Shown here: in pieces, positions 1-51,197 of the stretch
How the letters are laid out: each line of letters opens with the position of its first letter
Position numbering within the stretch: the stretch's first letter is position 1
NCBI GenBank assembly: GCA_949511925.1
Contig: CATEYX010000022.1
Coordinates: 1-51,197, forward strand
Reading direction: 5' to 3'
Source of the DNA: Cryomorphaceae bacterium
GTDB lineage: Bacteria > Bacteroidota > Bacteroidia > Flavobacteriales > BACL11
Length of the DNA stretch: 51,197 bases
Notes under the pieces: model-generated
Databases searched by the model: none
The model's input: the letters and a program-made list of their open reading frames with translations, nothing else
What the model was told of the DNA's origin: nothing
Made by a program: the position numbers and the translations under genes

Positions 1-558
1 TCCTTAATTGAGATTGATAAACTTATTGCAGCAGTTGATTTAAGTAATAAGCAAGGCGAGCGTAACCGAGCAATACTTGAAACTCTTTATAGTTGCGGAC
101 TTAGGGTTAGTGAATTAGTGAATCTACAATTATCAAATATTCATTTGAAGGAAGGTTACTTAAAAGTTACTGGTAAAGGTGATAAGGAGCGTCTTGCCCC
201 TATTGGAGGTAGGGCAATTAAGTATCTTACCATTTATATTAATGAAGTCAGGAATCATCAAACGATAAAAAAGGGGCATGAGGATTTTGTATTTTTGAAC
301 AACAGAGGTGCAAAACTCACTAGAGTAATGATATTTCTTATCATCCAAAAGTTGACCCAAAGAATAGGATTAAAAAAGAAGATCAGCCCCCATACCTTTA
401 GGCATAGTTTTGCTACTCACCTAATTGAAGGAGGAGCTGATTTGCGTGCTGTACAGGAGATGTTAGGGCACGAAAGTATTACCACAACTGAAATCTATAC
501 CCATTTGGATAATGAATATTTAAGGAGTAATATCTTACAATTTCACCCTAGGAGCTAA
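1..558 (+). CDS. xerD: Tyrosine recombinase XerD, C-terminal part (5' end outside window)
   Basis: Frame 1 is open from base 1 (SLIEIDKLIAAVDLSNKQGERNRAILETLYSCGLRVSEL...) and runs into tracked ORF 118..558. Catalytic-domain motifs HTFRHSFATHL and LGHESITTTEIYTHL fit the R-H-R-Y tyrosine recombinase signature. Confidence 0.9.
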   Translation, partial: SLIEIDKLIAAVDLSNKQGERNRAILETLYSCGLRVSELVNLQLSNIHLKEGYLKVTGKGDKERLAPIGGRAIKYLTIYINEVRNHQTIKKGHEDFVFLNNRGAKLTRVMIFLIIQKLTQRIGLKKKISPHTFRHSFATHLIEGGADLRAVQEMLGHESITTTEIYTHLDNEYLRSNILQFHPRS

Positions 559-1724
559 TGCAGTTAAGACACAATATATTGAAAATGTACCTGCTAAAGG
601 CAGTGCTCTGGTTTATGGTTGCTATGCCAATTATTGTCTTATTTTTTCAGGAACATGGCTTAACATTAACTGAGGTGATGATACTTCAGTCAATTTATTC
701 TTTTTCAGTTGCCTTATTCGAAATCCCGTCAGGATTTATTGCTGATATTTTTGGTAGAAAAAAAACTATCGTATTCAGTACTATTTTCACTTTTATTGGC
801 TTTTTGGTGTTTTCATTTTTTGGTGGTTTTTATGCATTTGCCATTGCACAAGTATTAGTTGGGATTGGTGGTAGCTTAATGTCAGGTAGCGATAGTGCAA
901 TAATCTATGATACCTTACTTGAAACCAATAGTAAAACTACGTATACCAAAATTGAAGGTAGGTCTTATGCTATTGGTAATTTTTCAGAAGCCTTTGCCGG
1001 AATTTTAGGTGGCTTCTTAGCAGTAGGTTCTATTTACATGCCAATTTATGTACAAACTTCTATCCTATTTTTTAGTATCCCTATTGCTTTTACATTGATT
1101 GAACCTACAATGCACAAGGAAAATAAATTGGATCGATCCTTTAAAGCTGTTTTGGAGGTTGTAAAGTTTGCAATGGTTGATAACCAAAAACTAAAATGGC
1201 TTATTATTTATTCTTCTGCTATGGGAGTAGCTACTTTGTCTATGGCATGGTTTGCTCAACCGTTTTTCAAATCTATTAATATTCCGCTTGCTTACTTTGG
1301 TATTCTTTGGGCTGTCCTTAATTTTTCAGCAGGAATTACTTCTTTCAATGCTCATCAGTTGGAAAAGAAATATAATAACTATAAAATGTTGTTTTACATA
1401 GCATTAGCTATGTCTACCTCATTTATATTTTTAGGTTATAATGCTTCCGTTTTTGGGCTTATTTTCATTCTTTTAATTTATTTGTTAAGAGGTATAGTAA
1501 CGCCTATTTTGCGTAATGCAATTAATGAAAATACTACATCTAACAAGCGGGCTACTATACTTTCAATTAGGAGTTTAATCATTAGAATATCCTTTGCTAC
1601 AAGTGCGCCAATACTTGGTTATATTGCAGATAATTATTCTTTAGCTATTTCCTTTTATGTTTTAGCTATTGGGGTAGCTTTCTTTTCAATCTTATCGGCA
1701 ATAAAGTTGAATAGGATAAGATAA
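558..1724 (+). CDS. MFS-type transporter
   Basis: 388 aa with about 11-12 hydrophobic helices. The loop motif ADIFGRKKT after helix 2 matches MFS motif A. The ATG overlaps the xerD stop (TAATG). Confidence 0.7.
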   Translation: MQLRHNILKMYLLKAVLWFMVAMPIIVLFFQEHGLTLTEVMILQSIYSFSVALFEIPSGFIADIFGRKKTIVFSTIFTFIGFLVFSFFGGFYAFAIAQVLVGIGGSLMSGSDSAIIYDTLLETNSKTTYTKIEGRSYAIGNFSEAFAGILGGFLAVGSIYMPIYVQTSILFFSIPIAFTLIEPTMHKENKLDRSFKAVLEVVKFAMVDNQKLKWLIIYSSAMGVATLSMAWFAQPFFKSINIPLAYFGILWAVLNFSAGITSFNAHQLEKKYNNYKMLFYIALAMSTSFIFLGYNASVFGLIFILLIYLLRGIVTPILRNAINENTTSNKRATILSIRSLIIRISFATSAPILGYIADNYSLAISFYVLAIGVAFFSILSAIKLNRIR

Positions 1725-1729
1725 AAGTA

Positions 1730-1737
1730 TAATTTTG
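1730..1737 (+). promoter_or_regulatory. Bacteroidota-type -7 promoter box TAATTTTG (TAnnTTTG)
   Basis: Exact TAnnTTTG match 4 nt upstream of the ATG at 1742. No clear -33 TTTG element seen. Confidence 0.3.
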
Positions 1738-1741
1738 CAAT

Positions 1742-2050
1742 ATGAATAGACTTAAAGAAAAATGGGGGATTACCTCTAATTTCCAAATTATCATAATTTT
1801 ACTTGTATTCTCAATTACTGGATCTATTGCTGTAATAGTAGCACAGCCAGTGCTCAACCTGGTTGGCTTGAACAAAGAAGCTCTTTCTCCTTGGATATTT
1901 TGGCCTATTCGCATATTCATTATCTTTCCTATTTACCAAGTACTAATCGTAATTATTGGTGCTTTATTTGGGCAATTTAAATTCTTTTGGGCTTTTGAAA
2001 AAAAGATGTTATCTCGTTTAGGATTTAAACGCTTTGAGGATAGAGAATAA
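1742..2050 (+). CDS. Small conserved membrane protein (DUF6787-like, from memory)
   Basis: 102 aa with two long hydrophobic segments (FQIIIILLVFSITGSIAVIV and WIFWPIRIFIIFPIYQVLIVIIGALF). The N-terminus MNRLKEKWGITSNFQ resembles a small Bacteroidota membrane-protein family. Confidence 0.5.
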   Translation: MNRLKEKWGITSNFQIIIILLVFSITGSIAVIVAQPVLNLVGLNKEALSPWIFWPIRIFIIFPIYQVLIVIIGALFGQFKFFWAFEKKMLSRLGFKRFEDRE

Positions 2051-2061
2051 AATCCTTTTCT

Positions 2062-2069
2062 TATTTTTG
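2062..2069 (+). promoter_or_regulatory. -7 promoter box TATTTTTG
   Basis: Exact TAnnTTTG match 20 nt upstream of the ATG at 2090. Confidence 0.3.
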
Positions 2070-2089
2070 GCTTCCTTAAACATTATTTA

Positions 2090-2854
2090 ATGAAACTAAT
2101 TATATCTTTAGCAACACGCCTTATACCTAGGCACTATTTACAGCATGTAAGTCACTTCTTTTTGCAGATTTTTTCTTTGTTCATGAGAGGAGATAAATTT
2201 GAAGACCCAATAAACGGAAAAACCTATCGTAAACTATTACCTTACGGAAGATTAAAGTCTCGTGAAAATGCCATTGCTCCTGATAGTATGAGTTTGGAAC
2301 GCCATAGATTGATGTGGTTGTTTATGAAAGAGAAAACTAACTTTTTTAAAGACAATATAAAATTCTTACATATTGCTCCCGAATACTGTTTTATCAAACT
2401 ATTTAAAGGAATGAAAAACTTAGAATATATTACTGGTGATTTAATATCACCTTGGGCGGATGTAAAGATGAATGTACATGATATACCAATGGATGATAAT
2501 ACTTTTGATGTAGTTATTTGCAATCATGTATTGGAGCATGTTGATGATTCTCATAAAGTAATGACAGAATTTTATAGAGTAATGAAGCCTGGAGGTTGGG
2601 GAATTTTTCAAGTACCTATCGATAGGAACAATCCAATTACGGAAGAAGATAAAAGTGTAACTGATCCAAAGGAAAGAGAGCGCCTCTACTGGCAAGATGA
2701 TCACCTGAGGTTATTTGGCCTTGATTATGGCAAGAAATTAGCCGCAGCAGGCTTTAAAGTTACTGAGAGCGATTTTATTAATGAGTTAAGTCCTGAATTA
2801 GTAGTGCGCTACGCCTTACCTAAAGGAGAAATTGTTTATTTCTGTGAAAAATAA
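2090..2854 (+). CDS. Class I SAM-dependent methyltransferase
   Basis: 254 aa. Methyltransf_11-like core motifs DVVICNHVLEHVDD and YRVMKPGGWGIFQVP. Confidence 0.7.
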   Translation: MKLIISLATRLIPRHYLQHVSHFFLQIFSLFMRGDKFEDPINGKTYRKLLPYGRLKSRENAIAPDSMSLERHRLMWLFMKEKTNFFKDNIKFLHIAPEYCFIKLFKGMKNLEYITGDLISPWADVKMNVHDIPMDDNTFDVVICNHVLEHVDDSHKVMTEFYRVMKPGGWGIFQVPIDRNNPITEEDKSVTDPKERERLYWQDDHLRLFGLDYGKKLAAAGFKVTESDFINELSPELVVRYALPKGEIVYFCEK

Positions 2855-2866
2855 TAAATTAAATTA

Positions 2867-3895
2867 ATGAAGAAAATTATATTTTTACTACTGATAAGTG
2901 CACAATTATTAAATGGACAAAGTTTAGAGGATTTAGACTTTGGTACTGATTCTACTTTTGAAGTAGTAAGTTGGAACATTGAATGGTTCCCAAAAAACGG
3001 ACAAGTAACTGCCGACTCTGTTAAAACAATAATCCAAAGCTTAGCTGCTGATGTATATGCGCTACAGGAAATTGATGACACCACTCTTTTAAAACAAGTG
3101 GTAAGTACCATTCCTGGTTATTCCTGTTATTTTAAAAGTACTTATTACGGAGGCTTGGCTTATGTGTACAATACTAATACAGTTCAAGTAAATGAAAAAT
3201 ATGAAATTTATACTTCTCAACCTTTTTGGAATACTTTTCCAAGGTCGCCACAAGTATTAGAGCTTACTTTTAACAATGAAGACTATGTGATTTTAAACAA
3301 TCATTTTAAATGTTGTGGAGATGGAACTCTGAACACTAATGATCCTAATGATGAGGAAATGAGGAGGCTTTCTGCTGTAACACTTTTAAAACAATACATA
3401 GATAGTTTGTTTATTGATGAAAGGGTAATTATTGTGGGAGATTTAAATGATATACTAACCGACCCTACTGCTAATAATGTATTCAACTCCTTTTTAAACG
3501 ATTCTGATTATTTGTTTGTTGATTTTCCAATTGCCCTTGGTAGTTCTTCTAATTTTTCTTATCCCTCTTGGCCTTCACATCTGGATCATATCCTAATTTC
3601 TAATGAGTTGTTTGCTGATTTTTCTAAACCTAATTCTTGGCTGTCGTGTATAAGGATTGATGATTACATGAGCAGCTGGAATGCTTACGATAATAATATT
3701 TCGGACCACAGGCCTATCGGTTTGAGATTACAAGTAGATCCTGTAATTAGCAATACTCTTGAAATGGAACCTAAAGTTAAAGACCTTATTAAAGTGATGG
3801 ATGTTTTAGGAAGGGAAACAAAACCTAAAAAGAATACTCCACTATTTTATATGTATGAAAATGGTAGTGTTGAAAAGAAGATAGTTGTAGAATAA
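2867..3895 (+). CDS. Secreted endonuclease/exonuclease/phosphatase (EEP) family protein with short T9SS-like C-terminal tail
   Basis: Signal peptide MKKIIFLLLISAQLLNGQ. EEP catalytic motifs VVSWNIEWF, YALQEI, IIVGDLND and SDHRPI. C-terminus DVLGRETKPKKNTPLFYMYENGSVEKKIVVE. Confidence 0.8.
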   Translation: MKKIIFLLLISAQLLNGQSLEDLDFGTDSTFEVVSWNIEWFPKNGQVTADSVKTIIQSLAADVYALQEIDDTTLLKQVVSTIPGYSCYFKSTYYGGLAYVYNTNTVQVNEKYEIYTSQPFWNTFPRSPQVLELTFNNEDYVILNNHFKCCGDGTLNTNDPNDEEMRRLSAVTLLKQYIDSLFIDERVIIVGDLNDILTDPTANNVFNSFLNDSDYLFVDFPIALGSSSNFSYPSWPSHLDHILISNELFADFSKPNSWLSCIRIDDYMSSWNAYDNNISDHRPIGLRLQVDPVISNTLEMEPKVKDLIKVMDVLGRETKPKKNTPLFYMYENGSVEKKIVVE

Positions 3896-3899
3896 AAAC

Positions 3900-4514
3900 C
3901 TAATATCCAATATAAATCACCTTTTTAGTTTCAAAAAACTCCTCTTCAAATAAGTCAGCTATTTCGTGCTTTACATGAGAAATTCCTCTTAGTTCTTCTG
4001 ACAAATCCCCACCTTTTAGGTAAAGAATACCATTGTTTAAAGTATTGTTATGAGTGTGATTAAATTTTCCTTTTACCCACTTTTTAAAATCCGTCATATT
4101 GGTAACGGCGCGGCTTACTACAAAATCAAAATTTTCTTTTATGTTTTCAGCTCTTTCGTGCAGTGTGCTAACATTAGTTAAGCCAATTGCACTACTCACT
4201 TCATTTACTACTTTTATTTTTTTACCAATGCTATCCACTAGCAAGAAATCAACTTCAGGAAATAATATCGCTAAAGGAATACCAGGAAAACCACCTCCAG
4301 TACCAATGTCAAGTATTTTTGTTCCTTTTTCAAACTGAATAACCTTAGCAATAGCTAAGGAATGTAAAATATGGTTGGTATATAGGGTGTCCATATTCTT
4401 TCTGGAAATCACATTTATTTGTGCATTCCAATGTTCGTAAAGGGGCTGTAAATCAGTAAACTGTTTAGTTTGTTTTTCCGTTAAATCAGGAAAATACTTG
4501 TGGATTATTTGCAT
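3900..4514 (-). CDS. rsmG: 16S rRNA (guanine527-N7)-methyltransferase RsmG/GidB
   Basis: 204 aa with GidB-family layout. SAM-binding motif ILDIGTGGGFPGIPLAI. Confidence 0.9.
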   Translation of the reverse strand: MQIIHKYFPDLTEKQTKQFTDLQPLYEHWNAQINVISRKNMDTLYTNHILHSLAIAKVIQFEKGTKILDIGTGGGFPGIPLAILFPEVDFLLVDSIGKKIKVVNEVSSAIGLTNVSTLHERAENIKENFDFVVSRAVTNMTDFKKWVKGKFNHTHNNTLNNGILYLKGGDLSEELRGISHVKHEIADLFEEEFFETKKVIYIGY

Positions 4515-5117
4515 CTAGTACGCATCCTTTACTCCCGACATAATCTTAAATAATTGCTCTCTACTTCTGTGTAATTGTGCTTTTACTGTTCCCAAAGGAA
4601 CATCTAATGTTTCTGCAATTTCATCATAACTTAGTTCTTTAAAATATCTTAGTTTTACTAAGTCACGATACTTTGGTTTTAACTGGTCAACAATTTGGCG
4701 TAATATAGCTATCCTTTGTTTTTTTTCCATTTCCTGTTCAGGGTTTAAATCCTTTGAAATCAAATCAAAAGTATTTCTTTTTCCATCTTCATCCAACATC
4801 ATCCTGTCTATGGAAATAGTAGGTAATTTATTCTTTCGCAAATAATCAATACAATGATTTCTGGCAACCGTGTACAGCCAAGTGCTAAAGGCATAACTAG
4901 GAGTGTATAAGTGCAGTTTCTTAAATGCTTTTCCTAAGGATTCAATAGTTAAGTCTTTTGCTAATTCCTGATCCCCTACTTTTTCGTATAACATAAAGTA
5001 AAGCGGGTCACGGTATAGCTTCATTAACTCATTATAGGCTTTTGAATCTCCATCTTCTAATGCTCTATTAATTAGCTTTAAATCTCGTTTTCCTTTTTCA
5101 GTCAAATCATCTGTCAT
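4515..5117 (-). CDS. RNA polymerase sigma-70 family (ECF-like) sigma factor
   Basis: 200 aa. Region 2 (WLYTVARNHCIDYLRK) and region 4 helix-turn-helix (LSYDEIAETLDVPLGTVKAQLHRSREQL). No adjacent anti-sigma gene. Confidence 0.85.
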   Translation of the reverse strand: MTDDLTEKGKRDLKLINRALEDGDSKAYNELMKLYRDPLYFMLYEKVGDQELAKDLTIESLGKAFKKLHLYTPSYAFSTWLYTVARNHCIDYLRKNKLPTISIDRMMLDEDGKRNTFDLISKDLNPEQEMEKKQRIAILRQIVDQLKPKYRDLVKLRYFKELSYDEIAETLDVPLGTVKAQLHRSREQLFKIMSGVKDAY

Positions 5118-6214
5118 CTACTCCATTTTTTTGGTTTACTAATAATATTCAATAATACAAAAATTCCTTGTATACATAAATATACTATTTCGTACACAGG
5201 ATGAATCCAATATAAATCCATTACTTTTAACGCTTTCATTGCTTTATAGTTTACTATATATGAAAGAAAGATTTTTACCCCTAATAATATAGTGCAAAAT
5301 TGCATAGGTGCTTTAAGTAAAAATAGTATCAAAAGTGCAGTCCAAAATAAAAACTGAGCATGAGGATATAGTGCTAAAAGGACTTTAAATTTTGTTTTAT
5401 AAAGTGGTGCTGTTGTAATATGTCTTCTTTTCTGATACGCCCATTCTCCCCATTTTCCTATTACTGCTGATGTAGAGTGTGCTTGTTCATTAATTTCAAT
5501 ACTTACATTATTTTTAGTTGCAATTTCTTGTATAAACAAATCATCATCCCCTGAAGCGATATGTAAATGATTGGCAAAACCTTTGTTTTCAAAAAATAAG
5601 GATTTCTTATACGCCATGTTTCGCCCTACTCCCATGTAAGTTTGTCCTGCAAGCGCATAGGAAAGGTATTGCTGAGCAACATTAAAAGTATCAAATCGGA
5701 TGAGCTTATTTAATAAGCCTTTCTTTTTCTCATATCCTCCATAGCCCAATACAATATCAGCTGAATTAAAATTGCGACACATCTGCATTGCCCAATTTTT
5801 AGAGTTAGGAAGACAATCCGCATCTGTTAATAGTAAGTGTTCATGCTTAGCTGTTTTAATTCCTAATGTTAGAGCAAGCTTCTTCCCTGGTCGTTTATTG
5901 ATGTGTTTCTCAATAGTTACAACTACTAAGTTATGGTATTTTTTCCCCAATTCTTTTAGTAAAACAGTTGTATCATCAACAGATTGATCGTTTACTACTA
6001 TTACTTCATAATTAGGATAATCCTGATTAAGAATTGCTGGCAACTTATCCTTTAGGTTCTGAAACTCATTTTTAGCGCAAACAATAATTGATATAGGTTC
6101 GTTAAAAGTTGAAACACTTGCTTTATAAGTATTTAATTTAAAAAAAAAATAAGCGTAATAAAACAATAGTAAACCTAAGCTTACTAATGTTACTGAGAAT
6201 AAGATGTTAATCAT
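5114..6214 (-). CDS. Membrane-anchored family 2 glycosyltransferase
   Basis: 366 aa. N-terminal TM helix, then a GT-A core (PISIIVCAKNE, VIVVNDQSVDDT, LLLTDADC), then C-terminal TM helices. 4-nt overlap with the sigma gene. Confidence 0.8.
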   Translation of the reverse strand: MINILFSVTLVSLGLLLFYYAYFFFKLNTYKASVSTFNEPISIIVCAKNEFQNLKDKLPAILNQDYPNYEVIVVNDQSVDDTTVLLKELGKKYHNLVVVTIEKHINKRPGKKLALTLGIKTAKHEHLLLTDADCLPNSKNWAMQMCRNFNSADIVLGYGGYEKKKGLLNKLIRFDTFNVAQQYLSYALAGQTYMGVGRNMAYKKSLFFENKGFANHLHIASGDDDLFIQEIATKNNVSIEINEQAHSTSAVIGKWGEWAYQKRRHITTAPLYKTKFKVLLALYPHAQFLFWTALLILFLLKAPMQFCTILLGVKIFLSYIVNYKAMKALKVMDLYWIHPVYEIVYLCIQGIFVLLNIISKPKKWSR

Positions 6215-6218
6215 TTTA

Positions 6219-7166
6219 TTATTTAGCTAAATAATTAAGAATATTTTTTTCAACTCTGTTAATCACATCACTTACATCTTCTTTTACAAATTTATCTCCA
6301 GTAATGTATTCAAATAATTCTATGTATCTTTCTGATACTGAAATGCAATATTCTTCACTCATTTCTGGTATAGATTGCCCCTGTTTTCCTTGGAAATCAT
6401 TTTGAATTAGCCATTGACGAACAAACTCCTTTGAAAGTTGTTTTTGTTGATCTCCGTTTGCAATATTTTCTTCATACCCTTTAATATAAAAATAACGGGA
6501 TGAATCAGGTGTATGGATTTCATCAATTAAAGTAATTACACCATCTTTATCTTTCCCAAATTCATATTTAGTATCCACAAGAATTAAACCTTTTTCAGCT
6601 GCAATTTCTGTTCCTCTTTGGAAAATATCTCTAGTGTACTTTTCAAGCTGTATGTAATCTGCTTCAGCAATAATTCCTTGTGATAAAATTTCTTCACGAC
6701 TAATGTCTTCATCATGCCCTACATCAGCTTTAGTAGTTGGAGTAATTAAAGGCGAGTCAAATTTTTGATTTTCCACCATTCCATCAGGCATCTCAACACC
6801 ACATAACATTCTTTTTCCTGCTTTATATTCTCTCCAGGCATGTCCTGTTAAGTATCCTCTAATCACCATTTCAATCATGAACGGATCACACATTTTACCA
6901 ATTGTTACGCTAGGATCAGGAGTTGCTTCCATCCAGTTAGGTACAATATCAGCAGTTGCTGTTAAGAATTTTGCTGCAATTTGGCTTAATACCTGTCCTT
7001 TGTAAGGAATCCCTTCTGGTAGAACATGGTCAAAAGCTGATATCCTGTCGGATGCAACCATTACTAGTGTTTCGTTATTTACAGTATAGACATCTCTAAC
7101 TTTTCCTTTATAGAATTTTGTTTGTCCAGGTAATTTGAAATTTGTTCCTTTAATTGTGTTAATCAT
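6219..7166 (-). CDS. purC: Phosphoribosylaminoimidazole-succinocarboxamide (SAICAR) synthase
   Basis: 315 aa long-form PurC. Motifs [16 protein letters not shown] and [11 protein letters not shown]. Confidence 0.9.
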
Positions 7167-8100
7167 TGTTTTGGTTTTTATATGCTTTAATTATATCTTT
7201 TACTAATTTATGTCTAATTACATCCTTTCCATCAAGGGTAACAAAACTAATGTCCTTGATGTCTTTCAATGTGTTTATTGCGTTTATTAATCCTGATTTT
7301 TGATTTCTTGGTAAATCAATTTGAGTTTCATCGCCTGTGATAATGAACTTAGCTGACCTTCCCATTCTTGTTAAAAACATCTTCATTTGCTGCTCAGTAG
7401 TATTTTGGCCTTCATCAAGTATCACAAATGCTTTATCCAAAGTACGCCCTCTCATGAATGCCAAAGGGGCAATCTGTATTGTTCCATTTTCTATATATTC
7501 ATTTAATCTTTCGATAGGAATCATATCAAAAAGCGCATCATATATAGGTTGCATGTAAGGGTCTAGCTTTTCCTTTAAATCGCCAGGCAAGAATCCTAAA
7601 TTTTCTCCCGCTTCAACAGCTGGTCTAGTAAATATTATTCTTTTTACTTCTCTGTCTTTAAGTGATTTAACAGCAATTGCTACAGCTGTGTATGTTTTTC
7701 CTGTTCCTGCTGGGCCAATAGCAAACAGCATATCGTTTATTTCAATCTCACTAATCATTTTGCGTTGGTTAGCAGTTCGTGCTTTTATTACTTTACCATT
7801 TTGCCCATGTAAAATAATATCATCTTTTGTTTTTAGAATTTCTGACTCATCCCCATCAACTAAACGTTCAATTTGATTTAAGGTTAGTGAGTTATACTGA
7901 TTAATGTGTTTTATAAAGGCCGTTAATTTCTGTTCAAAATATTTAATTTGATCAGTACTTCCTATTATTTTTAGTCGCTCTCCTCTAGATACAATTTTAA
8001 TTTGAGGGAATAAAGTTTTTATCTTATCTAACTTCCTGTTATTAGTTCCAAATAGTTTTACTAACTCAATGTTACTAAGTGTTATTAATTTTTCACTCAT
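7159..8100 (-). CDS. phoH: PhoH-family ATPase
   Basis: 313 aa. Walker [10 protein letters not shown] and Walker [10 protein letters not shown]. 8-nt overlap with purC. Confidence 0.9.
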
Positions 8101-8126
8101 AAATTATACTGTTCATAGATTTATTT

Positions 8127-8134
8127 TAATTTTG
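8127..8134 (+). promoter_or_regulatory. -7 promoter box TAATTTTG
   Basis: Exact TAnnTTTG match 53 nt upstream of the ATG at 8188, in the divergent intergenic region. Confidence 0.3.
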
Positions 8135-8187
8135 GAGTTACAAAATAACAATATTTTAACTACTTCATCAATAGCTTTTCATAATAA

Positions 8188-8973
8188 ATGGCAATAATTA
8201 CACTTACTACTGATTTGGGGACAAAGGATAGCTATCTTGCATCAGTAAAAGGAAGCATTTATAGTCAACTTGATGATGCTAGAATTGTTGATATTACGAA
8301 TAATATTACTGCTTTTAATATACCACAAGCTGCTTTTGTATTGCGTAATTGTTATAAAGATTTCCCTGTTGGGAGTATTCATATTGTAAGTGTTGATGAT
8401 GAATTAAGTATTGAAAACGAACATTTAGCAGTAAAAGCAAATGGCCATTATTTTATTGGAACGGATAATGGACTTTTTTCTTTGTTACTAACTGAAATGA
8501 AAGCAGAAAAGATAATTCAGTTAAATATTGCTCAGGAATCAAACTGCCTAACTTTTGCTACAAAAAATATTTTTGCTTCTGCTGCTTGCCACTTAGCTAG
8601 AGGTGGAACAATGGAGATGATTGGTACTGTAGTTAACGATTATCTTGTACATAGAACAGATTTAAAAGCTGTAAGAGAAAAGGATTTAATTAAAGGAGTT
8701 ATCGTTTATAATGATAATTATGGAAATGCCATCTCTAATATTGATAAAACTATGTTTCTAGATATTCAAAAAGGCAGAGATTTCATTATTTATTATGGTA
8801 GGGAAGATGAAAGAATCACTAGTATTTCTGAAAAGTATAATGATGTTCATCCAGGAGATAAGCTAGCTATTTTTGGTGAAAATCAACAACTTCAAATTGC
8901 TATGAATAAAGGAACGGCAAATACCTTATTAGGTTTAAAGTTACATGAAATTATTAGAATAGAATTTAAATGA
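8188..8973 (+). CDS. SAM hydrolase / SAM-dependent halogenase-like protein (DUF62, SAM hydroxide adenosyltransferase family)
   Basis: 261 aa. Family-typical N-terminus ITLTTDLGTKDSYLASVKG, plus GSIHIVSVDDE and GTDNGLFS. Confidence 0.75.
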   Translation: MAIITLTTDLGTKDSYLASVKGSIYSQLDDARIVDITNNITAFNIPQAAFVLRNCYKDFPVGSIHIVSVDDELSIENEHLAVKANGHYFIGTDNGLFSLLLTEMKAEKIIQLNIAQESNCLTFATKNIFASAACHLARGGTMEMIGTVVNDYLVHRTDLKAVREKDLIKGVIVYNDNYGNAISNIDKTMFLDIQKGRDFIIYYGREDERITSISEKYNDVHPGDKLAIFGENQQLQIAMNKGTANTLLGLKLHEIIRIEFK

Positions 8974-9701
8974 TTGCTCTCTTTAGAAAAGAAATAAGTG
9001 TCTTTTTTAGTACTCTAATTGGTTATCTAATTATTGGTATTTTTCAATTGATAAATAGCATTTTATTATGGTCGGATTTTAGCGATATGAATATTCTTAG
9101 CTACGGCTATGCTGACATGGATATTTTTTTCACTTCCGCTCCATTATTCTTTTTATTGTTTATCCCTGCTATAAGTATGCGCGTTTTTACTGAAGAATAC
9201 TCTTCAGGGACAATCGAAATTTTAATTACTAAATCAATTAACTCATTGCAAATTGTCATAGCTAAGTTTTTAGCTGTTTTTGTTTTGGTGATATTTGCCA
9301 TTCTCCCAACATTAATTTATGTAGCTAGTATTTACTATTTAGGAGAGAATATTGGCAACCTTGATCTAGCAGGTATTATGGGTTCGTATTTAGGATTAAT
9401 CTTTTTATGTGCACTCTTTTCTGCTATCAGTATCTATGCCTCATCTCTAGCAAGTAATCAGATTATTTCCTTTGCATTTGCTATTTTACTGTGCACTTTA
9501 TTTTATTTTGGGTTTGATGTATTAAGTGAACTTTCATTTTTTCAAAATTTCGATTTGTTTATTCAGCAATTAGGAATTTCTTTCCATTATGAAATGATGA
9601 GTAAAGGTCTAGTTAAACTCTCGGATATTATCTATTTTGTATCAGTTACTACTTTATTTATTAAGCTTACTGAACTTGTTATTACTGAAAGGAAAGCATA
9701 A
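8970..9701 (+). CDS. gldF: Gliding-motility ABC transporter permease GldF
   Basis: 243 aa ABC-2-type permease with about 6 helices. The N-terminus MIALFRKEISVFFSTLIGYLII is typical of GldF, and gldG follows immediately. Confidence 0.75.
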   Translation: MIALFRKEISVFFSTLIGYLIIGIFQLINSILLWSDFSDMNILSYGYADMDIFFTSAPLFFLLFIPAISMRVFTEEYSSGTIEILITKSINSLQIVIAKFLAVFVLVIFAILPTLIYVASIYYLGENIGNLDLAGIMGSYLGLIFLCALFSAISIYASSLASNQIISFAFAILLCTLFYFGFDVLSELSFFQNFDLFIQQLGISFHYEMMSKGLVKLSDIIYFVSVTTLFIKLTELVITERKA

Positions 9702-11428
9702 TGAAGTCTAATAAATCCATATCAACTGTTTTACTTATTGTACTCGTATTATTTATCAATATACTCAGTAGCTTTATTAATTGGAATATTGATTTGACAG
9801 CTGATAAAAAATATTCATTTGCTAAGGAATCAATTGCGATAATAAATAGTTTAGAGGATAAGTTATTTGTTAAAGTATATCTGAAAGGTGATTTCCCTGC
9901 AGAATTTAAAAAATTACAAAAATCAATTGAAGATTTGCTTAAACGATTTAAAGCAATAGCGAATAGTAATATTGATTTTGAGTTTATTGACCCTAATAAT
10001 GTTGCAAATGAAAACGAAAAGTTAGCTTTATTTAAACAGTTGGTAAAGATGAAGCTATCCCCTACTGATTTAGAAATTAAAAAAGATGGAAAACAAGTAA
10101 ATCAGATTATTTTTCCTGGAGCAATTGTTTATTATAAAGATAAACAAACGGCTGTCAATTTTTTAAAGCAGACACCGGGAGAATCGCCAGGAAGTAATAT
10201 CAATACTTCCATTGAAGCACTTGAATATGAATTTGTATCAGCTATTGAGCATTTAACCAAAAAAAGGTTAACAAAAATTGCTTTTCTAGAAGGAAATGGA
10301 GAGTTAAACGAGCAACAGGTTTATGATATTACAGAATCAGTTCTTGATGATAATTTTAATCTTTCCTATTACTATAAAGTTGACCGATTTAACATTAAGG
10401 AATTTGCAGTTGATAGTACTACTATGCTTGCTGATTTAGCAAGGCAATCAGCCCTTTTAAATACCTACAAAGCTATTATAATTGCTAAACCAACTATTAC
10501 TTTCAATAACTTAGACAAACTCCTTATTGATCAGTATATTATGCAGGGTGGTAAAGTGCTATGGTTGGTTGATGGAGTTAAAGCAAGTATGGATAGTTTA
10601 CAGAATAAATCAGGAACTTTTATTGCAACTAAAAATGTTCTAAATATTGATGATCAATTATTGAAATATGGAGTGAGAATTAATTCAAATTTAATACAAG
10701 ATCTGCGTTCTACTAAAATTCCTATTATAACAGGATATAGCAATAATATACCGCAACAATCTTATTTTAGTTGGCCCTATTCTGCTTTGTTAGTTTCGGA
10801 TAGTAAGCATGCTGTTTCAAGAGGTTTGGATGGGATAAAGTGTGAGTTTGTCAGTTCAATAGATACATTTAAAAATAATATTCAAAAAACTATTCTTTTG
10901 CATAGCTCGAAGGAAAGCAGATTGAATCCTGCCCCAAGTAAAATTAGTCTAGGAATTTTGGAAAATCCTCCAACTCCCAATAGTTATAATAAGAAGTTTT
11001 TACCAATAGCTATCTTACTTGAAGGAGAATTTGAATCCGTATTCAAGGATAAATTAGTTCAGAAAAATCAACAGATACAATTTATTAAAAAAAGTGTAAA
11101 CACTAAAATGATTGTTATAAGTGATGGAGATATTATTGCTAATGATTTAAGTAATTCTGGAGGTGTTTATCCTCTTGGTTATGACAAAAATATAAAATTC
11201 ACTTATCCAGGAAATAAACATTTTCTAATTAATGCCGTGCAGTACCTTTGTGGTGATAATGGTTTGTCACATTTGAAAGTAAAGGAGCATAATTTAAGAA
11301 TGTTAGATAAGAAAAAGGTTCAGGAAAATAGATTTATCATTCAGCTAATAAATATAGCTTTTCCAATATTATTATTATTATTATTTGCCTTGTTTTTTGT
11401 AAGGTATAAAAAAAGAAAATATGTCTAA
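9701..11428 (+). CDS. gldG: Gliding-motility ABC transporter auxiliary protein GldG
   Basis: 575 aa with N- and C-terminal TM anchors and a large periplasmic region. 1-nt overlap with gldF (TAATG). Confidence 0.75.
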   Translation: MKSNKSISTVLLIVLVLFINILSSFINWNIDLTADKKYSFAKESIAIINSLEDKLFVKVYLKGDFPAEFKKLQKSIEDLLKRFKAIANSNIDFEFIDPNNVANENEKLALFKQLVKMKLSPTDLEIKKDGKQVNQIIFPGAIVYYKDKQTAVNFLKQTPGESPGSNINTSIEALEYEFVSAIEHLTKKRLTKIAFLEGNGELNEQQVYDITESVLDDNFNLSYYYKVDRFNIKEFAVDSTTMLADLARQSALLNTYKAIIIAKPTITFNNLDKLLIDQYIMQGGKVLWLVDGVKASMDSLQNKSGTFIATKNVLNIDDQLLKYGVRINSNLIQDLRSTKIPIITGYSNNIPQQSYFSWPYSALLVSDSKHAVSRGLDGIKCEFVSSIDTFKNNIQKTILLHSSKESRLNPAPSKISLGILENPPTPNSYNKKFLPIAILLEGEFESVFKDKLVQKNQQIQFIKKSVNTKMIVISDGDIIANDLSNSGGVYPLGYDKNIKFTYPGNKHFLINAVQYLCGDNGLSHLKVKEHNLRMLDKKKVQENRFIIQLINIAFPILLLLLFALFFVRYKKRKYV

Positions 11429-12377
11429 AAAACAATTGTTTTATATTGCTCTTATTATACTAATGGCAGCTTTTCTTTGGTTTTTATCTGCTGATAAAAA
11501 ATCAAGTCTTAGTGTTGAGAATAACTTTTCAATAAGCGACACAGCATCAGTAAGTAAAATATTTATTGCTGACAGAAATGGCACGACTATTACCTTAAAT
11601 AGAAATGAAAAAGAATGGGTAATCAACAATAAATATGGAGTTAGAAAAGATGCAATTAACACTATCCTGACTACTATCAATCAAATTAGAATTCAAAGAC
11701 CGGTATCGATAAATGCTTTTGATAATGTGATTAAGAATTTAGCAACAAGAGGAGTGAAAATTGAAATTTATACTAACCAAGAAACTCCTAATAAAACATA
11801 TACTATTGGAAACTCAACCGCTAATTATTTAGGAACTTATATGTTTCTTGCTGGCAGTGAAACTCCTTATGTTATTCATATTCCATCTTTTAATGGCTTT
11901 CTTTCTCCTAGATACGGAATTAAAGTAGATAAAATAAATGAAAAAGATTGGCGAACAACTAATATATTTAGCCTAAAAGCTGAAAAAATTTCAAAAGTTA
12001 TAGTGAATCATATTCAAGACCCTAAAAAATCTTTTACCTTAACTACTGCCTCAATGATTTTGCTTAATTATTTAGGTAATGAAGCTAGCTTTAATCAAGA
12101 AAATGCTTTGCAATTCTTGAATGCTTTTCAACTGTTAAATTGTGAAAGCTATAAGGATGATAAAGAGAAAATAGAATTTGCTACTCCCATTCATGAGTTA
12201 ATTCTAAATACTGATACTTTAAGAACTTATGCTATTGGTAATGGTAAGTTGATAAAAGACAAGAAAGATAACTTTACAGTTAAACGAATGTATGCTACAT
12301 TGAATAATGGAGAGCTTATGATTATACAGGATTATGTTTTCAACAAAGTGTTAATTACTATTGATCAATTACAGTGA
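11421..12377 (+). CDS. DUF4340-like protein (N-terminal TM anchor), commonly downstream of gldG
   Basis: 318 aa with TM anchor LFYIALIILMAAFLWFL. 8-nt overlap with gldG. Family assignment is from memory of the gldFG context. Confidence 0.55.
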   Translation: MSKKQLFYIALIILMAAFLWFLSADKKSSLSVENNFSISDTASVSKIFIADRNGTTITLNRNEKEWVINNKYGVRKDAINTILTTINQIRIQRPVSINAFDNVIKNLATRGVKIEIYTNQETPNKTYTIGNSTANYLGTYMFLAGSETPYVIHIPSFNGFLSPRYGIKVDKINEKDWRTTNIFSLKAEKISKVIVNHIQDPKKSFTLTTASMILLNYLGNEASFNQENALQFLNAFQLLNCESYKDDKEKIEFATPIHELILNTDTLRTYAIGNGKLIKDKKDNFTVKRMYATLNNGELMIIQDYVFNKVLITIDQLQ

Positions 12378-12407
12378 TAAAATGCTCAGCTATATCAATA
12401 GAAAAAT

Positions 12408-12415
12408 TATATTTG
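12408..12415 (+). promoter_or_regulatory. -7 promoter box TATATTTG
   Basis: Exact TAnnTTTG match 38 nt upstream of the dnaN ATG. Confidence 0.3.
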
Positions 12416-12453
12416 ACATTTAAAATAAACCAATAAAAAATACAACTCATAGA

Positions 12454-13572
12454 ATGAAATTTATAGTTAATAGCACAGCATTGTTAAGGGAACTACAAAA
12501 GCTAAATGGAGTAATTAGTTCTAATAATACTTTGCCAATTTTGGATAATTTCTTATTTAGTATCAGTAATAGTAAAATGTCAATTATTTCTTCTGATTTA
12601 GAAACAACTATGATGTCCTCAATAAGTGTTGAGGCAGATGAAGATGGAAAAATTACTATTCCTGCTCGAATTTTAATTGACACCTTAAAAACCTTTTCTA
12701 ATCAGCCATTAACTTTTATTGTTGATACCATTACTTATGGAATTGAGATGAGCTCGGAACTTGGAAATTATAAATTAGCTGGACAAAATGCTGATGAATT
12801 CCCTAAAATGCCAACTCTTCAAGCCTCATCATCAACTATTATTAAAGGAGATGTACTTGCTAATGCAATTAACAAAACTTTATTTGCAAGTGGAAATGAT
12901 GAATTGCGCCCTGTTATGTCAGGAGTATTTTGTGAGCTTTCAAGCGAGCAAACAACATTTGTAGCTACTGATGCTCATAAATTAGTTAGGCACACGCGCA
13001 CGGATGTTAAATCTGATAAGACTGCATCTTTTATTATTCCCAAAAAACCATTAACTATTCTTAAAAACAATATTGGTGAAGATGTTGATATTACTTTAGA
13101 ATATAATGAAACAAATGCTTTGTTTTCTTTTGGTAATATCACTATTATTTGTCGCCTTATTGATGGGAAATACCCAAATTATGAAGCAGTAATTCCAAAA
13201 GAAAATCCGAATAAATTAACAATTGATACGGCATCACTTTTAAGTTCTATCAAAAGAGTTTCTATTTATGCAAATAAAACAACTCACCAAATTCGTTTTA
13301 AGGTTGCGGGTAGCGAATTACAGATTACATCTGAAGATTTAGATTTTGCAAATAAAGCTGAAGAAAGGTTATCATGCCAGTATAAAGGAGAAGATATGGA
13401 AATTGGTTTCAATTCTAAATTTGTAATTGATATGTTAAACAATATTGGTGCAGAGCAAATTTCAATTGAAATGAGTGCACCAAACAGAGCCGGTATTATT
13501 TTACCACTCGATGGTTTAGAGGAGGGAGAAAACACCCTTATGTTAGTAATGCCAGTAATGTTAAATTCTTAA
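12454..13572 (+). CDS. dnaN: DNA polymerase III beta subunit (sliding clamp)
   Basis: 372 aa. N-terminus MKFIVNSTALLRELQKLNGVISSNNTLPILDNFLF, a length consistent with three domains, and C-terminus LMLVMPVMLN. Confidence 0.92.
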   Translation: MKFIVNSTALLRELQKLNGVISSNNTLPILDNFLFSISNSKMSIISSDLETTMMSSISVEADEDGKITIPARILIDTLKTFSNQPLTFIVDTITYGIEMSSELGNYKLAGQNADEFPKMPTLQASSSTIIKGDVLANAINKTLFASGNDELRPVMSGVFCELSSEQTTFVATDAHKLVRHTRTDVKSDKTASFIIPKKPLTILKNNIGEDVDITLEYNETNALFSFGNITIICRLIDGKYPNYEAVIPKENPNKLTIDTASLLSSIKRVSIYANKTTHQIRFKVAGSELQITSEDLDFANKAEERLSCQYKGEDMEIGFNSKFVIDMLNNIGAEQISIEMSAPNRAGIILPLDGLEEGENTLMLVMPVMLNS

Positions 13573-13581
13573 TAAAAAACA

Positions 13582-14304
13582 ATGAAAAAAATAGCATCAA
13601 TTCTAGCACTTGTATTTATAACTATTGCAAGCAGTGCTCAAAGCTTAATTCCTGTGAAATATGGAGTTAAAGTTGGGGCAAATATCTCAAACATTATTTC
13701 AACTTCTAATGAAGGAGTGAAGAATATAGAAAATTCTGCATTAATTGGAATTGCAGGTGGTTTTTATATGGAAATTGCTTTGAATGACAAATGGTATTTT
13801 AACCCAGAACTTATTTATTCGCAAAAAGGAGCATCATTCACATATGAATACACGCATGAATATACAGTAAACGAAAAAGATATACACAATACATCACATG
13901 AATTGAAATTAGCATATCTTGAATTAAACCCTACAGTAAGCTATAAAGCTACTGATAAATTGGCTCTAAATTTTGGACCTTCAGTTTCTTTTATTCTTTC
14001 ACCTGATTACACTGTCTTAACTGATAAAGGTCAAAATGATAATTTAATCTCTCATCCTGAATTGCCAAAAGGAACTTATACTGAAGAGACTATTGATGTT
14101 GGTATTAATTTAGGAATTTCATATTATTTAACTGAAAACTTCTTAATTGACTCTAAAGTAAATACTAGCCTTATGAAAGCAGGAACTATTTCAAAATTAA
14201 CAAATAATGGTGTTGTAAACGGAATACTTACAAATAGCCCGCAAGCGAATACTTATGAAGTAAAAAATAGTGTTATTTCATTTTCTATTGCTTACTTATT
14301 TTAA
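13582..14304 (+). CDS. Outer-membrane beta-barrel (porin-family) protein
   Basis: 240 aa. Signal peptide ending SSAQS, alternating amphipathic strands, and aromatic C-terminus FSIAYLF. Confidence 0.6.
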   Translation: MKKIASILALVFITIASSAQSLIPVKYGVKVGANISNIISTSNEGVKNIENSALIGIAGGFYMEIALNDKWYFNPELIYSQKGASFTYEYTHEYTVNEKDIHNTSHELKLAYLELNPTVSYKATDKLALNFGPSVSFILSPDYTVLTDKGQNDNLISHPELPKGTYTEETIDVGINLGISYYLTENFLIDSKVNTSLMKAGTISKLTNNGVVNGILTNSPQANTYEVKNSVISFSIAYLF

Positions 14305-14331
14305 AGTAAAACTTATTTGCAGAAAATTAGA

Positions 14332-14356
14332 AACCTGCTTAATGCAGGTTTTTTTT
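14332..14356 (+). terminator. Rho-independent terminator
   Basis: Stem aacctgc / gcaggtt (7 bp), 5-nt loop ttaat, then a T run (tttttt). Confidence 0.7.
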
Positions 14357-14369
14357 ATATATTTACATC

Positions 14370-15146
14370 ATGAATAAATTAATTTTACTCTGTGCTATAT
14401 TATTTATCAATACATTATCAGCCCAACATATTTACAAAAATAGAAAATTCTTTGGTGGATCTTTTTATATAAATAATGAATCTTTAAAGGATGTATCTTT
14501 AGGTGGGAGTACAACAGATGCGGATGGGAATGATTATTTTAATAATACACCTTTTATTAAAAATCAACCTAAAGTTTCAAAAACTAAAAGCAGAATTCGT
14601 TTTGATATGCGTTACGGATGGTTTCCAATTGATATGCTTGCTATAGGTGGTGATTTTGACATTGCTTCAAATAGTTATAATAGTGAAGATACTACTTTTT
14701 TGATGAGTACTTATATGCAAAACAAATCTTCTGAATTTACAATTGGGCCATTTGTTAGATGGTACTTGTTTGAAGTTGGAAGACAGCCTTATGAAATTGG
14801 TGCAATATTTCTTGAAGGTGCTTATAAATTCGGAACAGGTACTTCTACAGATACATATCGTTTTGCAGGAGTACAAGATTCTTTATCAATTATTTTTTCA
14901 GGAGAAGAGAAGTATTCTTACTTGACAACTAAAGCTACAGCAAAGCTTGGCTTTAGCATGTATCTTTCTGATTTCATTTCTCACAACTGGTTTACTGGGT
15001 TTTTAATTGCTCTTGAACCAAGTGTGCAATACGATTGGATAACAAGGAAAGATATGGCAACTGACCCTCTTGATGGGGGGGTTAAAAAAAGAAAAGAAAC
15101 ATCTACGGGATTAAGATTTAACATAGCCCTTATCTCCTATTTCTAA
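14370..15146 (+). CDS. Putative outer-membrane beta-barrel protein (uncharacterised)
   Basis: 258 aa. Signal peptide MNKLILLCAILFINTLSAQ, amphipathic strand pattern, and C-terminal ALISYF. Confidence 0.5.
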   Translation: MNKLILLCAILFINTLSAQHIYKNRKFFGGSFYINNESLKDVSLGGSTTDADGNDYFNNTPFIKNQPKVSKTKSRIRFDMRYGWFPIDMLAIGGDFDIASNSYNSEDTTFLMSTYMQNKSSEFTIGPFVRWYLFEVGRQPYEIGAIFLEGAYKFGTGTSTDTYRFAGVQDSLSIIFSGEEKYSYLTTKATAKLGFSMYLSDFISHNWFTGFLIALEPSVQYDWITRKDMATDPLDGGVKKRKETSTGLRFNIALISYF

Positions 15147-15681
15147 TTAATGCTGATGCCCTCTAGCATTATCTGGAGTTATCTTATGGTCAATAATAAT
15201 TTCATCAGTAAAAGGATTGTTACTTTTTTGCATTCCTTCTAGTATTGGTTGCCCAGCATCTACCCAAGCGGAATACCACAGATTACCGATAGTTGAAATT
15301 GAAAGCCATAATCGTCTTTCTACCATATCATCTAATTTGGTATGATAAGCTTATGAAAAATCTGCAGATTTTACTTTTATAGTTTTTGTACCTCTTTTTT
15401 CATAGGAATACTGCATATCTTGAAAAGGATTTTCTCCATAATGATCTATATCAATATAGTACCTAGGTGCCTCTTACTTTATCGCATACCTCCTTTTATC
15501 AACATCAACTGCATAATCAGTTAAGTGGTCAATATTTTTTTTTATAAAAGCCAACTAACTCTTCTGGCAGGGTAAAGACGGCATACCTATTTACTCTCTT
15601 ATGGGCGTAAAATCCCCAAGGGACTATAGCATATAAAATTGAACTTTAAAAAAATACAATTATTTTAAAGTTCCTATTCAT
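15147..15681 (-). pseudogene. Decayed gene of the Bacteroidota zinc-dependent phospholipase C-like family
   Basis: Minus-strand reading gives MNRNFKIIVFF*SSILYAIVPWGFYAHKRVNRYAVFTLPEELVGFYKK[fs]NIDHLTDYAVDVDKRRYAIK*EAPRYYIDIDHYGENPF...ADFS*AYHTKL...WYSAWVDAGQPILEG...*. In-frame stops lie at 15646-15648, 15474-15476 and 15351-15353. A +1 frameshift sits in the 9-nt homopolymer at 15535-15543. No intact ORF over 60 aa is present. Confidence 0.65.
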
Positions 15682-15682
15682 C

Positions 15683-16405
15683 TTATAATATAACTAATTT
15701 ATCTCCTTTTAGGATTGGGATTATATCTGACTTAATAGGAGGAGATAAACAAAAATGAGTATCATCTTCCATGTTTAAGGACTTTAATCTTTTTCTGTGA
15801 GAAGAGTCCCTTAAATAATTAAATAAATCTCCATTTGAATTCTTCAACAATTGTATTGAAGCAAATAAGGAATCGCATGAAGATTCATATTTATCAGAAT
15901 CCATTAGTAAATCAGCTAAACTTCCTGCAAAAATTGGATCTTCCAAGTTAAATACCCCTTTCCAACCTGAACATAATATAATCACATCATTATGTTTTTC
16001 AATTAAATGATTAGCAACTGCCTCAATATTGATGTAAGAAGCTGTAATTACTTTATGTCCTCTAGCATTATGGATTGCTTTAGTTCCATTTGTTGTTGTG
16101 AGTACTAAAGTTTTCCCTTTAACATCAGCATTGATATAATGAAAGGGTGAATTTCCATAATCAAAACCCTCAATTGGTTTAGCATTTCGTTCAGCAGCAA
16201 CAATATATCCTTCTTTACCTTTGTAGGAAAGTGCTTCTTCAAGTGTCTGTACAGGAATAATTGCCTTAACTCCTGCCGTAAAAGCAGTAGAAATTACTGA
16301 TGTAGCTCTTAACAAATCGACAACCACAACTGTTGATTTTCCATCAGCATATTTATCAAACTGATCAGCAGTAAAACAAACAGAAATTTTTTTGGATTCA
16401 GACAT
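15683..16405 (-). CDS. comB: 2-phosphosulfolactate phosphatase (ComB) family protein
   Basis: 240 aa. ComB-family motif VVVDLLRATSVISTAF. 1-nt overlap with gcvT. Confidence 0.75.
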   Translation of the reverse strand: MSESKKISVCFTADQFDKYADGKSTVVVVDLLRATSVISTAFTAGVKAIIPVQTLEEALSYKGKEGYIVAAERNAKPIEGFDYGNSPFHYINADVKGKTLVLTTTNGTKAIHNARGHKVITASYINIEAVANHLIEKHNDVIILCSGWKGVFNLEDPIFAGSLADLLMDSDKYESSCDSLFASIQLLKNSNGDLFNYLRDSSHRKRLKSLNMEDDTHFCLSPPIKSDIIPILKGDKLVIL

Positions 16406-17478
16406 TACTTTAAGAATGGTAAAGCAACAACAACTGCTTTAATTTGTTTTTTACGTACTTGAATATAAACCTCACTACCTATTTTTGAAAGTTCCTTAGA
16501 AACATAAGCCAAAGCAATTGCTTTATTTAAACTAGGCGACATAGTGCCAGAAGTTACAATACCTATCTCATTTCCATCAGTATCGACAATAGGGTAATCT
16601 TTACGCGCAATACCTTTGTCGATAATTTCTAGACCAACTAATTTTCTAGTAGTTCTACCTTCTTTTTGAGCTTTTAATTCTTCATGATTTATAAATTCTT
16701 TTGTGAACTTAGTAATCCAACCTAAACCTGCTTCAATAGGTGATGTTGTATCATTGATATCATTACCATACAAACAGAAACCTTTCTCTAAACGCAAAGT
16801 ATCTCTTGCAGCCAATCCAATAGGTTTTAATTCTATCGAAGTAGTAAAAAGAGCATCCCAAAGTTGCTTTGTTGATTCATTTTTGACATACAATTCAAAA
16901 CCAATTTCTCCTGTATATCCAGTTCTTGATAGGATAACATCCTCAATTCCTGCAATATTTCCTATTTTAAAATTATAGTACTTTATTTCAGATAAGTTAA
17001 TTTCAGTAAGTTCTTGTAACAATTCAATTACCTTAGGCCCTTGTACTGCTAGTAATGAATAATTATCTGATTGATTATTAATGGTACATCCAAAAGTATT
17101 ATGCTTATTTATCCATGCCAAATCCTTTTCCATATTAGAGGCGTTAACCACTAATAAATAATTGTTTTCTGCAATCATATACAATAAAAAATCATCTACG
17201 ATTCCGCCATCCGCATTAGGCAAGCAAGTGTATTGAATTTTACCAGGTTTAAGCTTTCTTACATCATTAGTAGTAATGTATTGCAAGAAATCTAAAGCCT
17301 TATCGCCACTAACAAACACTTCTCCCATGTGAGAAACATCAAAAACACCAACTTCATTCCTAACAGTATGATGCTCTGCTTTTACTCCTTCATATTGTAC
17401 GGGCATATAATAGCCTGCAAACTCAACCATTTTTCCTCCTAAACTCTTGTGTATATCTGATAATACTAATTGCTTCAT
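16405..17478 (-). CDS. gcvT: Glycine cleavage system aminomethyltransferase T
   Basis: 357 aa. Motifs FAGYYMPVQY and VGVFDVSHMGE, with a GCV_T C-terminal barrel. Confidence 0.92.
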   Translation of the reverse strand: MKQLVLSDIHKSLGGKMVEFAGYYMPVQYEGVKAEHHTVRNEVGVFDVSHMGEVFVSGDKALDFLQYITTNDVRKLKPGKIQYTCLPNADGGIVDDFLLYMIAENNYLLVVNASNMEKDLAWINKHNTFGCTINNQSDNYSLLAVQGPKVIELLQELTEINLSEIKYYNFKIGNIAGIEDVILSRTGYTGEIGFELYVKNESTKQLWDALFTTSIELKPIGLAARDTLRLEKGFCLYGNDINDTTSPIEAGLGWITKFTKEFINHEELKAQKEGRTTRKLVGLEIIDKGIARKDYPIVDTDGNEIGIVTSGTMSPSLNKAIALAYVSKELSKIGSEVYIQVRKKQIKAVVVALPFLK

Positions 17479-17494
17479 AAAAATTTAATTTTCA

Positions 17495-17502
17495 CAAATG
17501 TA
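17495..17502 (-). promoter_or_regulatory. -7 promoter box TACATTTG (minus strand)
   Basis: The plus strand reads caaatgta. It lies 16 nt upstream of the gcvT ATG (17476-17478). Confidence 0.35.
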
Positions 17503-17580
17503 TGAAATCTCTTTCCTTAAGATTTAATTTAGCATTGATATTAAGATTTTTTTTCTTACTTTGCATAAAAGTAAAATAAT

Positions 17581-19800
17581 TTGAAAAAACTAGAAAGAAA
17601 ACTTTCCTTATCTTCTGTTATTGCAATAAGTATTGCAGGTATGTTAGGGTCCGGTATTTTTGTGCTACCAGGAATTGCTGCTGCAAAAACTGGATCTTCT
17701 ATCTGGCTAGCTTATCTGATAGCTGCTATCTGTATTTTACCTGCAGCTCTATCTAAGTCTGAGCTTGCTACTGCAATGCCTAAGTCAGGAGGTTCATACG
17801 TCTATATTGAAAGAGCATTAGGACCTCTATTTGGAACAATCTCTGGAATAGGTCTTTGGCTATCACTTCTTCTTAAGAGTTCCTTTGCTTTAGTTGGTTT
17901 TGGAGCCTACCTATTGGTACTAACAAATATACCTTCATCTGAAGTAGATACTTATATGCAGTATTTTTCTATAGGTTTTTTGATACTTATCATGTTTCTC
18001 AATATTTTTGGGGTTAAGAAAGTAGGTAAAATTCAATTGGTAATAGTTATATTAAGCTTACTAACACTACTTTCTATTTTATTTTTAGGATTACCAAAAG
18101 TTGATATGCAATTAACTCAATTTATGATTAATGGTGCTATGGGACTTGTTGAAACAGTAGCTTTTGTATATATTTCATATGCTGGGGTTACAAAAATTGC
18201 TGCAATAGCTGGAGAAGTTAAGAATCCAAGCAGAAATATCCCTCTAGCTATGCTTCTTTCATTACTTGTAATATCTAGTCTGTATGTTTCTATTGCTTAT
18301 ACTCTAGTTGGAAATGTGCAACTTGATATATTAGAAAAGGATATAAAACCTATCCATACATTAGCTACATTATTAGCTGGCGAATGGTTTGCTTATGGTG
18401 TAGCAATAATTGGAGTTATTACCCTTATATCTATGGCTAACTCTGGTGTTTTAGCATCATCTAGATTTCCTTTTGCTATGGCTATGGATAAACTACTTCC
18501 GAGTAATCTTGCTAAATTACACGATAAACACCTAACTCCTATAAATGCAATATTACTTACTTGTCTTATGATGGCATTAATAATTTTATTTTTAGATGTA
18601 CCGTCAATTGTAAAGTTAGCTAGTGCCTTTATGGTAAGTATGTTTATTACTGTTAATGTTTGTGTAATTGTTCTTAGAGAAACTGCTGTTCAATGGTATA
18701 AACCAACATATAAGTCTCCATTATATCCTTATGTACAGATTTTTGGAATCCTTAGTGGTCTAGTTCTTTTATTTAATTTAGGATGGATGCCTATACTTGT
18801 ATTGTTAATAATTGCCTTAATTGGAGTTCTGATTTATTATTTCTATGGCATTAAGGCTTCAAGAACAGGTGTATTAAGAAATTATGGACATAGAGCTGCT
18901 AAATTCCTATTTTTCAGAAAAACAAATGATGATGGAGAAACATCTATCGATAATTTATCTGATGAGAAGCATAAAGATTGGCTTGATGGTCAAATTAATC
19001 CTAATGCAGGTGTTATTATCCCTCTATTTGGCAATGAATATTCACCTGAATCTTTAATTGAACTAGGAGCTGCAATTAATCAAAGGGAAAGTCTGCAAGT
19101 AGTTAATATTAAAGAAGTACCAGATCAAACTTTTTTAGATGCTGTTCTTGTTGAAACACCAAAAATTAAATCATTAAAAAGACAATTGTCAATTGTTCAA
19201 GACATAAATAAATTACAACTCGATTTTGAATCAATAGTTACTCATAATGTGTCAGACACAATGCAAGTACTTTCTGATCATTTAAAATCTGATTGGCTTT
19301 TACTTTCGTGGGATGGTAGAGTAAGTAATGGTTTTCTAATAAATAATCCTTTAGGATGGATAGTAAGTAATATAAACTCAAATTTTGCGCTTTTCAAAGA
19401 TAATGGAGTTAGATATATTAGAGAAGTAGTTCTAGCAGTTCGTCCAAATAGTAAGGATATTGACAAACTAATTCGTACTACTGCAAATCTTTGTAAATTT
19501 TATAATGCTAGTTTTACTTTATTGCATGTTTTATCTAAAGATAGTTCTAAGAGCAATCTTGAGAAGATTAAAAATAATTCTCACTTATTATTAACTGAGT
19601 ACAATAATAAAGCGAACTTAAGAATTGAATATTCTGATAATCCCACTCTAACAGTTTCTGAACTTACAGCTGAGTACGATTTATTAGTATTAGGAACACC
19701 AAAAAAAGACACTTGGAAAAGCATGTTATTTGGTACAGGTAAGGATAAGTTTGCTGTAAATTCAGCATGCTCTGTATTAAGGCTTACGATTAATGATTAA
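17581..19800 (+). CDS. APC-superfamily amino-acid permease fused to C-terminal tandem universal-stress-protein (Usp)-like domains
   Basis: 739 aa with TTG start. The N-terminal ~430 aa hold about 12 TM helices (SIAGMLGSGIFVLPG, GGSYVYIERALGP). The C-terminal ~290 aa are soluble, with two Usp-like halves (ending LLVLGTPKKDTW...ACSVLRL). Confidence 0.8.
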   Translation: MKKLERKLSLSSVIAISIAGMLGSGIFVLPGIAAAKTGSSIWLAYLIAAICILPAALSKSELATAMPKSGGSYVYIERALGPLFGTISGIGLWLSLLLKSSFALVGFGAYLLVLTNIPSSEVDTYMQYFSIGFLILIMFLNIFGVKKVGKIQLVIVILSLLTLLSILFLGLPKVDMQLTQFMINGAMGLVETVAFVYISYAGVTKIAAIAGEVKNPSRNIPLAMLLSLLVISSLYVSIAYTLVGNVQLDILEKDIKPIHTLATLLAGEWFAYGVAIIGVITLISMANSGVLASSRFPFAMAMDKLLPSNLAKLHDKHLTPINAILLTCLMMALIILFLDVPSIVKLASAFMVSMFITVNVCVIVLRETAVQWYKPTYKSPLYPYVQIFGILSGLVLLFNLGWMPILVLLIIALIGVLIYYFYGIKASRTGVLRNYGHRAAKFLFFRKTNDDGETSIDNLSDEKHKDWLDGQINPNAGVIIPLFGNEYSPESLIELGAAINQRESLQVVNIKEVPDQTFLDAVLVETPKIKSLKRQLSIVQDINKLQLDFESIVTHNVSDTMQVLSDHLKSDWLLLSWDGRVSNGFLINNPLGWIVSNINSNFALFKDNGVRYIREVVLAVRPNSKDIDKLIRTTANLCKFYNASFTLLHVLSKDSSKSNLEKIKNNSHLLLTEYNNKANLRIEYSDNPTLTVSELTAEYDLLVLGTPKKDTWKSMLFGTGKDKFAVNSACSVLRLTIND

Positions 19801-19801
19801 A

Positions 19802-21922
19802 TTACTCAATAACTATTTTCTTCTCAACAGAACCATCATCATAAATATAAAATAAAGTGTTTTTATTAATTATTGATTTTGAATTCACTTCTCTTCCTAA
19901 TAAATCAGTAGTTCTTAAAAGAGTTCGCTCAGTTAAATTAGGATTTGAAAACCGAATAATACCAGGTTGTGTCCAAAAAATAATTGGCGACCAAGTTGCT
20001 GAACGATAAGCACCACCACTTGAAGAACACCAAGTACGAGCTTGAGCTCTATAGCTTGCTCCTGGTATTAAACCATTCTTATTTTTGGTTAATATAGGGT
20101 AAGTTATTCCAAAACCACCCACATTGAACCAAGTACTTCCTACAACATCAATTCTAGTTTTAATACGCACAAAGCTAAAAACTGAAGAAGTATCCCAAGT
20201 AAAAGTTGCTTTTGTATTAGTTGGTGTACTTACTTGTAAGTTATTAATATTTGTACACTCTCCTAAAGTTGTAAAGTTTTGTATTGAAGACCATTCACTA
20301 ATATCCCCATCACAAAACCAAACTTTCATTTGATATTCATAATTAGTAGAAGGTATTAAGTTTAGCAATAATTTATTTGTTTTGTTAGTAGCTGTATTAC
20401 ACGTACCTAATGGTGCTCCCATATTTTTCTGGCTCCAAGAGCTTGTTCCAGTTATCTTATACTTAATTCTATATTGATCAACTGAACAACTAATTGTACT
20501 CAAATCATCCCAATTAATAGTTGCTCTATCATGTATTACATTACTACTATAAAGGCCAGTTATTCCAATTCCCAAGCAAGTTGGATGTAAGTATGCGTCT
20601 TGCACATGCATTTGTCCATTACTAAGCAATGCTGTAATTGTATCAGAATTGAATCCTAATGCAGAAAAAACTAATTGATAAGTCCCGGAATTTACGATTG
20701 CCGATTGATAATGACCTAATAAGTTAGCTGTTTCAGTAGTCAGTGTTGTTAGTATTTCCATATTAGCATTTGGTATAGCTAAACCAGTAATACTATTAAT
20801 AATATTTCCTTTTAAATAACAAGCTTGCTGAAAATTACGACCATAAATTAATAGCCTTCCTTTTCCACTACTACTATTAATGTCAGATGAAATTATATTA
20901 CCTGAAGGTAAATAAGGATAAGTACCCCAACATCCGTCAAAACCATTTCCACTACCAAAATAAGAATCATAATTCCCAACTTCTATCATATAATTAGGAT
21001 GAGTAATATCATGCACTACCGTTCCATCACGATAATAAGAAGTAATCAAAAAATTACCATCTACAAAAGTATTATGCGGGATACTATTACTTCCTGGGTT
21101 AGATTGTATTCTATCTACTTCCTGTATATTATTTAGATCTGAAATATCATAAACAGTCAAATAAGCATCTGACTGCTCGTCAGTGGTAAATACAAAATCT
21201 CCATCATCAGAAACCCAAGAATTATGAGTAAATGTATTGGGAGTTGATTTAGAACCTAGAACAGTAGGATTAGCTTTATTACTAACATCAACAATATACA
21301 CCTTACCTGCATAGATACATCCAGCATACATAGTATCACCTCTAACCATAGCATCATGAATGTATTGTTCATTCCATTGGCCTAAGTGAGTAGGATTTGT
21401 TGGGTTAGTTGCTACATCTAAAAATATAGCTCCATTTGCAGGGGCAGGAATTCCTGCAGGATTAGACGCGCCAAAAATATAAGCTATTCCATTCTCATCG
21501 ATAAACAAATCATGAGCAGCCTCCCAATGTAATGTACTTCCTGTTGTAGGGTTGATAAAATCAGTAACATGCCAAAAGGTAGCTCCTGTCATGTCGGTCA
21601 AATCAATAATTAGAAGTCCTGCATCTGATTCGGTAGTTACGTATGCATAGTTACCATAAGTTTTAATATCTCTCCAAACTGAATAGATATCGGCTATAAA
21701 AAACTCTTCAAAAGGAGTTGAAGGGTTTGTAACATTTACACAAGAAACTCCATTTCTAAGTCCTACAAGAGCAAACTCATTACCAATACTATCAGCCCAT
21801 CCCCAAATATCATTTCCTTTTGTTGTTGGATAGTCGTAAGTTCCTAATAAATTCATATTCAAACTACTTTGTGCTGAAGATAGCATAGGCAGTAATAGTA
21901 AAATAAAATATAATTTTTTCAT
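19802..21922 (-). CDS. T9SS-secreted choice-of-anchor-B/LVIVD beta-propeller protein with CarboxypepD_reg-like and twin FN3-like domains
   Basis: 706 aa. Signal peptide MKKLYFILLLLPMLSSAQS. Propeller-type N-terminus (NDIWGWADSIGNEFALVGL, WRDIKTYGNYAYVTTE, GLLIIDLTD). FN3-like pair at aa ~449-653 and a short tail LFYIYDDGSVEKKIVIE. Confidence 0.65.
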   Translation of the reverse strand: MKKLYFILLLLPMLSSAQSSLNMNLLGTYDYPTTKGNDIWGWADSIGNEFALVGLRNGVSCVNVTNPSTPFEEFFIADIYSVWRDIKTYGNYAYVTTESDAGLLIIDLTDMTGATFWHVTDFINPTTGSTLHWEAAHDLFIDENGIAYIFGASNPAGIPAPANGAIFLDVATNPTNPTHLGQWNEQYIHDAMVRGDTMYAGCIYAGKVYIVDVSNKANPTVLGSKSTPNTFTHNSWVSDDGDFVFTTDEQSDAYLTVYDISDLNNIQEVDRIQSNPGSNSIPHNTFVDGNFLITSYYRDGTVVHDITHPNYMIEVGNYDSYFGSGNGFDGCWGTYPYLPSGNIISSDINSSSGKGRLLIYGRNFQQACYLKGNIINSITGLAIPNANMEILTTLTTETANLLGHYQSAIVNSGTYQLVFSALGFNSDTITALLSNGQMHVQDAYLHPTCLGIGITGLYSSNVIHDRATINWDDLSTISCSVDQYRIKYKITGTSSWSQKNMGAPLGTCNTATNKTNKLLLNLIPSTNYEYQMKVWFCDGDISEWSSIQNFTTLGECTNINNLQVSTPTNTKATFTWDTSSVFSFVRIKTRIDVVGSTWFNVGGFGITYPILTKNKNGLIPGASYRAQARTWCSSSGGAYRSATWSPIIFWTQPGIIRFSNPNLTERTLLRTTDLLGREVNSKSIINKNTLFYIYDDGSVEKKIVIE

Positions 21923-22597
21923 TTAAATATGTTTTGGTGAAAGTTTATAAATTACTACAATATGAATTAATCCGATTAATTGTACAAATAAAATATAAAA
22001 TGGCCAATCCCCTGTTATTAACGGGTTATTTACTGATGGCTTAGATAATAAAAACATATAATTTGTGTCAAGTGTTAAATTAATCGAAAAAACTATTACA
22101 AATACAATTTGTGCTCTTAAAAAAGTTTTCCACCAACTTAATGCTCTTAGTTTATAATTCATAACAAACATTAAATACAAAGGAACTAGTATCAAACTAC
22201 CATGCATAAAATAATATTCAAATATATGCCACTTACTCGAACCCCAAATTAACTCAGGAGTTAGTAGAGCATTTAAAGCTGAAGGCAGAGCTAAGAGTAA
22301 AGCCCATTCGTACATCCATTTTTTTTTATTAAGTAAAACTAATATGCAAATAAAATAAGAAATATTGCACAAATGGAGTGGGAGAAAATCTTGAACTGTC
22401 CAATCACCAATAATTATGGTATATATATTAGTAGTCACATAAACTAGTATGGCAAAATAGGCAAAATACTTATTTGTTTTTTCTTTAAATTCAATTGATT
22501 TATTTTTCAATAAAAGAATTATTAAACTGACTATAGCTAAACAACTTACTATCCCTTTCCACCATAGTGGAGAAAAAGGATCAATTATTTCGTGCAT
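21923..22597 (-). CDS. Integral membrane protein (TIGR02206/YwaF-like, from memory)
   Basis: 224 aa with about 7 TM helices and the motif LPLHLCNISYFICILVLL. It abuts the downstream gene with no spacer. Confidence 0.5.
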   Translation of the reverse strand: MHEIIDPFSPLWWKGIVSCLAIVSLIILLLKNKSIEFKEKTNKYFAYFAILVYVTTNIYTIIIGDWTVQDFLPLHLCNISYFICILVLLNKKKWMYEWALLLALPSALNALLTPELIWGSSKWHIFEYYFMHGSLILVPLYLMFVMNYKLRALSWWKTFLRAQIVFVIVFSINLTLDTNYMFLLSKPSVNNPLITGDWPFYILFVQLIGLIHIVVIYKLSPKHI

Positions 22598-22746
22598 TGA
22601 TATGATTTATTTTAAAATTAATTTTTATTATCTGAACTATTTTATCTTAGTAGTCCCGATTTTATTTATTCTTATTTACCTAGAAAATAAACTAGCATAA
22701 TTATTTTCTTTTGACTGTTAAGCCATCATATATGAAGAATTACTTT

Positions 22747-25700
22747 TTATTGCAAAATTAATTTTTTATTAATGATTCCGTCATTAGTTGTGATTTCAAA
22801 GAAATAGACACCCTTTGCATTATCATTTAGGTTTATCTTCTTAGTATACTCCCCAATAAACTGTTCTAAGTTTTCATTTAACAGCTCCTCTCCTATTACA
22901 TTCATTATTTTTACTCTTAAGTTTTGTTTAGTATCTAATGTAAAACTCACATTAAAAATATCTCTTGAAGGATTAGGATAAATAAATAAATTATTGATTG
23001 CACTACCTCCTTCAATTCTAATAGCATTTGGTTGCGCCCAGAAGATTGGAGATGTCCAACCTGAAGAACGGTAAGCTCCACCTGAAGGATCACACCATGT
23101 TCTTGCAGAAGCACGGTAAGTTTGTCCTGGATTTAATCCATTCTTATCCTTAGTAACTAATGGATAGAACACTCCAAATCCACCGGCAGTTGTCCAAACA
23201 GCATTAGTAGTGTCTGGCCTTAACTTAATACGTGCAAAACTATAAGCAGCTGTAGTATCCCAAGTAAATGTAGCTTTTGTAGTCGTTGGTGAAGTAACTG
23301 CAAAGTTAATTACACCTTGACACTCATCAGCTGTAGCAAAGTTTTGGATAGCAGACCATCCTGAAACGCCACCACCACAATACCAAGCTTTCATATAGTA
23401 CTCATACGTAGTTGAAGGAGTTAATCCTAAAATCTTCTTACTCGTAGTATTCAAGCCAAACACACATAAACCAGAACCTGACATTGTCTTAGAAGACCAT
23501 GTAGATACTCCTGTTTCTCTGTATCTAATACGATATTGAATAACCATACAATTAGCATCATTCATATTATCCCAATTTACTCTTGCTCTATCATGAATTA
23601 ATTCAGAAATATAAGCATTCGTAGGTGAAGGGTTAGTACATGTTGAAGTATACACACAAGAACTATCATCAATATTAGCAAGCGGGATATAGTTTAAGGC
23701 TAAAGAATCTGTACAGCCAAAAATAGAATTACAATTAGCACTAAAGCTAGCCCAATTATCAATATTTGTCCAGTTGGAAGTTGACCAAGATGGATTATCT
23801 ACATCTACACAATATAGGTTCGCGTTGTAGGTGATGTCAAAATAAATTAAAGCAGTATTATTTCCATTTCTTACATCAAGGCTGGTAAGTTGATTATTAT
23901 AACAACTTAATTCAGTTAAAGCAGTATTTTGACTTAAATCAAGGCTTGAAATCTGATTACCTTGGCAATACAAATAATATAACAACGTATTATTGGTTAA
24001 ATCAAGACTTGTGAGTTGATTAAAATCACAAAACAACCAAGTTAAATCAGTATTAGCACTTACATCAAGGCTTGAGATTTGATTAAACTCACAGCTCAAT
24101 TGAAATAAGTCAGTATTCTGACTTACATCAAGGCTGGTAAGTTGATTATTATAACAACTTAATTCAGTTAAATCAGTATTAGCACTTACATCAAGGCTTG
24201 TGATTTGATTAAACTCACAGCTCAATTGAATTAAGTCAGTATTCTGACTTACATCAAGGCTTGTTAGTTGATTATTATAACAATCTAATTCAATTAAATT
24301 AGTATTTAAACTCAAATCAAGGCTTGTAATTTGATTACCTACACAATACAGGTAATTTAAAGCAGTAAAATCTTCTATTCCTGTTAGATTATGAATATTG
24401 AGACTATTAACATTCAAATTTGTCACCGTATTAACATTTGCAGTAAGTACAGAATCATCTAAAATATTATCGTAGCCTAAATTAATAAGAGCCTGTTCAA
24501 AATTATCATCAGGCACATAAGTTTGTTGTTGATTATAAATACAACTTCCATCATCAACTGTTGCGGTAGAATCATAGTTAGCAACATTTACATCCATACA
24601 ACCAAATACTGGACATGAAGCTGAACCAACCGCAAACATAGTGGGCTGATGCATCATTTGCCAAGCAGCACTATTTACAGAAACAATAGGAATATAACCA
24701 TATACAGTGTAATCAATATTTGTTCCCCATGAATAGTTAATTTCATAACAACCATCAGGCAAACAAACTTGTAATGAATCAGTACCATCATCAGAAGCCA
24801 CAATAATTGAGTCACCATATTCATTGATGTCCCAATATCCACCATTATCTACTAGATAATAAAGTGATACAAAAGATGAAGTAGTCATTCCTGTTTTTAT
24901 TTCAATAAAATTATCAAAACAACATGAACCATCATCTATCGTAGCACTTGAATCATAGTTTAAAGATGTTGTATCTGTACACCCAAAAACTGGAGGGTGA
25001 TGAGCAATTATTACTCCTTTCATATCAGAAGATGCATGAGGCTGACATACATAATAAAACGTATGAGAATCATCTGGGATAAACATTCCTGTTGCTCCAA
25101 ACCCAAAACTAAAACCCCCATTTGAAGTATTTCCATTTACCAGCCAAACGCTATCGCTTACCTCTACAGCATTATGAGACCCTCCTAAAATAAAATTAAT
25201 TGTATCTCCCACATCACAAATAATGGTATCTGGCGAGAAACTCATTCCTAATGTTGTTATTGTATAAGAAGTGTAATCACAGCTATCATTTGTAATATTT
25301 GCTAATGGATTATAATTAATTGCTAAGGAATCTGTACATCCATATACTTGAGGAACCCATGCCGCTATAGCCGTATTCAATAAACCTTCAATAGTTGAGT
25401 AATTTTGAGCTGTTACACAGTACAAAGCACAAATAGTTGTATATGATCTATCAGGATAAATTACATAATATCCTGGGGTGTAATATAATTGATAATTTAT
25501 AGCAGTAGGTGATACATTGTTTGCTATAGAAAATGTAATTCCGTAAGTACTTGCAAAGTTAGCTACTGCAGCACTATCAGTTGCAGCATTAACTTCTAAA
25601 GCTAAGAATCTAGCAACATCTGTTCCGATTGGCCCATTTGTTAAATAAGAGTTTTCAGTTCCTGCTGCATGAGACTGACAGTGTCCACAAGTTGTACTCA

Positions 25701-25875
25701 ATAGTTCTAATACCATTACATAACCACTATCAAGATAATCGTATATAGTATGTGAATTCCCGTTTATATCAGTTACTGTAAAATTAGGAGCATATCCAGT
25801 TCCATTTAATAAACCAGATTGTGCATTTGCAAAAAGTGTTATGCAAATTAGTAGAAATGTTAGTATTTTTTTCAT
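22747..25875 (-). CDS. Large T9SS cargo: thioredoxin-like (CGHC) + cupredoxin (type-1 Cu) + unknown domain + LRR array + twin FN3-like + type-A CTD
   Basis: Start moved to MKKILTFLLICITLFANAQ (ATG 25873-25875), because the tracked ORF's first 18 aa have no signal peptide. TCGHCQ lies at 25678-25689. SHNAVEV and CQPHASSDM lie at 25021-25047. There are about nine 21-aa LRRs. The CTD reads IYPNPSRDIFNVSF...GVYFFEITTNDGIINKKLILQ. Confidence 0.85.
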   Translation of the reverse strand: MKKILTFLLICITLFANAQSGLLNGTGYAPNFTVTDINGNSHTIYDYLDSGYVMVLELLSTTCGHCQSHAAGTENSYLTNGPIGTDVARFLALEVNAATDSAAVANFASTYGITFSIANNVSPTAINYQLYYTPGYYVIYPDRSYTTICALYCVTAQNYSTIEGLLNTAIAAWVPQVYGCTDSLAINYNPLANITNDSCDYTSYTITTLGMSFSPDTIICDVGDTINFILGGSHNAVEVSDSVWLVNGNTSNGGFSFGFGATGMFIPDDSHTFYYVCQPHASSDMKGVIIAHHPPVFGCTDTTSLNYDSSATIDDGSCCFDNFIEIKTGMTTSSFVSLYYLVDNGGYWDINEYGDSIIVASDDGTDSLQVCLPDGCYEINYSWGTNIDYTVYGYIPIVSVNSAAWQMMHQPTMFAVGSASCPVFGCMDVNVANYDSTATVDDGSCIYNQQQTYVPDDNFEQALINLGYDNILDDSVLTANVNTVTNLNVNSLNIHNLTGIEDFTALNYLYCVGNQITSLDLSLNTNLIELDCYNNQLTSLDVSQNTDLIQLSCEFNQITSLDVSANTDLTELSCYNNQLTSLDVSQNTDLFQLSCEFNQISSLDVSANTDLTWLFCDFNQLTSLDLTNNTLLYYLYCQGNQISSLDLSQNTALTELSCYNNQLTSLDVRNGNNTALIYFDITYNANLYCVDVDNPSWSTSNWTNIDNWASFSANCNSIFGCTDSLALNYIPLANIDDSSCVYTSTCTNPSPTNAYISELIHDRARVNWDNMNDANCMVIQYRIRYRETGVSTWSSKTMSGSGLCVFGLNTTSKKILGLTPSTTYEYYMKAWYCGGGVSGWSAIQNFATADECQGVINFAVTSPTTTKATFTWDTTAAYSFARIKLRPDTTNAVWTTAGGFGVFYPLVTKDKNGLNPGQTYRASARTWCDPSGGAYRSSGWTSPIFWAQPNAIRIEGGSAINNLFIYPNPSRDIFNVSFTLDTKQNLRVKIMNVIGEELLNENLEQFIGEYTKKINLNDNAKGVYFFEITTNDGIINKKLILQ
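23800..24435 (-). repeat. Coding tandem array of 63-bp (21-aa) leucine-rich repeats
   Basis: Repeated LTSLDVSQNTDLxxLSCxxNQ units. Two adjacent 126-bp blocks (24042-24167 and 24168-24293) differ at only about 7 positions by eye. Confidence 0.9.
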
Positions 25876-25902
25876 GTCTGATAAGTTATAATTAGAAGGC
25901 TT

Positions 25903-25910
25903 CAAATGTA
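25903..25910 (-). promoter_or_regulatory. -7 promoter box TACATTTG (minus strand) for the large T9SS cargo gene
   Basis: The plus strand reads caaatgta. It lies 27 nt upstream of the ATG at 25873-25875. Confidence 0.35.
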
Positions 25911-25978
25911 GTGAAAATAGAATAAACATTAAGGTAAAAAAATCTATAAGCAGTCTAATAAAATAAATAATTTTCGGT

Positions 25979-25986
25979 TACATTTG
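25979..25986 (+). promoter_or_regulatory. -7 promoter box TACATTTG for the TonB-dependent receptor gene
   Basis: Exact TAnnTTTG match 16 nt upstream of the ATG at 26003. Confidence 0.35.
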
Positions 25987-26002
25987 CAAACATTTTAATT
26001 TT

Positions 26003-28351
26003 ATGAAAAATACAATCTCAACAATCTTCTTTTTATTATTTACAATAATTAGTGTTGCACAAGATAAGTATACAATTAGCGGTTACGTACAGGATGAATC
26101 CTCAGGAGAAAACTTAATTGGTGTTTCTATTTATGATAAAGAAACTTTTAAAGGAACAGCTAGCAATCAATATGGATTTTACTCATTAACCATTGAGGAA
26201 GGAGATTATGCAATCATTTTTTCATTTATAGGATTTAAATCTACAACAAAAAATATAACATTAAATAAAGATATTAGATTAAATATCTCTTTAGACAGTG
26301 ATGCTGTAATAACAGAAGAAGTAATTGTAACCGGTGAAAGATTGGATAAAAATGTGAGTAGTTCTAATATGAGTCAAGCAAAAATAGAGGTTAATAATAT
26401 TAAACAGTTACCCGCGATACTAGGAGAAATTGATATTATGAAAGCAGCACAACTTTTACCGGGGATTCAATCAGGAGGAGAAGGAAATTCAGGTCTTTAT
26501 GTAAGAGGAGGTGGTCCTGATCAGAACTTAATATTATTGGATGAAGCAGTAGTGTATAATGCCGCTCATCTTTTTGGTTTTTTCTCAGTATTTAATGCTG
26601 ATGCTATAAAAGATATAAATATAATTAAAGGGGGTATGCCTGCGGAATATGGCGGTAGACTATCTTCTGTTCTGGATATTACCATGAAGGATGGTAACAA
26701 TAAAAAATATGAGGCGGCTGGAGGAATTGGCCTGTTATCCTCAAGATTAACAATTGAAGGTCCGGTTCAAAAGAACAAAAGTTCATTTATTGTTTCTGGT
26801 AGAAGAACTTATATTGATGTTCTATCAAAACCATTTTTAAACAGTGACAATGCTTTTAGTGGATCAGGTTATTATTTTTATGATTTAACCACCAAAGTAA
26901 ATTACAAAATATCAGACAACGACCGATTATATTTAAGTGGTTATTTTGGACGAGATGTTTTCAGCTTTAATAATACAGATAATGGCATTGGAATAGAAAT
27001 TCCTTGGGGTAACGCAACTAGTTCATTAAGGTGGAATCACTTATTTAATGATAAATTATTCATGAACACATCTCTTATTTTTTCAGATTACAGATTTGAA
27101 TTTAATATAGCCCAACAAGAATTTGAATTAAAGATATTCTCGGGAATTAATGATTGGAATACTAAGGTTGATCTTCTTTATCAGCCAAATCAAAGACACA
27201 CAATAAAATTTGGAGCAAATTACACTTATCATGAATTTACACCAGGAAATGCTTCTGGCAAAGCAGGAGAAGTAGTTTTTGAATCTGATGAGATATTTAA
27301 ACAATACTCTAATGAAGGAGCTTTATATGTATCTGATGATTTTGAAGTTACTGATGCTTTTAAAATACATGCTGGTCTGCGCTATTCATCATTTCAACAT
27401 AGCGGCTATATAAGCTTCCGTGATTACATTAAAAATGACTTTCAATCGAATGATGATAATTATAGACATATTGAGCCAAGGCTTTCATTTAGATACAGAT
27501 TATCTACTTCAAGCTCTATAAAAGGTGCCTATACTCAAAACTATCAATATGTTCATTTAGCTTCAACATCAAGCGTAAGTTTACCTACCGATCTTTGGGT
27601 ACCAAGTTCTTCAGAAATTAAGCCAAAATTTGCAGATCAATATGCTATAGGTTATTTCAAAAACCTAAATGATAATATGTATGAAACTTCTATTGAAGCT
27701 TATTACAAAGAAATGACAAATTTAATTGAATATAAAGAAGGAGTTTTACCTGAGGATAATACTAATTCTAGTAGTGATGGTTCTTTTGCATTTGGTGATG
27801 GTGATTCATATGGAATAGAAGTACTAATAAAAAAGAATAAAGGAAAAACAACAGGGTGGATTGGATACACACTATCAAAAACAACTAAATACTTTGATGA
27901 AGTAAATGCTGGAATTTCATTTCCAGCTAAATACGATAGAAGACATGACTTGTCTATTACAGCTACTCACAGATTATCAAAAAAATGGACACTAAGCAGT
28001 GTTTTTGTTTATGCTACAGGAAATGCTATAACACTACCAAGCGAAATTTATACTATAGGCGGAAAACCCTATACTGAGTTTACATCTAGAAATGGTTTTA
28101 GAATGGACCCATATCATAGGCTTGATATAGGAGCTACATACAATCCTAAGAAAAAGAAGAAATTTCAATCTTCATGGAATTTTTCAATATACAATGTCTA
28201 TAGCAGAAAGAACCCTTATTTTATTTATCTTGCCTTAGAAGCATCTGATGGACAAGAAGGAAGTTTTGAAGATGGCAGTGTAACACCTAAAGCCTATCAA
28301 GTATCAATATTCCCAATCTTACCTTCTGTTACTTGGAATTTTAATTTTTAA
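26003..28351 (+). CDS. TonB-dependent outer-membrane receptor with N-terminal CarboxypepD_reg-like domain
   Basis: 782 aa with a signal peptide. CarbopepD_reg domain (YTISGYVQDESSGENLIGVSIY). Plug domain (LLPGIQSGGEGNSGLYVRGGGPDQNLILLDEAVVYN). Beta-barrel ending WNFNF. Confidence 0.85.
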   Translation: MKNTISTIFFLLFTIISVAQDKYTISGYVQDESSGENLIGVSIYDKETFKGTASNQYGFYSLTIEEGDYAIIFSFIGFKSTTKNITLNKDIRLNISLDSDAVITEEVIVTGERLDKNVSSSNMSQAKIEVNNIKQLPAILGEIDIMKAAQLLPGIQSGGEGNSGLYVRGGGPDQNLILLDEAVVYNAAHLFGFFSVFNADAIKDINIIKGGMPAEYGGRLSSVLDITMKDGNNKKYEAAGGIGLLSSRLTIEGPVQKNKSSFIVSGRRTYIDVLSKPFLNSDNAFSGSGYYFYDLTTKVNYKISDNDRLYLSGYFGRDVFSFNNTDNGIGIEIPWGNATSSLRWNHLFNDKLFMNTSLIFSDYRFEFNIAQQEFELKIFSGINDWNTKVDLLYQPNQRHTIKFGANYTYHEFTPGNASGKAGEVVFESDEIFKQYSNEGALYVSDDFEVTDAFKIHAGLRYSSFQHSGYISFRDYIKNDFQSNDDNYRHIEPRLSFRYRLSTSSSIKGAYTQNYQYVHLASTSSVSLPTDLWVPSSSEIKPKFADQYAIGYFKNLNDNMYETSIEAYYKEMTNLIEYKEGVLPEDNTNSSSDGSFAFGDGDSYGIEVLIKKNKGKTTGWIGYTLSKTTKYFDEVNAGISFPAKYDRRHDLSITATHRLSKKWTLSSVFVYATGNAITLPSEIYTIGGKPYTEFTSRNGFRMDPYHRLDIGATYNPKKKKKFQSSWNFSIYNVYSRKNPYFIYLALEASDGQEGSFEDGSVTPKAYQVSIFPILPSVTWNFNF

Positions 28352-28353
28352 TT

Positions 28354-29358
28354 ATGAAAAAATATATTTATATTATAAGTCTTTTATTAATTTCTTGCCA
28401 AGAAGAAATAACACTTGATTTACCACAAATACAAGACAAAATTGTTGTAGAAGGTTCAATAGAAAACGGATTTCCTCCTTATGTTATTTTAACTAAGAAT
28501 CAAGGTTATTTTGATGAAATTGACAGCAATACTTACAATAATTTATTTATAACTGATGTAGATTCCGTAAAAATTTGGTATTATAATGAAGGAGAGAAAG
28601 TATCGAAAACACTTGAGCAAATTGTCGGGTTAGATTCACTACCTCCCATTTATACTGATTTGGATTACTTTAATAATACTGACAACTATGAATTTAGTAA
28701 AGAAGGAAGAACCTATTTTTTAGAAATAAATTGGAATAATCAAATTATTTCAAGTTCTACAACAATTCCTAAAGCTACTCCATTGGATTGTTTATGGGTT
28801 GAAAAAAGTGAGAATGAAGAAGAGGAATTCAAGTTTGATATAAGAGCTTTATATTCAGATCCAGCAGATCAAAATAATTACATCTTAGTTAAATCTAAAA
28901 GAATTCAGCATTATGAAAAAATAGATAGCATAGGCTGTCAAGTTAAAAATAACCCCGATTTTTCACTAAAAATTATAGATGCTGGAGCAGATGTTTTAAT
29001 TAATGGACAAACATTTGAGACCTATTTTCCTAGACCAAGAGATAATGGTTTTCCAACAGGTAAATATAATGGATATCATAAAGAAGAATGTCAAGGTGAT
29101 TCTATAGAGTTCTTAAAGGATGTAGTGTTAATTAAATATTGTCAAATTGATGAAGCATCATTAAAATTTTGGAGAGGACTAATAAGACAAGTTGGAACAA
29201 ATGGCAATCCATTTGCAGAGCCATTGAATCTTGTTAGCAATATAACTAATGGCCTTGGAATATTTTCCGGATACGGATCTGCATATTATATGGTACCAAT
29301 AGTAGAAGATACAGTAATTTTTGAACAACATACACCAGAAATAATAGATGTATTTTAA
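28354..29358 (+). CDS. DUF4249-family lipoprotein (usual partner of this TonB-receptor class)
   Basis: 334 aa. Lipoprotein signal MKKYIYIISLLLISC. The N-terminus LDLPQIQDKIVVEGSIENGFPPYVILTKN is typical of DUF4249. It starts 2 nt after the receptor stop codon. Confidence 0.65.
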   Translation: MKKYIYIISLLLISCQEEITLDLPQIQDKIVVEGSIENGFPPYVILTKNQGYFDEIDSNTYNNLFITDVDSVKIWYYNEGEKVSKTLEQIVGLDSLPPIYTDLDYFNNTDNYEFSKEGRTYFLEINWNNQIISSSTTIPKATPLDCLWVEKSENEEEEFKFDIRALYSDPADQNNYILVKSKRIQHYEKIDSIGCQVKNNPDFSLKIIDAGADVLINGQTFETYFPRPRDNGFPTGKYNGYHKEECQGDSIEFLKDVVLIKYCQIDEASLKFWRGLIRQVGTNGNPFAEPLNLVSNITNGLGIFSGYGSAYYMVPIVEDTVIFEQHTPEIIDVF

Positions 29359-29375
29359 TTTTAAAAACAAAAGAA

Positions 29376-30323
29376 ATGGAAAAAGAAATAGAAAAAGTAG
29401 AAACATTAATTATCGGATCAGGTCCTGCAGGATACTCTGCAGCAATTTATGCAGCACGTGCTGATATGAAGCCTGTTGTTATTCAAGGATTACAACCTGG
29501 AGGGCAATTAACTACTACTACTGATGTGGATAATTACCCAGGATATAAAGACGGAATTACAGGACCTGAAATGATGGAAGATTTCAAAGCACAAGCAGAG
29601 CGTTTTGGCACTGATACTAGATGGGGAATGGTAACAAAAGTTGACTTATCTGAGCGCCCATTTAAAGTTGAAGTGGATGAAAAAGATACAATCTTAGCTG
29701 AAACTGTAATTATAGCAACAGGTGCATCTGCCAAATGGTTAGGAATGGAGGATGAAGTAAGGTTAAATGGCTATGGTGTTTCAGCATGTGCCACTTGCGA
29801 TGGGTTCTTTTACAAAGGAAAAGAAGTTGTTGTCGTTGGTGCTGGTGATACTGCTGCTGAAGAAGCTACTTACCTAGCTAAAATGTGTACAAAAGTAACT
29901 GTACTTGTGCGTAGAGATGAAATGCGTGCTTCAAAAGCAATGCAACATAGGGTATTTAATACTCCTAATTTGGAGGTGCTTTTTAACCATGAAACAAAAA
30001 GCATTAATGGTACCCCAGGGCCTGTGGGAGTAGAAAGTGTTACGGCTATTAATAATATAACAAAGGAGGAGACAATTATTCCGGCCTCAGGATTTTTTGT
30101 TGCTATTGGGCACAAACCAAATAGTGATTTATTTAAAGGACAATTAGAAATGGATGATGCTGGTTATTTACTTGTTGAGGCTGGTACTTCAAAAACAAAA
30201 ATTCCTGGAGTATTTGCTGCAGGTGACATTGCTGACCATGTTTACCGTCAAGCCGTTACATCAGCAGGAACAGGCTGTATGGCTGCCTTAGATGCTGAAC
30301 GTTTTTTAGCAGATAACAAATAA
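29376..30323 (+). CDS. trxB: Thioredoxin-disulfide reductase
   Basis: 315 aa. FAD motif IIGSGPAGYSAAIYAAR, redox-active CATCDG, NADPH motif VVVGAGDTAAEEA, and GVFAAGD. Confidence 0.93.
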   Translation: MEKEIEKVETLIIGSGPAGYSAAIYAARADMKPVVIQGLQPGGQLTTTTDVDNYPGYKDGITGPEMMEDFKAQAERFGTDTRWGMVTKVDLSERPFKVEVDEKDTILAETVIIATGASAKWLGMEDEVRLNGYGVSACATCDGFFYKGKEVVVVGAGDTAAEEATYLAKMCTKVTVLVRRDEMRASKAMQHRVFNTPNLEVLFNHETKSINGTPGPVGVESVTAINNITKEETIIPASGFFVAIGHKPNSDLFKGQLEMDDAGYLLVEAGTSKTKIPGVFAAGDIADHVYRQAVTSAGTGCMAALDAERFLADNK

Positions 30324-30347
30324 ATAGATTCATACTTAAAGATAAAG

Positions 30348-30373
30348 GCCTCTACTCTGTAGGGGCTTTTTTT
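30348..30373 (+). terminator. Rho-independent terminator after trxB
   Basis: Stem gcctcta / taggggc (7 bp, one G-U pair), loop ctctg, then a T7 run. Confidence 0.65.
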
Positions 30374-30386
30374 ATTATATATTTCG

Positions 30387-30394
30387 TACTTTTG
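30387..30394 (+). promoter_or_regulatory. -7 promoter box TACTTTTG
   Basis: Exact TAnnTTTG match only 5 nt upstream of the recQ ATG (30400). This implies a leaderless or near-leaderless mRNA. Confidence 0.3.
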
Positions 30395-30399
30395 ATTTA

Positions 30400-32307
30400 A
30401 TGGATGCTATTGATGTATTAATAAAATATTGGGGACACACTCAATTTCGCTTAAAACAACAAGAGATTATAAAGCAAGTAATTGACAAGAAAGACACTCT
30501 TGCTTTATTACCTACTGGAGGTGGAAAATCAATTTGCTACCAAGTGCCTGCACTCATGCAAGAAGGAATTTGCCTTGTCATCTCACCTCTTATTGCGCTT
30601 ATGGACGACCAAGTTCGTTTTTTAAAATCCAAAGGAATAAAGTCAATTGCAATAACTTCAGGTATGCATTATAATGAAATTGATACTGCCCTAACTAATT
30701 GTATTTATGGAGGTGTGAAATTCTTATATTTATCTCCTGAAAGATTACAAAACGAATTGGTAAAAACAAGAATTAAGGAAATGAATATTAACCTTATTAC
30801 TGTTGATGAAGCGCATTGTATTTCGGAATGGGGACATAACTTTCGCCCAGCATACAGGCATATTTCTGAGATAAGAAAAATAATTCCTGACACCCCTATT
30901 TTAGCACTTTCAGCAACAGCAACCACTGGCGTAATTGATGATATTCAAAAAAACCTTGATTTTAAAAAATATAACCTTATTCAATCGTCATTTGTAAGAG
31001 AAAACCTCTCTTATGTTGTTGACAATGTAGAGGATAAAAAATCACGATTATTAAAATTAGTTGACAAAATAAAAAGTTCAGTAATTGTTTATGTTGGAAG
31101 TCGAAAAGCAGCAAAAGAAATTACAAATTTCTTGTTAGATAATAAATATTCTGCTAATTATTATCATGGTGGCTTAGCAGCAAAAGTACGTGCAGAAAGA
31201 CAAGAAAGTTGGACACAAAACCAAACTAGGATTATGGTCGCTACTAATGCTTTTGGAATGGGAATAGACAAGGCTGATGTTAAATTAGTAGTTCACCTAG
31301 AACTACCCTCAACAATTGAAGCCTATTTCCAAGAGGCAGGTCGTGCAGGTCGAGATGGAAATCAAGCATATGCATTTCTACTTGCCAATAAAGGGGATGT
31401 AAAAAAGCAACAGGATTTATTAACCCTAAGGTATCCATCAATTACTGAAATAAAGACCGTTTATCAGAATTTAGCTAATTACTTTCAACTTGCAGAAAAT
31501 GATTTACCTGAACAGGCAATTTCCTTTGATATGGTAAATTTTACTGAGCGCTATAAAATAAGTAGCCCTAAGGTGTATAACATGCTTAAATACCTTGAGA
31601 AAGAAGAGCATATTAAACTTTCAGAAGCAATACATAGTCTTTCAAAGTTAACGATTAAAGTGAGTAATGCTGAATTATATAAATTCCAAATTGCTAATAA
31701 ATATTATGATAATTTCTTGAAACTACTTCTACGTTCCTATACTGATCTGTTTTATAATTATGTGATAATTAACGAACAAGAAATTGCAAACAGATTTAAT
31801 GTTACTACTGAAGAAGTTGTTCGTTTACTTAATAAATTAGTGCAATTAGAAATTGTTAAATATGCTCCTAAAAATAACAATTCTCAAATTACTTATCTAA
31901 AAGCCAGAAAGGATACTGAAAAACTTTATTTGGCTGAAAAAAAATGGGAGGAAAGGAAAGAGTACGAACAAGAAAAACTTGATAAAATCACAAACTATGT
32001 AAGTGATAGAGGTTCTTGCAGAAGCAAATTACTACTGCATTATTTTGGAGAACAAGAAAGTGAACAGTGTGGTAAATGTGATTTCTGTATTAATGAAAAA
32101 CGACAAAAAATAAAAGAATCTGAATATAAAGAAATCACTAATAAGCTAGAGACTATTTTAATAGATAAAGAATTAACCATTGAGGAAATTTATGTGTTAA
32201 TGCCAAATTTTCATGAGCAGCAACTTATATCAATAATTCAATACTTGTTTGATAACGATAGAGTTGGTAAATTTGGAAACAAATACCAATGGAAAAGCAA
32301 TAAGTAA
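30400..32307 (+). CDS. recQ: RecQ-family ATP-dependent DNA helicase
   Basis: 635 aa. Motif I LPTGGGKS, DEAH box TVDEAHCISEWGHNFRP, motif VI QEAGRAGRDG, and a Zn-binding Cys cluster CRSKLLLHYFGE...CGKCDFC. Confidence 0.9.
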   Translation: MDAIDVLIKYWGHTQFRLKQQEIIKQVIDKKDTLALLPTGGGKSICYQVPALMQEGICLVISPLIALMDDQVRFLKSKGIKSIAITSGMHYNEIDTALTNCIYGGVKFLYLSPERLQNELVKTRIKEMNINLITVDEAHCISEWGHNFRPAYRHISEIRKIIPDTPILALSATATTGVIDDIQKNLDFKKYNLIQSSFVRENLSYVVDNVEDKKSRLLKLVDKIKSSVIVYVGSRKAAKEITNFLLDNKYSANYYHGGLAAKVRAERQESWTQNQTRIMVATNAFGMGIDKADVKLVVHLELPSTIEAYFQEAGRAGRDGNQAYAFLLANKGDVKKQQDLLTLRYPSITEIKTVYQNLANYFQLAENDLPEQAISFDMVNFTERYKISSPKVYNMLKYLEKEEHIKLSEAIHSLSKLTIKVSNAELYKFQIANKYYDNFLKLLLRSYTDLFYNYVIINEQEIANRFNVTTEEVVRLLNKLVQLEIVKYAPKNNNSQITYLKARKDTEKLYLAEKKWEERKEYEQEKLDKITNYVSDRGSCRSKLLLHYFGEQESEQCGKCDFCINEKRQKIKESEYKEITNKLETILIDKELTIEEIYVLMPNFHEQQLISIIQYLFDNDRVGKFGNKYQWKSNK

Positions 32308-32318
32308 ATGGGAAAATG

Positions 32319-32326
32319 TAGTTTTG
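32319..32326 (+). promoter_or_regulatory. -7 promoter box TAGTTTTG
   Basis: Exact TAnnTTTG match 4 nt upstream of the fmt ATG (32331). Confidence 0.3.
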
Positions 32327-32330
32327 TATT

Positions 32331-33311
32331 ATGAAGATAGTATTTTTTGGAACCCCCCATTTTGCAGCCACTAACTTAAACGCATTAATTAATGCTGGAT
32401 ATGATATTTTAGGAATTGTATGTCCACCTGACAGCAAAAAAGGAAGAGGAAAACAATTAAAGCCCTGCGCAGTAAAGGAAGTTGGTATTGCAAATAATAT
32501 TCCAGTATTACAACCTTTAAAGCTTAGAGATGATGATTTTATTCATCAGTTAAAGTCATTAAATGCTGATCTATTTGTTGTTGTTGCTTTTAGAATGTTA
32601 CCTCAATCAGTTTGGAGTTTACCAAGTAAAGGAACGATAAACTTACATACCTCACTCCTACCAAATTACAGAGGCGCTGCCCCAATTAATTGGGTATTGA
32701 TTAATGGAGAAAAAGAAACAGGAATTACTACTTTCTTTATTGATCAGCAAATTGATTCAGGAGCAATTATTAAGCAGAAAAAAATTGAATTAACTGATAA
32801 AACTACTGCTGCTGAATTACACAATACTTTAATGAATAAAGGAAGTGAGTTACTAATTGATACGCTTAATTCAATTAAGATTGATACTGTAAGTCATCAA
32901 GAGCAAGACCATAATTTAGCAATGTCAGAAGCCCCAAAACTAACTAAAGAGCTATTAAAGATTGATTGGAATAAATCAGCTAATGAAATACATAATTTAG
33001 TAAGAGGACTTTCTCCATTTTTGGATAATAATACAAAGCTAAAGGATGTTGCTATCTGCCCATCTGCTTGGTTTACATTACAAGATGATAATGGAATACA
33101 AAAAAGAATAAAATTACATTTATCAGATGTCGTTAGTAGTAATTCTGATAAGCTACATAGTATAAAAACAGATAATAAAACCTACTTGCATATCATTACA
33201 AACAAGAATGCTATTGCAATTCTTAATTTGCAAGCTGAAGGGAAAAATCCTATGACTATTCAGCAGTTTTTACAAGGGAATAAAATCAATGAAAACTTCC
33301 TTATTTCATGA
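32331..33311 (+). CDS. fmt: Methionyl-tRNA formyltransferase
   Basis: 326 aa. Motifs MKIVFFGTPHFA, LHTSLLPNYRGAAPINW and TGITTF. Confidence 0.9.
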   Translation: MKIVFFGTPHFAATNLNALINAGYDILGIVCPPDSKKGRGKQLKPCAVKEVGIANNIPVLQPLKLRDDDFIHQLKSLNADLFVVVAFRMLPQSVWSLPSKGTINLHTSLLPNYRGAAPINWVLINGEKETGITTFFIDQQIDSGAIIKQKKIELTDKTTAAELHNTLMNKGSELLIDTLNSIKIDTVSHQEQDHNLAMSEAPKLTKELLKIDWNKSANEIHNLVRGLSPFLDNNTKLKDVAICPSAWFTLQDDNGIQKRIKLHLSDVVSSNSDKLHSIKTDNKTYLHIITNKNAIAILNLQAEGKNPMTIQQFLQGNKINENFLIS

Positions 33312-33994
33312 GTAATTTAAAACATGATTTAGTTCAATACTTAAAAGAATTTGTGGTAGACGAAAGGCGTGAGCTTTTTGAAGAAAAAATTCAACAAAGA
33401 ACTAAACACATTACTGTTGTACTCGAAAATATTTTTCAAGGAAGAAATATCTCTGCCTCTATCCGTTCAGCTGATTGCTTTGGTGTGCAAGATGTACATG
33501 TAATTGAAAATGATAATATCTTTAATGATGATTCAGAAGTATCAATGGGTGCTGATAAATGGGTAAGTACAACAAGATATAATCAAGAAGAGCACAATAC
33601 CGCAAAAGCAATTAAGAAATTAAAAGCTGGTGGCTATCAAGTTATTGCCACTACCCCACACAATACTGATTGTGATTTGTATGACATTGAAATTAGTGAT
33701 CAAAAAATTGCTTTAATTTTTGGAGCTGAAGTTAGAGGTTGTAGTGAACAAAGCTTAAAACTTGCTGACAGGCGAATGAAAATTCCCATGTATGGCTTTA
33801 CGGAAAGTTTTAACATATCTGTATCTGTTTCTCTATGCTTACAACACCTTACTTACAAGATGAGAAAATCAGCAGTTAACTGGAGAATGACCCAAGAAGA
33901 GCAAGATAAAACCCTCCTACAATGGCTAAGGAAAAGCATTAAATCATCAGCCCAAATTGAAGAGAAATATTTGAAATTACAATCAGAAAAATAA
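33308..33994 (+). CDS. trmH: SpoU/TrmH-family RNA 2'-O-methyltransferase
   Basis: 228 aa. SpoU motifs NISASIRSADCFGV, LIFGAEVRG and ESFNISVSVSLCL. 4-nt overlap with fmt. Confidence 0.7.
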   Translation: MSNLKHDLVQYLKEFVVDERRELFEEKIQQRTKHITVVLENIFQGRNISASIRSADCFGVQDVHVIENDNIFNDDSEVSMGADKWVSTTRYNQEEHNTAKAIKKLKAGGYQVIATTPHNTDCDLYDIEISDQKIALIFGAEVRGCSEQSLKLADRRMKIPMYGFTESFNISVSVSLCLQHLTYKMRKSAVNWRMTQEEQDKTLLQWLRKSIKSSAQIEEKYLKLQSEK

Positions 33995-34117
33995 ATATCC
34001 TGAGTTAAAGACTAAGATATATATAACAAAAGTTAAACTAATAATTTGATTTTAAACTACTTACTAGAATTTTACATTTCATGAAGAGGTATGATATGTT
34101 AATCTAATATATTTACC

Positions 34118-35572
34118 CTAACTACGAAAATCAAAATAAATATGTTTTATTTCTTTAAAAAAGATTAAAGCATAAAAGCAATATAATAATATCGGGAATA
34201 GAAAGTAGTGAAACATTTTAAAATCTAATTCATGAGTCATTCCTAAATACAAAAATGGTGCACTAACTAAAACAAGCAAGTAAAGAGGCATACTAAAAGG
34301 ATGTATATTCAGCTTAATATTTATTATTATGATTCTATAGATTTCAGTAAGTAAACTAAAAATAACAAATAACAATACAACAGCTAATAATTTATACTCT
34401 GTTATAAATAGAATTGCTAATACATTAATAAAGAGAACCTTAAAGAATTGTAGTTTTAGTTCGTATTTCTCTAAATTTGCCATTGTTAAAATATTTCCAG
34501 CCCCACCAACTAATAACCTAAATATCCTTCCAAACATAATAATATATAAATAAGGAGCATATTTAACTAAACCACCAGTATCATCATATAAGTAGAGTAT
34601 ATCTTTAGAAAAAATTATAATACTAATAATAAAAGGTGCGGCTAGTAAATTTATAATAAATGTAGTCTTTTTAAATAGAATCTCCAATTCACTAATCCTA
34701 TTCTCACTAAATAACTTGCTTATTGCAGGAGCAAATATTGTATTTAAATTATTTATTAAAAATAAGGTTACTCCAGATATCGATAATAATATACTATATA
34801 CACCAATATAAATCGTAGGTAACATAAAACTAAGTATTAAAGATAATGATTGCCCAGCAAAAAAAGTAACTAATGAAATTGTATACATTTTCTTTGCATA
34901 GCTTGTTATCTCAGAATCTATCTTAAAATCTATATCCTTCTCTACAAAAACAATTGAAAATACATTCTTATTAAAGAAATAAAACAATAATGATAATGAA
35001 ACAAATGATGTAAACATTTCAATACCAATAAAATACAGAACATTATCAGTGTATATGAAAATAAAATAGGTGAGCACTGCTCGTAAGGGAACAATAATAA
35101 AAGTACCATACAACATTATTTCTTTAATCTTAAACGCAGATCGATATAAAGAAATAATAATTCCCATCAAAATTGAGATAGGAACGTTAATTGATGTTAC
35201 TAATAAAAATAAAGAGAAGTTATTAATTTCTTTATATAAATAAACATCTAATACTGGAGCTAAAAAATAGATGATTACAAGAAACACAAAAGATATTACC
35301 AAAGAGTAATTAATAATCTTTCTTATAAGTTGTTTTGCAGACTTAAGATCAGCATCAATATACTGTGGAATATACTTGACAATAACCCATGGGATACCAA
35401 AAGAGATAATAGTACTCATAGCACCAGAGAATGTGAGAGCAGAAACATATTTTCCCCATTGTTCAATTCCAATAATATCAATAAGATATATCTTAATAAA
35501 AAAGCCTATAACAAAACCAAAAATAGAGCCTGCAATCCCCCAATTTGCTTGTTTAATTATTAAATTTATCAT
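34118..35572 (-). CDS. wzx: Wzx-type oligosaccharide flippase (MOP superfamily)
   Basis: 484 aa with about 12-14 TM helices. It is the last gene of the polysaccharide operon. Confidence 0.7.
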   Translation of the reverse strand: MINLIIKQANWGIAGSIFGFVIGFFIKIYLIDIIGIEQWGKYVSALTFSGAMSTIISFGIPWVIVKYIPQYIDADLKSAKQLIRKIINYSLVISFVFLVIIYFLAPVLDVYLYKEINNFSLFLLVTSINVPISILMGIIISLYRSAFKIKEIMLYGTFIIVPLRAVLTYFIFIYTDNVLYFIGIEMFTSFVSLSLLFYFFNKNVFSIVFVEKDIDFKIDSEITSYAKKMYTISLVTFFAGQSLSLILSFMLPTIYIGVYSILLSISGVTLFLINNLNTIFAPAISKLFSENRISELEILFKKTTFIINLLAAPFIISIIIFSKDILYLYDDTGGLVKYAPYLYIIMFGRIFRLLVGGAGNILTMANLEKYELKLQFFKVLFINVLAILFITEYKLLAVVLLFVIFSLLTEIYRIIIINIKLNIHPFSMPLYLLVLVSAPFLYLGMTHELDFKMFHYFLFPILLYCFYALIFFKEIKHIYFDFRS

Positions 35573-35599
35573 ATATGACTATTTATTATATTGGATGAA

Positions 35600-36742
35600 T
35601 CAGTTAATATCAGTAAAAAACGAATAATTCATAAATTCTTTAATTGTATTCTTAATATCATACTTCTCATCAAAAGGAAAGCTTCTTTTCTTCTTATATT
35701 CACCAAGTATTTTCTCTTTTAATGAACTTGGTGACTTTTCATCAGCTAACAAATTATTAATTTCATAATCAGGAATAAGTTCTGATATTCCTTGACATTT
35801 AATTGCAATAAAGGGAGTATTGGTAGACCAGGACTCTAAGTAAACGCAACCTAAAGCTTCATAATAAGAAGGCAATACAAATAAATCAATCTCATTATAA
35901 AAGCTATTAATCAAATTATGTGCTCTCTCTTTTTCAAAAATTACGAATTCTGATAAATTATGATCTTTCACAAATTTCTTACACAAGTCTAATTTTTTTC
36001 CTGTACCAATCAATTTTAGCTGAATATCATTTATCCCATCTAAAATTAATAATTCAATTGCTTTTATTAGAGTTATTTGATCTTTTATTTCCCAAAAGTT
36101 TGCAACACTTCCAATAGTAAAAGATCTATTTACATCACCTTTAATAGGATAAAATTTTGATGTATCCACTCCATTATACAAAACAAGTTCATCTTTTGGA
36201 GAATAAGATGGGTATTCTCTCAGTTGACTTAAAACTAGTTCTGACACTCCAATATTCAAATCTGAATGATTTAGTTGTCTGATTGTATTTCTAATTAAAT
36301 AATTCTTTTGTAATTTCATAATAAAATTACTCCTTCCATTTAATAATTGAAGTACATCAAGTCCATGATGTTGCACTATTTTTTTACAATCTAAAATATT
36401 TTGCAAGTATGATGCCGGATAAGAAACATGTGCATGAGAAATTATAATATCATTTATCTTTTTATTTTTTAAGAAGGATTTAAACCTATTTGTATTTAAT
36501 TCGTTAAAAATTCCTGGAGAAATAAACCACGGTAAATCCATTACTCTAAATATCATAATTTCAAAACCTTCAAATTTATAATCCTTTTCAACTGAAAAAG
36601 CAGAAACTAATTTAATGACTTTAATATTGAAATCACTTTGATTTCTAATTTCATTTATTTGATCAAAAATATAACTACCAACAAAAGAATTTTTAGAAGG
36701 AAAAAATGGAGTAATTACTAAGTATGTTTTTTTATTGTCCAT
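35600..36742 (-). CDS. Family 4 (GT-B) glycosyltransferase
   Basis: 380 aa. E-x7-E region LPSYYEALGCVYLESWS. Confidence 0.75.
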   Translation of the reverse strand: MDNKKTYLVITPFFPSKNSFVGSYIFDQINEIRNQSDFNIKVIKLVSAFSVEKDYKFEGFEIMIFRVMDLPWFISPGIFNELNTNRFKSFLKNKKINDIIISHAHVSYPASYLQNILDCKKIVQHHGLDVLQLLNGRSNFIMKLQKNYLIRNTIRQLNHSDLNIGVSELVLSQLREYPSYSPKDELVLYNGVDTSKFYPIKGDVNRSFTIGSVANFWEIKDQITLIKAIELLILDGINDIQLKLIGTGKKLDLCKKFVKDHNLSEFVIFEKERAHNLINSFYNEIDLFVLPSYYEALGCVYLESWSTNTPFIAIKCQGISELIPDYEINNLLADEKSPSSLKEKILGEYKKKRSFPFDEKYDIKNTIKEFMNYSFFTDIN

Positions 36743-37769
36743 TATGCAAATTTACAATTACTTTTTCCCAATCAATAATAATATTTTTCCAGTCAAATCT
36801 TTTAGCTAATTTAACAGCATTTTCAGATGACTTCTGAAGAGATACTGAATCATTAAGTAGCTCATTAATAATACTCTTCACCTCATTAAAATCATTTGCA
36901 ATAAAGCCATTAATTCTATGCTTCATCCATTTAGAAGCACCATAAGAATTATAAACTACTGAAGGAATTCCAGCTGAAGCAGCTTCCAAAATTACCTTAG
37001 GAAATCCCTCAGATTTTGAAGGAAGAAACATTATATCTGATTGCTGGAATATTGCATCTATTTTATCCTGTGATAACTCTCCATGAAAAACTACATTAGA
37101 ACTAGCATTTTTTTCTAAATTATCTCTCTCAGGACCATTACCAATTATATTAAAATTAATTTGAGGATAAAATTTAGCTAATAGTAAAAATTCATCTATC
37201 CTTTTCCTTTTTATTAATCCTCCTACAAAAACAATTGATCTTAAATTTTGAGCAATTTTTGAGTTAAATTGATGAACATTCACACCTAACAATAAAGGAA
37301 TATTATTGATGGATATTACTGATTGAGTTTCTTGGATTAGAAATCTAGTAATACCAAAAACTTGCTTAAAATAACTAAAATGATTTTTCATGTTATTTTC
37401 TGACCCAAATAAAGCAATTAGATTAGGTTTACTTAAATCAGTTACATTTCCTTCAATAGTAGTAAAAACTGGCTTTTTGAGTAGTTTTGCTAACTTTAAC
37501 ACCCAAAGTGGAGTATCAACATGTTTAGGAAAATACGCTACATCACTATTGAGCATTCCCCATAAAAAGCCTAAATGCTTTGAAAAACTAAAAGGCTTTA
37601 AGCATTTGAAGGTATTTGCCTCAAAACTCTCACTTCTGCCAAAATGTGTAGTTAAGGCTAATACTTCAAATTTATCTTTATCCAAATACTCTGCAACTGC
37701 TCTACAATTTAAATTCTGAGCATTGGTATAATTAATATATCCACCAAGAAATACTTTTATTTTACTCAT
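36732..37769 (-). CDS. Family 4 (GT-B) glycosyltransferase
   Basis: 345 aa. E-x7-E region LPSKSEGFPKVILEAASAGIP. It overlaps both neighbouring genes. Confidence 0.75.
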   Translation of the reverse strand: MSKIKVFLGGYINYTNAQNLNCRAVAEYLDKDKFEVLALTTHFGRSESFEANTFKCLKPFSFSKHLGFLWGMLNSDVAYFPKHVDTPLWVLKLAKLLKKPVFTTIEGNVTDLSKPNLIALFGSENNMKNHFSYFKQVFGITRFLIQETQSVISINNIPLLLGVNVHQFNSKIAQNLRSIVFVGGLIKRKRIDEFLLLAKFYPQINFNIIGNGPERDNLEKNASSNVVFHGELSQDKIDAIFQQSDIMFLPSKSEGFPKVILEAASAGIPSVVYNSYGASKWMKHRINGFIANDFNEVKSIINELLNDSVSLQKSSENAVKLAKRFDWKNIIIDWEKVIVNLHNGQ

Positions 37770-38896
37770 TTTAATAAATTTAAAAATTTTTGTTCATTAA
37801 AAGGAAAGTAAAAAGCAATTGCCCAATCTTTAATGATTTTTGATTTTTCTTGATAAAATTCAATTGAATCCAACTCGTCAATTAAAATATTAAGAGGGTA
37901 ATCAAATTCATTTTGAAAATAATTAAACTCATTTTCAGAAGCAAGTAAAATTGTAGGAATCCCTAATAAAGCAGCCTCAAAAGTGGATGTCGAATAAGTA
38001 GTAGCATGCAAACTACATAATCTTAAGCATTCATTAATGTCAACAGTGGCAATCATAACATTGGATAATTTTAATAATTCTGACAAATCAACTTCATTAT
38101 TAAACCTAGGATGGTGCTTTAGGTAAAAATTAACATCCACATGAATTGATAAAATAAACTCCCTTAATTCTTTTAATAAAATTGCATTCTCTTTTACAGT
38201 ATGATCATGTGTGAATTGTAAAGTAATAAGGATATTCTTATTAAATTCTTTATGGATAGTACTTTTATAAGATATATTACTACCAATTACTAAAGTGTGA
38301 TTTTTAAAATAATCTAATTTTTCATTTATTTCTAATATCTTTTGGTAAGATTCTCCACATAACAATAAGTTAGCATCGTTGACAACTAAATTACTTTCTG
38401 CTATACCATTTACTAAATAATTCTTTTTATTGTTGTGAATAATACCATGCTGAAGATCATACAACATCACAGAAGGGTTAATTCCCCTAAAAACACTAAG
38501 CATGCTTTGCGATAGAGTTATAAAATTTTTGAAATGAAACTGTCTAAAAAATACTTTAGCAATAGAACTGCCAATTTTCTGATCTTTTAATTGAGTATTC
38601 ATCTCAGAACTAAATAGTTTACGCAAAAGAATAACTACTAGATAAATAAAATCAAATGGAGTAGTCTTTGAATTTCTAATACTTTTAATTGTAAAATCAG
38701 GCTCTTCAAACACAACATATGAGATACTATTTCTATCACAACTTAGCAAGAGATGTTTAAAAAGCTGATTTTCTTTATTTTCTCCTCTGTTAAAATGCTG
38801 AGGATAATAAAAAACAACATCATATTTTCTTTTTATTAGTATACCTGAAAGAAAAAAAAACATTGACTTTATAATATATAGAAAATTTCTAAACAT
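37766..38896 (-). CDS. Uncharacterised GT-B-like transferase (candidate nonulosonic-acid or glycerophosphate-type transferase)
   Basis: 376 aa with an N-terminal hydrophobic segment. LKHHPRF (HHPR at 38105-38116) followed by HATTYSTSTFEAALLGIPTILL recalls the HP / S-S-T motifs of bacterial sialyltransferases and TagF-like enzymes. I recognise no confident family. Confidence 0.4.
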   Translation of the reverse strand: MFRNFLYIIKSMFFFLSGILIKRKYDVVFYYPQHFNRGENKENQLFKHLLLSCDRNSISYVVFEEPDFTIKSIRNSKTTPFDFIYLVVILLRKLFSSEMNTQLKDQKIGSSIAKVFFRQFHFKNFITLSQSMLSVFRGINPSVMLYDLQHGIIHNNKKNYLVNGIAESNLVVNDANLLLCGESYQKILEINEKLDYFKNHTLVIGSNISYKSTIHKEFNKNILITLQFTHDHTVKENAILLKELREFILSIHVDVNFYLKHHPRFNNEVDLSELLKLSNVMIATVDINECLRLCSLHATTYSTSTFEAALLGIPTILLASENEFNYFQNEFDYPLNILIDELDSIEFYQEKSKIIKDWAIAFYFPFNEQKFLNLLK

Positions 38897-40294
38897 TTAT
38901 TTTAATAAATTTTGACTTTGCTTAGTATGAGAATAATTATCGCCAATATGAATAATAATATCATGAAAATAATTATCTAATTTTTCTTTATAAGATTCTC
39001 TAATTTGCTTTTTTAAAGTTTCAACTTCTTCAGATATAAGCTGCCCATTTCCTTTTTTTCTAAATCTAGGTTCGAGAATTTCTATTTTGATAACTCTAAT
39101 ATCTTTTGGGTAGACAGACATTCCCTTAATTTTTAAATCAACTTTCCAATCCTTAATATCATCAATTTTATATAAAGCCTTAATGTAAGTATTGAATTCA
39201 GGGATATCTTTATAATCTGCAGATGAATATACAGTATATTGTTCTTTAATAAATTTCTCAATTTCATCAAAATATTGAGATACAGGCGGCCATAATACAA
39301 TTTCAAAATACAATTGATTACTAATCAAAATTTGTTGTTTTCTCTGTTGGATTAAATCCAATTCCTCAGTTGAAAAATTATTACTTTTAAACCAACTTAT
39401 ACCATATGGAGAGTGATCAAGTTTATTATTAATTTTTATAGCAATGAAAGGCTCATTAAAATACAATGCACATGCTAAGCGGTGTGCTCCATCTACTATG
39501 TGCAAATCTTTATTTACTAGTATTGGATAATTACTATCAACTCCATTATTATTAAAACTTGTAATTAACTCTTTAAAAACCTTCAAAGGATTAGTGTGAG
39601 CTGACCCTCCTCTATTCTTTTGCATCTTCTCATACAGATTAATCCCTTCATTTTCATAATTCAAAAAGGAATCAATTGCCATATAGCGAACAATTATGTC
39701 ATATCGATTAAATCTATGGTCAACAACTTGTTTTGCTAGCAGGCTAGAAGTTGGTATCATTTGAAATGCATCACTATGCAAACTAGTATCATATCTAAAA
39801 TAATTTTTTAGATAATTGAGATACAAGCTAAATCTATTTTGGAGTTTTCTGAAAATATTTTTTAAAAATGATGGCTTTGGTAATTCATGCTCGATTAACT
39901 TCCAGTTCCAATTTTTATACATTTTTGCATACTCATTCAATTCAATAATATCTGATTGATCCTTAATTCTATTGTGCCATTTTTTTTTATGATAAATAAG
40001 TTCAGGAATTACAAATTTGAAACCATTGTATAAAATATATAAATCTGAGTTTTCAATCAAATTATCATCTGAAAACAAGGAAGACCATGGGTTATTTACC
40101 CTTTCAATAAATGAATGTTGAGAAAGTGAGTTTGAAGCATATTTAGAATGAATTACAATATCAATATCATTATGTTTTCGAATACCAATTAAAGATAAAG
40201 TTGTACTTCCTACTAAACAAATATCTTCTTTTGAAATTTCATTTAATTTCAGGTATTTTTCAAGAGATTTAAAATCCTTATCATCAAAATCCAT
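38897..40294 (-). CDS. Uncharacterised three-module protein: minimal nucleotidyltransferase fold + ParB/sulfiredoxin-like module + unknown C-terminal domain
   Basis: 465 aa. Pol-beta NTase signature hG[GS]-x12-DhD in LVGSTTLSLIGIRKHNDIDIVI (40154-40210). ParB/Srx-type motif IVDGAHRLACALY (DGAHR at 39479-39493). I do not recognise the C-terminal ~140 aa. Confidence 0.45.
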   Translation of the reverse strand: MDFDDKDFKSLEKYLKLNEISKEDICLVGSTTLSLIGIRKHNDIDIVIHSKYASNSLSQHSFIERVNNPWSSLFSDDNLIENSDLYILYNGFKFVIPELIYHKKKWHNRIKDQSDIIELNEYAKMYKNWNWKLIEHELPKPSFLKNIFRKLQNRFSLYLNYLKNYFRYDTSLHSDAFQMIPTSSLLAKQVVDHRFNRYDIIVRYMAIDSFLNYENEGINLYEKMQKNRGGSAHTNPLKVFKELITSFNNNGVDSNYPILVNKDLHIVDGAHRLACALYFNEPFIAIKINNKLDHSPYGISWFKSNNFSTEELDLIQQRKQQILISNQLYFEIVLWPPVSQYFDEIEKFIKEQYTVYSSADYKDIPEFNTYIKALYKIDDIKDWKVDLKIKGMSVYPKDIRVIKIEILEPRFRKKGNGQLISEEVETLKKQIRESYKEKLDNYFHDIIIHIGDNYSHTKQSQNLLK

Positions 40295-41433
40295 TAGGAA
40301 AGAAACAATTCCACAAACTCTCTTACCACTCCATCACCACCATTTCTTTTTAATTGCATAATGTTTGGAATAGCTTTAATTTTATCAACTGCATTATTAG
40401 GGCAAGCGGCAATTCCTACATGAGATAAAAGACCAAAACAATTTACATCATCTCCTATATAAGCAACTTCAGCAAGAGTGATATTTTCTTTTACGCATAA
40501 ATCTTTAACTATCTGTAATTTATCCTTTGCACCATGAAAATCAAAATCCAAACCTAATTTCTTAGCTCTTCTTCTGTTTAGCTCTCTATCTTCTGTAGTT
40601 AATATCCCTACTTTTACTCCTGTTTTCTGCAAGAGCTGAAAACCCATTCCGTCATAAGTACAGAACTTTTTAAACTCATCTCCTTGTTCAGTATAGTACA
40701 TTCCTGCATCTGTAAGCACTCCATCTACATCAGATAAAAATAATTTAATATTAGAAAAATCTAACTCTTCATTTTTTAAAACAAAACGTTTCATCAATGA
40801 TTCAGCAACTATCCAATCTTCTGGCTCATCAATTTCAATATAAGTATATTCTGGCATCTCATAAATTCCGATATCTGCTGAAATTCTATTCTTCGTTGAT
40901 TTTATATCAGCAACAGAGCTGATATAAAAAGCGCCATTTTCTATTAATGTCCCTTTGTGATCTTGTCTTCTTGGTCGGTTATAAATATCATAATTTAATG
41001 CTTTTCCGTTTCTCCAAGAAAACCTTTTAGATTCACAACAAGTTAGAATAGTATCATGTTGTTTAAACAACTCTAAGCCCTCATTAAAATGAATGCTTTG
41101 CGTAAAAGGTGAAGTTGCTTGCACCAACATAAAAGTATCTTCATTGGAAATATTTGAACTATCTATATATTCCAGCATAACTGATTCAGTAGAAGATACG
41201 TCTTGAGCATTTTCCTTACTTCTATTATACACTTTTAACTTTGAAAAATTAAATGAGTTTACGATTGACTTAATTTCATTAGAATCTGTGGCAACAATAA
41301 TTTCATCTACATCTGAATTTTGTAGTTCTTGTAAATTCCAAAATATTAATGGTTTTCCACAAAAAACTTTAATGTTCTTTTGTAAAATAGACTTGCTTCC
41401 TCCTCTGGCTGGTATAAAAGCAATTATGCTCAT
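40294..41433 (-). CDS. neuA: Bifunctional CMP-nonulosonate synthetase (NeuA-type cytidylyltransferase) fused to KdsC-type HAD phosphatase
   Basis: 379 aa. N-terminal domain has IPARGGSKSILQKN and NRPRRQD. C-terminal domain has HAD motif I LSDVDGVLTD, KDK, and motif IV YIGDDVNCFGLL. Confidence 0.8.
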   Translation of the reverse strand: MSIIAFIPARGGSKSILQKNIKVFCGKPLIFWNLQELQNSDVDEIIVATDSNEIKSIVNSFNFSKLKVYNRSKENAQDVSSTESVMLEYIDSSNISNEDTFMLVQATSPFTQSIHFNEGLELFKQHDTILTCCESKRFSWRNGKALNYDIYNRPRRQDHKGTLIENGAFYISSVADIKSTKNRISADIGIYEMPEYTYIEIDEPEDWIVAESLMKRFVLKNEELDFSNIKLFLSDVDGVLTDAGMYYTEQGDEFKKFCTYDGMGFQLLQKTGVKVGILTTEDRELNRRRAKKLGLDFDFHGAKDKLQIVKDLCVKENITLAEVAYIGDDVNCFGLLSHVGIAACPNNAVDKIKAIPNIMQLKRNGGDGVVREFVELFLS

Positions 41434-42308
41434 TATTGTTTTCTGTATTTTAGTTTATCTCTTTGTACTTGTTCAATTGCTAAGACATCCGACTGCTTAC
41501 ATGTAAGAGCTTTATGTGTAGCCTTTAAATCTCTAGCTAATTTTCTTAATCCAGCAGGCTCTAAAGAAGCAGAATGATCTGTTCCTTTCCAAGTTCTATC
41601 TAAAGTAAAATGACGTTCCACCCAATTGGCTCCTAAAGCATAAGCAGCAATGTCTACTGCTATTCCCAAATGATGCCCTGAGAATCCAATTGTTTTTACT
41701 CTATCATTAAATTTTTCCTTTATTCTTAAAATTTCTAGCATACAAACATCCTCAAAAGGAACAGGATAAGCTGAAGTACAAGAATATAACACTAATCTTT
41801 TTGCCTGATTATTTTTTTCAAAAAATGAAACAATCTCTTCTTCTTCATCCTTTGTTGTCATCCCAAAAGAAATATGCACTTCACCTTGATAGTCATCTCT
41901 TAAAACTTTAAGCATTTCATAATGATTATTACAAGCAGAAGGTACTTTTATTAATTTAGGATTAAGAGAAGTAATCTGTTTTGCAGAAGTAGTATCCCAA
42001 ACAGAAGTAGAATAAATAATTCCTAAGCTTTCAGCATATTCTTTAAGTTCTTTATGTTGACTAACATCAAACTCTAAAAATTCTCTATGCGCACCATAAC
42101 TATCTCCATAGGAGTTTATAGGGTTAGGGTGAGGAGCATTATACTGATACTCAGTCAATAATTCTACATTATTTCTTTTTTGAAATTTAGCAACTTCAAC
42201 TCCACTTTCTGCAGCTACTTTCAATAAGTGTTTTGCTATCTCCATTTCTCCTTTATGATTGCAACCAATTTCTGCAATCACTTTTGGAGTTTCATAATAA
42301 CTTTTCAT
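41433..42308 (-). CDS. neuB: NeuB-family nonulosonate (sialic-acid/KDN-type) synthase lacking the C-terminal SAF domain
   Basis: 291 aa. NeuB TIM-barrel motifs VIAEIGCNHKGEMEIAKHLL, VAKFQKR, IKVPSACNNH and VERHFTLDR. It ends before where a SAF/antifreeze-like domain would sit. Confidence 0.75.
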   Translation of the reverse strand: MKSYYETPKVIAEIGCNHKGEMEIAKHLLKVAAESGVEVAKFQKRNNVELLTEYQYNAPHPNPINSYGDSYGAHREFLEFDVSQHKELKEYAESLGIIYSTSVWDTTSAKQITSLNPKLIKVPSACNNHYEMLKVLRDDYQGEVHISFGMTTKDEEEEIVSFFEKNNQAKRLVLYSCTSAYPVPFEDVCMLEILRIKEKFNDRVKTIGFSGHHLGIAVDIAAYALGANWVERHFTLDRTWKGTDHSASLEPAGLRKLARDLKATHKALTCKQSDVLAIEQVQRDKLKYRKQ

Positions 42309-44678
42309 TTAATCTTTTTTTAGCTTTTCATTATCATCAAAATACTCTGAGCCTTGAGTATATCCATATTTATTTCCATAACCGTAGCCATAACCGTAGC
42401 CATAACCGTAGCCATAGCCATAACCATAAGCACCACTACCCTCTTTTACATCATTAAAAATAAGGTGTATGTCTCCTAATCTTTCTTTACCATACATGTC
42501 ATCAGCATATGACAGTAGACCTTTTCTAGAATAATTCTGTCTTGCTACATATAGGTTAATATCTGAATAATCCATTAAGGTTAATGCGTCAGCAACCAAT
42601 CCTAAAGGAGGGGTGTCTAAAACAATAATATCATAGCTTTCTTTTAAGGCCTTTATCATCTTTCCAAACTTATCACTCAATAGAGCATCAGATGGATTAT
42701 TTGGTACAGGTCCTGAAACCAAAATATCTAAATTTTCAATGTCAGATTGTACAATTACATCACTTAATGACTTATCACCAAGAATATGGTTAGAAATCCC
42801 AATTTCATTTGTAAGTCCAAAATCAACATACATCCTTGGCCTTCTTAAATCACACCCTATTACTATAGTTTTTTTACCAGATTTTGCAAATACTATAGCT
42901 AAGTTTTGAGCGATATAGGTTTTACCTTCTCCACTTATTGATGAAGTAACTAAATATACTTTCTTATTATTTTCTGGATTGAAGAAATTTAAATTAGACC
43001 GCAAAGCTCTAAACCCTTCAAAGACAGCAGATTTAGGATTTTGTTGAGATAGTAAGATATTACCACTATGATTACTACCAATTATACTTAAAATAGGAAT
43101 AGACGTAGCCTTTTCCAAATCAGCTCTATTAAGTATCTTTTCGTTTATCAACTCCTTAATTAAAAGTATAATCATAGGCAACATTAAACCAATAAGTAAT
43201 GCAATTATATAATTTTTTGTTTTATCAGGGTCAACAGGTTTTTTAGAGAAATACATAGCAGGCTCTAGCGCTTTACTATCAGAAATATTAGAAGAAGATG
43301 TTATTTTTGCTTCCGCTCTCTTTTGTAATAAGAAAATATAGATGTTTTCAGAAATAGACTGTAAACGCTCAATACTTAACAGTTCTCTTTCAACTTTTGG
43401 AATATCTCCTAATGAAGTTTCCATTTTATTAATCCTATTTTTAAAATCCTTAATAAGCAAATTATTAGTTGACTTACTTAAATTAATTGCTTTTTTAAGA
43501 TTAAGTACTAATTGCTTAACTTGACGATTATATTGTGATACTGAAGGATTATTAATTTGCCCACCATCAACTAAAACATTCTTTTTAACTTGTAATTCAA
43601 CTAATTGATTTATAATCGAGTTCAAGCCAATATCATTAACTCCAAATGAAGTAGAAACACTAATACTTTCTAAATTATCTCCATCATTAATATAATTTTC
43701 AAGATAAGTATAGTAATTACTAAGACTTTTACTTTTTGCTAACTCTGTATCTACATTAACAATATTAGCATAAATACTTTGCGCCCTTAAACTTAAATCA
43801 GTAATCTTATTATTATTCTTATATTCTTGAATATTCATTTCAATAAGTGACAATGAATCACTCATTTCCTTCAACTGACTATTTATAAAAGAAACTGTGT
43901 TATTAGATGCTATATTTTTTTCTCTTAGCTCACTATTGATATAATTTTCAGTTAATTTGTTTAAGAATTTAACTCCTTTTATTTGATCCTCTTCCAGTAT
44001 TGATATATCTATCACTGTTGAATTAACATCCTTTTGTGAAATTAAAATCTTCTTTTGATATTCAAGAGTAAGTCTTTTTAAATCCCTAAATTCAATAACC
44101 GTATTGGGCATATCAATACTATTTTCAGAATATCTACTATCTAAATCAACTATAATCATTGTCGAATAAAAATCAATCTCTTCTCCAAAATTATGATTTT
44201 CTTGTTTATTATTATCATCATAAATAATTGTATATTGATTATCATTAATATATTCAATAGTAATATTCTTTCCAATTACTTTAGTTATATCATTACATCT
44301 TATTTTAAATGGAGCAATAAAGGATTCAGACTCTTTTATAGTTCCAACAATATAGTAATTAATCTCAAAACCTAAATCAGATAATGTCGAATAAACTAAA
44401 GGATAAGATTTTAGCATTAATACCTTGTTCTCTATGCTTACATTACTACTTCCCATTGCTTTTTCATACAATAAATCGGATGCAGAACCCATTGAATTAT
44501 TTTCCTTTATGAGAATAGAGGTTTCTACCAAATATAGTTCCTTAGTATATCTATTATATAGATAAGCTAAAGCAAAAGTCAAAAACAAACTTAGAACAAA
44601 AAAGAACCAATTATTAATTATCTTGAAAACAAATTGCCTAAAATCTATTATCTCATCAAGTTGATTATTAATACTCAT
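42309..44678 (-). CDS. wzc: Wzc-type polysaccharide co-polymerase / tyrosine autokinase with (YG)9 tail
   Basis: 789 aa. Wzz-like N-terminus with TM helices, a coiled-coil region, Walker A SSISGEGKTYIAQNLA, Walker B IIVLDTPP, and C-terminal AYGYGYGYGYGYGYGYGYGNKYGY. Confidence 0.85.
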   Translation of the reverse strand: MSINNQLDEIIDFRQFVFKIINNWFFFVLSLFLTFALAYLYNRYTKELYLVETSILIKENNSMGSASDLLYEKAMGSSNVSIENKVLMLKSYPLVYSTLSDLGFEINYYIVGTIKESESFIAPFKIRCNDITKVIGKNITIEYINDNQYTIIYDDNNKQENHNFGEEIDFYSTMIIVDLDSRYSENSIDMPNTVIEFRDLKRLTLEYQKKILISQKDVNSTVIDISILEEDQIKGVKFLNKLTENYINSELREKNIASNNTVSFINSQLKEMSDSLSLIEMNIQEYKNNNKITDLSLRAQSIYANIVNVDTELAKSKSLSNYYTYLENYINDGDNLESISVSTSFGVNDIGLNSIINQLVELQVKKNVLVDGGQINNPSVSQYNRQVKQLVLNLKKAINLSKSTNNLLIKDFKNRINKMETSLGDIPKVERELLSIERLQSISENIYIFLLQKRAEAKITSSSNISDSKALEPAMYFSKKPVDPDKTKNYIIALLIGLMLPMIILLIKELINEKILNRADLEKATSIPILSIIGSNHSGNILLSQQNPKSAVFEGFRALRSNLNFFNPENNKKVYLVTSSISGEGKTYIAQNLAIVFAKSGKKTIVIGCDLRRPRMYVDFGLTNEIGISNHILGDKSLSDVIVQSDIENLDILVSGPVPNNPSDALLSDKFGKMIKALKESYDIIVLDTPPLGLVADALTLMDYSDINLYVARQNYSRKGLLSYADDMYGKERLGDIHLIFNDVKEGSGAYGYGYGYGYGYGYGYGYGNKYGYTQGSEYFDDNEKLKKD
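42375..42428 (-). repeat. Coding microsatellite encoding (Tyr-Gly)9
   Basis: Nine consecutive hexamers (tccata accgta gccata ...), including three perfect 12-bp tandem units accgtagccata at 42381-42416. Confidence 0.95.
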
Positions 44679-44680
44679 AC

Positions 44681-45451
44681 TTAGTTATTGTTGATTAATA
44701 GATAAAGTGTTATTGCTGATATTGACATAGAAATCAAGTTTGGTAAACTAGAAAATGAATAAAATCTTTTATTTAATTGAGGCACATAAATCACATCATT
44801 TGGTTGCAACATAAAATTAGGATTGTTTAATGTTTTTATATCAGTTAAATCAACATAAAAAATCCTATTTGCATCATTATCATTTCTAAGAATTTTTATT
44901 TTCTTCAGGTTACCAAACTCTGTCATATAATTTGCTAGACTTAAAGCATATAAAACATTTGCCTCAGGATTAACTACCATGTAATTTCCAGGATTATTTA
45001 CTGCACCCAAGACACTTATCTCAAAATTAATTATATTTAATTTCACTATTGGTTTTTCAAAATAGGAAATTGCAATTTGCCTAATAATATTCTCTAACTC
45101 TCTTAATGTAAATCCTTCAGATTTTATTTTTCCTAAAGAAGGTAAGTCCAAAAAACCACCCTCTTTAATTAGATATCCATACAAGTATGGATTCTGCACC
45201 ATTAAATTTGAATTAGAAGTTTGTTCCTTATTAAAAAAATCGTGTTGTTGATTGGTAACTGTGCTAATTTGTACTGATATTAAATCACCAACTTGTAAGA
45301 GGTACTTATTAGTATTTAACTTTGCTTTTGATACATCCTTAGATGTTCTGAAATATTCAAAATCCTTATTTGTAACACAGGATGAAAAGAAAAAGAGTAG
45401 TACTAAAAGTAATACTACGAATTTTGATTCTACAAAAAAAAATTTATTCAT
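44681..45451 (-). CDS. wza: Wza-type polysaccharide export outer-membrane protein
   Basis: 256 aa. Lipoprotein-like signal LLVLLFFFSSC, Poly_export motif YLLQVGDLISVQI, and an SLBB-like segment. First gene of the operon. Confidence 0.75.
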   Translation of the reverse strand: MNKFFFVESKFVVLLLVLLFFFSSCVTNKDFEYFRTSKDVSKAKLNTNKYLLQVGDLISVQISTVTNQQHDFFNKEQTSNSNLMVQNPYLYGYLIKEGGFLDLPSLGKIKSEGFTLRELENIIRQIAISYFEKPIVKLNIINFEISVLGAVNNPGNYMVVNPEANVLYALSLANYMTEFGNLKKIKILRNDNDANRIFYVDLTDIKTLNNPNFMLQPNDVIYVPQLNKRFYSFSSLPNLISMSISAITLYLLINNN

Positions 45452-45537
45452 GAAATTGCAATTCTTTACTTGATTTATGATTTACAAATATGATAAAAAA
45501 AAATTAGATAGACAATGCTGAAAGAAATATTAGCATT

Positions 45538-47514
45538 CTAGTACGAAATCAAGTCTTTCAATTGAGTTTCAAAGCGTGCTTTAGCCAAAAACTCATCTTC
45601 TAATTCATGGGCAAAAGGAACAGGCGTGTCAATTGATGCAGAGCGCTTTACGGGAGCGTCTAAATATTCAAAACATTCATCAGCAATCATTGCTGACAAA
45701 TCAGCTCCAAAACCACCAATCATACAATCTTCATGCAATACAATAGCCCTTCCCGTTTTCTTTACTGAATCCAAAACAAACAATTTATCCAAAGGAACAA
45801 GGGTTCTTAAATCAATTAAATCTGCAGAAATATCAGGATTATTTTTCAAAACTTCCAATGCCCAATGAACTCCCATACCATAAGTTATTATACTTACATC
45901 AGCTCCTATTTTTATACGGTTTGCTTTTCCTATTTCGGTCGTAAAATAAGCATCTGAAACCTTACCACTTAAGCTTCTGTACAAAGCTTTATGTTCAAAA
46001 TACATTACTGGATTTGGGTCATTAATAGCCGCATTTAACAAACCTTTTGCATCCTCAGGAAAGGCAGGGTAAACTACTTTTAATCCTGGAGTATGAGTAA
46101 ACCATGCTTCATTAGATTGAGAATGGAAAGGACCTGCTCCAACTCCTGCCCCTGTAGGCATACGCACTACAACATCTACTTTTTCTCCCCATCTATAATG
46201 AGTTTTTGCCAAGTTATTAATAATCGGGTTGAAACCTGAAGTAACAAAATCAGCAAATTGCATCTCCATTACGGATTTGTATCCGTTAATTGACAATCCT
46301 AATGCAGCACTGACTATGGCTGATTCGCAAATAGGTGTATTGCGCACTCTATCTCTGCCAAATTCATTCATAAAACCATCTGTGATCTTAAATACACCCC
46401 CATAATCAGCAATATCTTGCCCCATAAGAATCAAATTATCATGTTTCTGCATGGATTGTTTTAATCCATCTGAGATAGCATCAATTAGTCGTTTATCTGT
46501 TTTCTCATTTGATGGTTGAATAATTTCAGGAACATAAGGGGCATAAATATCAGCCAACTCTTTTTCAGGAGTTGATGATATCCTTGGCTCTGAATCAGCA
46601 GTAGACCAAGCCGTATTTATTTCAGTTTTTATTTCTTTCTTTAATGCGTCTATTTCTTCTTGGGAAATCAATTTCTCTTTCAATAAAAAAGCTTCATAAT
46701 TTTCAACAGGATCCTTTTTAGCCCACATTTCCATTAAGTCCTTGGGAATATATTTTGTCCCAGAAGCTTCTTCATGTCCTCTCATTCTGAAACTCATACA
46801 TTCCAAAATGACAGGCTTAGGATTTTTAACAATCTGTTCTTTTATATCCTTAACAGCTGAATATACTTCCAAAATATTATTTCCATCAATCGTATAAGCA
46901 TCCATTCCGTAACCAATTCCTTTATCGGCAAATTGCTTACACCTGAATTGTTCAGAGCTTGGAGTGGATAAGCCATATCCATTATTTTCAATTACAAATA
47001 TTACTGGCAAATCCCAAACAGCTGCTACATTAAGTGCTTCATGAAAATCACCTTCACTTGCTCCACCATCACCTGTGAAAACAGCAGTAGTTTTTTTATT
47101 ATCTTTTAATTTATTAGCCAAAGCAATTCCATCAGCCACACCTAATTGAGGTCCTAAATGAGATATCATTCCAATAATATAGTGCTCTTTAGTCCCAAAA
47201 TGAAAAGAACGATCACGCCCTTTTGTAAAACCATTCGCTTTTCCTTGGAACTGTGAAAATAAACGATTCAAAGATACATTTTTAGTCGTGAAAACACCTA
47301 AATTCCTATGCATTGGTAGTAAGTATTCATCCTGACTTAAGGCTGCAGCTACACCTACGGAGATAGCCTCTTGCCCTATTCCTGAAAACCATTTTGAAAT
47401 TTTACCTTGTCTTAATAAAATTAACATCTTTTCCTCAACTAGTCTTGGTGTTAAAATAGACTTATATAAGTCCAATAACTCAACATCTGAAATTCCCTTT
47501 CTATTAAATTGCAT
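45538..47514 (-). CDS. Fused alpha/beta E1 component of a 2-oxoacid (branched-chain type) dehydrogenase
   Basis: 658 aa. TPP-binding motif GDGGASEGDFHEALNVAAVWDLPVIFVIENNGYG in the alpha half and a transketolase-like pyrimidine-binding beta half. No E2 or E3 gene is adjacent. Confidence 0.85.
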   Translation of the reverse strand: MQFNRKGISDVELLDLYKSILTPRLVEEKMLILLRQGKISKWFSGIGQEAISVGVAAALSQDEYLLPMHRNLGVFTTKNVSLNRLFSQFQGKANGFTKGRDRSFHFGTKEHYIIGMISHLGPQLGVADGIALANKLKDNKKTTAVFTGDGGASEGDFHEALNVAAVWDLPVIFVIENNGYGLSTPSSEQFRCKQFADKGIGYGMDAYTIDGNNILEVYSAVKDIKEQIVKNPKPVILECMSFRMRGHEEASGTKYIPKDLMEMWAKKDPVENYEAFLLKEKLISQEEIDALKKEIKTEINTAWSTADSEPRISSTPEKELADIYAPYVPEIIQPSNEKTDKRLIDAISDGLKQSMQKHDNLILMGQDIADYGGVFKITDGFMNEFGRDRVRNTPICESAIVSAALGLSINGYKSVMEMQFADFVTSGFNPIINNLAKTHYRWGEKVDVVVRMPTGAGVGAGPFHSQSNEAWFTHTPGLKVVYPAFPEDAKGLLNAAINDPNPVMYFEHKALYRSLSGKVSDAYFTTEIGKANRIKIGADVSIITYGMGVHWALEVLKNNPDISADLIDLRTLVPLDKLFVLDSVKKTGRAIVLHEDCMIGGFGADLSAMIADECFEYLDAPVKRSASIDTPVPFAHELEDEFLAKARFETQLKDLISY

Positions 47515-47577
47515 CTTTGATTTTGTTTGACGCCAAAACTACTTAATATTTTCTTTACTTTGTTGAAAATTGAAAAG

Positions 47578-47694
47578 ATGAATTGGCAAGCAATAGCAGT
47601 ATTAATTATATTTGGGTTGGCAGTATATTTTCTATATAAAAAATATACAAAAAAGGATGATGATTGTAATAAAGGAAGTTGTTGTGATAATTAA
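47578..47694 (+). CDS. Small Cys-rich membrane protein (FeoB-associated Cys-rich family-like); not in the ORF track
   Basis: 38 aa: MNWQAIAVLIIFGLAVYFLYKKYTKKDDDCNKGSCCDN. One TM helix, a basic stretch, then a Cys-rich tail. It sits in an otherwise empty 238-bp gap. Confidence 0.45.
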   Translation: MNWQAIAVLIIFGLAVYFLYKKYTKKDDDCNKGSCCDN

Positions 47695-47722
47695 TTCTAT
47701 CAAATATAAATAATAGATATAA

Positions 47723-47730
47723 TAAATTTG
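47723..47730 (+). promoter_or_regulatory. -7 promoter box TAAATTTG
   Basis: Exact TAnnTTTG match 22 nt upstream of the ATG at 47753. Confidence 0.3.
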
Positions 47731-47752
47731 TGATAATTACCAAAAATTATAG

Positions 47753-49678
47753 ATGCTAAATAAACAATACATTGAAAATCTGTATAAGCTATCTATTAAG
47801 ATAGCAGCTATTTTAATCTTATATCAGCTTTGCAGACTACTCTTCTTTTTTTATAATTTAGAATATTTTTCAAATATCAATCTAATTGACTATTTAAGGA
47901 TTATTAAGGGGAGTATCCGTTTTGACATCTCAGCTATTTTTTATGTTAATTCACTTGTTATATTATTTAGCTTATTACCTAGTAATTTAATTTTTAAAAG
48001 ATGGTATAAAAATGTAATCTATTATCTTTTCATATACTGTAATTTACTTGGAATTGTAGTAAATATTATAGATGTCTTCTATTATCCGTTTAGTAAAAGT
48101 CGACTTACAATATCATTCTTGAATGAGTTCTCTAATGAAAAAAATATTTTTAGAATATTACTTGAATTCTGCAAGGATTATTGGTTTACAATTCCATTAT
48201 TAGTTATTGTATTCTATATTTTAAAAATTATAGCTAATAAAACTAAAATAGATTCCAAAACGATTCACTTCACTAAGAAAAATATATTTAGTTCTTCAAT
48301 AATATGTCTATTATGCTTGACAACAGTTGTGTTTGGTTTTAGAGGGTCATTCATTTTTAATAATAGGCCAATAACAATAAGTAATGCCGGAAAATACACT
48401 AATAACCCTAATGAGATTTCATTAATAGTTAACACCCCGTTCTCATTAATTAGAACCTATACTCTCCAGGATCTAAAAAGAAAAAATTACTTTAAAGAAA
48501 GTGATTTATTAAAATACACTGATATAGTCAAACTATATAAAAGAAAAAAAATAGTTAAAAAAAATGTTGTCATAATCATTCTTGAAAGTATGTCAACAGA
48601 ATATTATGGATTTTATAATAAAGATCAAAAAGACTATAGCGGATATACTCCATTTTTAGACTCTCTAATTAATCATAGTTATACTTCACATAATTCGTTT
48701 GGAAATGGAACTAAATCAATTGATGCTATTCCATCTATATTAGCAAGCATACCTGCTACAGAATTTCATTTCTCTTTATCAAAATATTGTACTAATAAAA
48801 TAGATGGAATTGGTAGTATTTTAAATAAAGAAGGATATCAAACTTCATTTTTTCACGGAGCACCAAATGGCTCTATGGGCCTTGAATCAATGAATAAACT
48901 ACTAGGAATTAAGAATTATTACGGCATGGATAATTATAATAATAAATCTGATTTTGATGGTGCATGGGGAATATGGGATGATAAATTTTTTAATTATTTC
49001 GCAGATGAATTAAATAATATGAAGGAACCTTTCTTTTCTAGTATATTCAGTTGCTCCTCTCATCATCCTTATAAAATACCAAAAGAGTTTAATAATAAAT
49101 TCAAAAAAGGAAAACACCCAATGCATGAATGTGTACAGTATACTGACCATTCACTTAAACTATTTTTCAATAAGATTAAGCATGAATCATGGTTCAAAAA
49201 CACCTTGTTTGTGATTACGGCAGATCATACAAACATCTCTTTTGAAAAAGAATATCGTTCACCAATAGGTATATTTAGAGTCCCAATAATTTTTTACGAT
49301 CCTTCAAATATTAATCTTAATGAAAAATCAGAAAAAATTATTCAACAGATAGATATCATGCCATCTATCCTTTCGTATTTGGATTATAATAAGCCATTTC
49401 TATCACTTGGAAATAATATATTTAATAATAAAAACGGATTTGCCATTAATTACAATAATGGTTTCCAAATGATTATAGATGAAAAAGTAGTGATATATAA
49501 TGAATTAGAAGAAGAAATAACTAAAATATTTGATTTCACTAAAGATTTAAGTCTAAAACAAAACATAATAAATGATATTGAAAATATAAAGATTGAACAG
49601 TATAAAAATAAAATCCAATCATTTATACAAACATATAATAATCGAATGATTGATAATAATTTTTCCCTTGAAAATTAG
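47753..49678 (+). CDS. LtaS-like sulfatase/phosphoglycerol-transferase family membrane protein
   Basis: 641 aa. About 5 N-terminal TM helices, then an alkaline-phosphatase-superfamily domain (VVIIILESMS, FFHGAPNGSMG, VITADHT). Confidence 0.75.
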   Translation: MLNKQYIENLYKLSIKIAAILILYQLCRLLFFFYNLEYFSNINLIDYLRIIKGSIRFDISAIFYVNSLVILFSLLPSNLIFKRWYKNVIYYLFIYCNLLGIVVNIIDVFYYPFSKSRLTISFLNEFSNEKNIFRILLEFCKDYWFTIPLLVIVFYILKIIANKTKIDSKTIHFTKKNIFSSSIICLLCLTTVVFGFRGSFIFNNRPITISNAGKYTNNPNEISLIVNTPFSLIRTYTLQDLKRKNYFKESDLLKYTDIVKLYKRKKIVKKNVVIIILESMSTEYYGFYNKDQKDYSGYTPFLDSLINHSYTSHNSFGNGTKSIDAIPSILASIPATEFHFSLSKYCTNKIDGIGSILNKEGYQTSFFHGAPNGSMGLESMNKLLGIKNYYGMDNYNNKSDFDGAWGIWDDKFFNYFADELNNMKEPFFSSIFSCSSHHPYKIPKEFNNKFKKGKHPMHECVQYTDHSLKLFFNKIKHESWFKNTLFVITADHTNISFEKEYRSPIGIFRVPIIFYDPSNINLNEKSEKIIQQIDIMPSILSYLDYNKPFLSLGNNIFNNKNGFAINYNNGFQMIIDEKVVIYNELEEEITKIFDFTKDLSLKQNIINDIENIKIEQYKNKIQSFIQTYNNRMIDNNFSLEN

Positions 49679-50525
49679 ATTTATTATTAATCCTATTTCT
49701 GGTTCAGGAAAGCAAAAAGGTATTGAAGAATACATTACTGAACACCTTGAAAATTTTGAAATTATTTACACTAAAAAAGCTGGTGATGCAACTATAATAA
49801 GCAAAGAAGCAGCAAATGAAAACATAGATGCTGTCATAGCCGTAGGTGGTGACGGTACAGTCAATGAATGTCTAAAAAGTTTAGTAAATACCAATACAGC
49901 ACTTGGGGTTATCCCTTGTGGTTCAGGTAACGGATTTGCTTATCATATAGGTATGGATCGTACTACTGAAAAAGCAGTTAAACAACTGAAAAATATACGG
50001 ATTGAGGTTATAGATTCTTGCACAGCAAATGGAGTGCCTTTTGTTAATGTTTCTGGTATAGGTTTTGACGCCCACATTGCGAATTTATTTTCAACTTTAG
50101 CTGAAAGAGGTTTTATAAATTATGTAAAACTGGTATTTAGGGAATTGAGTTATAAAGCAAAGGAATATACCATTCGTTATAACAATATTGAACGAAAAGT
50201 AAATGCTTACATGATAGCCTTTGCCAATGCTAGTCAATATGGAAATGATGCGAAAATTTCACCTATGGCGGATTTTCAAGATGGATTACTAGATTGTGTA
50301 ATTCTTAAAGAATTCCCAAAATGGAAAATTCCATTTTTCATACTAAAAGTGGCTACAGGAAAAGCGCATCTTTCAAAGTATGTTGAAATTATACAATGTC
50401 AAAAAATGACAATAAAGGCAAAAGATACACTCCTTCACTTAGACGGAGAACCTTTCAGAGCTAGTAATCCTATTGAAGTAGCTCTATTGCCAAAATCTTT
50501 AAAAATATTAATTCCCAATGGATAA
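49668..50525 (+). CDS. Diacylglycerol-kinase-family lipid kinase (YegS/BmrU-like)
   Basis: Motifs INPISGSG and AVGGDGTVNE. I prefer the TTG start at 49668 (MKIRFIINPISGSG) over the tracked TTG at 49650. There is no in-frame ATG near the 5' end. Confidence 0.8.
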   Translation: MKIRFIINPISGSGKQKGIEEYITEHLENFEIIYTKKAGDATIISKEAANENIDAVIAVGGDGTVNECLKSLVNTNTALGVIPCGSGNGFAYHIGMDRTTEKAVKQLKNIRIEVIDSCTANGVPFVNVSGIGFDAHIANLFSTLAERGFINYVKLVFRELSYKAKEYTIRYNNIERKVNAYMIAFANASQYGNDAKISPMADFQDGLLDCVILKEFPKWKIPFFILKVATGKAHLSKYVEIIQCQKMTIKAKDTLLHLDGEPFRASNPIEVALLPKSLKILIPNG

Positions 50526-50856
50526 AAATAAGAAAAATAGAAAAGGAGTAATGTATTCTACCAACCCTGATTTTGAGTTTGATTACGAAAATGAGAAAAT
50601 TGATACCTTAGCAAATAATCAGCAAAACCTTAAAGTATGTATTGATAAACATAGGGCAGGAAAAATTGCAATCATCATAAAGGGTTTTGTAGGCAATACG
50701 AACGATTTGAAAGAATTAGGAAAAACACTAAAAGCAAAATGCGGTGTAGGTGGTAGTGCTAAAAATGGTGAGATTATTATACAAGGAGATCTAAGAGATA
50801 AGGTAATGGATATTTTAGCAAAAGAAGGCTATAATTACAAGCGAGTAGGAGGATAA
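50518..50856 (+). CDS. SUI1/eIF1-family translation initiation factor (YciH-like)
   Basis: 112 aa. SUI1 core KIAIIIKGF...DLKELGKTLKAKCGVGGSAKNGEIIIQGD. 8-nt overlap with the kinase gene. Confidence 0.8.
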   Translation: MDKNKKNRKGVMYSTNPDFEFDYENEKIDTLANNQQNLKVCIDKHRAGKIAIIIKGFVGNTNDLKELGKTLKAKCGVGGSAKNGEIIIQGDLRDKVMDILAKEGYNYKRVGG

Positions 50857-50934
50857 ATCTTTAAGAATAAGATTATTAAACTATAATTTTCTAATTCATT
50901 AATAACAGGAACGTACTAACTAAAAAATATTAAG

Positions 50935-51017
50935 TGCCCAGAGCGGGACTCGAACCCGCACGTCTATAAGACACATGACCCTCAATCATGCCTGTCTACC
51001 AATTTCAGCACCTGGGC
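50935..51017 (-). tRNA. tRNA-Leu (anticodon GAG), class II with long variable arm
   Basis: Reverse complement GCCCAGG-TG-CTG-AAATTGGTAGA-CAG-G-CATGA-TTGAGGG-TCATG-TGTCTTATAGACGT-GCGGG-TTCGAGT-CCCGC-TCTGGGC-A folds as a cloverleaf. 83 nt; 3' CCA not encoded. Confidence 0.9.
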
Positions 51018-51028
51018 AAAGTACTATG

Positions 51029-51036
51029 CAAAAATA
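51029..51036 (-). promoter_or_regulatory. -7 promoter box TATTTTTG (minus strand) for tRNA-Leu
   Basis: The plus strand reads caaaaata. It lies 11 nt upstream of the mature tRNA-Leu 5' end and just downstream of the hairpin terminator. Confidence 0.3.
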
Positions 51037-51039
51037 CAT

Positions 51040-51074
51040 AAAAAAAGAATCCCGCTATTAAACGGGATTTTTTT
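51040..51074. terminator. Bidirectional rho-independent terminator between the two tRNA genes
   Basis: Stem aatcccg / cgggatt with an 8-nt loop, flanked by an A7 run on one side and a T7 run on the other. Confidence 0.65.
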
Positions 51075-51079
51075 AGTCT

Positions 51080-51155
51080 TGGTGACCTGGCTGGGGCTCG
51101 AACCCAGGACCCCCTCATTAAAAGTGAGGTGCTCTACCAGCTGAGCTACCAGGTC
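51080..51155 (-). tRNA. tRNA-Lys (anticodon UUU), CCA encoded
   Basis: Reverse complement GACCTGG-TA-GCTC-AGCTGGTA-GAGC-A-CCTCA-CTTTTAA-TGAGG-GGGTC-CTGGG-TTCGAGC-CCCAG-CCAGGTC-A-CCA. 76 nt canonical cloverleaf. Confidence 0.93.
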
Positions 51156-51197
51156 GGTCAAAATCGGCTGCAAATATATTACTTTTCTTTAATCAGA

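Follow-up and report, generated by a model that had tools for sequence, protein, structure and literature searches.

A predicted T9SS cargo protein of a marine Flavobacteriales bacterium in which a CGHC thioredoxin-fold domain is joined to a putative type-1 copper domain

Marine Flavobacteriales rank among the main consumers of organic matter from phytoplankton; their T9SS cargo is known mostly as hydrolases and adhesins. Among the described systems closest to the protein considered here, QSOX is a self-contained extracellular disulfide catalyst. HBP35 of Porphyromonas gingivalis, whose two cysteines are needed for its insulin-reduction activity, shows that T9SS exports redox-active thioredoxin (Trx) modules (PMC2907840; PMC10202324). 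In the TlpA-ScoI-CoxB system, which matures a copper site, the cysteines targeted by a TlpA-class thioredoxin belong to a copper domain of cupredoxin fold (PMC6669012). No description of a Trx-cupredoxin architecture was found in the literature searched, and, as far as that literature shows, the protein described below would offer the first case in which the CxxC of a thioredoxin fold is fused directly to a predicted type-1 copper site.

The gene occupies positions 22747..25875 (minus strand) of the window, by which I mean the whole stretch of 51,197 nucleotides that was analysed, and codes for a protein of 1042 aa. The ORF listing gives the frame as 22747..25929 (minus strand); the start at 25875 (MKKILTF...) that was chosen in the first-pass annotation is correct, since every orthologue opens with MKK(I/L)... 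and continues to ...NAQ. The domains follow one another in the order signal peptide, ResA/TlpA-type Trx domain (CGHC), cupredoxin, a domain of ~105 aa, LRRs, two FN3-like modules and a type-A T9SS C-terminal sorting domain (CTD). They are listed here with the linkers between them and the neighbouring receptor genes:

25822..25875, minus strand: Sec signal peptide, aa 1-18, MKKILTFLLICITLFANA (read from the sequence; orthologues all MKK...NAQ)
25348..25812, minus strand: ResA/TlpA-type thioredoxin-fold domain, aa 22-176 (Pfam, NCBIfam ResA, PDB, Foldseek)
25279..25341, minus strand: Cys-linker mini-module 1, aa 179-199, GCTDSLAINYNPLANITNDSC (motif recurrence)
24997..25272, minus strand: predicted type-1 copper domain of plastocyanin type (cupredoxin), aa 202-293 (Pfam Copper-bind, PDB, AF2, Foldseek)
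24922..24984, minus strand: Cys-linker 2, aa 298-318 (regex match)
24604..24921, minus strand: ~105-aa domain with CLPDGCY motif, aa 319-424, part of a lineage-specific insert (no Pfam match)
24541..24603, minus strand: Cys-linker 3, aa 425-445 (regex match)
23731..24540, minus strand: LRR solenoid, aa 446-715, part of the same insert (Pfam LRR_4, NCBIfam internalin_J, TRF)
23656..23718, minus strand: Cys-linker 4, aa 720-740 (regex match)
23026..23655, minus strand: twin FN3-like modules, aa 741-950 (Pfam fn3, two stretches, E 1.2e-8)
22750..22983, minus strand: type-A T9SS C-terminal sorting domain, aa 965-1042 (PF18962, TIGR04183)
26003..29358, plus strand: TonB-dependent receptor (26003-28351) and DUF4249 (28354-29358), divergent from the gene (Pfam)

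Both hallmarks of T9SS type-A cargo are present, the N-terminal Sec signal peptide and the C-terminal type-A sorting domain. The latter, which ends at the stop codon (22747-22749), scores 49.6 bits with PF18962 (cutoff 27) and 41.1 bits with TIGR04183 (cutoff 23). Gln19 is the likely first mature residue, its column being almost invariably Q among orthologues; the "Q-rule" applies to signal peptidase I substrates of Bacteroidota. As regards the secretion system of the host, the window has only GldF/GldG-like ABC genes. The two sorting signals mark the product of the gene as a T9SS cargo protein, with export predicted; the host is an uncultured bacterium of the marine Flavobacteriales. The earlier call of a cargo with a canonical type-A CTD holds.

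In the Trx domain, CGHC stands at aa 63-66 (nt 25678-25689) within the context STTCGHCQ. It is accompanied by an almost invariant buried acid, E57, at the position of Trx Asp26, by a cis-Pro (T133-P134), and by a second conserved pair, C149-x3-C153, that sits after the last strand, away from the active site. A match to ResA in the PDB (E 1.9e-5) puts CGHC on CxxC and T133-P134 on the cis-Pro, and NCBIfam ResA is matched with E 1.1e-6, at 28.7 bits against a cutoff of 170. Pfam AhpC-TSA gives 20.1 bits in the window copy (gathering score 26) and 31.6 and 28.9 bits in orthologues 81-88% identical. Foldseek and the PDB alignment both find a thioredoxin fold in which a CxxC precedes helix 1 and a cis-Pro loop is present, the CGHC block itself being modelled by AF2 as coil, with pLDDT only 64. 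The cis-Pro is conserved in all 90 homologues aligned at that column (88 TP, 1 IP, 1 YP). The best PDB sequence matches of the domain are engineered ResA variants, CPHC and CEHC.

Two other assignments of this domain were rejected. PDIs are marked by several Trx domains in the order a-b-b'-a', the classical "a" domain carrying WCGHCK. They have only the CGHC tetrapeptide in common with the present protein, which has a single Trx domain, STTCGHCQ in place of WCGHCK, and best fold and sequence matches to ResA/TlpA. Sco/SenC copper chaperones are marked by CxxxC at the Trx active-site position and a distal copper-binding His; the active site here is CxxC, and the Sco-like structures 3me7 and 3me8 come lower in the fold comparison (TM ~0.55).

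The cupredoxin domain scores 25.0 bits with Pfam Copper-bind (PF00127), above the gathering score of 21.2, matches PDB plastocyanins with E 5.6e-4, and is modelled by AF2 with pLDDT ~95. Its predicted copper ligands, H234, C277, H280 and M285, have the C-x2-H-x4-M spacing, and all four align to the ligands of plastocyanin. Profile, fold and ligand set thus identify it as a predicted type-1 blue copper domain, in agreement with the plastocyanin-type site read from the letters at the outset. Plastocyanin proper was rejected (17.2 bits with the TIGR02656 equivalog against a cutoff of 87.85), the domain being plastocyanin-like in site geometry only. A further residue, C220, is Cys in 61/65 fused cupredoxins and I/V/L in many unfused ones; the position is otherwise hydrophobic and the cysteine is probably buried.

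Domain HMM scans and structure prediction and comparison, which the first-pass annotation had put forward as checks, recovered both the Trx fold (Foldseek TM 0.80 to ResA, 1su9) and the cupredoxin (TM 0.65-0.72 to plastocyanins), and every domain call and both motif readings of that annotation proved correct by Pfam, NCBIfam, PDB matches and Foldseek. The elements listed above are not chance occurrences, because the motifs recur throughout the homologues: the CxxC pair is there in 88/88 aligned homologues, and the HCHM ligand set in 100/106 homologous cupredoxin alignments (one substitution, five not reaching a ligand column). Judged from the sequences, the Trx and copper sites are both under purifying selection.

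The motif of the four Cys-linkers is present in 99/120 homologues and reaches up to ~24 copies in other proteins. The spacing from Trx to cupredoxin is 23-24 aa in 59/62 proteins, a constancy that is not specific evidence, the linker being generic and used between all domains. The ~105-aa domain found no match in Pfam or in the homology search, gives an unusable AF2 model (pLDDT 33), and is related only to tandem copies in two other proteins (P0114 and P0116). The LRR solenoid (Pfam LRR_4, E 8e-18) is made up of an N-cap, 8 regular 21-aa repeats and 1-2 degenerate repeats that act as caps, in line with the earlier count of about 9 LRRs. Each regular repeat holds a conserved Cys, and together these form a Cys ladder. 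According to TRF, the DNA of this block repeats with a period of 63 nt (7.4 copies) and also has a super-repeat of 126 nt. The local similarity to NCBIfam internalin_J (aa 451-693, E 1.7e-45, 155.7 bits against a cutoff of 1700) extends to the type of repeat: Listeria internalin InlJ likewise has 21-residue LRRs with a conserved Cys in each, and the likeness goes no further, to neither the protein family nor the Gram-positive anchoring. The FN3 pair is the stalk common to the cargo family and occurs also in a neighbouring LVIVD protein (19802-21922).

A search with the N-terminal half found 1199 homologues, and 38 of the best 120 are exactly Trx-cupredoxin-FN3-FN3, with or without the CTD. The commonest form of the family is Trx(CGHC)-cupredoxin-FN3x2-CTD, carried by T9SS cargo of marine Flavobacteriales, and the head on an FN3x2-CTD stalk is seen in hundreds of metagenome proteins of that group and in about 25 species-level genomes. 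The sequence space is narrow, the family filling 7 of the best 150 clusters at 50% identity. Trx precedes cupredoxin throughout, the reverse order not being seen, and variants include Trx-FN3x2-CTD, Cup-FN3x2-CTD, Cup-Cup-Cup, Trx-Cup-Cup, and forms with LTD or LRR inserts. The search for the same domain order in other genomes thus found the Trx-cupredoxin pair to recur and the LRR insert to lie outside the common form. The architecture had been described as unrecognised: that much stands in the sense that no paper characterising it was found in the literature searched, but it is recurrent, and some relatives are automatically annotated as "plastocyanin/thiol-disulfide isomerase".

The syntenic positional orthologue (P0046; loci L002 and L019), of 579 aa, has neither the ~105-aa domain nor the LRRs, and these are therefore an insert. 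The slot between head and stalk holds lamin-tail domains (LTD) or extra cupredoxins in other orthologues. By comparison of these sequences, the conserved unit is the Trx-cupredoxin head, and the LRR part is a lineage-specific add-on. The idea that LRRs are the scaffold of the redox centres must be given up, since the syntenic orthologue passes directly from cupredoxin to the FN3 pair.

CGHC is kept in 54/58 fused proteins, as against 10/28 relatives that have no cupredoxin. In a neighbour-joining tree (no support values) the cupredoxin-less lineages are interspersed, with the His lost in ~5 of them (CATC, CGNC, CGTC, CGSC, CGGC), and the outgroups have CGPC. The link between CGHC and cupredoxin is phylogenetically confounded. 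Contigs matching the gene exactly are found in two marine metatranscriptomes, and the gene is apparently transcribed at sea, although RNA libraries may carry over DNA.

What might such a protein do? It is quite possible, and I propose it tentatively, that it forms a thiol-oxidising head at the cell surface that passes electrons from CGHC to Cu(II) and is aimed by variable binding modules. A fixed 21-residue, two-cysteine linker joins the CGHC Trx fold to the predicted type-1 copper domain in this "redox head", and the FN3x2 stalk and type-A CTD would export the protein and, if it behaves like other type-A cargo, anchor it at the cell surface. The active site of the ResA/TlpA-type fold has changed to CGHC, and the module would act as an oxidant or in thiol-disulfide exchange, with two electrons passing from substrate thiols to its disulfide. 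That direction is the most likely because there is no DsbD/CcdA-type electron supply outside the cell and because CxHC motifs are of the oxidising type, as in DsbA (CPHC) and PDI (CGHC). The adjacent Cu(II), several hundred mV more positive, would serve as sink or relay to re-oxidise the CGHC dithiol, from thiol to type-1 copper being the thermodynamic direction according to textbook potentials, and electrons would then go from copper to O2 or another acceptor. The whole would be a copper-based analogue of the QSOX logic of Trx(CGHC) plus oxidase, with LRR, LTD or other variable modules aiming the head at given ligands or surfaces. Of the two roles suggested in the first-pass annotation, that of an extracellular protein for thiol/electron transfer, equipped with adhesive modules, is plausible, and gains some support because the sites are conserved and CGHC is associated with the cupredoxin; nothing found supports the other, redox sensing. 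I consider unlikely the more specific proposal of a self-contained extracellular copper-dependent sulfhydryl oxidase or disulfide exchanger, or a thiol-driven cupric reductase, that marine Flavobacteriales would carry on their surface as a new kind of redox catalyst, re-targeted by swapped modules (LRR, lamin-tail, ~105-aa domain).

Several observations speak against coupling of the two centres. The AF2 model (pTM 0.62) does not show a fixed interface between them, type-1 copper is a one-electron centre that reacts poorly with O2, and Trx-only and Cup-only paralogues on the same stalk indicate that each domain can work alone. One may then suppose, as a rather doubtful alternative, that Trx and cupredoxin are independent modules on the FN3x2-CTD chassis, joined by linker-favoured shuffling and exchanging no electrons, each with a substrate or partner of its own. 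This would suit a family so modular, with its many domain combinations, with a single type of Cys-linker joining every pair of domains, and with genomes in which several of these cargo genes may occur, at times side by side (L009, L010, L011, L014). It accords less well with the dominance of Trx-then-cupredoxin, stably inherited across about 25 species and never reversed among the proteins seen, or with the better retention of the active-site His where a cupredoxin is present. The paralogues of single type bear as well on the suggestion that the fused domain serves maturation. The periplasm, in which T9SS cargo folds, has a supply of CcdA/DsbD-type reductant. It is improbable, though in keeping with a fold and best matches of the TlpA/ResA/DsbE class, that the TlpA-like domain keeps C277 and the conserved C220 reduced in that oxidising compartment for copper insertion before export, much as TlpA serves CoxB and ScoI, and that outside the cell the blue-copper domain alone is at work. 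TlpA is needed to keep the copper-ligand cysteines of CoxB reduced before metallation (PMC6669012; PMC7558416), and position 220 is, as noted, nearly always Cys in the fused proteins. But Cup-only paralogues mature without a fused Trx, Trx-only paralogues have no cupredoxin to serve, C220 is probably buried, and CGHC is more oxidising than the CxPC of TlpA/ResA reductases, the ancestral-looking CGPC of the outgroups implying that the change went away from the reductase motif.

A reading that draws on the genomic neighbourhood is copper capture, with a high-affinity type-1 site scavenging copper at the cell surface, CGHC thiols reducing or mobilising it, and hand-over to the TonB receptor and DUF4249, so that the protein would be a "cuprophore". 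In the window the receptor pair and the gene stand head-to-head. The pair adjoins the Trx-Cup gene in 11 of the ~22 Trx-Cup loci with enough flank, recurs at a locus with Trx only (L025), and is conserved only next to orthologues of the TBDR-linked group. TonB-dependent copper uptake exists (NosA/OprC, MbnT), as does cysteine-based Cu(II) reduction by CupA, a cupredoxin-like protein (PMC7558416), and HBP35 pairs a Trx motif with haem capture on a T9SS cargo. I nevertheless judge this very unlikely: about half of the loci with enough flank have no adjoining receptor, the genomes with synteny are close kin (TrxB 84-97% identical) in which adjacency may be inherited, the receptor has no sequence similarity to the copper transporters NosA and OprC in the PDB, and type-1 sites are made for electron transfer, not for release of metal. 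Hardly credible is a protein without redox function, in which the cysteines are structural, the cupredoxin a copper-free spacer and the whole an LRR/FN3 surface adhesin. The many other paired cysteines (linkers, LRR ladder), the AhpC-TSA score below gathering in this copy and the low confidence of the modelled CGHC region could be read that way, but the four copper ligands and the triad of CxxC, cis-Pro and buried acid are conserved across tens of diverged homologues, and most members of the family have no LRR and yet keep the redox head.

A cargo family with an invariant redox pair, apparently transcribed, would hint that surface redox chemistry (such as thiol oxidation, disulfide exchange or copper handling) belongs to the lifestyle of these bacteria. 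If the proposed thiol/copper catalysis is real, it would tie the cell surface to the chemistry of thiols and copper in the organic matter of seawater, and the Trx-cupredoxin head would offer a compact system in which to study the coupling of two-electron and one-electron chemistry. If the two domains are independent, the finding shrinks to the well-documented modular shuffling of domains in T9SS cargo.

Compared with known proteins, the Trx domain resembles ResA, TlpA and CcmG(DsbE) in fold, down to a hairpin at the N-terminus and an insert in the centre, in the position of CxxC, in the cis-Pro and in its extracytoplasmic location. It differs in having CGHC where they have CxPC, no preceding Trp, and the extra C149-x3-C153, and it has no periplasmic membrane anchor, being the cupredoxin-fused N-terminus of a T9SS cargo. 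In its cupredoxin fold, and in the identity and spacing of its ligands (H...C-x2-H-x4-M), the copper domain agrees with plastocyanin, pseudoazurin and halocyanin, but those are single-domain proteins that act as soluble periplasmic or lumenal shuttles, whereas this is a domain of a 1042-aa predicted secreted protein. QSOX is an analogy only: it too is a secreted CGHC Trx fusion with a module that re-oxidises it, but that module is an Erv/ALR FAD domain reducing O2, in place of the one-electron type-1 copper predicted here, and homology is confined to the Trx fold. HBP35 is a precedent for a Trx-active T9SS cargo and is alike in its type-A CTD and N-terminal Trx motif; it binds haem, lacks the copper domain, the FN3 stalk and the LRRs, and is absent from the PDB sequence matches, with no detectable sequence relationship. 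TlpA-ScoI-CoxB likewise brings a TlpA-class Trx together with a cupredoxin-fold copper domain, but there the partners are separate, the copper is binuclear CuA with two Cys ligands and TlpA is a CVPC reductase, whereas here the two are fused, the predicted site is type-1 with one Cys ligand, and the Trx motif is CGHC.

The Trx-Cup protein is encoded by a long minus-strand ORF that extends over 22747..25929 in the window. The start at 25875 (MKKILTFLL...), proposed in the first-pass annotation, is correct, because all orthologues open with MKK... and have a common signal-peptide end (...NAQ), and translation from this start gives 1042 aa. An exact-protein lookup with the 1060-aa product of the full ORF returned no record. 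A TAnnTTTG-like element (TACATTTG), to which I give low weight, lies about 26-33 nt upstream of the ATG at 25875. A sigma-70 promoter and terminator scan, whose coverage does not extend to Bacteroidota promoters, gave counts like those in shuffled sequence.

The domain set noted in the first pass (a Trx domain with CGHC, cupredoxin ligands, LRRs, an FN3 pair and a CTD) was borne out in every element by Pfam, NCBIfam, PDB comparisons, AlphaFold2 and Foldseek. Pfam matched LRR_4 (E 8e-18), Por_Secre_tail (49.6 bits), fn3 and, at aa 207-290, Copper-bind (25.0 bits, exceeding its gathering score of 21.2); AhpC-TSA matched aa 29-142 at 20.1 bits, below its gathering score of 26. NCBIfam gave a match to the T9SS type-A sorting domain and weak matches to a ResA subfamily, halocyanin and plastocyanin. 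The LRR block comprises eight regular repeats of 21 residues, every one of them with a conserved Cys, and one or two degenerate caps. Its DNA (23870-24339) has a super-period of 126 nt, or two repeats (80% identity, 3.7 copies), pointing to a tandem amplification of a two-LRR unit in the fairly recent past. A Sec signal and a type-A CTD mark the protein, by sequence, as a T9SS cargo, and it carries two conserved redox-type sites. There is a precedent for a Trx-active T9SS cargo in HBP35, whose reduction of insulin needs its two cysteines (PMC2907840).

Among PDB sequences the Trx domain matched Bacillus ResA (E 1.9e-5), with T133-P134 over the cis-Pro and CGHC over the ResA CxxC; the top two matches were the engineered ResA variants CPHC and CEHC. 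The cupredoxin matched plastocyanins (E 5.6e-4), with H234, C277, H280 and M285 at the positions of the four copper ligands, spaced C-x2-H-x4-M. AlphaFold2 modelled aa 21-297 from 49 sequences with a mean pLDDT of 85.8, about 95 in the cupredoxin but only 64 in the CGHC block. Foldseek against the PDB found ResA/TlpA/DsbE-type thioredoxins (TM 0.80) and plastocyanin/pseudoazurin (TM 0.65-0.72), and none of the 50 best-ranked chains spanned both domains. The peroxiredoxin identity that the AhpC-TSA match might imply was rejected: the Pro/Thr/Arg peroxidatic context is missing, the domain has a CxxC, and it matches ResA/TlpA best. Membership tests also rejected PDI and Sco for the Trx domain and orthology to plastocyanin for the cupredoxin.

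Comparison with related genomes separates core from accessory parts. Two loci (L002 and L019) show full synteny to the window over RecQ, a TrxB-like protein, DUF4249, a TonB receptor, the Trx-Cup gene, TMEM164, an LVIVD protein, a permease and GcvT. Their positional orthologue, P0046 (579 aa), is 66-71% identical per domain to the window protein, in the order Trx-linker-Cup-linker-FN3x2, and has neither the unassigned domain nor the LRRs. Some 420 aa of the window protein (aa 319-740) are therefore an insert, flanked by copies of the two-cysteine linker GC[TM]DxxAxNYxxxAxxDDGSC. Elsewhere this slot is occupied by two lamin-tail domains (L004, L009), a lamin-tail domain with LRRs (L009), a second cupredoxin (L017, L020, L031) or, in further orthologues, other modules. 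What is conserved is the Trx-Cup head together with its FN3x2-CTD stalk, and the middle of the protein is apparently a variable slot for binding modules. An earlier reading of the protein as a unique LRR redox scaffold thus fails. At L008 (about 9000-9400) a second cupredoxin, azurin-like with C-x4-H-x4-M (YDCSVGSHAVNGM), lies inside the first FN3-like module, an arrangement confirmed by Copper-bind matches in two stretches.

The unassigned domain (aa 319-424) had no Pfam match even at E<=10, its homology search was empty, and AlphaFold2 on a 3-sequence alignment gave a pLDDT of 33. The domain (24604-24921, with a CLPDGCY motif) occurs as tandem copies between Cys-linkers in the metagenomic proteins P0114 and P0116, the former also having repeated 'YDSYGDGWNG' domains of no known type. 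The linkers in the window protein, each of about 21 aa, are as follows:

25279-25341, minus strand, Cys-linker
24922-24984, minus strand, Cys-linker
24541-24603, minus strand, Cys-linker
23656-23718, minus strand, Cys-linker

A Cys-linker stands between every pair of domains, is present in 1-9 copies in 99/120 homologues, and occurs also in P0114, P0123, P0125 and L009; up to about 24 matched stretches centred on it were found in other large proteins (P0123, P0125). It has no Pfam family. It resembles a universal linker stapled by a disulfide, and a likely site of recombination in domain shuffling.

A search with the N-terminal 427 aa found 1199 homologues, all named ones coming from marine Flavobacteriales or Bacteroidota metagenomes, and several auto-annotated as "plastocyanin" or "plastocyanin/thiol-disulfide isomerase/thioredoxin". 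Among the best 120 of these, the commonest architecture was Trx-Cup-FN3-FN3-CTD (26, with 12 more lacking a recognisable CTD), and the others included Trx-FN3x2-CTD (16), Cup-FN3x2-CTD (6), multi-cupredoxin forms and a few Trx-Cup-LRR proteins. When one genome per GTDB species was scanned, about 25 species-level genomes proved to carry the complete two-domain head, and nearly all of these are labelled uncultured marine Flavobacteriales or Bacteroidota MAGs/SAGs; the host of the window DNA is itself uncultured. A library of 1.84 billion 50%-identity cluster representatives yielded 3261 proteins at E<=1e-3, and only 7 of the best 150 matched in both domains (3 of the 7 at full length), the remainder matching in the cupredoxin, the Trx domain or the linker alone. 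By these counts the fusion is recurrent and stably inherited, yet restricted to a narrow clade. The first pass had allowed that the architecture might prove common and already characterised; it does recur, but full-text literature searches found no paper on a Trx-Cup fusion.

The gene lies among the following features:

118-558, 146-aa ORF with a GTG start, matching the Phage_integrase profile only over positions 43-170 of 172
8970-12377, ABC module: ABC-2 permease, ABC_transp_aux with DUF7088, and DUF4340
21923-22597, minus strand, TMEM164-family membrane protein (E 3e-41), immediately downstream of the Trx-Cup gene on the same strand
34118-45451, minus strand, polysaccharide locus of low GC (25-30%): Wzx-like flippase, GT4 glycosyltransferases, two Pfam-less ORFs, a CMP-sugar cytidylyltransferase-HAD fusion, a NeuB-type sialic/nonulosonic acid synthase, a Wzc-like tyrosine kinase and a Wza-like exporter

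The 118-558 ORF is probably a longer XerC/D-like gene, its start mis-called or cut by the window edge. The module at 8970-12377 looks like a GldF/GldG-type ABC module associated with gliding and T9SS, which fits a T9SS-bearing host. The TMEM164 gene directly adjoins the LVIVD gene, and L002, L003 and L019 keep both in synteny; I know of no characterised bacterial member of the TMEM164 family. The LVIVD/beta-propeller protein (19802-21922, minus strand) and the 579-580-aa orthologues (C-termini of P0046, P0012, P0014 and L004) end in a tail of about 50 aa, NPNLTERTLLRITDLLGREVN...TLFYIYDDGSVEKKIVIE, which replaces the 75-aa type-A CTD and keeps its NPN, D..GR and terminal K-rich motifs. The tail resembles a condensed CTD and could act as a minimal T9SS signal. 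According to a T9SS review, the final 22 residues of the HBP35 CTD suffice for secretion (PMC10202324).

Exact window DNA was found in about 20 marine metagenome runs. Two metatranscriptomes contain contigs (889 and 893 nt) identical to the head-coding region, at a depth like that of neighbouring genes, which suggests expression in situ, though RNA libraries can carry DNA. Over the FN3 pair (about 23174-23841) contig word depth in two marine metatranscriptomes was 460-2170, compared with 5-15 elsewhere in the gene and in the neighbouring genes; another gene or strain with an FN3x2 module at least 95% identical therefore appears to be very abundant in RNA. Joints in RNA-run contigs (23725->24537) that would delete the LRR block have sides of only 20-22 nt and were taken for tips of the assembly graph that stem from paralogous linker DNA, not for a sign of a variant.

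Both sites are strongly conserved. The CxxC pair is present in 88/88 aligned Trx domains (CGHC in 66 of those 88), the cis-Pro in 90/90 homologues with that column aligned, and the HCHM ligand set in 100/106 cupredoxin alignments, with one substitution and five short of a ligand column. E57, six residues before C63 and thus where E. coli thioredoxin has its buried Asp26, is nearly invariant. Every Trx domain also keeps a second pair, C149-x3-C153, where it is aligned (90/92). Such conservation speaks against cysteines that are purely structural and against a sandwich without copper, and that the protein is a non-redox adhesin is hardly to be expected.

On whether the two centres act together, the evidence points both ways. 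Trx precedes Cup in every case, no other order being seen, and CGHC is found in 54/58 fused proteins vs 10/28 relatives without a cupredoxin. In a neighbor-joining tree of Trx domains (no support values) the cupredoxin-less lineages are scattered among the fused ones and have replaced the His on about five separate occasions (CATC, CGNC, CGTC, CGSC, CGGC), and more distant outgroups carry the classical CGPC; the CxHC state thus looks derived in the Trx-Cup clade and better kept where the copper domain is present. Against coupling, Trx alone and Cup alone are also found on the FN3x2-CTD stalk, and the pTM of the modelled head (0.62) does not demonstrate a fixed interface; that the two are independent modules is possible, at rather less than even chances. 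The constant Trx-to-Cup spacing (23-24 aa) says little and was discounted, because the linker is a generic module of fixed length.

CxHC motifs belong to the oxidising class (DsbA, PDI), the potentials of type-1 copper lie several hundred mV above any dithiol/disulfide couple, and I know of no DsbD/CcdA-type reductant beyond the outer membrane. For these reasons electrons would pass from thiol to copper, if the two centres exchange them. The reading I favour, tentatively, is that the surface head would oxidise thiols or exchange disulfides, Cu(II) would re-oxidise CGHC, and the inserts, whether LRR, LTD or other, would direct the head to its targets. A built-in maturation domain that holds the cupredoxin cysteines reduced for copper loading is somewhat doubtful, even with the precedent of TlpA, which does this for the cupredoxin-fold CoxB (PMC6669012). 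Capture of copper for the adjoining TonB receptor is improbable, as the receptor is a neighbour at no more than about half of the loci, and in closely related genomes, and is not NosA/OprC-like; a copper receptor of that type as neighbour had no sequence support.

The fusion, whose function I infer, is interesting and tractable by experiment. Each of its domains falls within a known superfamily, the TlpA/ResA class for one and PF00127 type-1 copper for the other; what is new, judged by the literature searched, is the conserved fusion of a CxxC thioredoxin fold with a type-1 copper domain on a predicted secreted surface chassis. QSOX is a CGHC Trx domain fused to an oxidase module, and the proposed head would be like it in concept, a CGHC Trx joined to a module that re-oxidises it.

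Follow-up and report, generated by a model that had tools for sequence, protein, structure and literature searches.

Which step in surface glycan synthesis is served by the protein that a Cryomorphaceae bacterium encodes between its CMP-sugar synthetase and an orphan transferase? The gene lies in a window of 51,197 nucleotides (the whole stretch of contig CATEYX010000022.1 that was analysed) and forms a complete ORF of 465 aa plus stop at 38897..40294 on the reverse strand, as do all features described here. It is translationally coupled to both flanking genes: its ATG overlaps the stop of the upstream gene (TAATG) and its TAA abuts the ATG of the downstream one. The upstream gene (40294..41433) encodes a fusion of a CMP-nonulosonate synthetase (CTP_transf_3) with a KdsC/KDN-9-P-phosphatase-like HAD domain, as identified with Pfam and NCBIfam (NF058599, 172.7 bits where the cut-off is 180), and will be referred to as neuA::HAD. 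It is accompanied by a NeuB-family synthase that is short (291 aa) and lacks a SAF domain (41433..42308; Pfam). Downstream lies a 376-aa glycosyltransferase (37766..38896), probably a nonulosonate transferase, with a weak NCBIfam match to the BFO_1060 family (E=1.9e-10), the members of which are genetically proven Pse/Leg transferases in T. forsythia (PMC5420450). These neighbours agree with the gene order described in a first-pass annotation of this DNA, and the combination of a short NeuB with a KDN-9-P-phosphatase-like HAD domain identifies the pathway of this locus as the 9-phosphate route.

The protein belongs to a real, widespread and unnamed family that combines three probable nucleotide-handling folds. 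The first-pass annotation knew of no such fusion, and indeed the fusion has never been named, but the family already comprises 3,825 representative clusters at 50% identity (E<=1e-3). None of the 116 homologues that were retrieved carries a name or a Pfam domain. Searches of the protein against Pfam, NCBIfam and the PDB sequences gave nothing above threshold, and the full protein and the family profiles returned only spurious matches among the PDB sequences (E 0.1 to 7). The full-length structure was predicted with a pLDDT of 90.1 and a pTM of 0.78, and aa 1-325 with a pLDDT of 90.6; confidence is lower in the linker between the first two modules (aa 141-175; 39770..39874; long helix aa 143-167, pLDDT 63-73). 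A chance ORF was rejected given the large conserved family and the confident structural model. A glycosyltransferase was rejected as well, since no match to a GT fold was found and the adjacent gene is the likely transferase. The best matches in BFVD (E=6e-6, matched region not given) are giant-virus proteins annotated "glycosyltransferase", among them A0A5K0UAL1 and A0A1V0SAX2. The literature on nonulosonate loci yielded no relevant account of ParB-like or NDK-like proteins when searched, and a search of the KDN-pathway literature found no mention of such a gene.

The constant core of the family is the middle module (aa ~176-326; 39317..39769), which is ParB-CTPase/sulfiredoxin-like according to Foldseek, HMM and conservation, and which an HMM search detects in 72 of 75 loci. 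As had been noticed earlier, it contains the conserved sequence DGAHR, at aa 268-272 (39479..39493). The pattern DGxHR occurs in 0.075% of composition-preserving shuffles, and Y221, R228, G251, G269, H271, R272 and A274 are at least 95% conserved among 71 homologous modules. The GxxR P motif of the ParB-CTPase/sulfiredoxin fold is present as G269-A-H-R272; in ParB-CTPase folds this phosphate-binding motif (Box II) contacts the nucleotide phosphates (PMC12704722). Foldseek lends the fold modest support: apart from NTases, all top matches are ParB/Srx proteins (PadC, pNOB8 ParB-N, sulfiredoxin, Noc, KorB and ParB-CDP; E 0.037 to ~1), none of them at E<=1e-3. The core matches PadC at E=0.037 and 5k5d_B at E=0.055 (probability 1.0), and with the full-length model 5k5d_B is found at E=3.2e-3. 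Pfam ParB_N (PF02195) gives no match to the query and matches one of 63 family members (E=0.011). The nucleotide specificity of such folds is not predictable from sequence or AlphaFold models, and a term search of the same 2025 survey found no nucleotidyltransferase, nucleoside-diphosphate-kinase, NeuB or sialic-acid partners (PMC12704722).

The third domain (aa ~327-465; 38900..39316) had been considered unassignable, and it has no match in Pfam or NCBIfam; Foldseek, however, places the predicted structure in the nucleoside-diphosphate kinase (NDK) fold, previously unrecognised here. NDKs make up 49 of the best 50 matches in the PDB (best E=3.2e-4, probability 1.00, TM 0.5-0.68, TM(target) 0.64-0.68), and the NDK and NDK-like matches in BFVD agree (TM 0.61-0.68). 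The order of the secondary-structure elements corresponds to the NDK topology, including the alpha-A/alpha-2 hairpin. Sequence homology to NDK was not found with Pfam NDK or in sequence and profile searches of the PDB, and the hhalign alignment with E. coli Ndk is not significant (probability ~0.1%); this alignment is colinear and pairs Y51 and R104 of Ndk, residues of its nucleotide site, with Y375 and R432. In NDK the nucleotide site is made up of Lys, Tyr, Arg, Arg and Asn, and the catalytic His is on strand beta-4. The latter two belong to the invariant polar residues of the domain, which further include K388, K428, D445, H449 and D452, the last three located in the sequence DIIIHIGDN (aa 445-453; 38936..38962). 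H449 lies on the last beta-strand; judged by the order of the secondary-structure elements rather than by superposition, this would be the place where NDK carries its phospho-histidine.

The N module (aa 1-140; 39875..40294) resembles the polymerase-beta-type nucleotidyltransferases (NTases), as indicated by Pfam, Foldseek and conservation. The signature hG[GS]-x9-13-Dh[DE]h that the first-pass annotation had placed at aa 27-47 is present and conserved, one residue further on (aa 28-48; 40151..40213), in the form VGS-x12-DID (VGSTTLSLIGIRKHNDIDIVI, with G29, S30, D43, I and D45). It occurs in 0.47% of composition-preserving shuffles, and in 20 homologous modules G29, S30, R39, D43, D45, K104, K111, D112 and D115 are at least 95% conserved. 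The fold proposed on the basis of this signature is modestly supported. Foldseek matches the module to TM1012 (2ewr; E=0.041, probability 0.98, TM 0.48-0.50 over 160 columns) and further to JHP933 and poly(A) polymerases. Pfam NTP_transf_2 matches 12 of 63 family members (best E=4.1e-5) and finds the query below the gathering score (E=0.035, 14.9 bits versus a cut-off of 21); the module stays below threshold for every NTase family in Pfam. Stand-alone homologues of the N module show sub-threshold Pfam matches to DUF2204 and DUF6036, NTase families of unknown function. In the 500-aa variants of the protein a C-terminal extension of ~185 aa aligns with the N module over the DxD region at no better than E=0.022 (hhalign), and is suspected to be an NTase.

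The modules are functionally coupled: fusions with either order occur, and so do sets of adjacent separate genes. The N module, detected in only ~20 of 75 loci, can form either terminus of the protein or be encoded by an adjacent gene of its own, and the NDK-like domain is either fused or encoded separately; one locus (L006) has two NDK-like domains, one of them paired with an NTase module. Further fusion partners in the family are CTP_transf_3 (P0197), a Maf transferase (full-length in P0125; also P0083 and P0112) and methyltransferases (P0149, P0150, P0115 and proteins in L046, L051, L053 and L056), and ParB-like plus methyltransferase proteins without an NDK-like domain occur.

In the genomes the gene is closely linked to that of the CMP-nonulosonate synthetase. 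Among 68 loci from species-representative genomes of many phyla, 54 have a NeuA-type synthetase no more than 10 kb away (median gap 20 bp; 30 directly adjacent) and 49 have a NeuB; when the same linkage is counted by BLAST, the numbers are 56 and 54 of 71, respectively. The module accompanies three types of synthase (short NeuB, NeuB-SAF and HMGL-like). ParB-like/NDK-like genes are also found in cassettes of NeuC, NeuB-SAF and NeuA that have no phosphatase, and the sets of L007 and L043 comprise no more than three genes, namely HAD::HMGL-like, CTP_transf_3 and the ParB+NDK gene. Two cultivable bacteria, Winogradskyella sp. R77965 and Seonamhaeicola sp. MEBiC1930 (L029 and L031), likewise carry the ParB+NDK form.

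The gene is accessory, and dispensable for making the CMP-sugar. A survey of co-occurrence, as suggested in the first-pass annotation, found the module in only 5-6 of 80 NeuB/NeuA::HAD loci and absent from ~74. Fifteen fully syntenic loci of the Flavobacteriales share the order Wza-Wzc-NeuB-NeuA::HAD-[slot]-GT376-GT4-GT4-Wzx, and in 11 of these the slot holds a 257-aa sulfotransferase instead (PF00685, E=3e-20), with NeuA::HAD 65-85% identical in these sister loci. Since a sulfotransferase takes the slot in the sister loci, and the ParB-like core is fused to methyltransferases elsewhere, the slot appears to serve sugar decoration. The two transferases flanking the slot are ~45% identical between slot types versus ~50-53% within them, a small co-variation for which linkage could account; no difference of this kind is seen for NeuB or NeuA::HAD. 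A slot shared with a sulfotransferase could also simply mark a hot spot for insertions where the conserved half of the operon borders on the variable one.

We tentatively favour the reading that the protein is an accessory enzyme that depends on a nucleotide and tailors Kdn or CMP-Kdn, probably via phosphoryl transfer. With its invariant GxHR, the ParB/Srx-like core would grip a cytidine nucleotide by the phosphate, and this nucleotide would be an NTP donor or else the CMP handle of CMP-Kdn. The NDK-like domain would pass a phosphoryl group from NTP via His449 to the sugar or sugar-nucleotide, and the NTase module, with its catalytic set intact, may add or exchange a nucleotidyl or phosphodiester group. 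Kdn modified in this way would then be transferred by the downstream BFO_1060-like transferase. The first-pass annotation had likewise suggested a nucleotide-dependent decorating enzyme, and this suits the context better than its other proposal, a kinase; it had, however, the polymer in mind, whereas the tight linkage and the fusion to the CMP-synthetase suggest that it may act at the level of the sugar or nucleotide-sugar. To our knowledge phosphorylated or nucleotidylated forms of Kdn or of any other nonulosonate have not been reported. As a precedent, the CMP-sugars of C. jejuni and other bacteria already bear many of the nonulosonate decorations, and the CMP-sugar survey that describes them reports no phosphorylated or nucleotidylated nonulosonate (bioRxiv 10.64898/2026.04.20.719630). 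Against tailoring also count that the similarity to NDK is structural only, with Trp335 at the inferred position of the NDK lysine, and that ParB-CTPase folds are usually switches rather than small-molecule catalysts.

The same domains could instead act on the nucleotide, with the ParB/Srx-like domain converting CMP to CDP and the NDK-like domain CDP to CTP, such that the CMP released by the transferase feeds the adjacent synthetase. This would be the natural counterpart of the CTP-regeneration cycle in chemoenzymatic sialylation, and we regard it as a serious rival, albeit a somewhat unlikely one. Two phosphorylation steps would find two phosphotransfer-type domains, and the CTP-consuming synthetase is the tightest neighbour of the gene. 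That CTP_transf_3 and, in P0125, the CMP-releasing Maf transferase are fusion partners points in the same direction, the CMP step is the only one common to the short NeuB, NeuB-SAF and HMGL-like pathways, and an optional presence would fit a flux booster. CTP binding is, moreover, common among ParB-fold proteins and has been shown also for a SerK-like member (PMC12704722). The colinear, though non-significant, pairing with Ndk residues is in line with recycling too, but recycling leaves no role for an NTase module with a conserved catalytic set, and explains neither the arrangement in L006 nor the proteins in which a ParB-like core is joined to a methyltransferase and the NDK-like domain is missing. 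Housekeeping Cmk and Ndk already recycle CMP to CTP, and we know of no NMP-kinase activity in the ParB/Srx fold. An NTP-gated switch or scaffold that leaves the sugar unmodified is unlikely in our view. Here the ParB-like domain would bind or hydrolyse CTP or ATP, dimerise, and regulate or assemble the synthetase, tailoring and transferase enzymes, with the oligomerising NDK-like fold as a platform. The ParB-CTPase folds characterised so far are indeed nucleotide-dependent switches fused to many enzymatic partners (PMC12704722), and the core is fused promiscuously to methyltransferase, Maf, CTP_transf_3, NTase and NDK-like domains; yet the invariant polar residues of the NDK-like domain look more like a site for catalysis or ligand binding than like an interface, and the NTase catalytic set is conserved completely.

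Two further readings were considered. In the first, the NTase module would be a LicD/fukutin-like phosphotransferase acting on the polymer, to which it moves a phospho-substituent from a CDP-activated donor, made or bound by the ParB-like and NDK-like domains. Its GS...DID followed by S-x-Y is loosely LicD-like, the 500-aa variants end in a KDLDIIC...DY...QFDIS domain, and in L004 a LicD and a cytidylyltransferase are encoded nearby. We nevertheless consider this quite improbable: Pfam LicD (PF04991) matches neither the query nor any of the 63 members at E<=1, the NTase module is restricted to a minority of the loci where the ParB-like core is constant, and the window operon contains no genes for synthesis of the donor. 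The second is that of the first-pass annotation, which had proposed a kinase supplying the hexose-6-phosphate (Man-6-P or ManNAc-6-P) for the 9-phosphate synthase. In its favour are the 9-phosphate route of the window locus, the existence of a small-molecule kinase with the ParB/Srx fold (SerK) and the three-gene sets of L007 and L043, but the distribution of the gene largely refutes the proposal and makes it highly improbable. The gene is missing from most NeuB/NeuA::HAD loci, including the 11 syntenic sisters, and present in the NeuC cassettes, where no sugar phosphate is needed because there is no phosphatase. It is, furthermore, fused to methyltransferase, Maf and CTP_transf_3 and not to the synthase, and Man-6-P is in any case a central metabolite.

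Nonulosonic acids (sialic, Kdn, legionaminic and pseudaminic) shape the contact of capsules and flagella with hosts and phages, and their decorations decide antigenicity. A large unnamed family without a Pfam or NCBIfam model is linked here to the CMP-activation step across many phyla, and the NDK-like fold with its conserved histidine offers a hypothesis that is biochemically testable. If either the tailoring or the recycling reading holds, a novel sugar decoration or a built-in CTP-regeneration module would be new to glycobiology, and also to the ParB-CTPase field. More boldly, and with considerable doubt, one could see in the ParB-CTPase fold combined with a cryptic NDK-like phospho-histidine domain a new class of enzymes, the core of which reads the cytidine-phosphate handle. 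These would either add an undescribed phosphate or nucleotide-derived group to CMP-activated sialic-acid-like sugars, or form a dedicated salvage from CMP via CDP to CTP that is tied to Maf transferases and CMP-sugar synthetases. Thousands of lineages among bacteria and archaea would possess them, gut Lachnospiraceae with their flagellin glycosylation loci included.

Each of the three modules can be compared with better known relatives. The third domain has an invariant Tyr in helix alpha-A, invariant basic residues, and an invariant His on the last strand that is followed by x-G-D (HGSD in NDK, HIGD here), all of which may correspond to residues of NDK. It differs from NDK in having Trp335 at the inferred position of the lysine (K11 in E. 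coli Ndk), in a rearranged segment from beta-3 to alpha-3, and in its constant coupling to ParB-like or NTase modules. The N module shares the hG[GS]-x12-DhDh motif with TM1012/DUF2204, JHP933, AbiEii (DUF1814) and LicD, and resembles the minimal polymerase-beta NTases in D76, the probable third acid, and in its K...K-D-x-x-D helix motif (K104, K111, D112, D115), which resembles the NTP-binding motif of the DUF1814 clade. Unlike the TM1012, JHP933 and AbiEii-type NTases it has no toxin-antitoxin context and sits in a sugar operon. The core has the invariant GxxR and, judged by Foldseek, probably the fold in common with ParB, Noc, KorB, PadC, sulfiredoxin and SerK. Its DGAHR is close to the GCHR of sulfiredoxin, with Ala270 in place of the Cys. 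In contrast to ParB, the protein lacks an HTH or other DNA-binding domain, and neither ParA nor parS accompanies its gene; a DNA-partition ParB was rejected given the missing HTH domain and ParA and the location in a sugar operon. The fusion of the core to enzymatic partners is shared with the non-canonical members of the ParB-CTPase fold (PMC12704722).

Finally, the gene as a whole can be set beside known tailoring genes for nonulosonates and Kdo, namely the sulfotransferase of the sister loci, the methyltransferase of T. forsythia UB4, the Kdo kinase KdkA and the MeOPN pathway of Campylobacter, which consists of a phospho-histidine kinase and a cytidylyltransferase. The folds of our protein are entirely different from those of these enzymes. 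In its setting it resembles them: it is optional and strain-variable, predicted to be nucleotide-dependent, and positioned between the genes for CMP-sugar synthesis and the transferase, just as the methyltransferase of T. forsythia UB4 lies between the CMP-Leg genes and the transferase.

The open reading frame at 38897-40294 (-) encodes a protein of 465 aa and belongs to a tightly packed minus-strand operon with the gene order Wza, Wzc, a short NeuB (291 aa), a CTP_transf_3::HAD fusion (NeuA::HAD, 379 aa), the target gene, a 376-aa glycosyltransferase, two GT4 glycosyltransferases and Wzx. The ATG of the target overlaps the stop codon of the upstream gene (TAATG), and its own stop codon is contiguous with the ATG of the downstream gene. 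Both motifs reported in the first-pass annotation could be located: the nucleotidyltransferase (NTase) signature VGS-x12-DID at aa 28-48, found in 0.47% of composition-preserving shuffles, and DGAHR at aa 268-272, found in 0.075%. Since the reading frame is real and the two motifs are rare in shuffles and conserved across homologues, that observation is confirmed.

The C-terminal half of the 376-aa glycosyltransferase (37766-38896, -) weakly matches the NCBIfam family BFO_1060 (E=1.9e-10), whose Tannerella forsythia members are genetically proven Pse/Leg transferases (PMC5420450). This "orphan" is therefore probably a Kdn transferase, and the transferase role in the operon is already filled. 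The HAD half of NeuA::HAD (40294-41433, -) scores 172.7 bits against the KDN-9-P phosphatase equivalog NF058599, just below the cut-off of 180, and NeuB is of the short, SAF-less type; judged from these sequences, the locus is consistent with a Kdn-9-P route to a putative Kdn. Wzc (42309-44678, -) ends in a long tyrosine-rich (YG)n tail, GAYGYGYGYGYGYGYGYGNKYGY, an unusually regular version of the usual autophosphorylation cluster. Within the operon (34118-45451) no Wzy polymerase is visible, and the GC content of its variable part is 23-28% versus 31-36% in the flanks. Downstream of Wzx, the loci of two relatives (L001 and L002) carry Wzy_C, GT11 and methyl- or sulfotransferases. Two tRNA genes at the right-hand end of the window (50935-51155, -) bear no relation to the target.

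For the target as a whole, the Pfam scan returned NTP_transf_2 alone, below threshold (E=0.035), the NCBIfam scan nothing meaningful, and the PDB sequence search, also when run with the family profiles, no match. The AlphaFold2 model of the full-length protein, built from a 63-sequence alignment, was confident (pLDDT 90.1, pTM 0.78), and a separate model of aa 1-325 reached equal confidence (pLDDT 90.6). Every domain resembles a known fold and none passes the sequence-family thresholds. In BFVD, the top structural matches of the full model are giant-virus proteins annotated as glycosyltransferases (A0A5K0UAL1 of Yasminevirus, A0A1V0SAX2 of Catovirus and A0A481Z0W0 of Mimivirus LCMiAC01; E=6e-6 to 2e-5, 175-232 columns), with E-values that beat all those of the PDB searches.

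The region aa ~327-465, previously called unassignable, has an NDK-like fold according to Foldseek against the PDB and to BFVD. Nucleoside diphosphate kinases (NDKs) make up 49 of the top 50 PDB matches of the full model; the best is a mimivirus NDK (E=3.2e-4, probability 1.00, target-normalised TM 0.64-0.68 over ~140 columns). In BFVD the matches include NDK or NDK-like proteins of phages and giant viruses. The modelled elements follow the order beta1, alpha1, beta2, alphaA, alpha2, beta3, alpha3, beta4, alpha4, as in NDKs. Invariant residues are W335, Y375, K388, K428, R432, Y442, D445, H449 and D452. H449 lies on the last strand within H-I-G-D; the equivalent strand of NDKs carries H-G-S-D, containing the phospho-histidine. 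A profile comparison with E. coli Ndk was not significant, though colinear (Y51 with Y375, R104 with R432), and the equivalence of these residues, including H449, to the NDK active site is something we infer rather than observe.

The model of aa 1-325 gave no Foldseek match below E=1e-3, but nearly all proteins in its list have ParB/sulfiredoxin folds (PadC, pNOB8 ParB-N, plant and human sulfiredoxin, Noc, KorB, and ParB with CDP or CTPgammaS) or NTase folds (TM1012, JHP933 and viral poly(A) polymerases). Among 63 family members, Pfam NTP_transf_2 matches 12 (best E=4.1e-5) and ParB_N one (E=0.011). Residues G29, S30, R39, D43, D45, K104, K111, D112 and D115 of the NTase module are at least 95% conserved; in the ParB-like module Y221, R228, G251, G269, H271, R272 and A274 are conserved to the same degree. 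According to PMC12704722, nucleotide-phosphate binding by the ParB-CTPase fold is defined by the GxxR P motif, which in the target is G269-R272.

A word-indexed search yielded 116 relatives, all unnamed, and an exhaustive profile search of representative clusters found 3,825 at E<=1e-3, 2,191 at 1e-10 and 644 at 1e-30. The three modules are shuffled among family members; the one that stays constant is the ParB-like module (present in 72 of 75 loci, versus 59 for the NDK-like domain and 20 for the NTase module). In the marine Flavobacteriales group the NTase module is at the N terminus; elsewhere it is C-terminal or encoded by a neighbouring gene. Some members have the NDK-like domain fused and others stand-alone, and ParB+NDK proteins also occur alone. 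At the locus of one relative (L006:8956-10996) a gene combining the NTase and NDK-like modules adjoins a ParB+NDK-like gene, so the NDK-like domain pairs with either partner. Other fusion partners of the ParB-like module are class-I SAM methyltransferases (in proteins that have or lack the NDK-like domain), Maf, either as its N-terminal domain alone or as the complete nonulosonate transferase, and the CMP-nonulosonate synthetase domain.

With one genome per species, the family occurs in Bacteroidota, Campylobacterota, Cyanobacteria, Spirochaetota, Verrucomicrobiota, Alpha- and Gammaproteobacteria, many Clostridia and Bacilli, and one archaeon; close relatives retain the synteny of the window. 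Within 10 kb, 54 of 68 loci contain a NeuA-type synthetase (median gap 20 bp; directly adjacent in 30), 49 NeuB and 37 a KdsC-like phosphatase. The partner synthase varies and the CMP-activation step is the common denominator. Gut Clostridia have a phosphatase-free cassette of radical-SAM/SPASM, NUDIX, a NeuC-like epimerase, NeuB-SAF, ParB-like, CTP_transf_3, a deacetylase and NDK-like; the Bacilli cassette comprises HAD, ParB-like, NeuB, CTP_transf_3 and NDK-like, and a further type HAD::HMGL-like, ParB+NDK and CTP_transf_3. In several loci, which serve flagellin glycosylation, the family is accompanied by Maf. The recurrence of radical-SAM/SPASM and NUDIX hydrolase beside ParB-like, NDK-like, NeuB and CTP_transf_3 in gut Clostridia and Bacilli (L065:6253-12545, L069:6092-10776) hints at a larger conserved cassette.

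The target gene is accessory. Of 80 loci fetched from NeuA::HAD relatives, 71 also have NeuB, but the ParB/NDK module is present in only 5-6. The whole operon order is common to 15 Flavobacteriales loci, of which four have the target and 11 a 257-aa sulfotransferase (PF00685, E=3e-20) exactly in its slot (L080:11143-11916; likewise L082, L084-L086, L088, L089, L091-L093 and L150). This suggests that the same polymer, one containing Kdn, receives one or the other of two anionic decorations. Slot type is not reflected in the sequences of NeuB and NeuA::HAD (NeuB identity 75-79% within versus 76% between types), whereas the two transferases next to the slot partition by it slightly (~50-53% versus ~45%).

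The evidence fits an optional enzyme working at, or just after, CMP activation. We tentatively favour a tailoring role, because family members are fused to methyltransferases, a sulfotransferase takes the slot of the target in sister loci, and many nonulosonate decorations of C. jejuni and other bacteria are already present on the CMP-sugar (bioRxiv 10.64898/2026.04.20.719630). The ParB-like core would bind a cytidine nucleotide phosphate, which could belong either to the activated sugar (as its CMP handle) or to an NTP, and the partner domain would supply the chemistry: methyl transfer in methyltransferase fusions and phosphoryl transfer via His449 in NDK-like fusions. The NTase module may add a nucleotidyl or phosphodiester step.

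The main rival, a dedicated pair recycling CMP to CDP to CTP and wired to synthetase and transferase, neatly accounts for the two phosphotransfer folds and for the fusions, but has no explanation for the NTase module or for those methyltransferase fusions that lack NDK; we consider it rather unlikely. A role restricted to regulation, as an NTP switch or scaffold, seems more doubtful still, and a LicD-like phosphotransferase acting on the polymer improbable. The role favoured in the first-pass annotation, a kinase supplying hexose-6-phosphate to the 9-phosphate synthase, does not fit and is very improbable, since the pathway genes are conserved without the target gene and the module also accompanies NeuC/NeuB-SAF/NeuA cassettes without a phosphatase.

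A term search of a 2025 survey of ParB-CTPase fusions returned no mention of nucleotidyltransferase or nucleoside-diphosphate-kinase partners, nor of NeuB, sialic-acid or polysaccharide partners, and literature searches found no link between ParB-like/NDK-like proteins of the target type and nonulosonate loci. We have filed the target as an accessory enzyme of nonulosonate loci with an unprecedented domain combination.

Follow-up and report, generated by a model that had tools for sequence, protein, structure and literature searches.

The window analysed here (the whole stretch of DNA, 51,197 nucleotides in length) is from a small-genome marine Flavobacteriales bacterium, whose genome assembly is 1.70 Mb in size and 90.7% complete. 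On its minus strand, the window contains a predicted capsule or exopolysaccharide operon, the relevant genes and domains of which are as follows, starting from the operon head.

42309..45451, minus strand: Wzc tyrosine autokinase (789 aa) and Wza-type exporter (256 aa); GNVR, AAA_31, Poly_export and SLBB matches
41433..42308, minus strand: SAF-less NeuB-family synthase (291 aa); predicted Kdn-9-phosphate synthase (PEP + Man-6-P)
40294..41433, minus strand: cytidylyltransferase::KdsC-type HAD phosphatase fusion (379 aa)
40783..41433, minus strand: cytidylyltransferase domain at the N-terminus of the fusion (aa 1-217), predicted to act as CMP-Kdn synthetase
40297..40758, minus strand: KdsC-type HAD domain at the C-terminus of the fusion (aa 226-379), predicted to act as Kdn-9-phosphate phosphatase
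38897..40294, minus strand: soluble orphan protein (465 aa) with no transmembrane segments
37766..38896, minus strand: soluble protein (376 aa), candidate transferase for a CMP-activated nonulosonate; weak BFO_1060-family match
35600..37769, minus strand: two GT4 glycosyltransferases (345 aa and 380 aa); Glycos_transf_1 matches
34118..35572, minus strand: Wzx-like polysaccharide flippase (484 aa); Polysacc_synt and MatE matches

The open reading frames for the synthase and the fusion were found exactly where the first-pass annotation had placed them. The start codon of the fusion overlaps the stop codon of the synthase gene in a TAATG junction, and the ATG of the latter is directly abutted by the wzc stop codon. 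A scan of the operon for promoters and terminators gave counts no higher than the shuffled level. Further downstream, the GT4 genes are syntenic in two other genomes (G415 and G420), in both of which the gene for the 376-aa protein also holds an equal operon position (45% identity), and the flippase exhibits numerous transmembrane-like windows. The 465-aa protein has no significant match in Pfam or NCBIfam searches; a 67% identical counterpart is present in G420 and a gene for a 257-aa protein is found in its place in G415.

The SAF-less synthase

The 291-aa protein belongs to the NeuB family, as its residues 29-271 match the Pfam NeuB domain (PF03102) with 225.6 bits against a gathering cut-off of 22.1. 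It had been noted initially that this protein ends before the SAF domain, and in agreement with this no match to that domain (PF08666) was detected by the Pfam search; against the NeuB_NnaB model (TIGR03569), which has 329 positions, the synthase spans 3-273 only. The sequences AEIGCNH (residue 12), KFQ (41), FSGHH (209) and VERH (230) align with motifs of the Neisseria meningitidis NeuB, whose roles in metal and PEP binding are seen in the 1xuz structure. The overall identity to this enzyme is low (86 bits), and identification of the protein as a classical NeuB, or N-acetylneuraminate synthase, was rejected based upon the missing SAF domain and a TIGR03569 score of 195 bits versus the cut-off of 399.65. 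An identity as PseI (TIGR03586) was also rejected (142.5 bits versus 340.25). The classical NeuC/NeuB/NeuA route of N. meningitidis and E. coli K1 resembles the present locus in that a NeuB-family TIM-barrel synthase is followed by a CTP_transf_3 enzyme within a capsule locus; however, it requires NeuC, uses unphosphorylated ManNAc, has no need for a phosphatase, and in its synthase Arg314 comes from a SAF domain.

The closest characterised relative is the Kdn-9-P synthetase from Prymnesium parvum (P. parvum), which is likewise SAF-less (312 aa versus 291 aa). In a hand alignment with its codon-optimised sequence (supplement of PMC6200933), about 187 of 284 residues (~65%) were identical, a level that is no guarantee of equal sugar specificity; the count was cross-checked by BLASTP against P0065, an environmental homologue from a marine eukaryote catalogue, which gave 65% identity. 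Mannose-6-phosphate (Man-6-P) is the sole substrate converted by the P. parvum enzyme, which yields a 9-phosphate, and the conversion of ManNAc-6-P, Ara-5-P, Man, ManNAc, ManN and Ara was in each case 0%. The suggestions in the first-pass annotation that the synthase product is a 9-phosphate, and that Man-6-P gives rise to Kdn, are thus consistent with the nearest known enzyme, and a phosphorylated sugar would be the starting compound in both organisms.

A phylogenetic tree based upon 127 synthase sequences, a check proposed at the outset, places the protein in a P. parvum-type clade (support 0.97) together with fusion-adjacent synthases of other genomes and eukaryotic sequences. The clade of SAF-containing synthases of the BT1714 type, from the Kdn pathway of Bacteroides thetaiotaomicron, lies across the deepest split of this tree. 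For BT1714 we used an equivalent from an uncultured Bacteroides contig (L020), where it neighbours a gene whose product is 100% identical to BT1713; it is 346 aa long, contains both NeuB and SAF domains, and shows only 29% identity to the present synthase, and a BT1714-type identity was therefore rejected. Both sequence identity and clade membership assign the synthase to the SAF-less P. parvum type. A search of a phage collection with the synthase gave three distant matches only (27-34% identity).

The cytidylyltransferase and phosphatase fusion

The presence of a NeuA domain and a KdsC-class HAD phosphatase on a single protein, as read earlier from the sequence, is borne out by domain searches. 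Residues 4-214 of the fusion are CTP_transf_3/PseF-like (PF02348, 72.2 bits), and residues 229-378 give a KdsC-type HAD match. The best PDB match for the cytidylyltransferase domain, and its best solved relative, is PpNeuA, the CMP-Kdn synthetase of P. parvum (9t4z; E 2e-35, ~38% identity by our own count). PpNeuA is Kdn-specific: its Arg196 acts as a gatekeeper by which the N-acetyl group is sterically excluded, and in the R196L mutant preference shifts to Neu5Ac. In our alignment, Arg196, Thr89 and Gln110 of PpNeuA correspond to Arg183 (codon 40885-40887), Thr82 and Gln105 of the fusion; the gatekeeper Arg is retained in all six fused homologues examined, whereas the mouse enzyme CMAS has Leu at this position. 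The presence of Arg183 predicts that this domain is a Kdn-specific CMP-sialic acid synthetase, which further favours the Kdn reading. The two proteins differ at the C-terminus, which in PpNeuA forms a transmembrane anchor and here consists of the HAD domain, and also in their setting, P. parvum being a eukaryote whereas the present genes lie in a bacterial capsule operon.

The HAD domain exceeds the cut-off of the KdsC subfamily model TIGR01670 (118.7 versus 106.95 bits), but its top-scoring family is the KDN-9-P phosphatase equivalog NF058599, where it scores 172.7 bits, just under the cut-off of 180, in comparison to 103.6 bits for the KdsC equivalog. Its best PDB match, and the nearest characterised Kdn-9-P phosphatase, is BT1713 (3e81; E 2.9e-37), to which it is ~50% identical (49% to the identical L020 protein). 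Unlike the fused domain, BT1713 is a standalone protein of 164 aa. The motifs DVDGVLTD and GDDVN, quoted by the first-pass annotation as intact, were located in this domain (DVDGV at residue 235, GDDVN at residue 327), the motif III Lys is kept, and the catalytic residues Asp235, Asp237 and Asp328 are all present. Glu56, Arg64 and Lys67 of BT1713, which reportedly were described as sugar-binding residues by Lu and co-workers in 2009, correspond to Glu281, Arg289 and Lys292; for positions 56 and 67, support comes from the PDB structures of mutants (4hgq and 4hgr). The use of Glu56 and Lys67 as a decisive marker to separate Kdn-9-P from Kdo-8-P phosphatases was rejected: equivalents of all three residues occur in most standalone KdsC-like proteins sampled from Bacteroidota, because of which they are weak discriminators. 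The likeness to B. thetaiotaomicron that had been pointed out earlier, which also extends to the phylum and to the same three-step chemistry, therefore holds for the phosphatase but not for the synthase.

The layout of the fusion was also said to mirror vertebrate CMP-sialic acid synthetases, and this is upheld in both halves, which are detectably homologous and in the same order: residues 4-217 match mouse CMAS (1qwj; E about 2e-22 to 3.7e-22) and residues 227-376 match the CMAS C-domain (3ewi; E 5.2e-14). The likeness is one of shared architecture and need not reflect common descent of the fusion. CMAS is located in the nucleus, shows a preference for Neu5Ac and has the Leu gatekeeper, and its C-domain serves in oligomerisation with no detected phosphatase activity (PMC8636478). 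It could be argued from this inactive domain of the same fold that the HAD domain of the fusion is also a catalytically silent platform for oligomerisation, with some other phosphatase removing the phosphate; motif IV of the fusion, which reads GDDVNC rather than GDDxxD, could be viewed in the same light, the change of the last Asp to Cys being kept across the subclade. However, we regard this as very unlikely, since the pair of Asp residues in motif I has been retained together with Asp328 of motif IV and the residues for sugar binding. Moreover, close standalone versions of the domain (66-73% identity) are present in two sister genomes (G408 and G423), for which a role limited to oligomerisation makes little sense, and direct fusions to HAD domains occur elsewhere in the synthase family. 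A KdsC-like C-domain is said to occur in 'some types of bacteria' (PMC8636478), and our literature search for a published bacterial CMP-synthetase::KdsC fusion gave nothing specific.

Sugar supply and the predicted CMP-Kdn pathway

The first-pass annotation had observed that neither neuC nor any other ManNAc-forming enzyme is present in the operon, and this applies to the genome as well. No Epimerase_2 (NeuC) match was found in the operon or elsewhere in the 90.7%-complete genome, whereas the control search was positive in 11 of 14 reference genomes; NanE and AGE were not found in this genome either, so that enzymes forming ManNAc or ManNAc-6-P are missing from the assembly, in which there is a single NeuB homologue. 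With regard to Man-6-P, a search of the genome for a type I PMI was negative, and the sole PMI-like gene, which lies on contig C56 and is interrupted by an apparent frameshift, encodes a PF01050 cupin of ~115 aa. A type I PMI match is similarly absent from three of the five other carriers of the module, and a PMI gene beside the module was looked for in other carriers and none was found. A recognisable source of Man-6-P in this genome is thus weakly indicated.

Based upon these comparisons, the two overlapping genes probably constitute a compact module for the synthesis of CMP-Kdn from Man-6-P within a Wza/Wzc/Wzx capsule or exopolysaccharide operon. In the pathway that we propose, the SAF-less synthase would condense PEP and Man-6-P to form Kdn-9-phosphate, the 9-phosphate would be taken off by the C-terminal HAD domain of the fusion, and the free Kdn would be activated with CTP to CMP-Kdn by the N-terminal domain of the same protein, possibly with channelling between the fused domains. 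Kdn would then be put onto an acceptor polysaccharide by a dedicated transferase, for which the 376-aa protein is a candidate, as it weakly resembles glycosyltransferases of the BFO_1060 family (40 bits with the family model, cut-off 200; E 1.9e-10). This family is that of the T. forsythia transferase for Pse/Leg derivatives (PMC5420450). The module thus represents a known pathway in a different architecture, with two of the three predicted steps placed on one fused protein.

Three other readings bear on the sugar and on the phosphatase. Synthesis of CMP-Neu5Ac by an animal-like route (ManNAc-6-P and PEP to Neu5Ac-9-P, Neu5Ac and CMP-Neu5Ac) would share the three-step logic and domain order of NANS/NANP/CMAS; the synthase also scores higher with NeuB_NnaB than with PseI, and BT1713 is said to have been crystallised with Neu5Ac. 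[quoted passage not shown] A pseudaminic- or legionaminic-type 5,7-diamino nonulosonate, the di-N-acetylated product against which the first-pass annotation had set the Kdn reading, is scarcely credible. PseF (TIGR03584) is the best NCBIfam match of the N-terminal domain, the synthase has a PseI match and the candidate transferase resembles a Pse/Leg family, but the PseF score (107.3 bits versus 205.7), on which that identity was rejected, is like the PseI score far below its cut-off. The operon is also devoid of the aminotransferase, dehydratase and N-acetyltransferase genes of those pathways, the synthase lies in the clade of the Man-6-P-specific enzyme, and as Pse/Leg pathways use unphosphorylated 6-deoxy sugars, a fused phosphatase would have no role in them.

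It is also unlikely, though less so, that the HAD domain serves wholly or in part as the cell's Kdo-8-phosphate phosphatase (KdsC) for LPS. In favour of this, no other KdsC-family match was obtained from the genome, which has KdsA-like and KdsB-like genes at other sites; in genomes G088 and G336, too, only the fusion matches that family, and the TIGR01670 score of the domain is above the cut-off. However, several genomes of genus g83 show no KdsC-like match whatsoever, and a missing KdsC is for this reason common and uninformative; in addition, the present genome is ~9% incomplete, the Kdn-9-P phosphatase model outscores the KdsC equivalog, and the domain is physically joined to a Kdn-type module of a capsule operon, with which it is inherited. 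A role in Kdo-8-P hydrolysis would come on top of the predicted Kdn role and not instead of it.

Distribution and implications of the synthase and fusion pair

The pair recurs in distant Bacteroidota, its two genes being adjacent in genomes G191, G088, G336 and G304, where the flanking genes differ. Of these, G191 (4.5 Mb, 100% complete) probably comes from an isolate. Full-length fusions were found in 13 of the 24 other sampled genomes of the source family, and the module is common in marine metagenomes, with at least 120 protein clusters (identity >= 83%) among the JGI, ENA and Tara matches listed. Within the synthase clade, the eukaryotic sequences nest in a group that contains Bacteroidota, where the internal branch supports are weak (0.00-0.44). 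Because of this nesting, which is the sole support for the idea, we tentatively raise the somewhat doubtful possibility that the pair is the bacterial counterpart, and perhaps the evolutionary donor or recipient, of the Kdn pathway of haptophytes and alveolates. The HAD domain would then be the equivalent of the Kdn-9-P phosphatase for which no homologue was found in P. parvum, and Kdn capsules would be common on abundant, small-genome marine Flavobacteriales and shared with the surrounding algae. If so, shared Kdn surfaces could be relevant to algal viruses, for which a Kdn-dependent mode of recognition has been suggested.

Biochemical demonstrations of Kdn biosynthesis are few, being limited to B. 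thetaiotaomicron, P. parvum and some vertebrates; the chemistry itself has been described before in the first two of these, a gut Bacteroides and a marine alga. The present results suggest that the SAF-less pathway of the P. parvum type is widespread in marine Bacteroidota, that at this locus it feeds a capsule, and that its phosphatase step is covalently tied to the activation step. With the fusion, there is now a specific bacterial protein that may be both a Kdn-9-P phosphatase and a CMP-Kdn synthetase. Such a bifunctional enzyme would be useful for the chemo-enzymatic synthesis of CMP-Kdn, and could be set against vertebrate CMAS, with its inactive C-domain, as a counterpart whose phosphatase is catalytically intact. 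The current annotation of these genes as 'N-acetylneuraminate synthase', 'acylneuraminate cytidylyltransferase' and 'YrbI family Kdo-8-P phosphatase' is probably mistaken as to the sugar. Other arrangements also exist within the synthase family, some members being fused to CTP_transf_3 and one (P0244) to a mannose-6-P isomerase cupin.

The operon and the route predicted for it

The genome that holds the window (1.70 Mb in 206 contigs, with an estimated completeness of 90.7%) carries a densely packed capsule-type operon on the minus strand of the window.

Features of the operon
44681-45451, minus strand: wza
42309-44678, minus strand: wzc
41433-42308, minus strand: NeuB-family synthase, 291 aa
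40294-41433, minus strand: cytidylyltransferase::HAD fusion, 379 aa
same operon, minus strand: soluble proteins of 465 aa and 376 aa that fall into no clear family
same operon, minus strand: two GT4 glycosyltransferases
34118-35572, minus strand: Wzx-like flippase

The stop codon of wzc directly abuts the ATG of the synthase, whose own stop overlaps the ATG of the fusion gene (TAATG). We consider it likely that these genes specify a route from Man-6-P through Kdn-9-P, Kdn and CMP-Kdn to an exported polysaccharide. In this route, the synthase would form Kdn-9-P from Man-6-P and PEP, the HAD domain of the fusion would convert it to Kdn, the N-terminal domain would yield CMP-Kdn, and Kdn would then be moved into a polysaccharide exported by Wzx/Wza/Wzc. 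The 376-aa protein, a candidate for the transfer step, shows a weak match to the BFO_1060 family, which is genetically implicated as a transferase of Pse/Leg derivatives in Tannerella forsythia (PMC5420450). A product of the Pse/Leg type is extremely unlikely here, as the phosphatase would then have no substrate.

The entire operon, including the 376-aa protein, is syntenic in the related genomes G415 and G420. The 465-aa orphan (38897-40294) is retained in G420 with 67% identity, whereas in G415, from the same genus, its position is occupied by an unrelated 257-aa gene (L053 7367-8140); the gene content at this point of the operon varies.

The SAF-less synthase and its relatives

The first-pass annotation described the synthase as lacking a SAF domain, and profile searches bear this out: a NeuB domain alone was detected, with no SAF match, and coverage of the NeuB_NnaB model stops at position 273 of 329. 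It also drew a comparison with the Kdn route of Bacteroides thetaiotaomicron. The Kdn-9-P synthase BT1714 was represented by the synthase adjoining the BT1713-identical gene on the Bacteroides contig L020, where the 164-aa HAD protein is 100% identical to the Kdn-9-P phosphatase BT1713 (PDB 3e81). This BT1714 equivalent (346 aa) possesses a SAF domain and shares only 29% identity with the window synthase, which is therefore not an orthologue of BT1714.

A much closer relative is the Kdn-9-P synthetase of the alga Prymnesium parvum, for which a codon-optimised gene is printed in the supplement of PMC6200933. Its hand translation is 312 aa long, too short to accommodate a SAF domain, and by hand count ~187/284 residues (~65%) are identical to the window synthase, with one 2-residue gap. 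As a cross-check, BLASTP gave 65% identity to P0065, a protein from a marine eukaryote catalogue that, as judged by eye, appears to be orthologous to the P. parvum enzyme. The latter converts Man-6-P completely and gives zero product from ManNAc-6-P, Ara-5-P, Man, ManNAc, ManN or Ara. In a large-scale phylogeny, SAF-less NeuB proteins formed a group confined to environmental bacteria, with no function assigned (PMC8208679).

The phylogenetic placement of the synthase that the first-pass annotation had proposed was obtained with FastTree, based upon 127 sequences comprising the window synthase, the synthases of the fetched loci and representatives from a full-library search. The window synthase, the fusion-adjacent synthases of four other genomes and eukaryotic sequences formed one clade (support 0.97), and the BT1714-type SAF-bearing clade lay on the opposite side of the deepest split. 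P0065 (444 aa, ERR1719284) nests inside a Bacteroidota-containing clade whose internal branch support is weak; this eukaryotic transcript specifies a full SAF-less synthase that runs on, in one reading frame, into the beginning of a further copy (residues 339-444), i.e. a tandem repeat.

Several members of the SAF-less family are fused to other domains. These include NeuB::HAD in P0243, HAD::NeuB in P0292 and, as judged by eye, in P0245, and CTP_transf_3::NeuB in P0268. In P0244, a metagenomic protein of 427 aa, a PF01050 PMI cupin (residues 6-110) precedes a SAF-less NeuB domain sharing 54% identity with the window synthase. Taken together, these fusions would connect each of the four proposed steps, with the connection to PMI coming from one metagenomic protein, P0244. 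Additionally, an uncultured Flavobacteriaceae carries a 551-aa NeuB::CTP_transf_3 fusion (L011:2227-3882, plus strand) immediately upstream of a SAF-bearing synthase resembling BT1714 and near a BT1713-like phosphatase, placing two NeuB paralogues in a single Kdn-type locus.

The two domains of the fusion protein

The reported fusion of a cytidylyltransferase (residues 4-214) to a KdsC-type HAD domain (residues 229-378) was recovered in our searches. The closest solved relative of the former domain is PpNeuA, the P. parvum CMP-Kdn synthetase (9t4z; E 2e-35, ~38% identity by our own count), followed by mouse CMAS (E 2e-22). In the PpNeuA structure, a hydrogen bond joins Arg196 to O5 of Kdn, and the same side chain clashes sterically with the N-acetyl group carried by Neu5Ac; in the R196L mutant, the Km for Kdn is more than 50-fold higher and the enzyme prefers Neu5Ac. 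With the offset of 18 between paper numbering and PDB chain (verified on Gln110, Leu164 and Lys165), Arg196 and Thr89 align with Arg183 and Thr82 of the window, both retained in 6/6 aligned fused homologues at identities down to ~42%; in mouse CMAS, the gatekeeper position is occupied by Leu. The absence of neuC and of ManNAc-forming enzymes extends to the genome, where no Epimerase_2 (NeuC/WecB/GNE), NanE or AGE-type epimerase was found at 90.7% completeness, leaving no recognisable source of ManNAc or ManNAc-6-P; the window synthase is its sole NeuB homologue. An animal-like route to Neu5Ac is thus very improbable: the gatekeeper Arg, the substrate specificity of the closest characterised synthase and these missing epimerases all speak against it.

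For the HAD domain, the quoted motifs were located at residues 235 (DVDGV) and 327 (GDDVN). Among NCBIfam models, it scores highest against that for KDN-9-P phosphatase (172.7 bits, slightly below the equivalog cut-off of 180), compared with 103.6 bits for the KdsC equivalog; the cut-off of the broader KdsC subfamily model is exceeded. Its closest solved relative is BT1713 (E 2.9e-37), and BLASTP gave 49% identity to the BT1713-identical L020 protein. Both motif I Asp residues, the motif III Lys and the motif IV GDD are retained. Motif IV reads GDDVNC rather than GDDxxD, the final Asp being replaced by Cys332 (40438-40440); this change is common to the entire subclade, in fused (L025-L027) as well as standalone (L030, L031) proteins, and hence represents a lineage trait, not decay. 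What we take to be the sugar-binding set of BT1713 (Glu56, Arg64, Lys67) corresponds to Glu281, Arg289 and Lys292. As a discriminator of Kdn-9-P from Kdo-8-P phosphatases this set was rejected within Bacteroidota, since most standalone KdsC-like proteins in an alignment from twelve other genomes of the phylum carry it.

In two of 24 other genomes of the window's family a standalone phosphatase replaces the fusion (G408:C1:149340-149837 and G423:C28:16744-17205; 157-168 aa, 66-73% identical to the fused domain), and the fusion was thus made or broken inside the family. That the HAD domain is silent, as in vertebrates, is quite unlikely, given that sister genomes hold these standalone copies and that other synthases of the family are fused directly to HAD domains. 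A further role as KdsC in Kdo synthesis, compatible with the Kdn reading, has a small but appreciable chance: the fused domain (40297-40758) is the sole KdsC-family match in the genome, where KdsA-like (C63) and KdsB-like (C175) genes are present, and in G088 and G336 the fusion is likewise the sole match. Against this, KdsC-like matches are wholly absent from some complete genomes of another genus.

Neither the chemistry nor any of the three enzyme types is new. The window differs from the only characterised bacterial Kdn system in that its synthase is SAF-less and of the alga type, and an apparently intact phosphatase is fused to the activating enzyme. Vertebrate CMAS has the same two-domain layout, and a C-domain of this type occurs in "some types of bacteria" (PMC8636478); no characterised bacterial example of the layout was found in the literature searched.

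Supply of Man-6-P and distribution of the module

A type I PMI was not found in the genome, and only 2/5 other module carriers have one. The sole PMI-like signal is a ~115-aa PF01050 mannose-6-P-isomerase-type cupin (C56:6334-6692; L036 1483-1841, minus strand), 35% identical to that of P0244 and broken into pieces of 32 and 90 aa by an apparent frameshift, which may have arisen in assembly or reflect a genuine disruption. The cupin::NeuB fusion in P0244 may partially offset this weak evidence for Man-6-P supply.

The full-length fusion was detected in only six of 400 sampled Bacteroidota genomes. In four of these, a SAF-less synthase 62-72% identical to that of the window lies directly upstream, and the genes flanking the pair differ. 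In the family to which the window belongs, the full-length fusion occurs in 13 of 24 other genomes and is absent from some nearly complete ones. In a large protein collection (JGI, ENA and Tara data), at least 120 protein clusters matched at ≥83% identity, nearly all of 379 aa.
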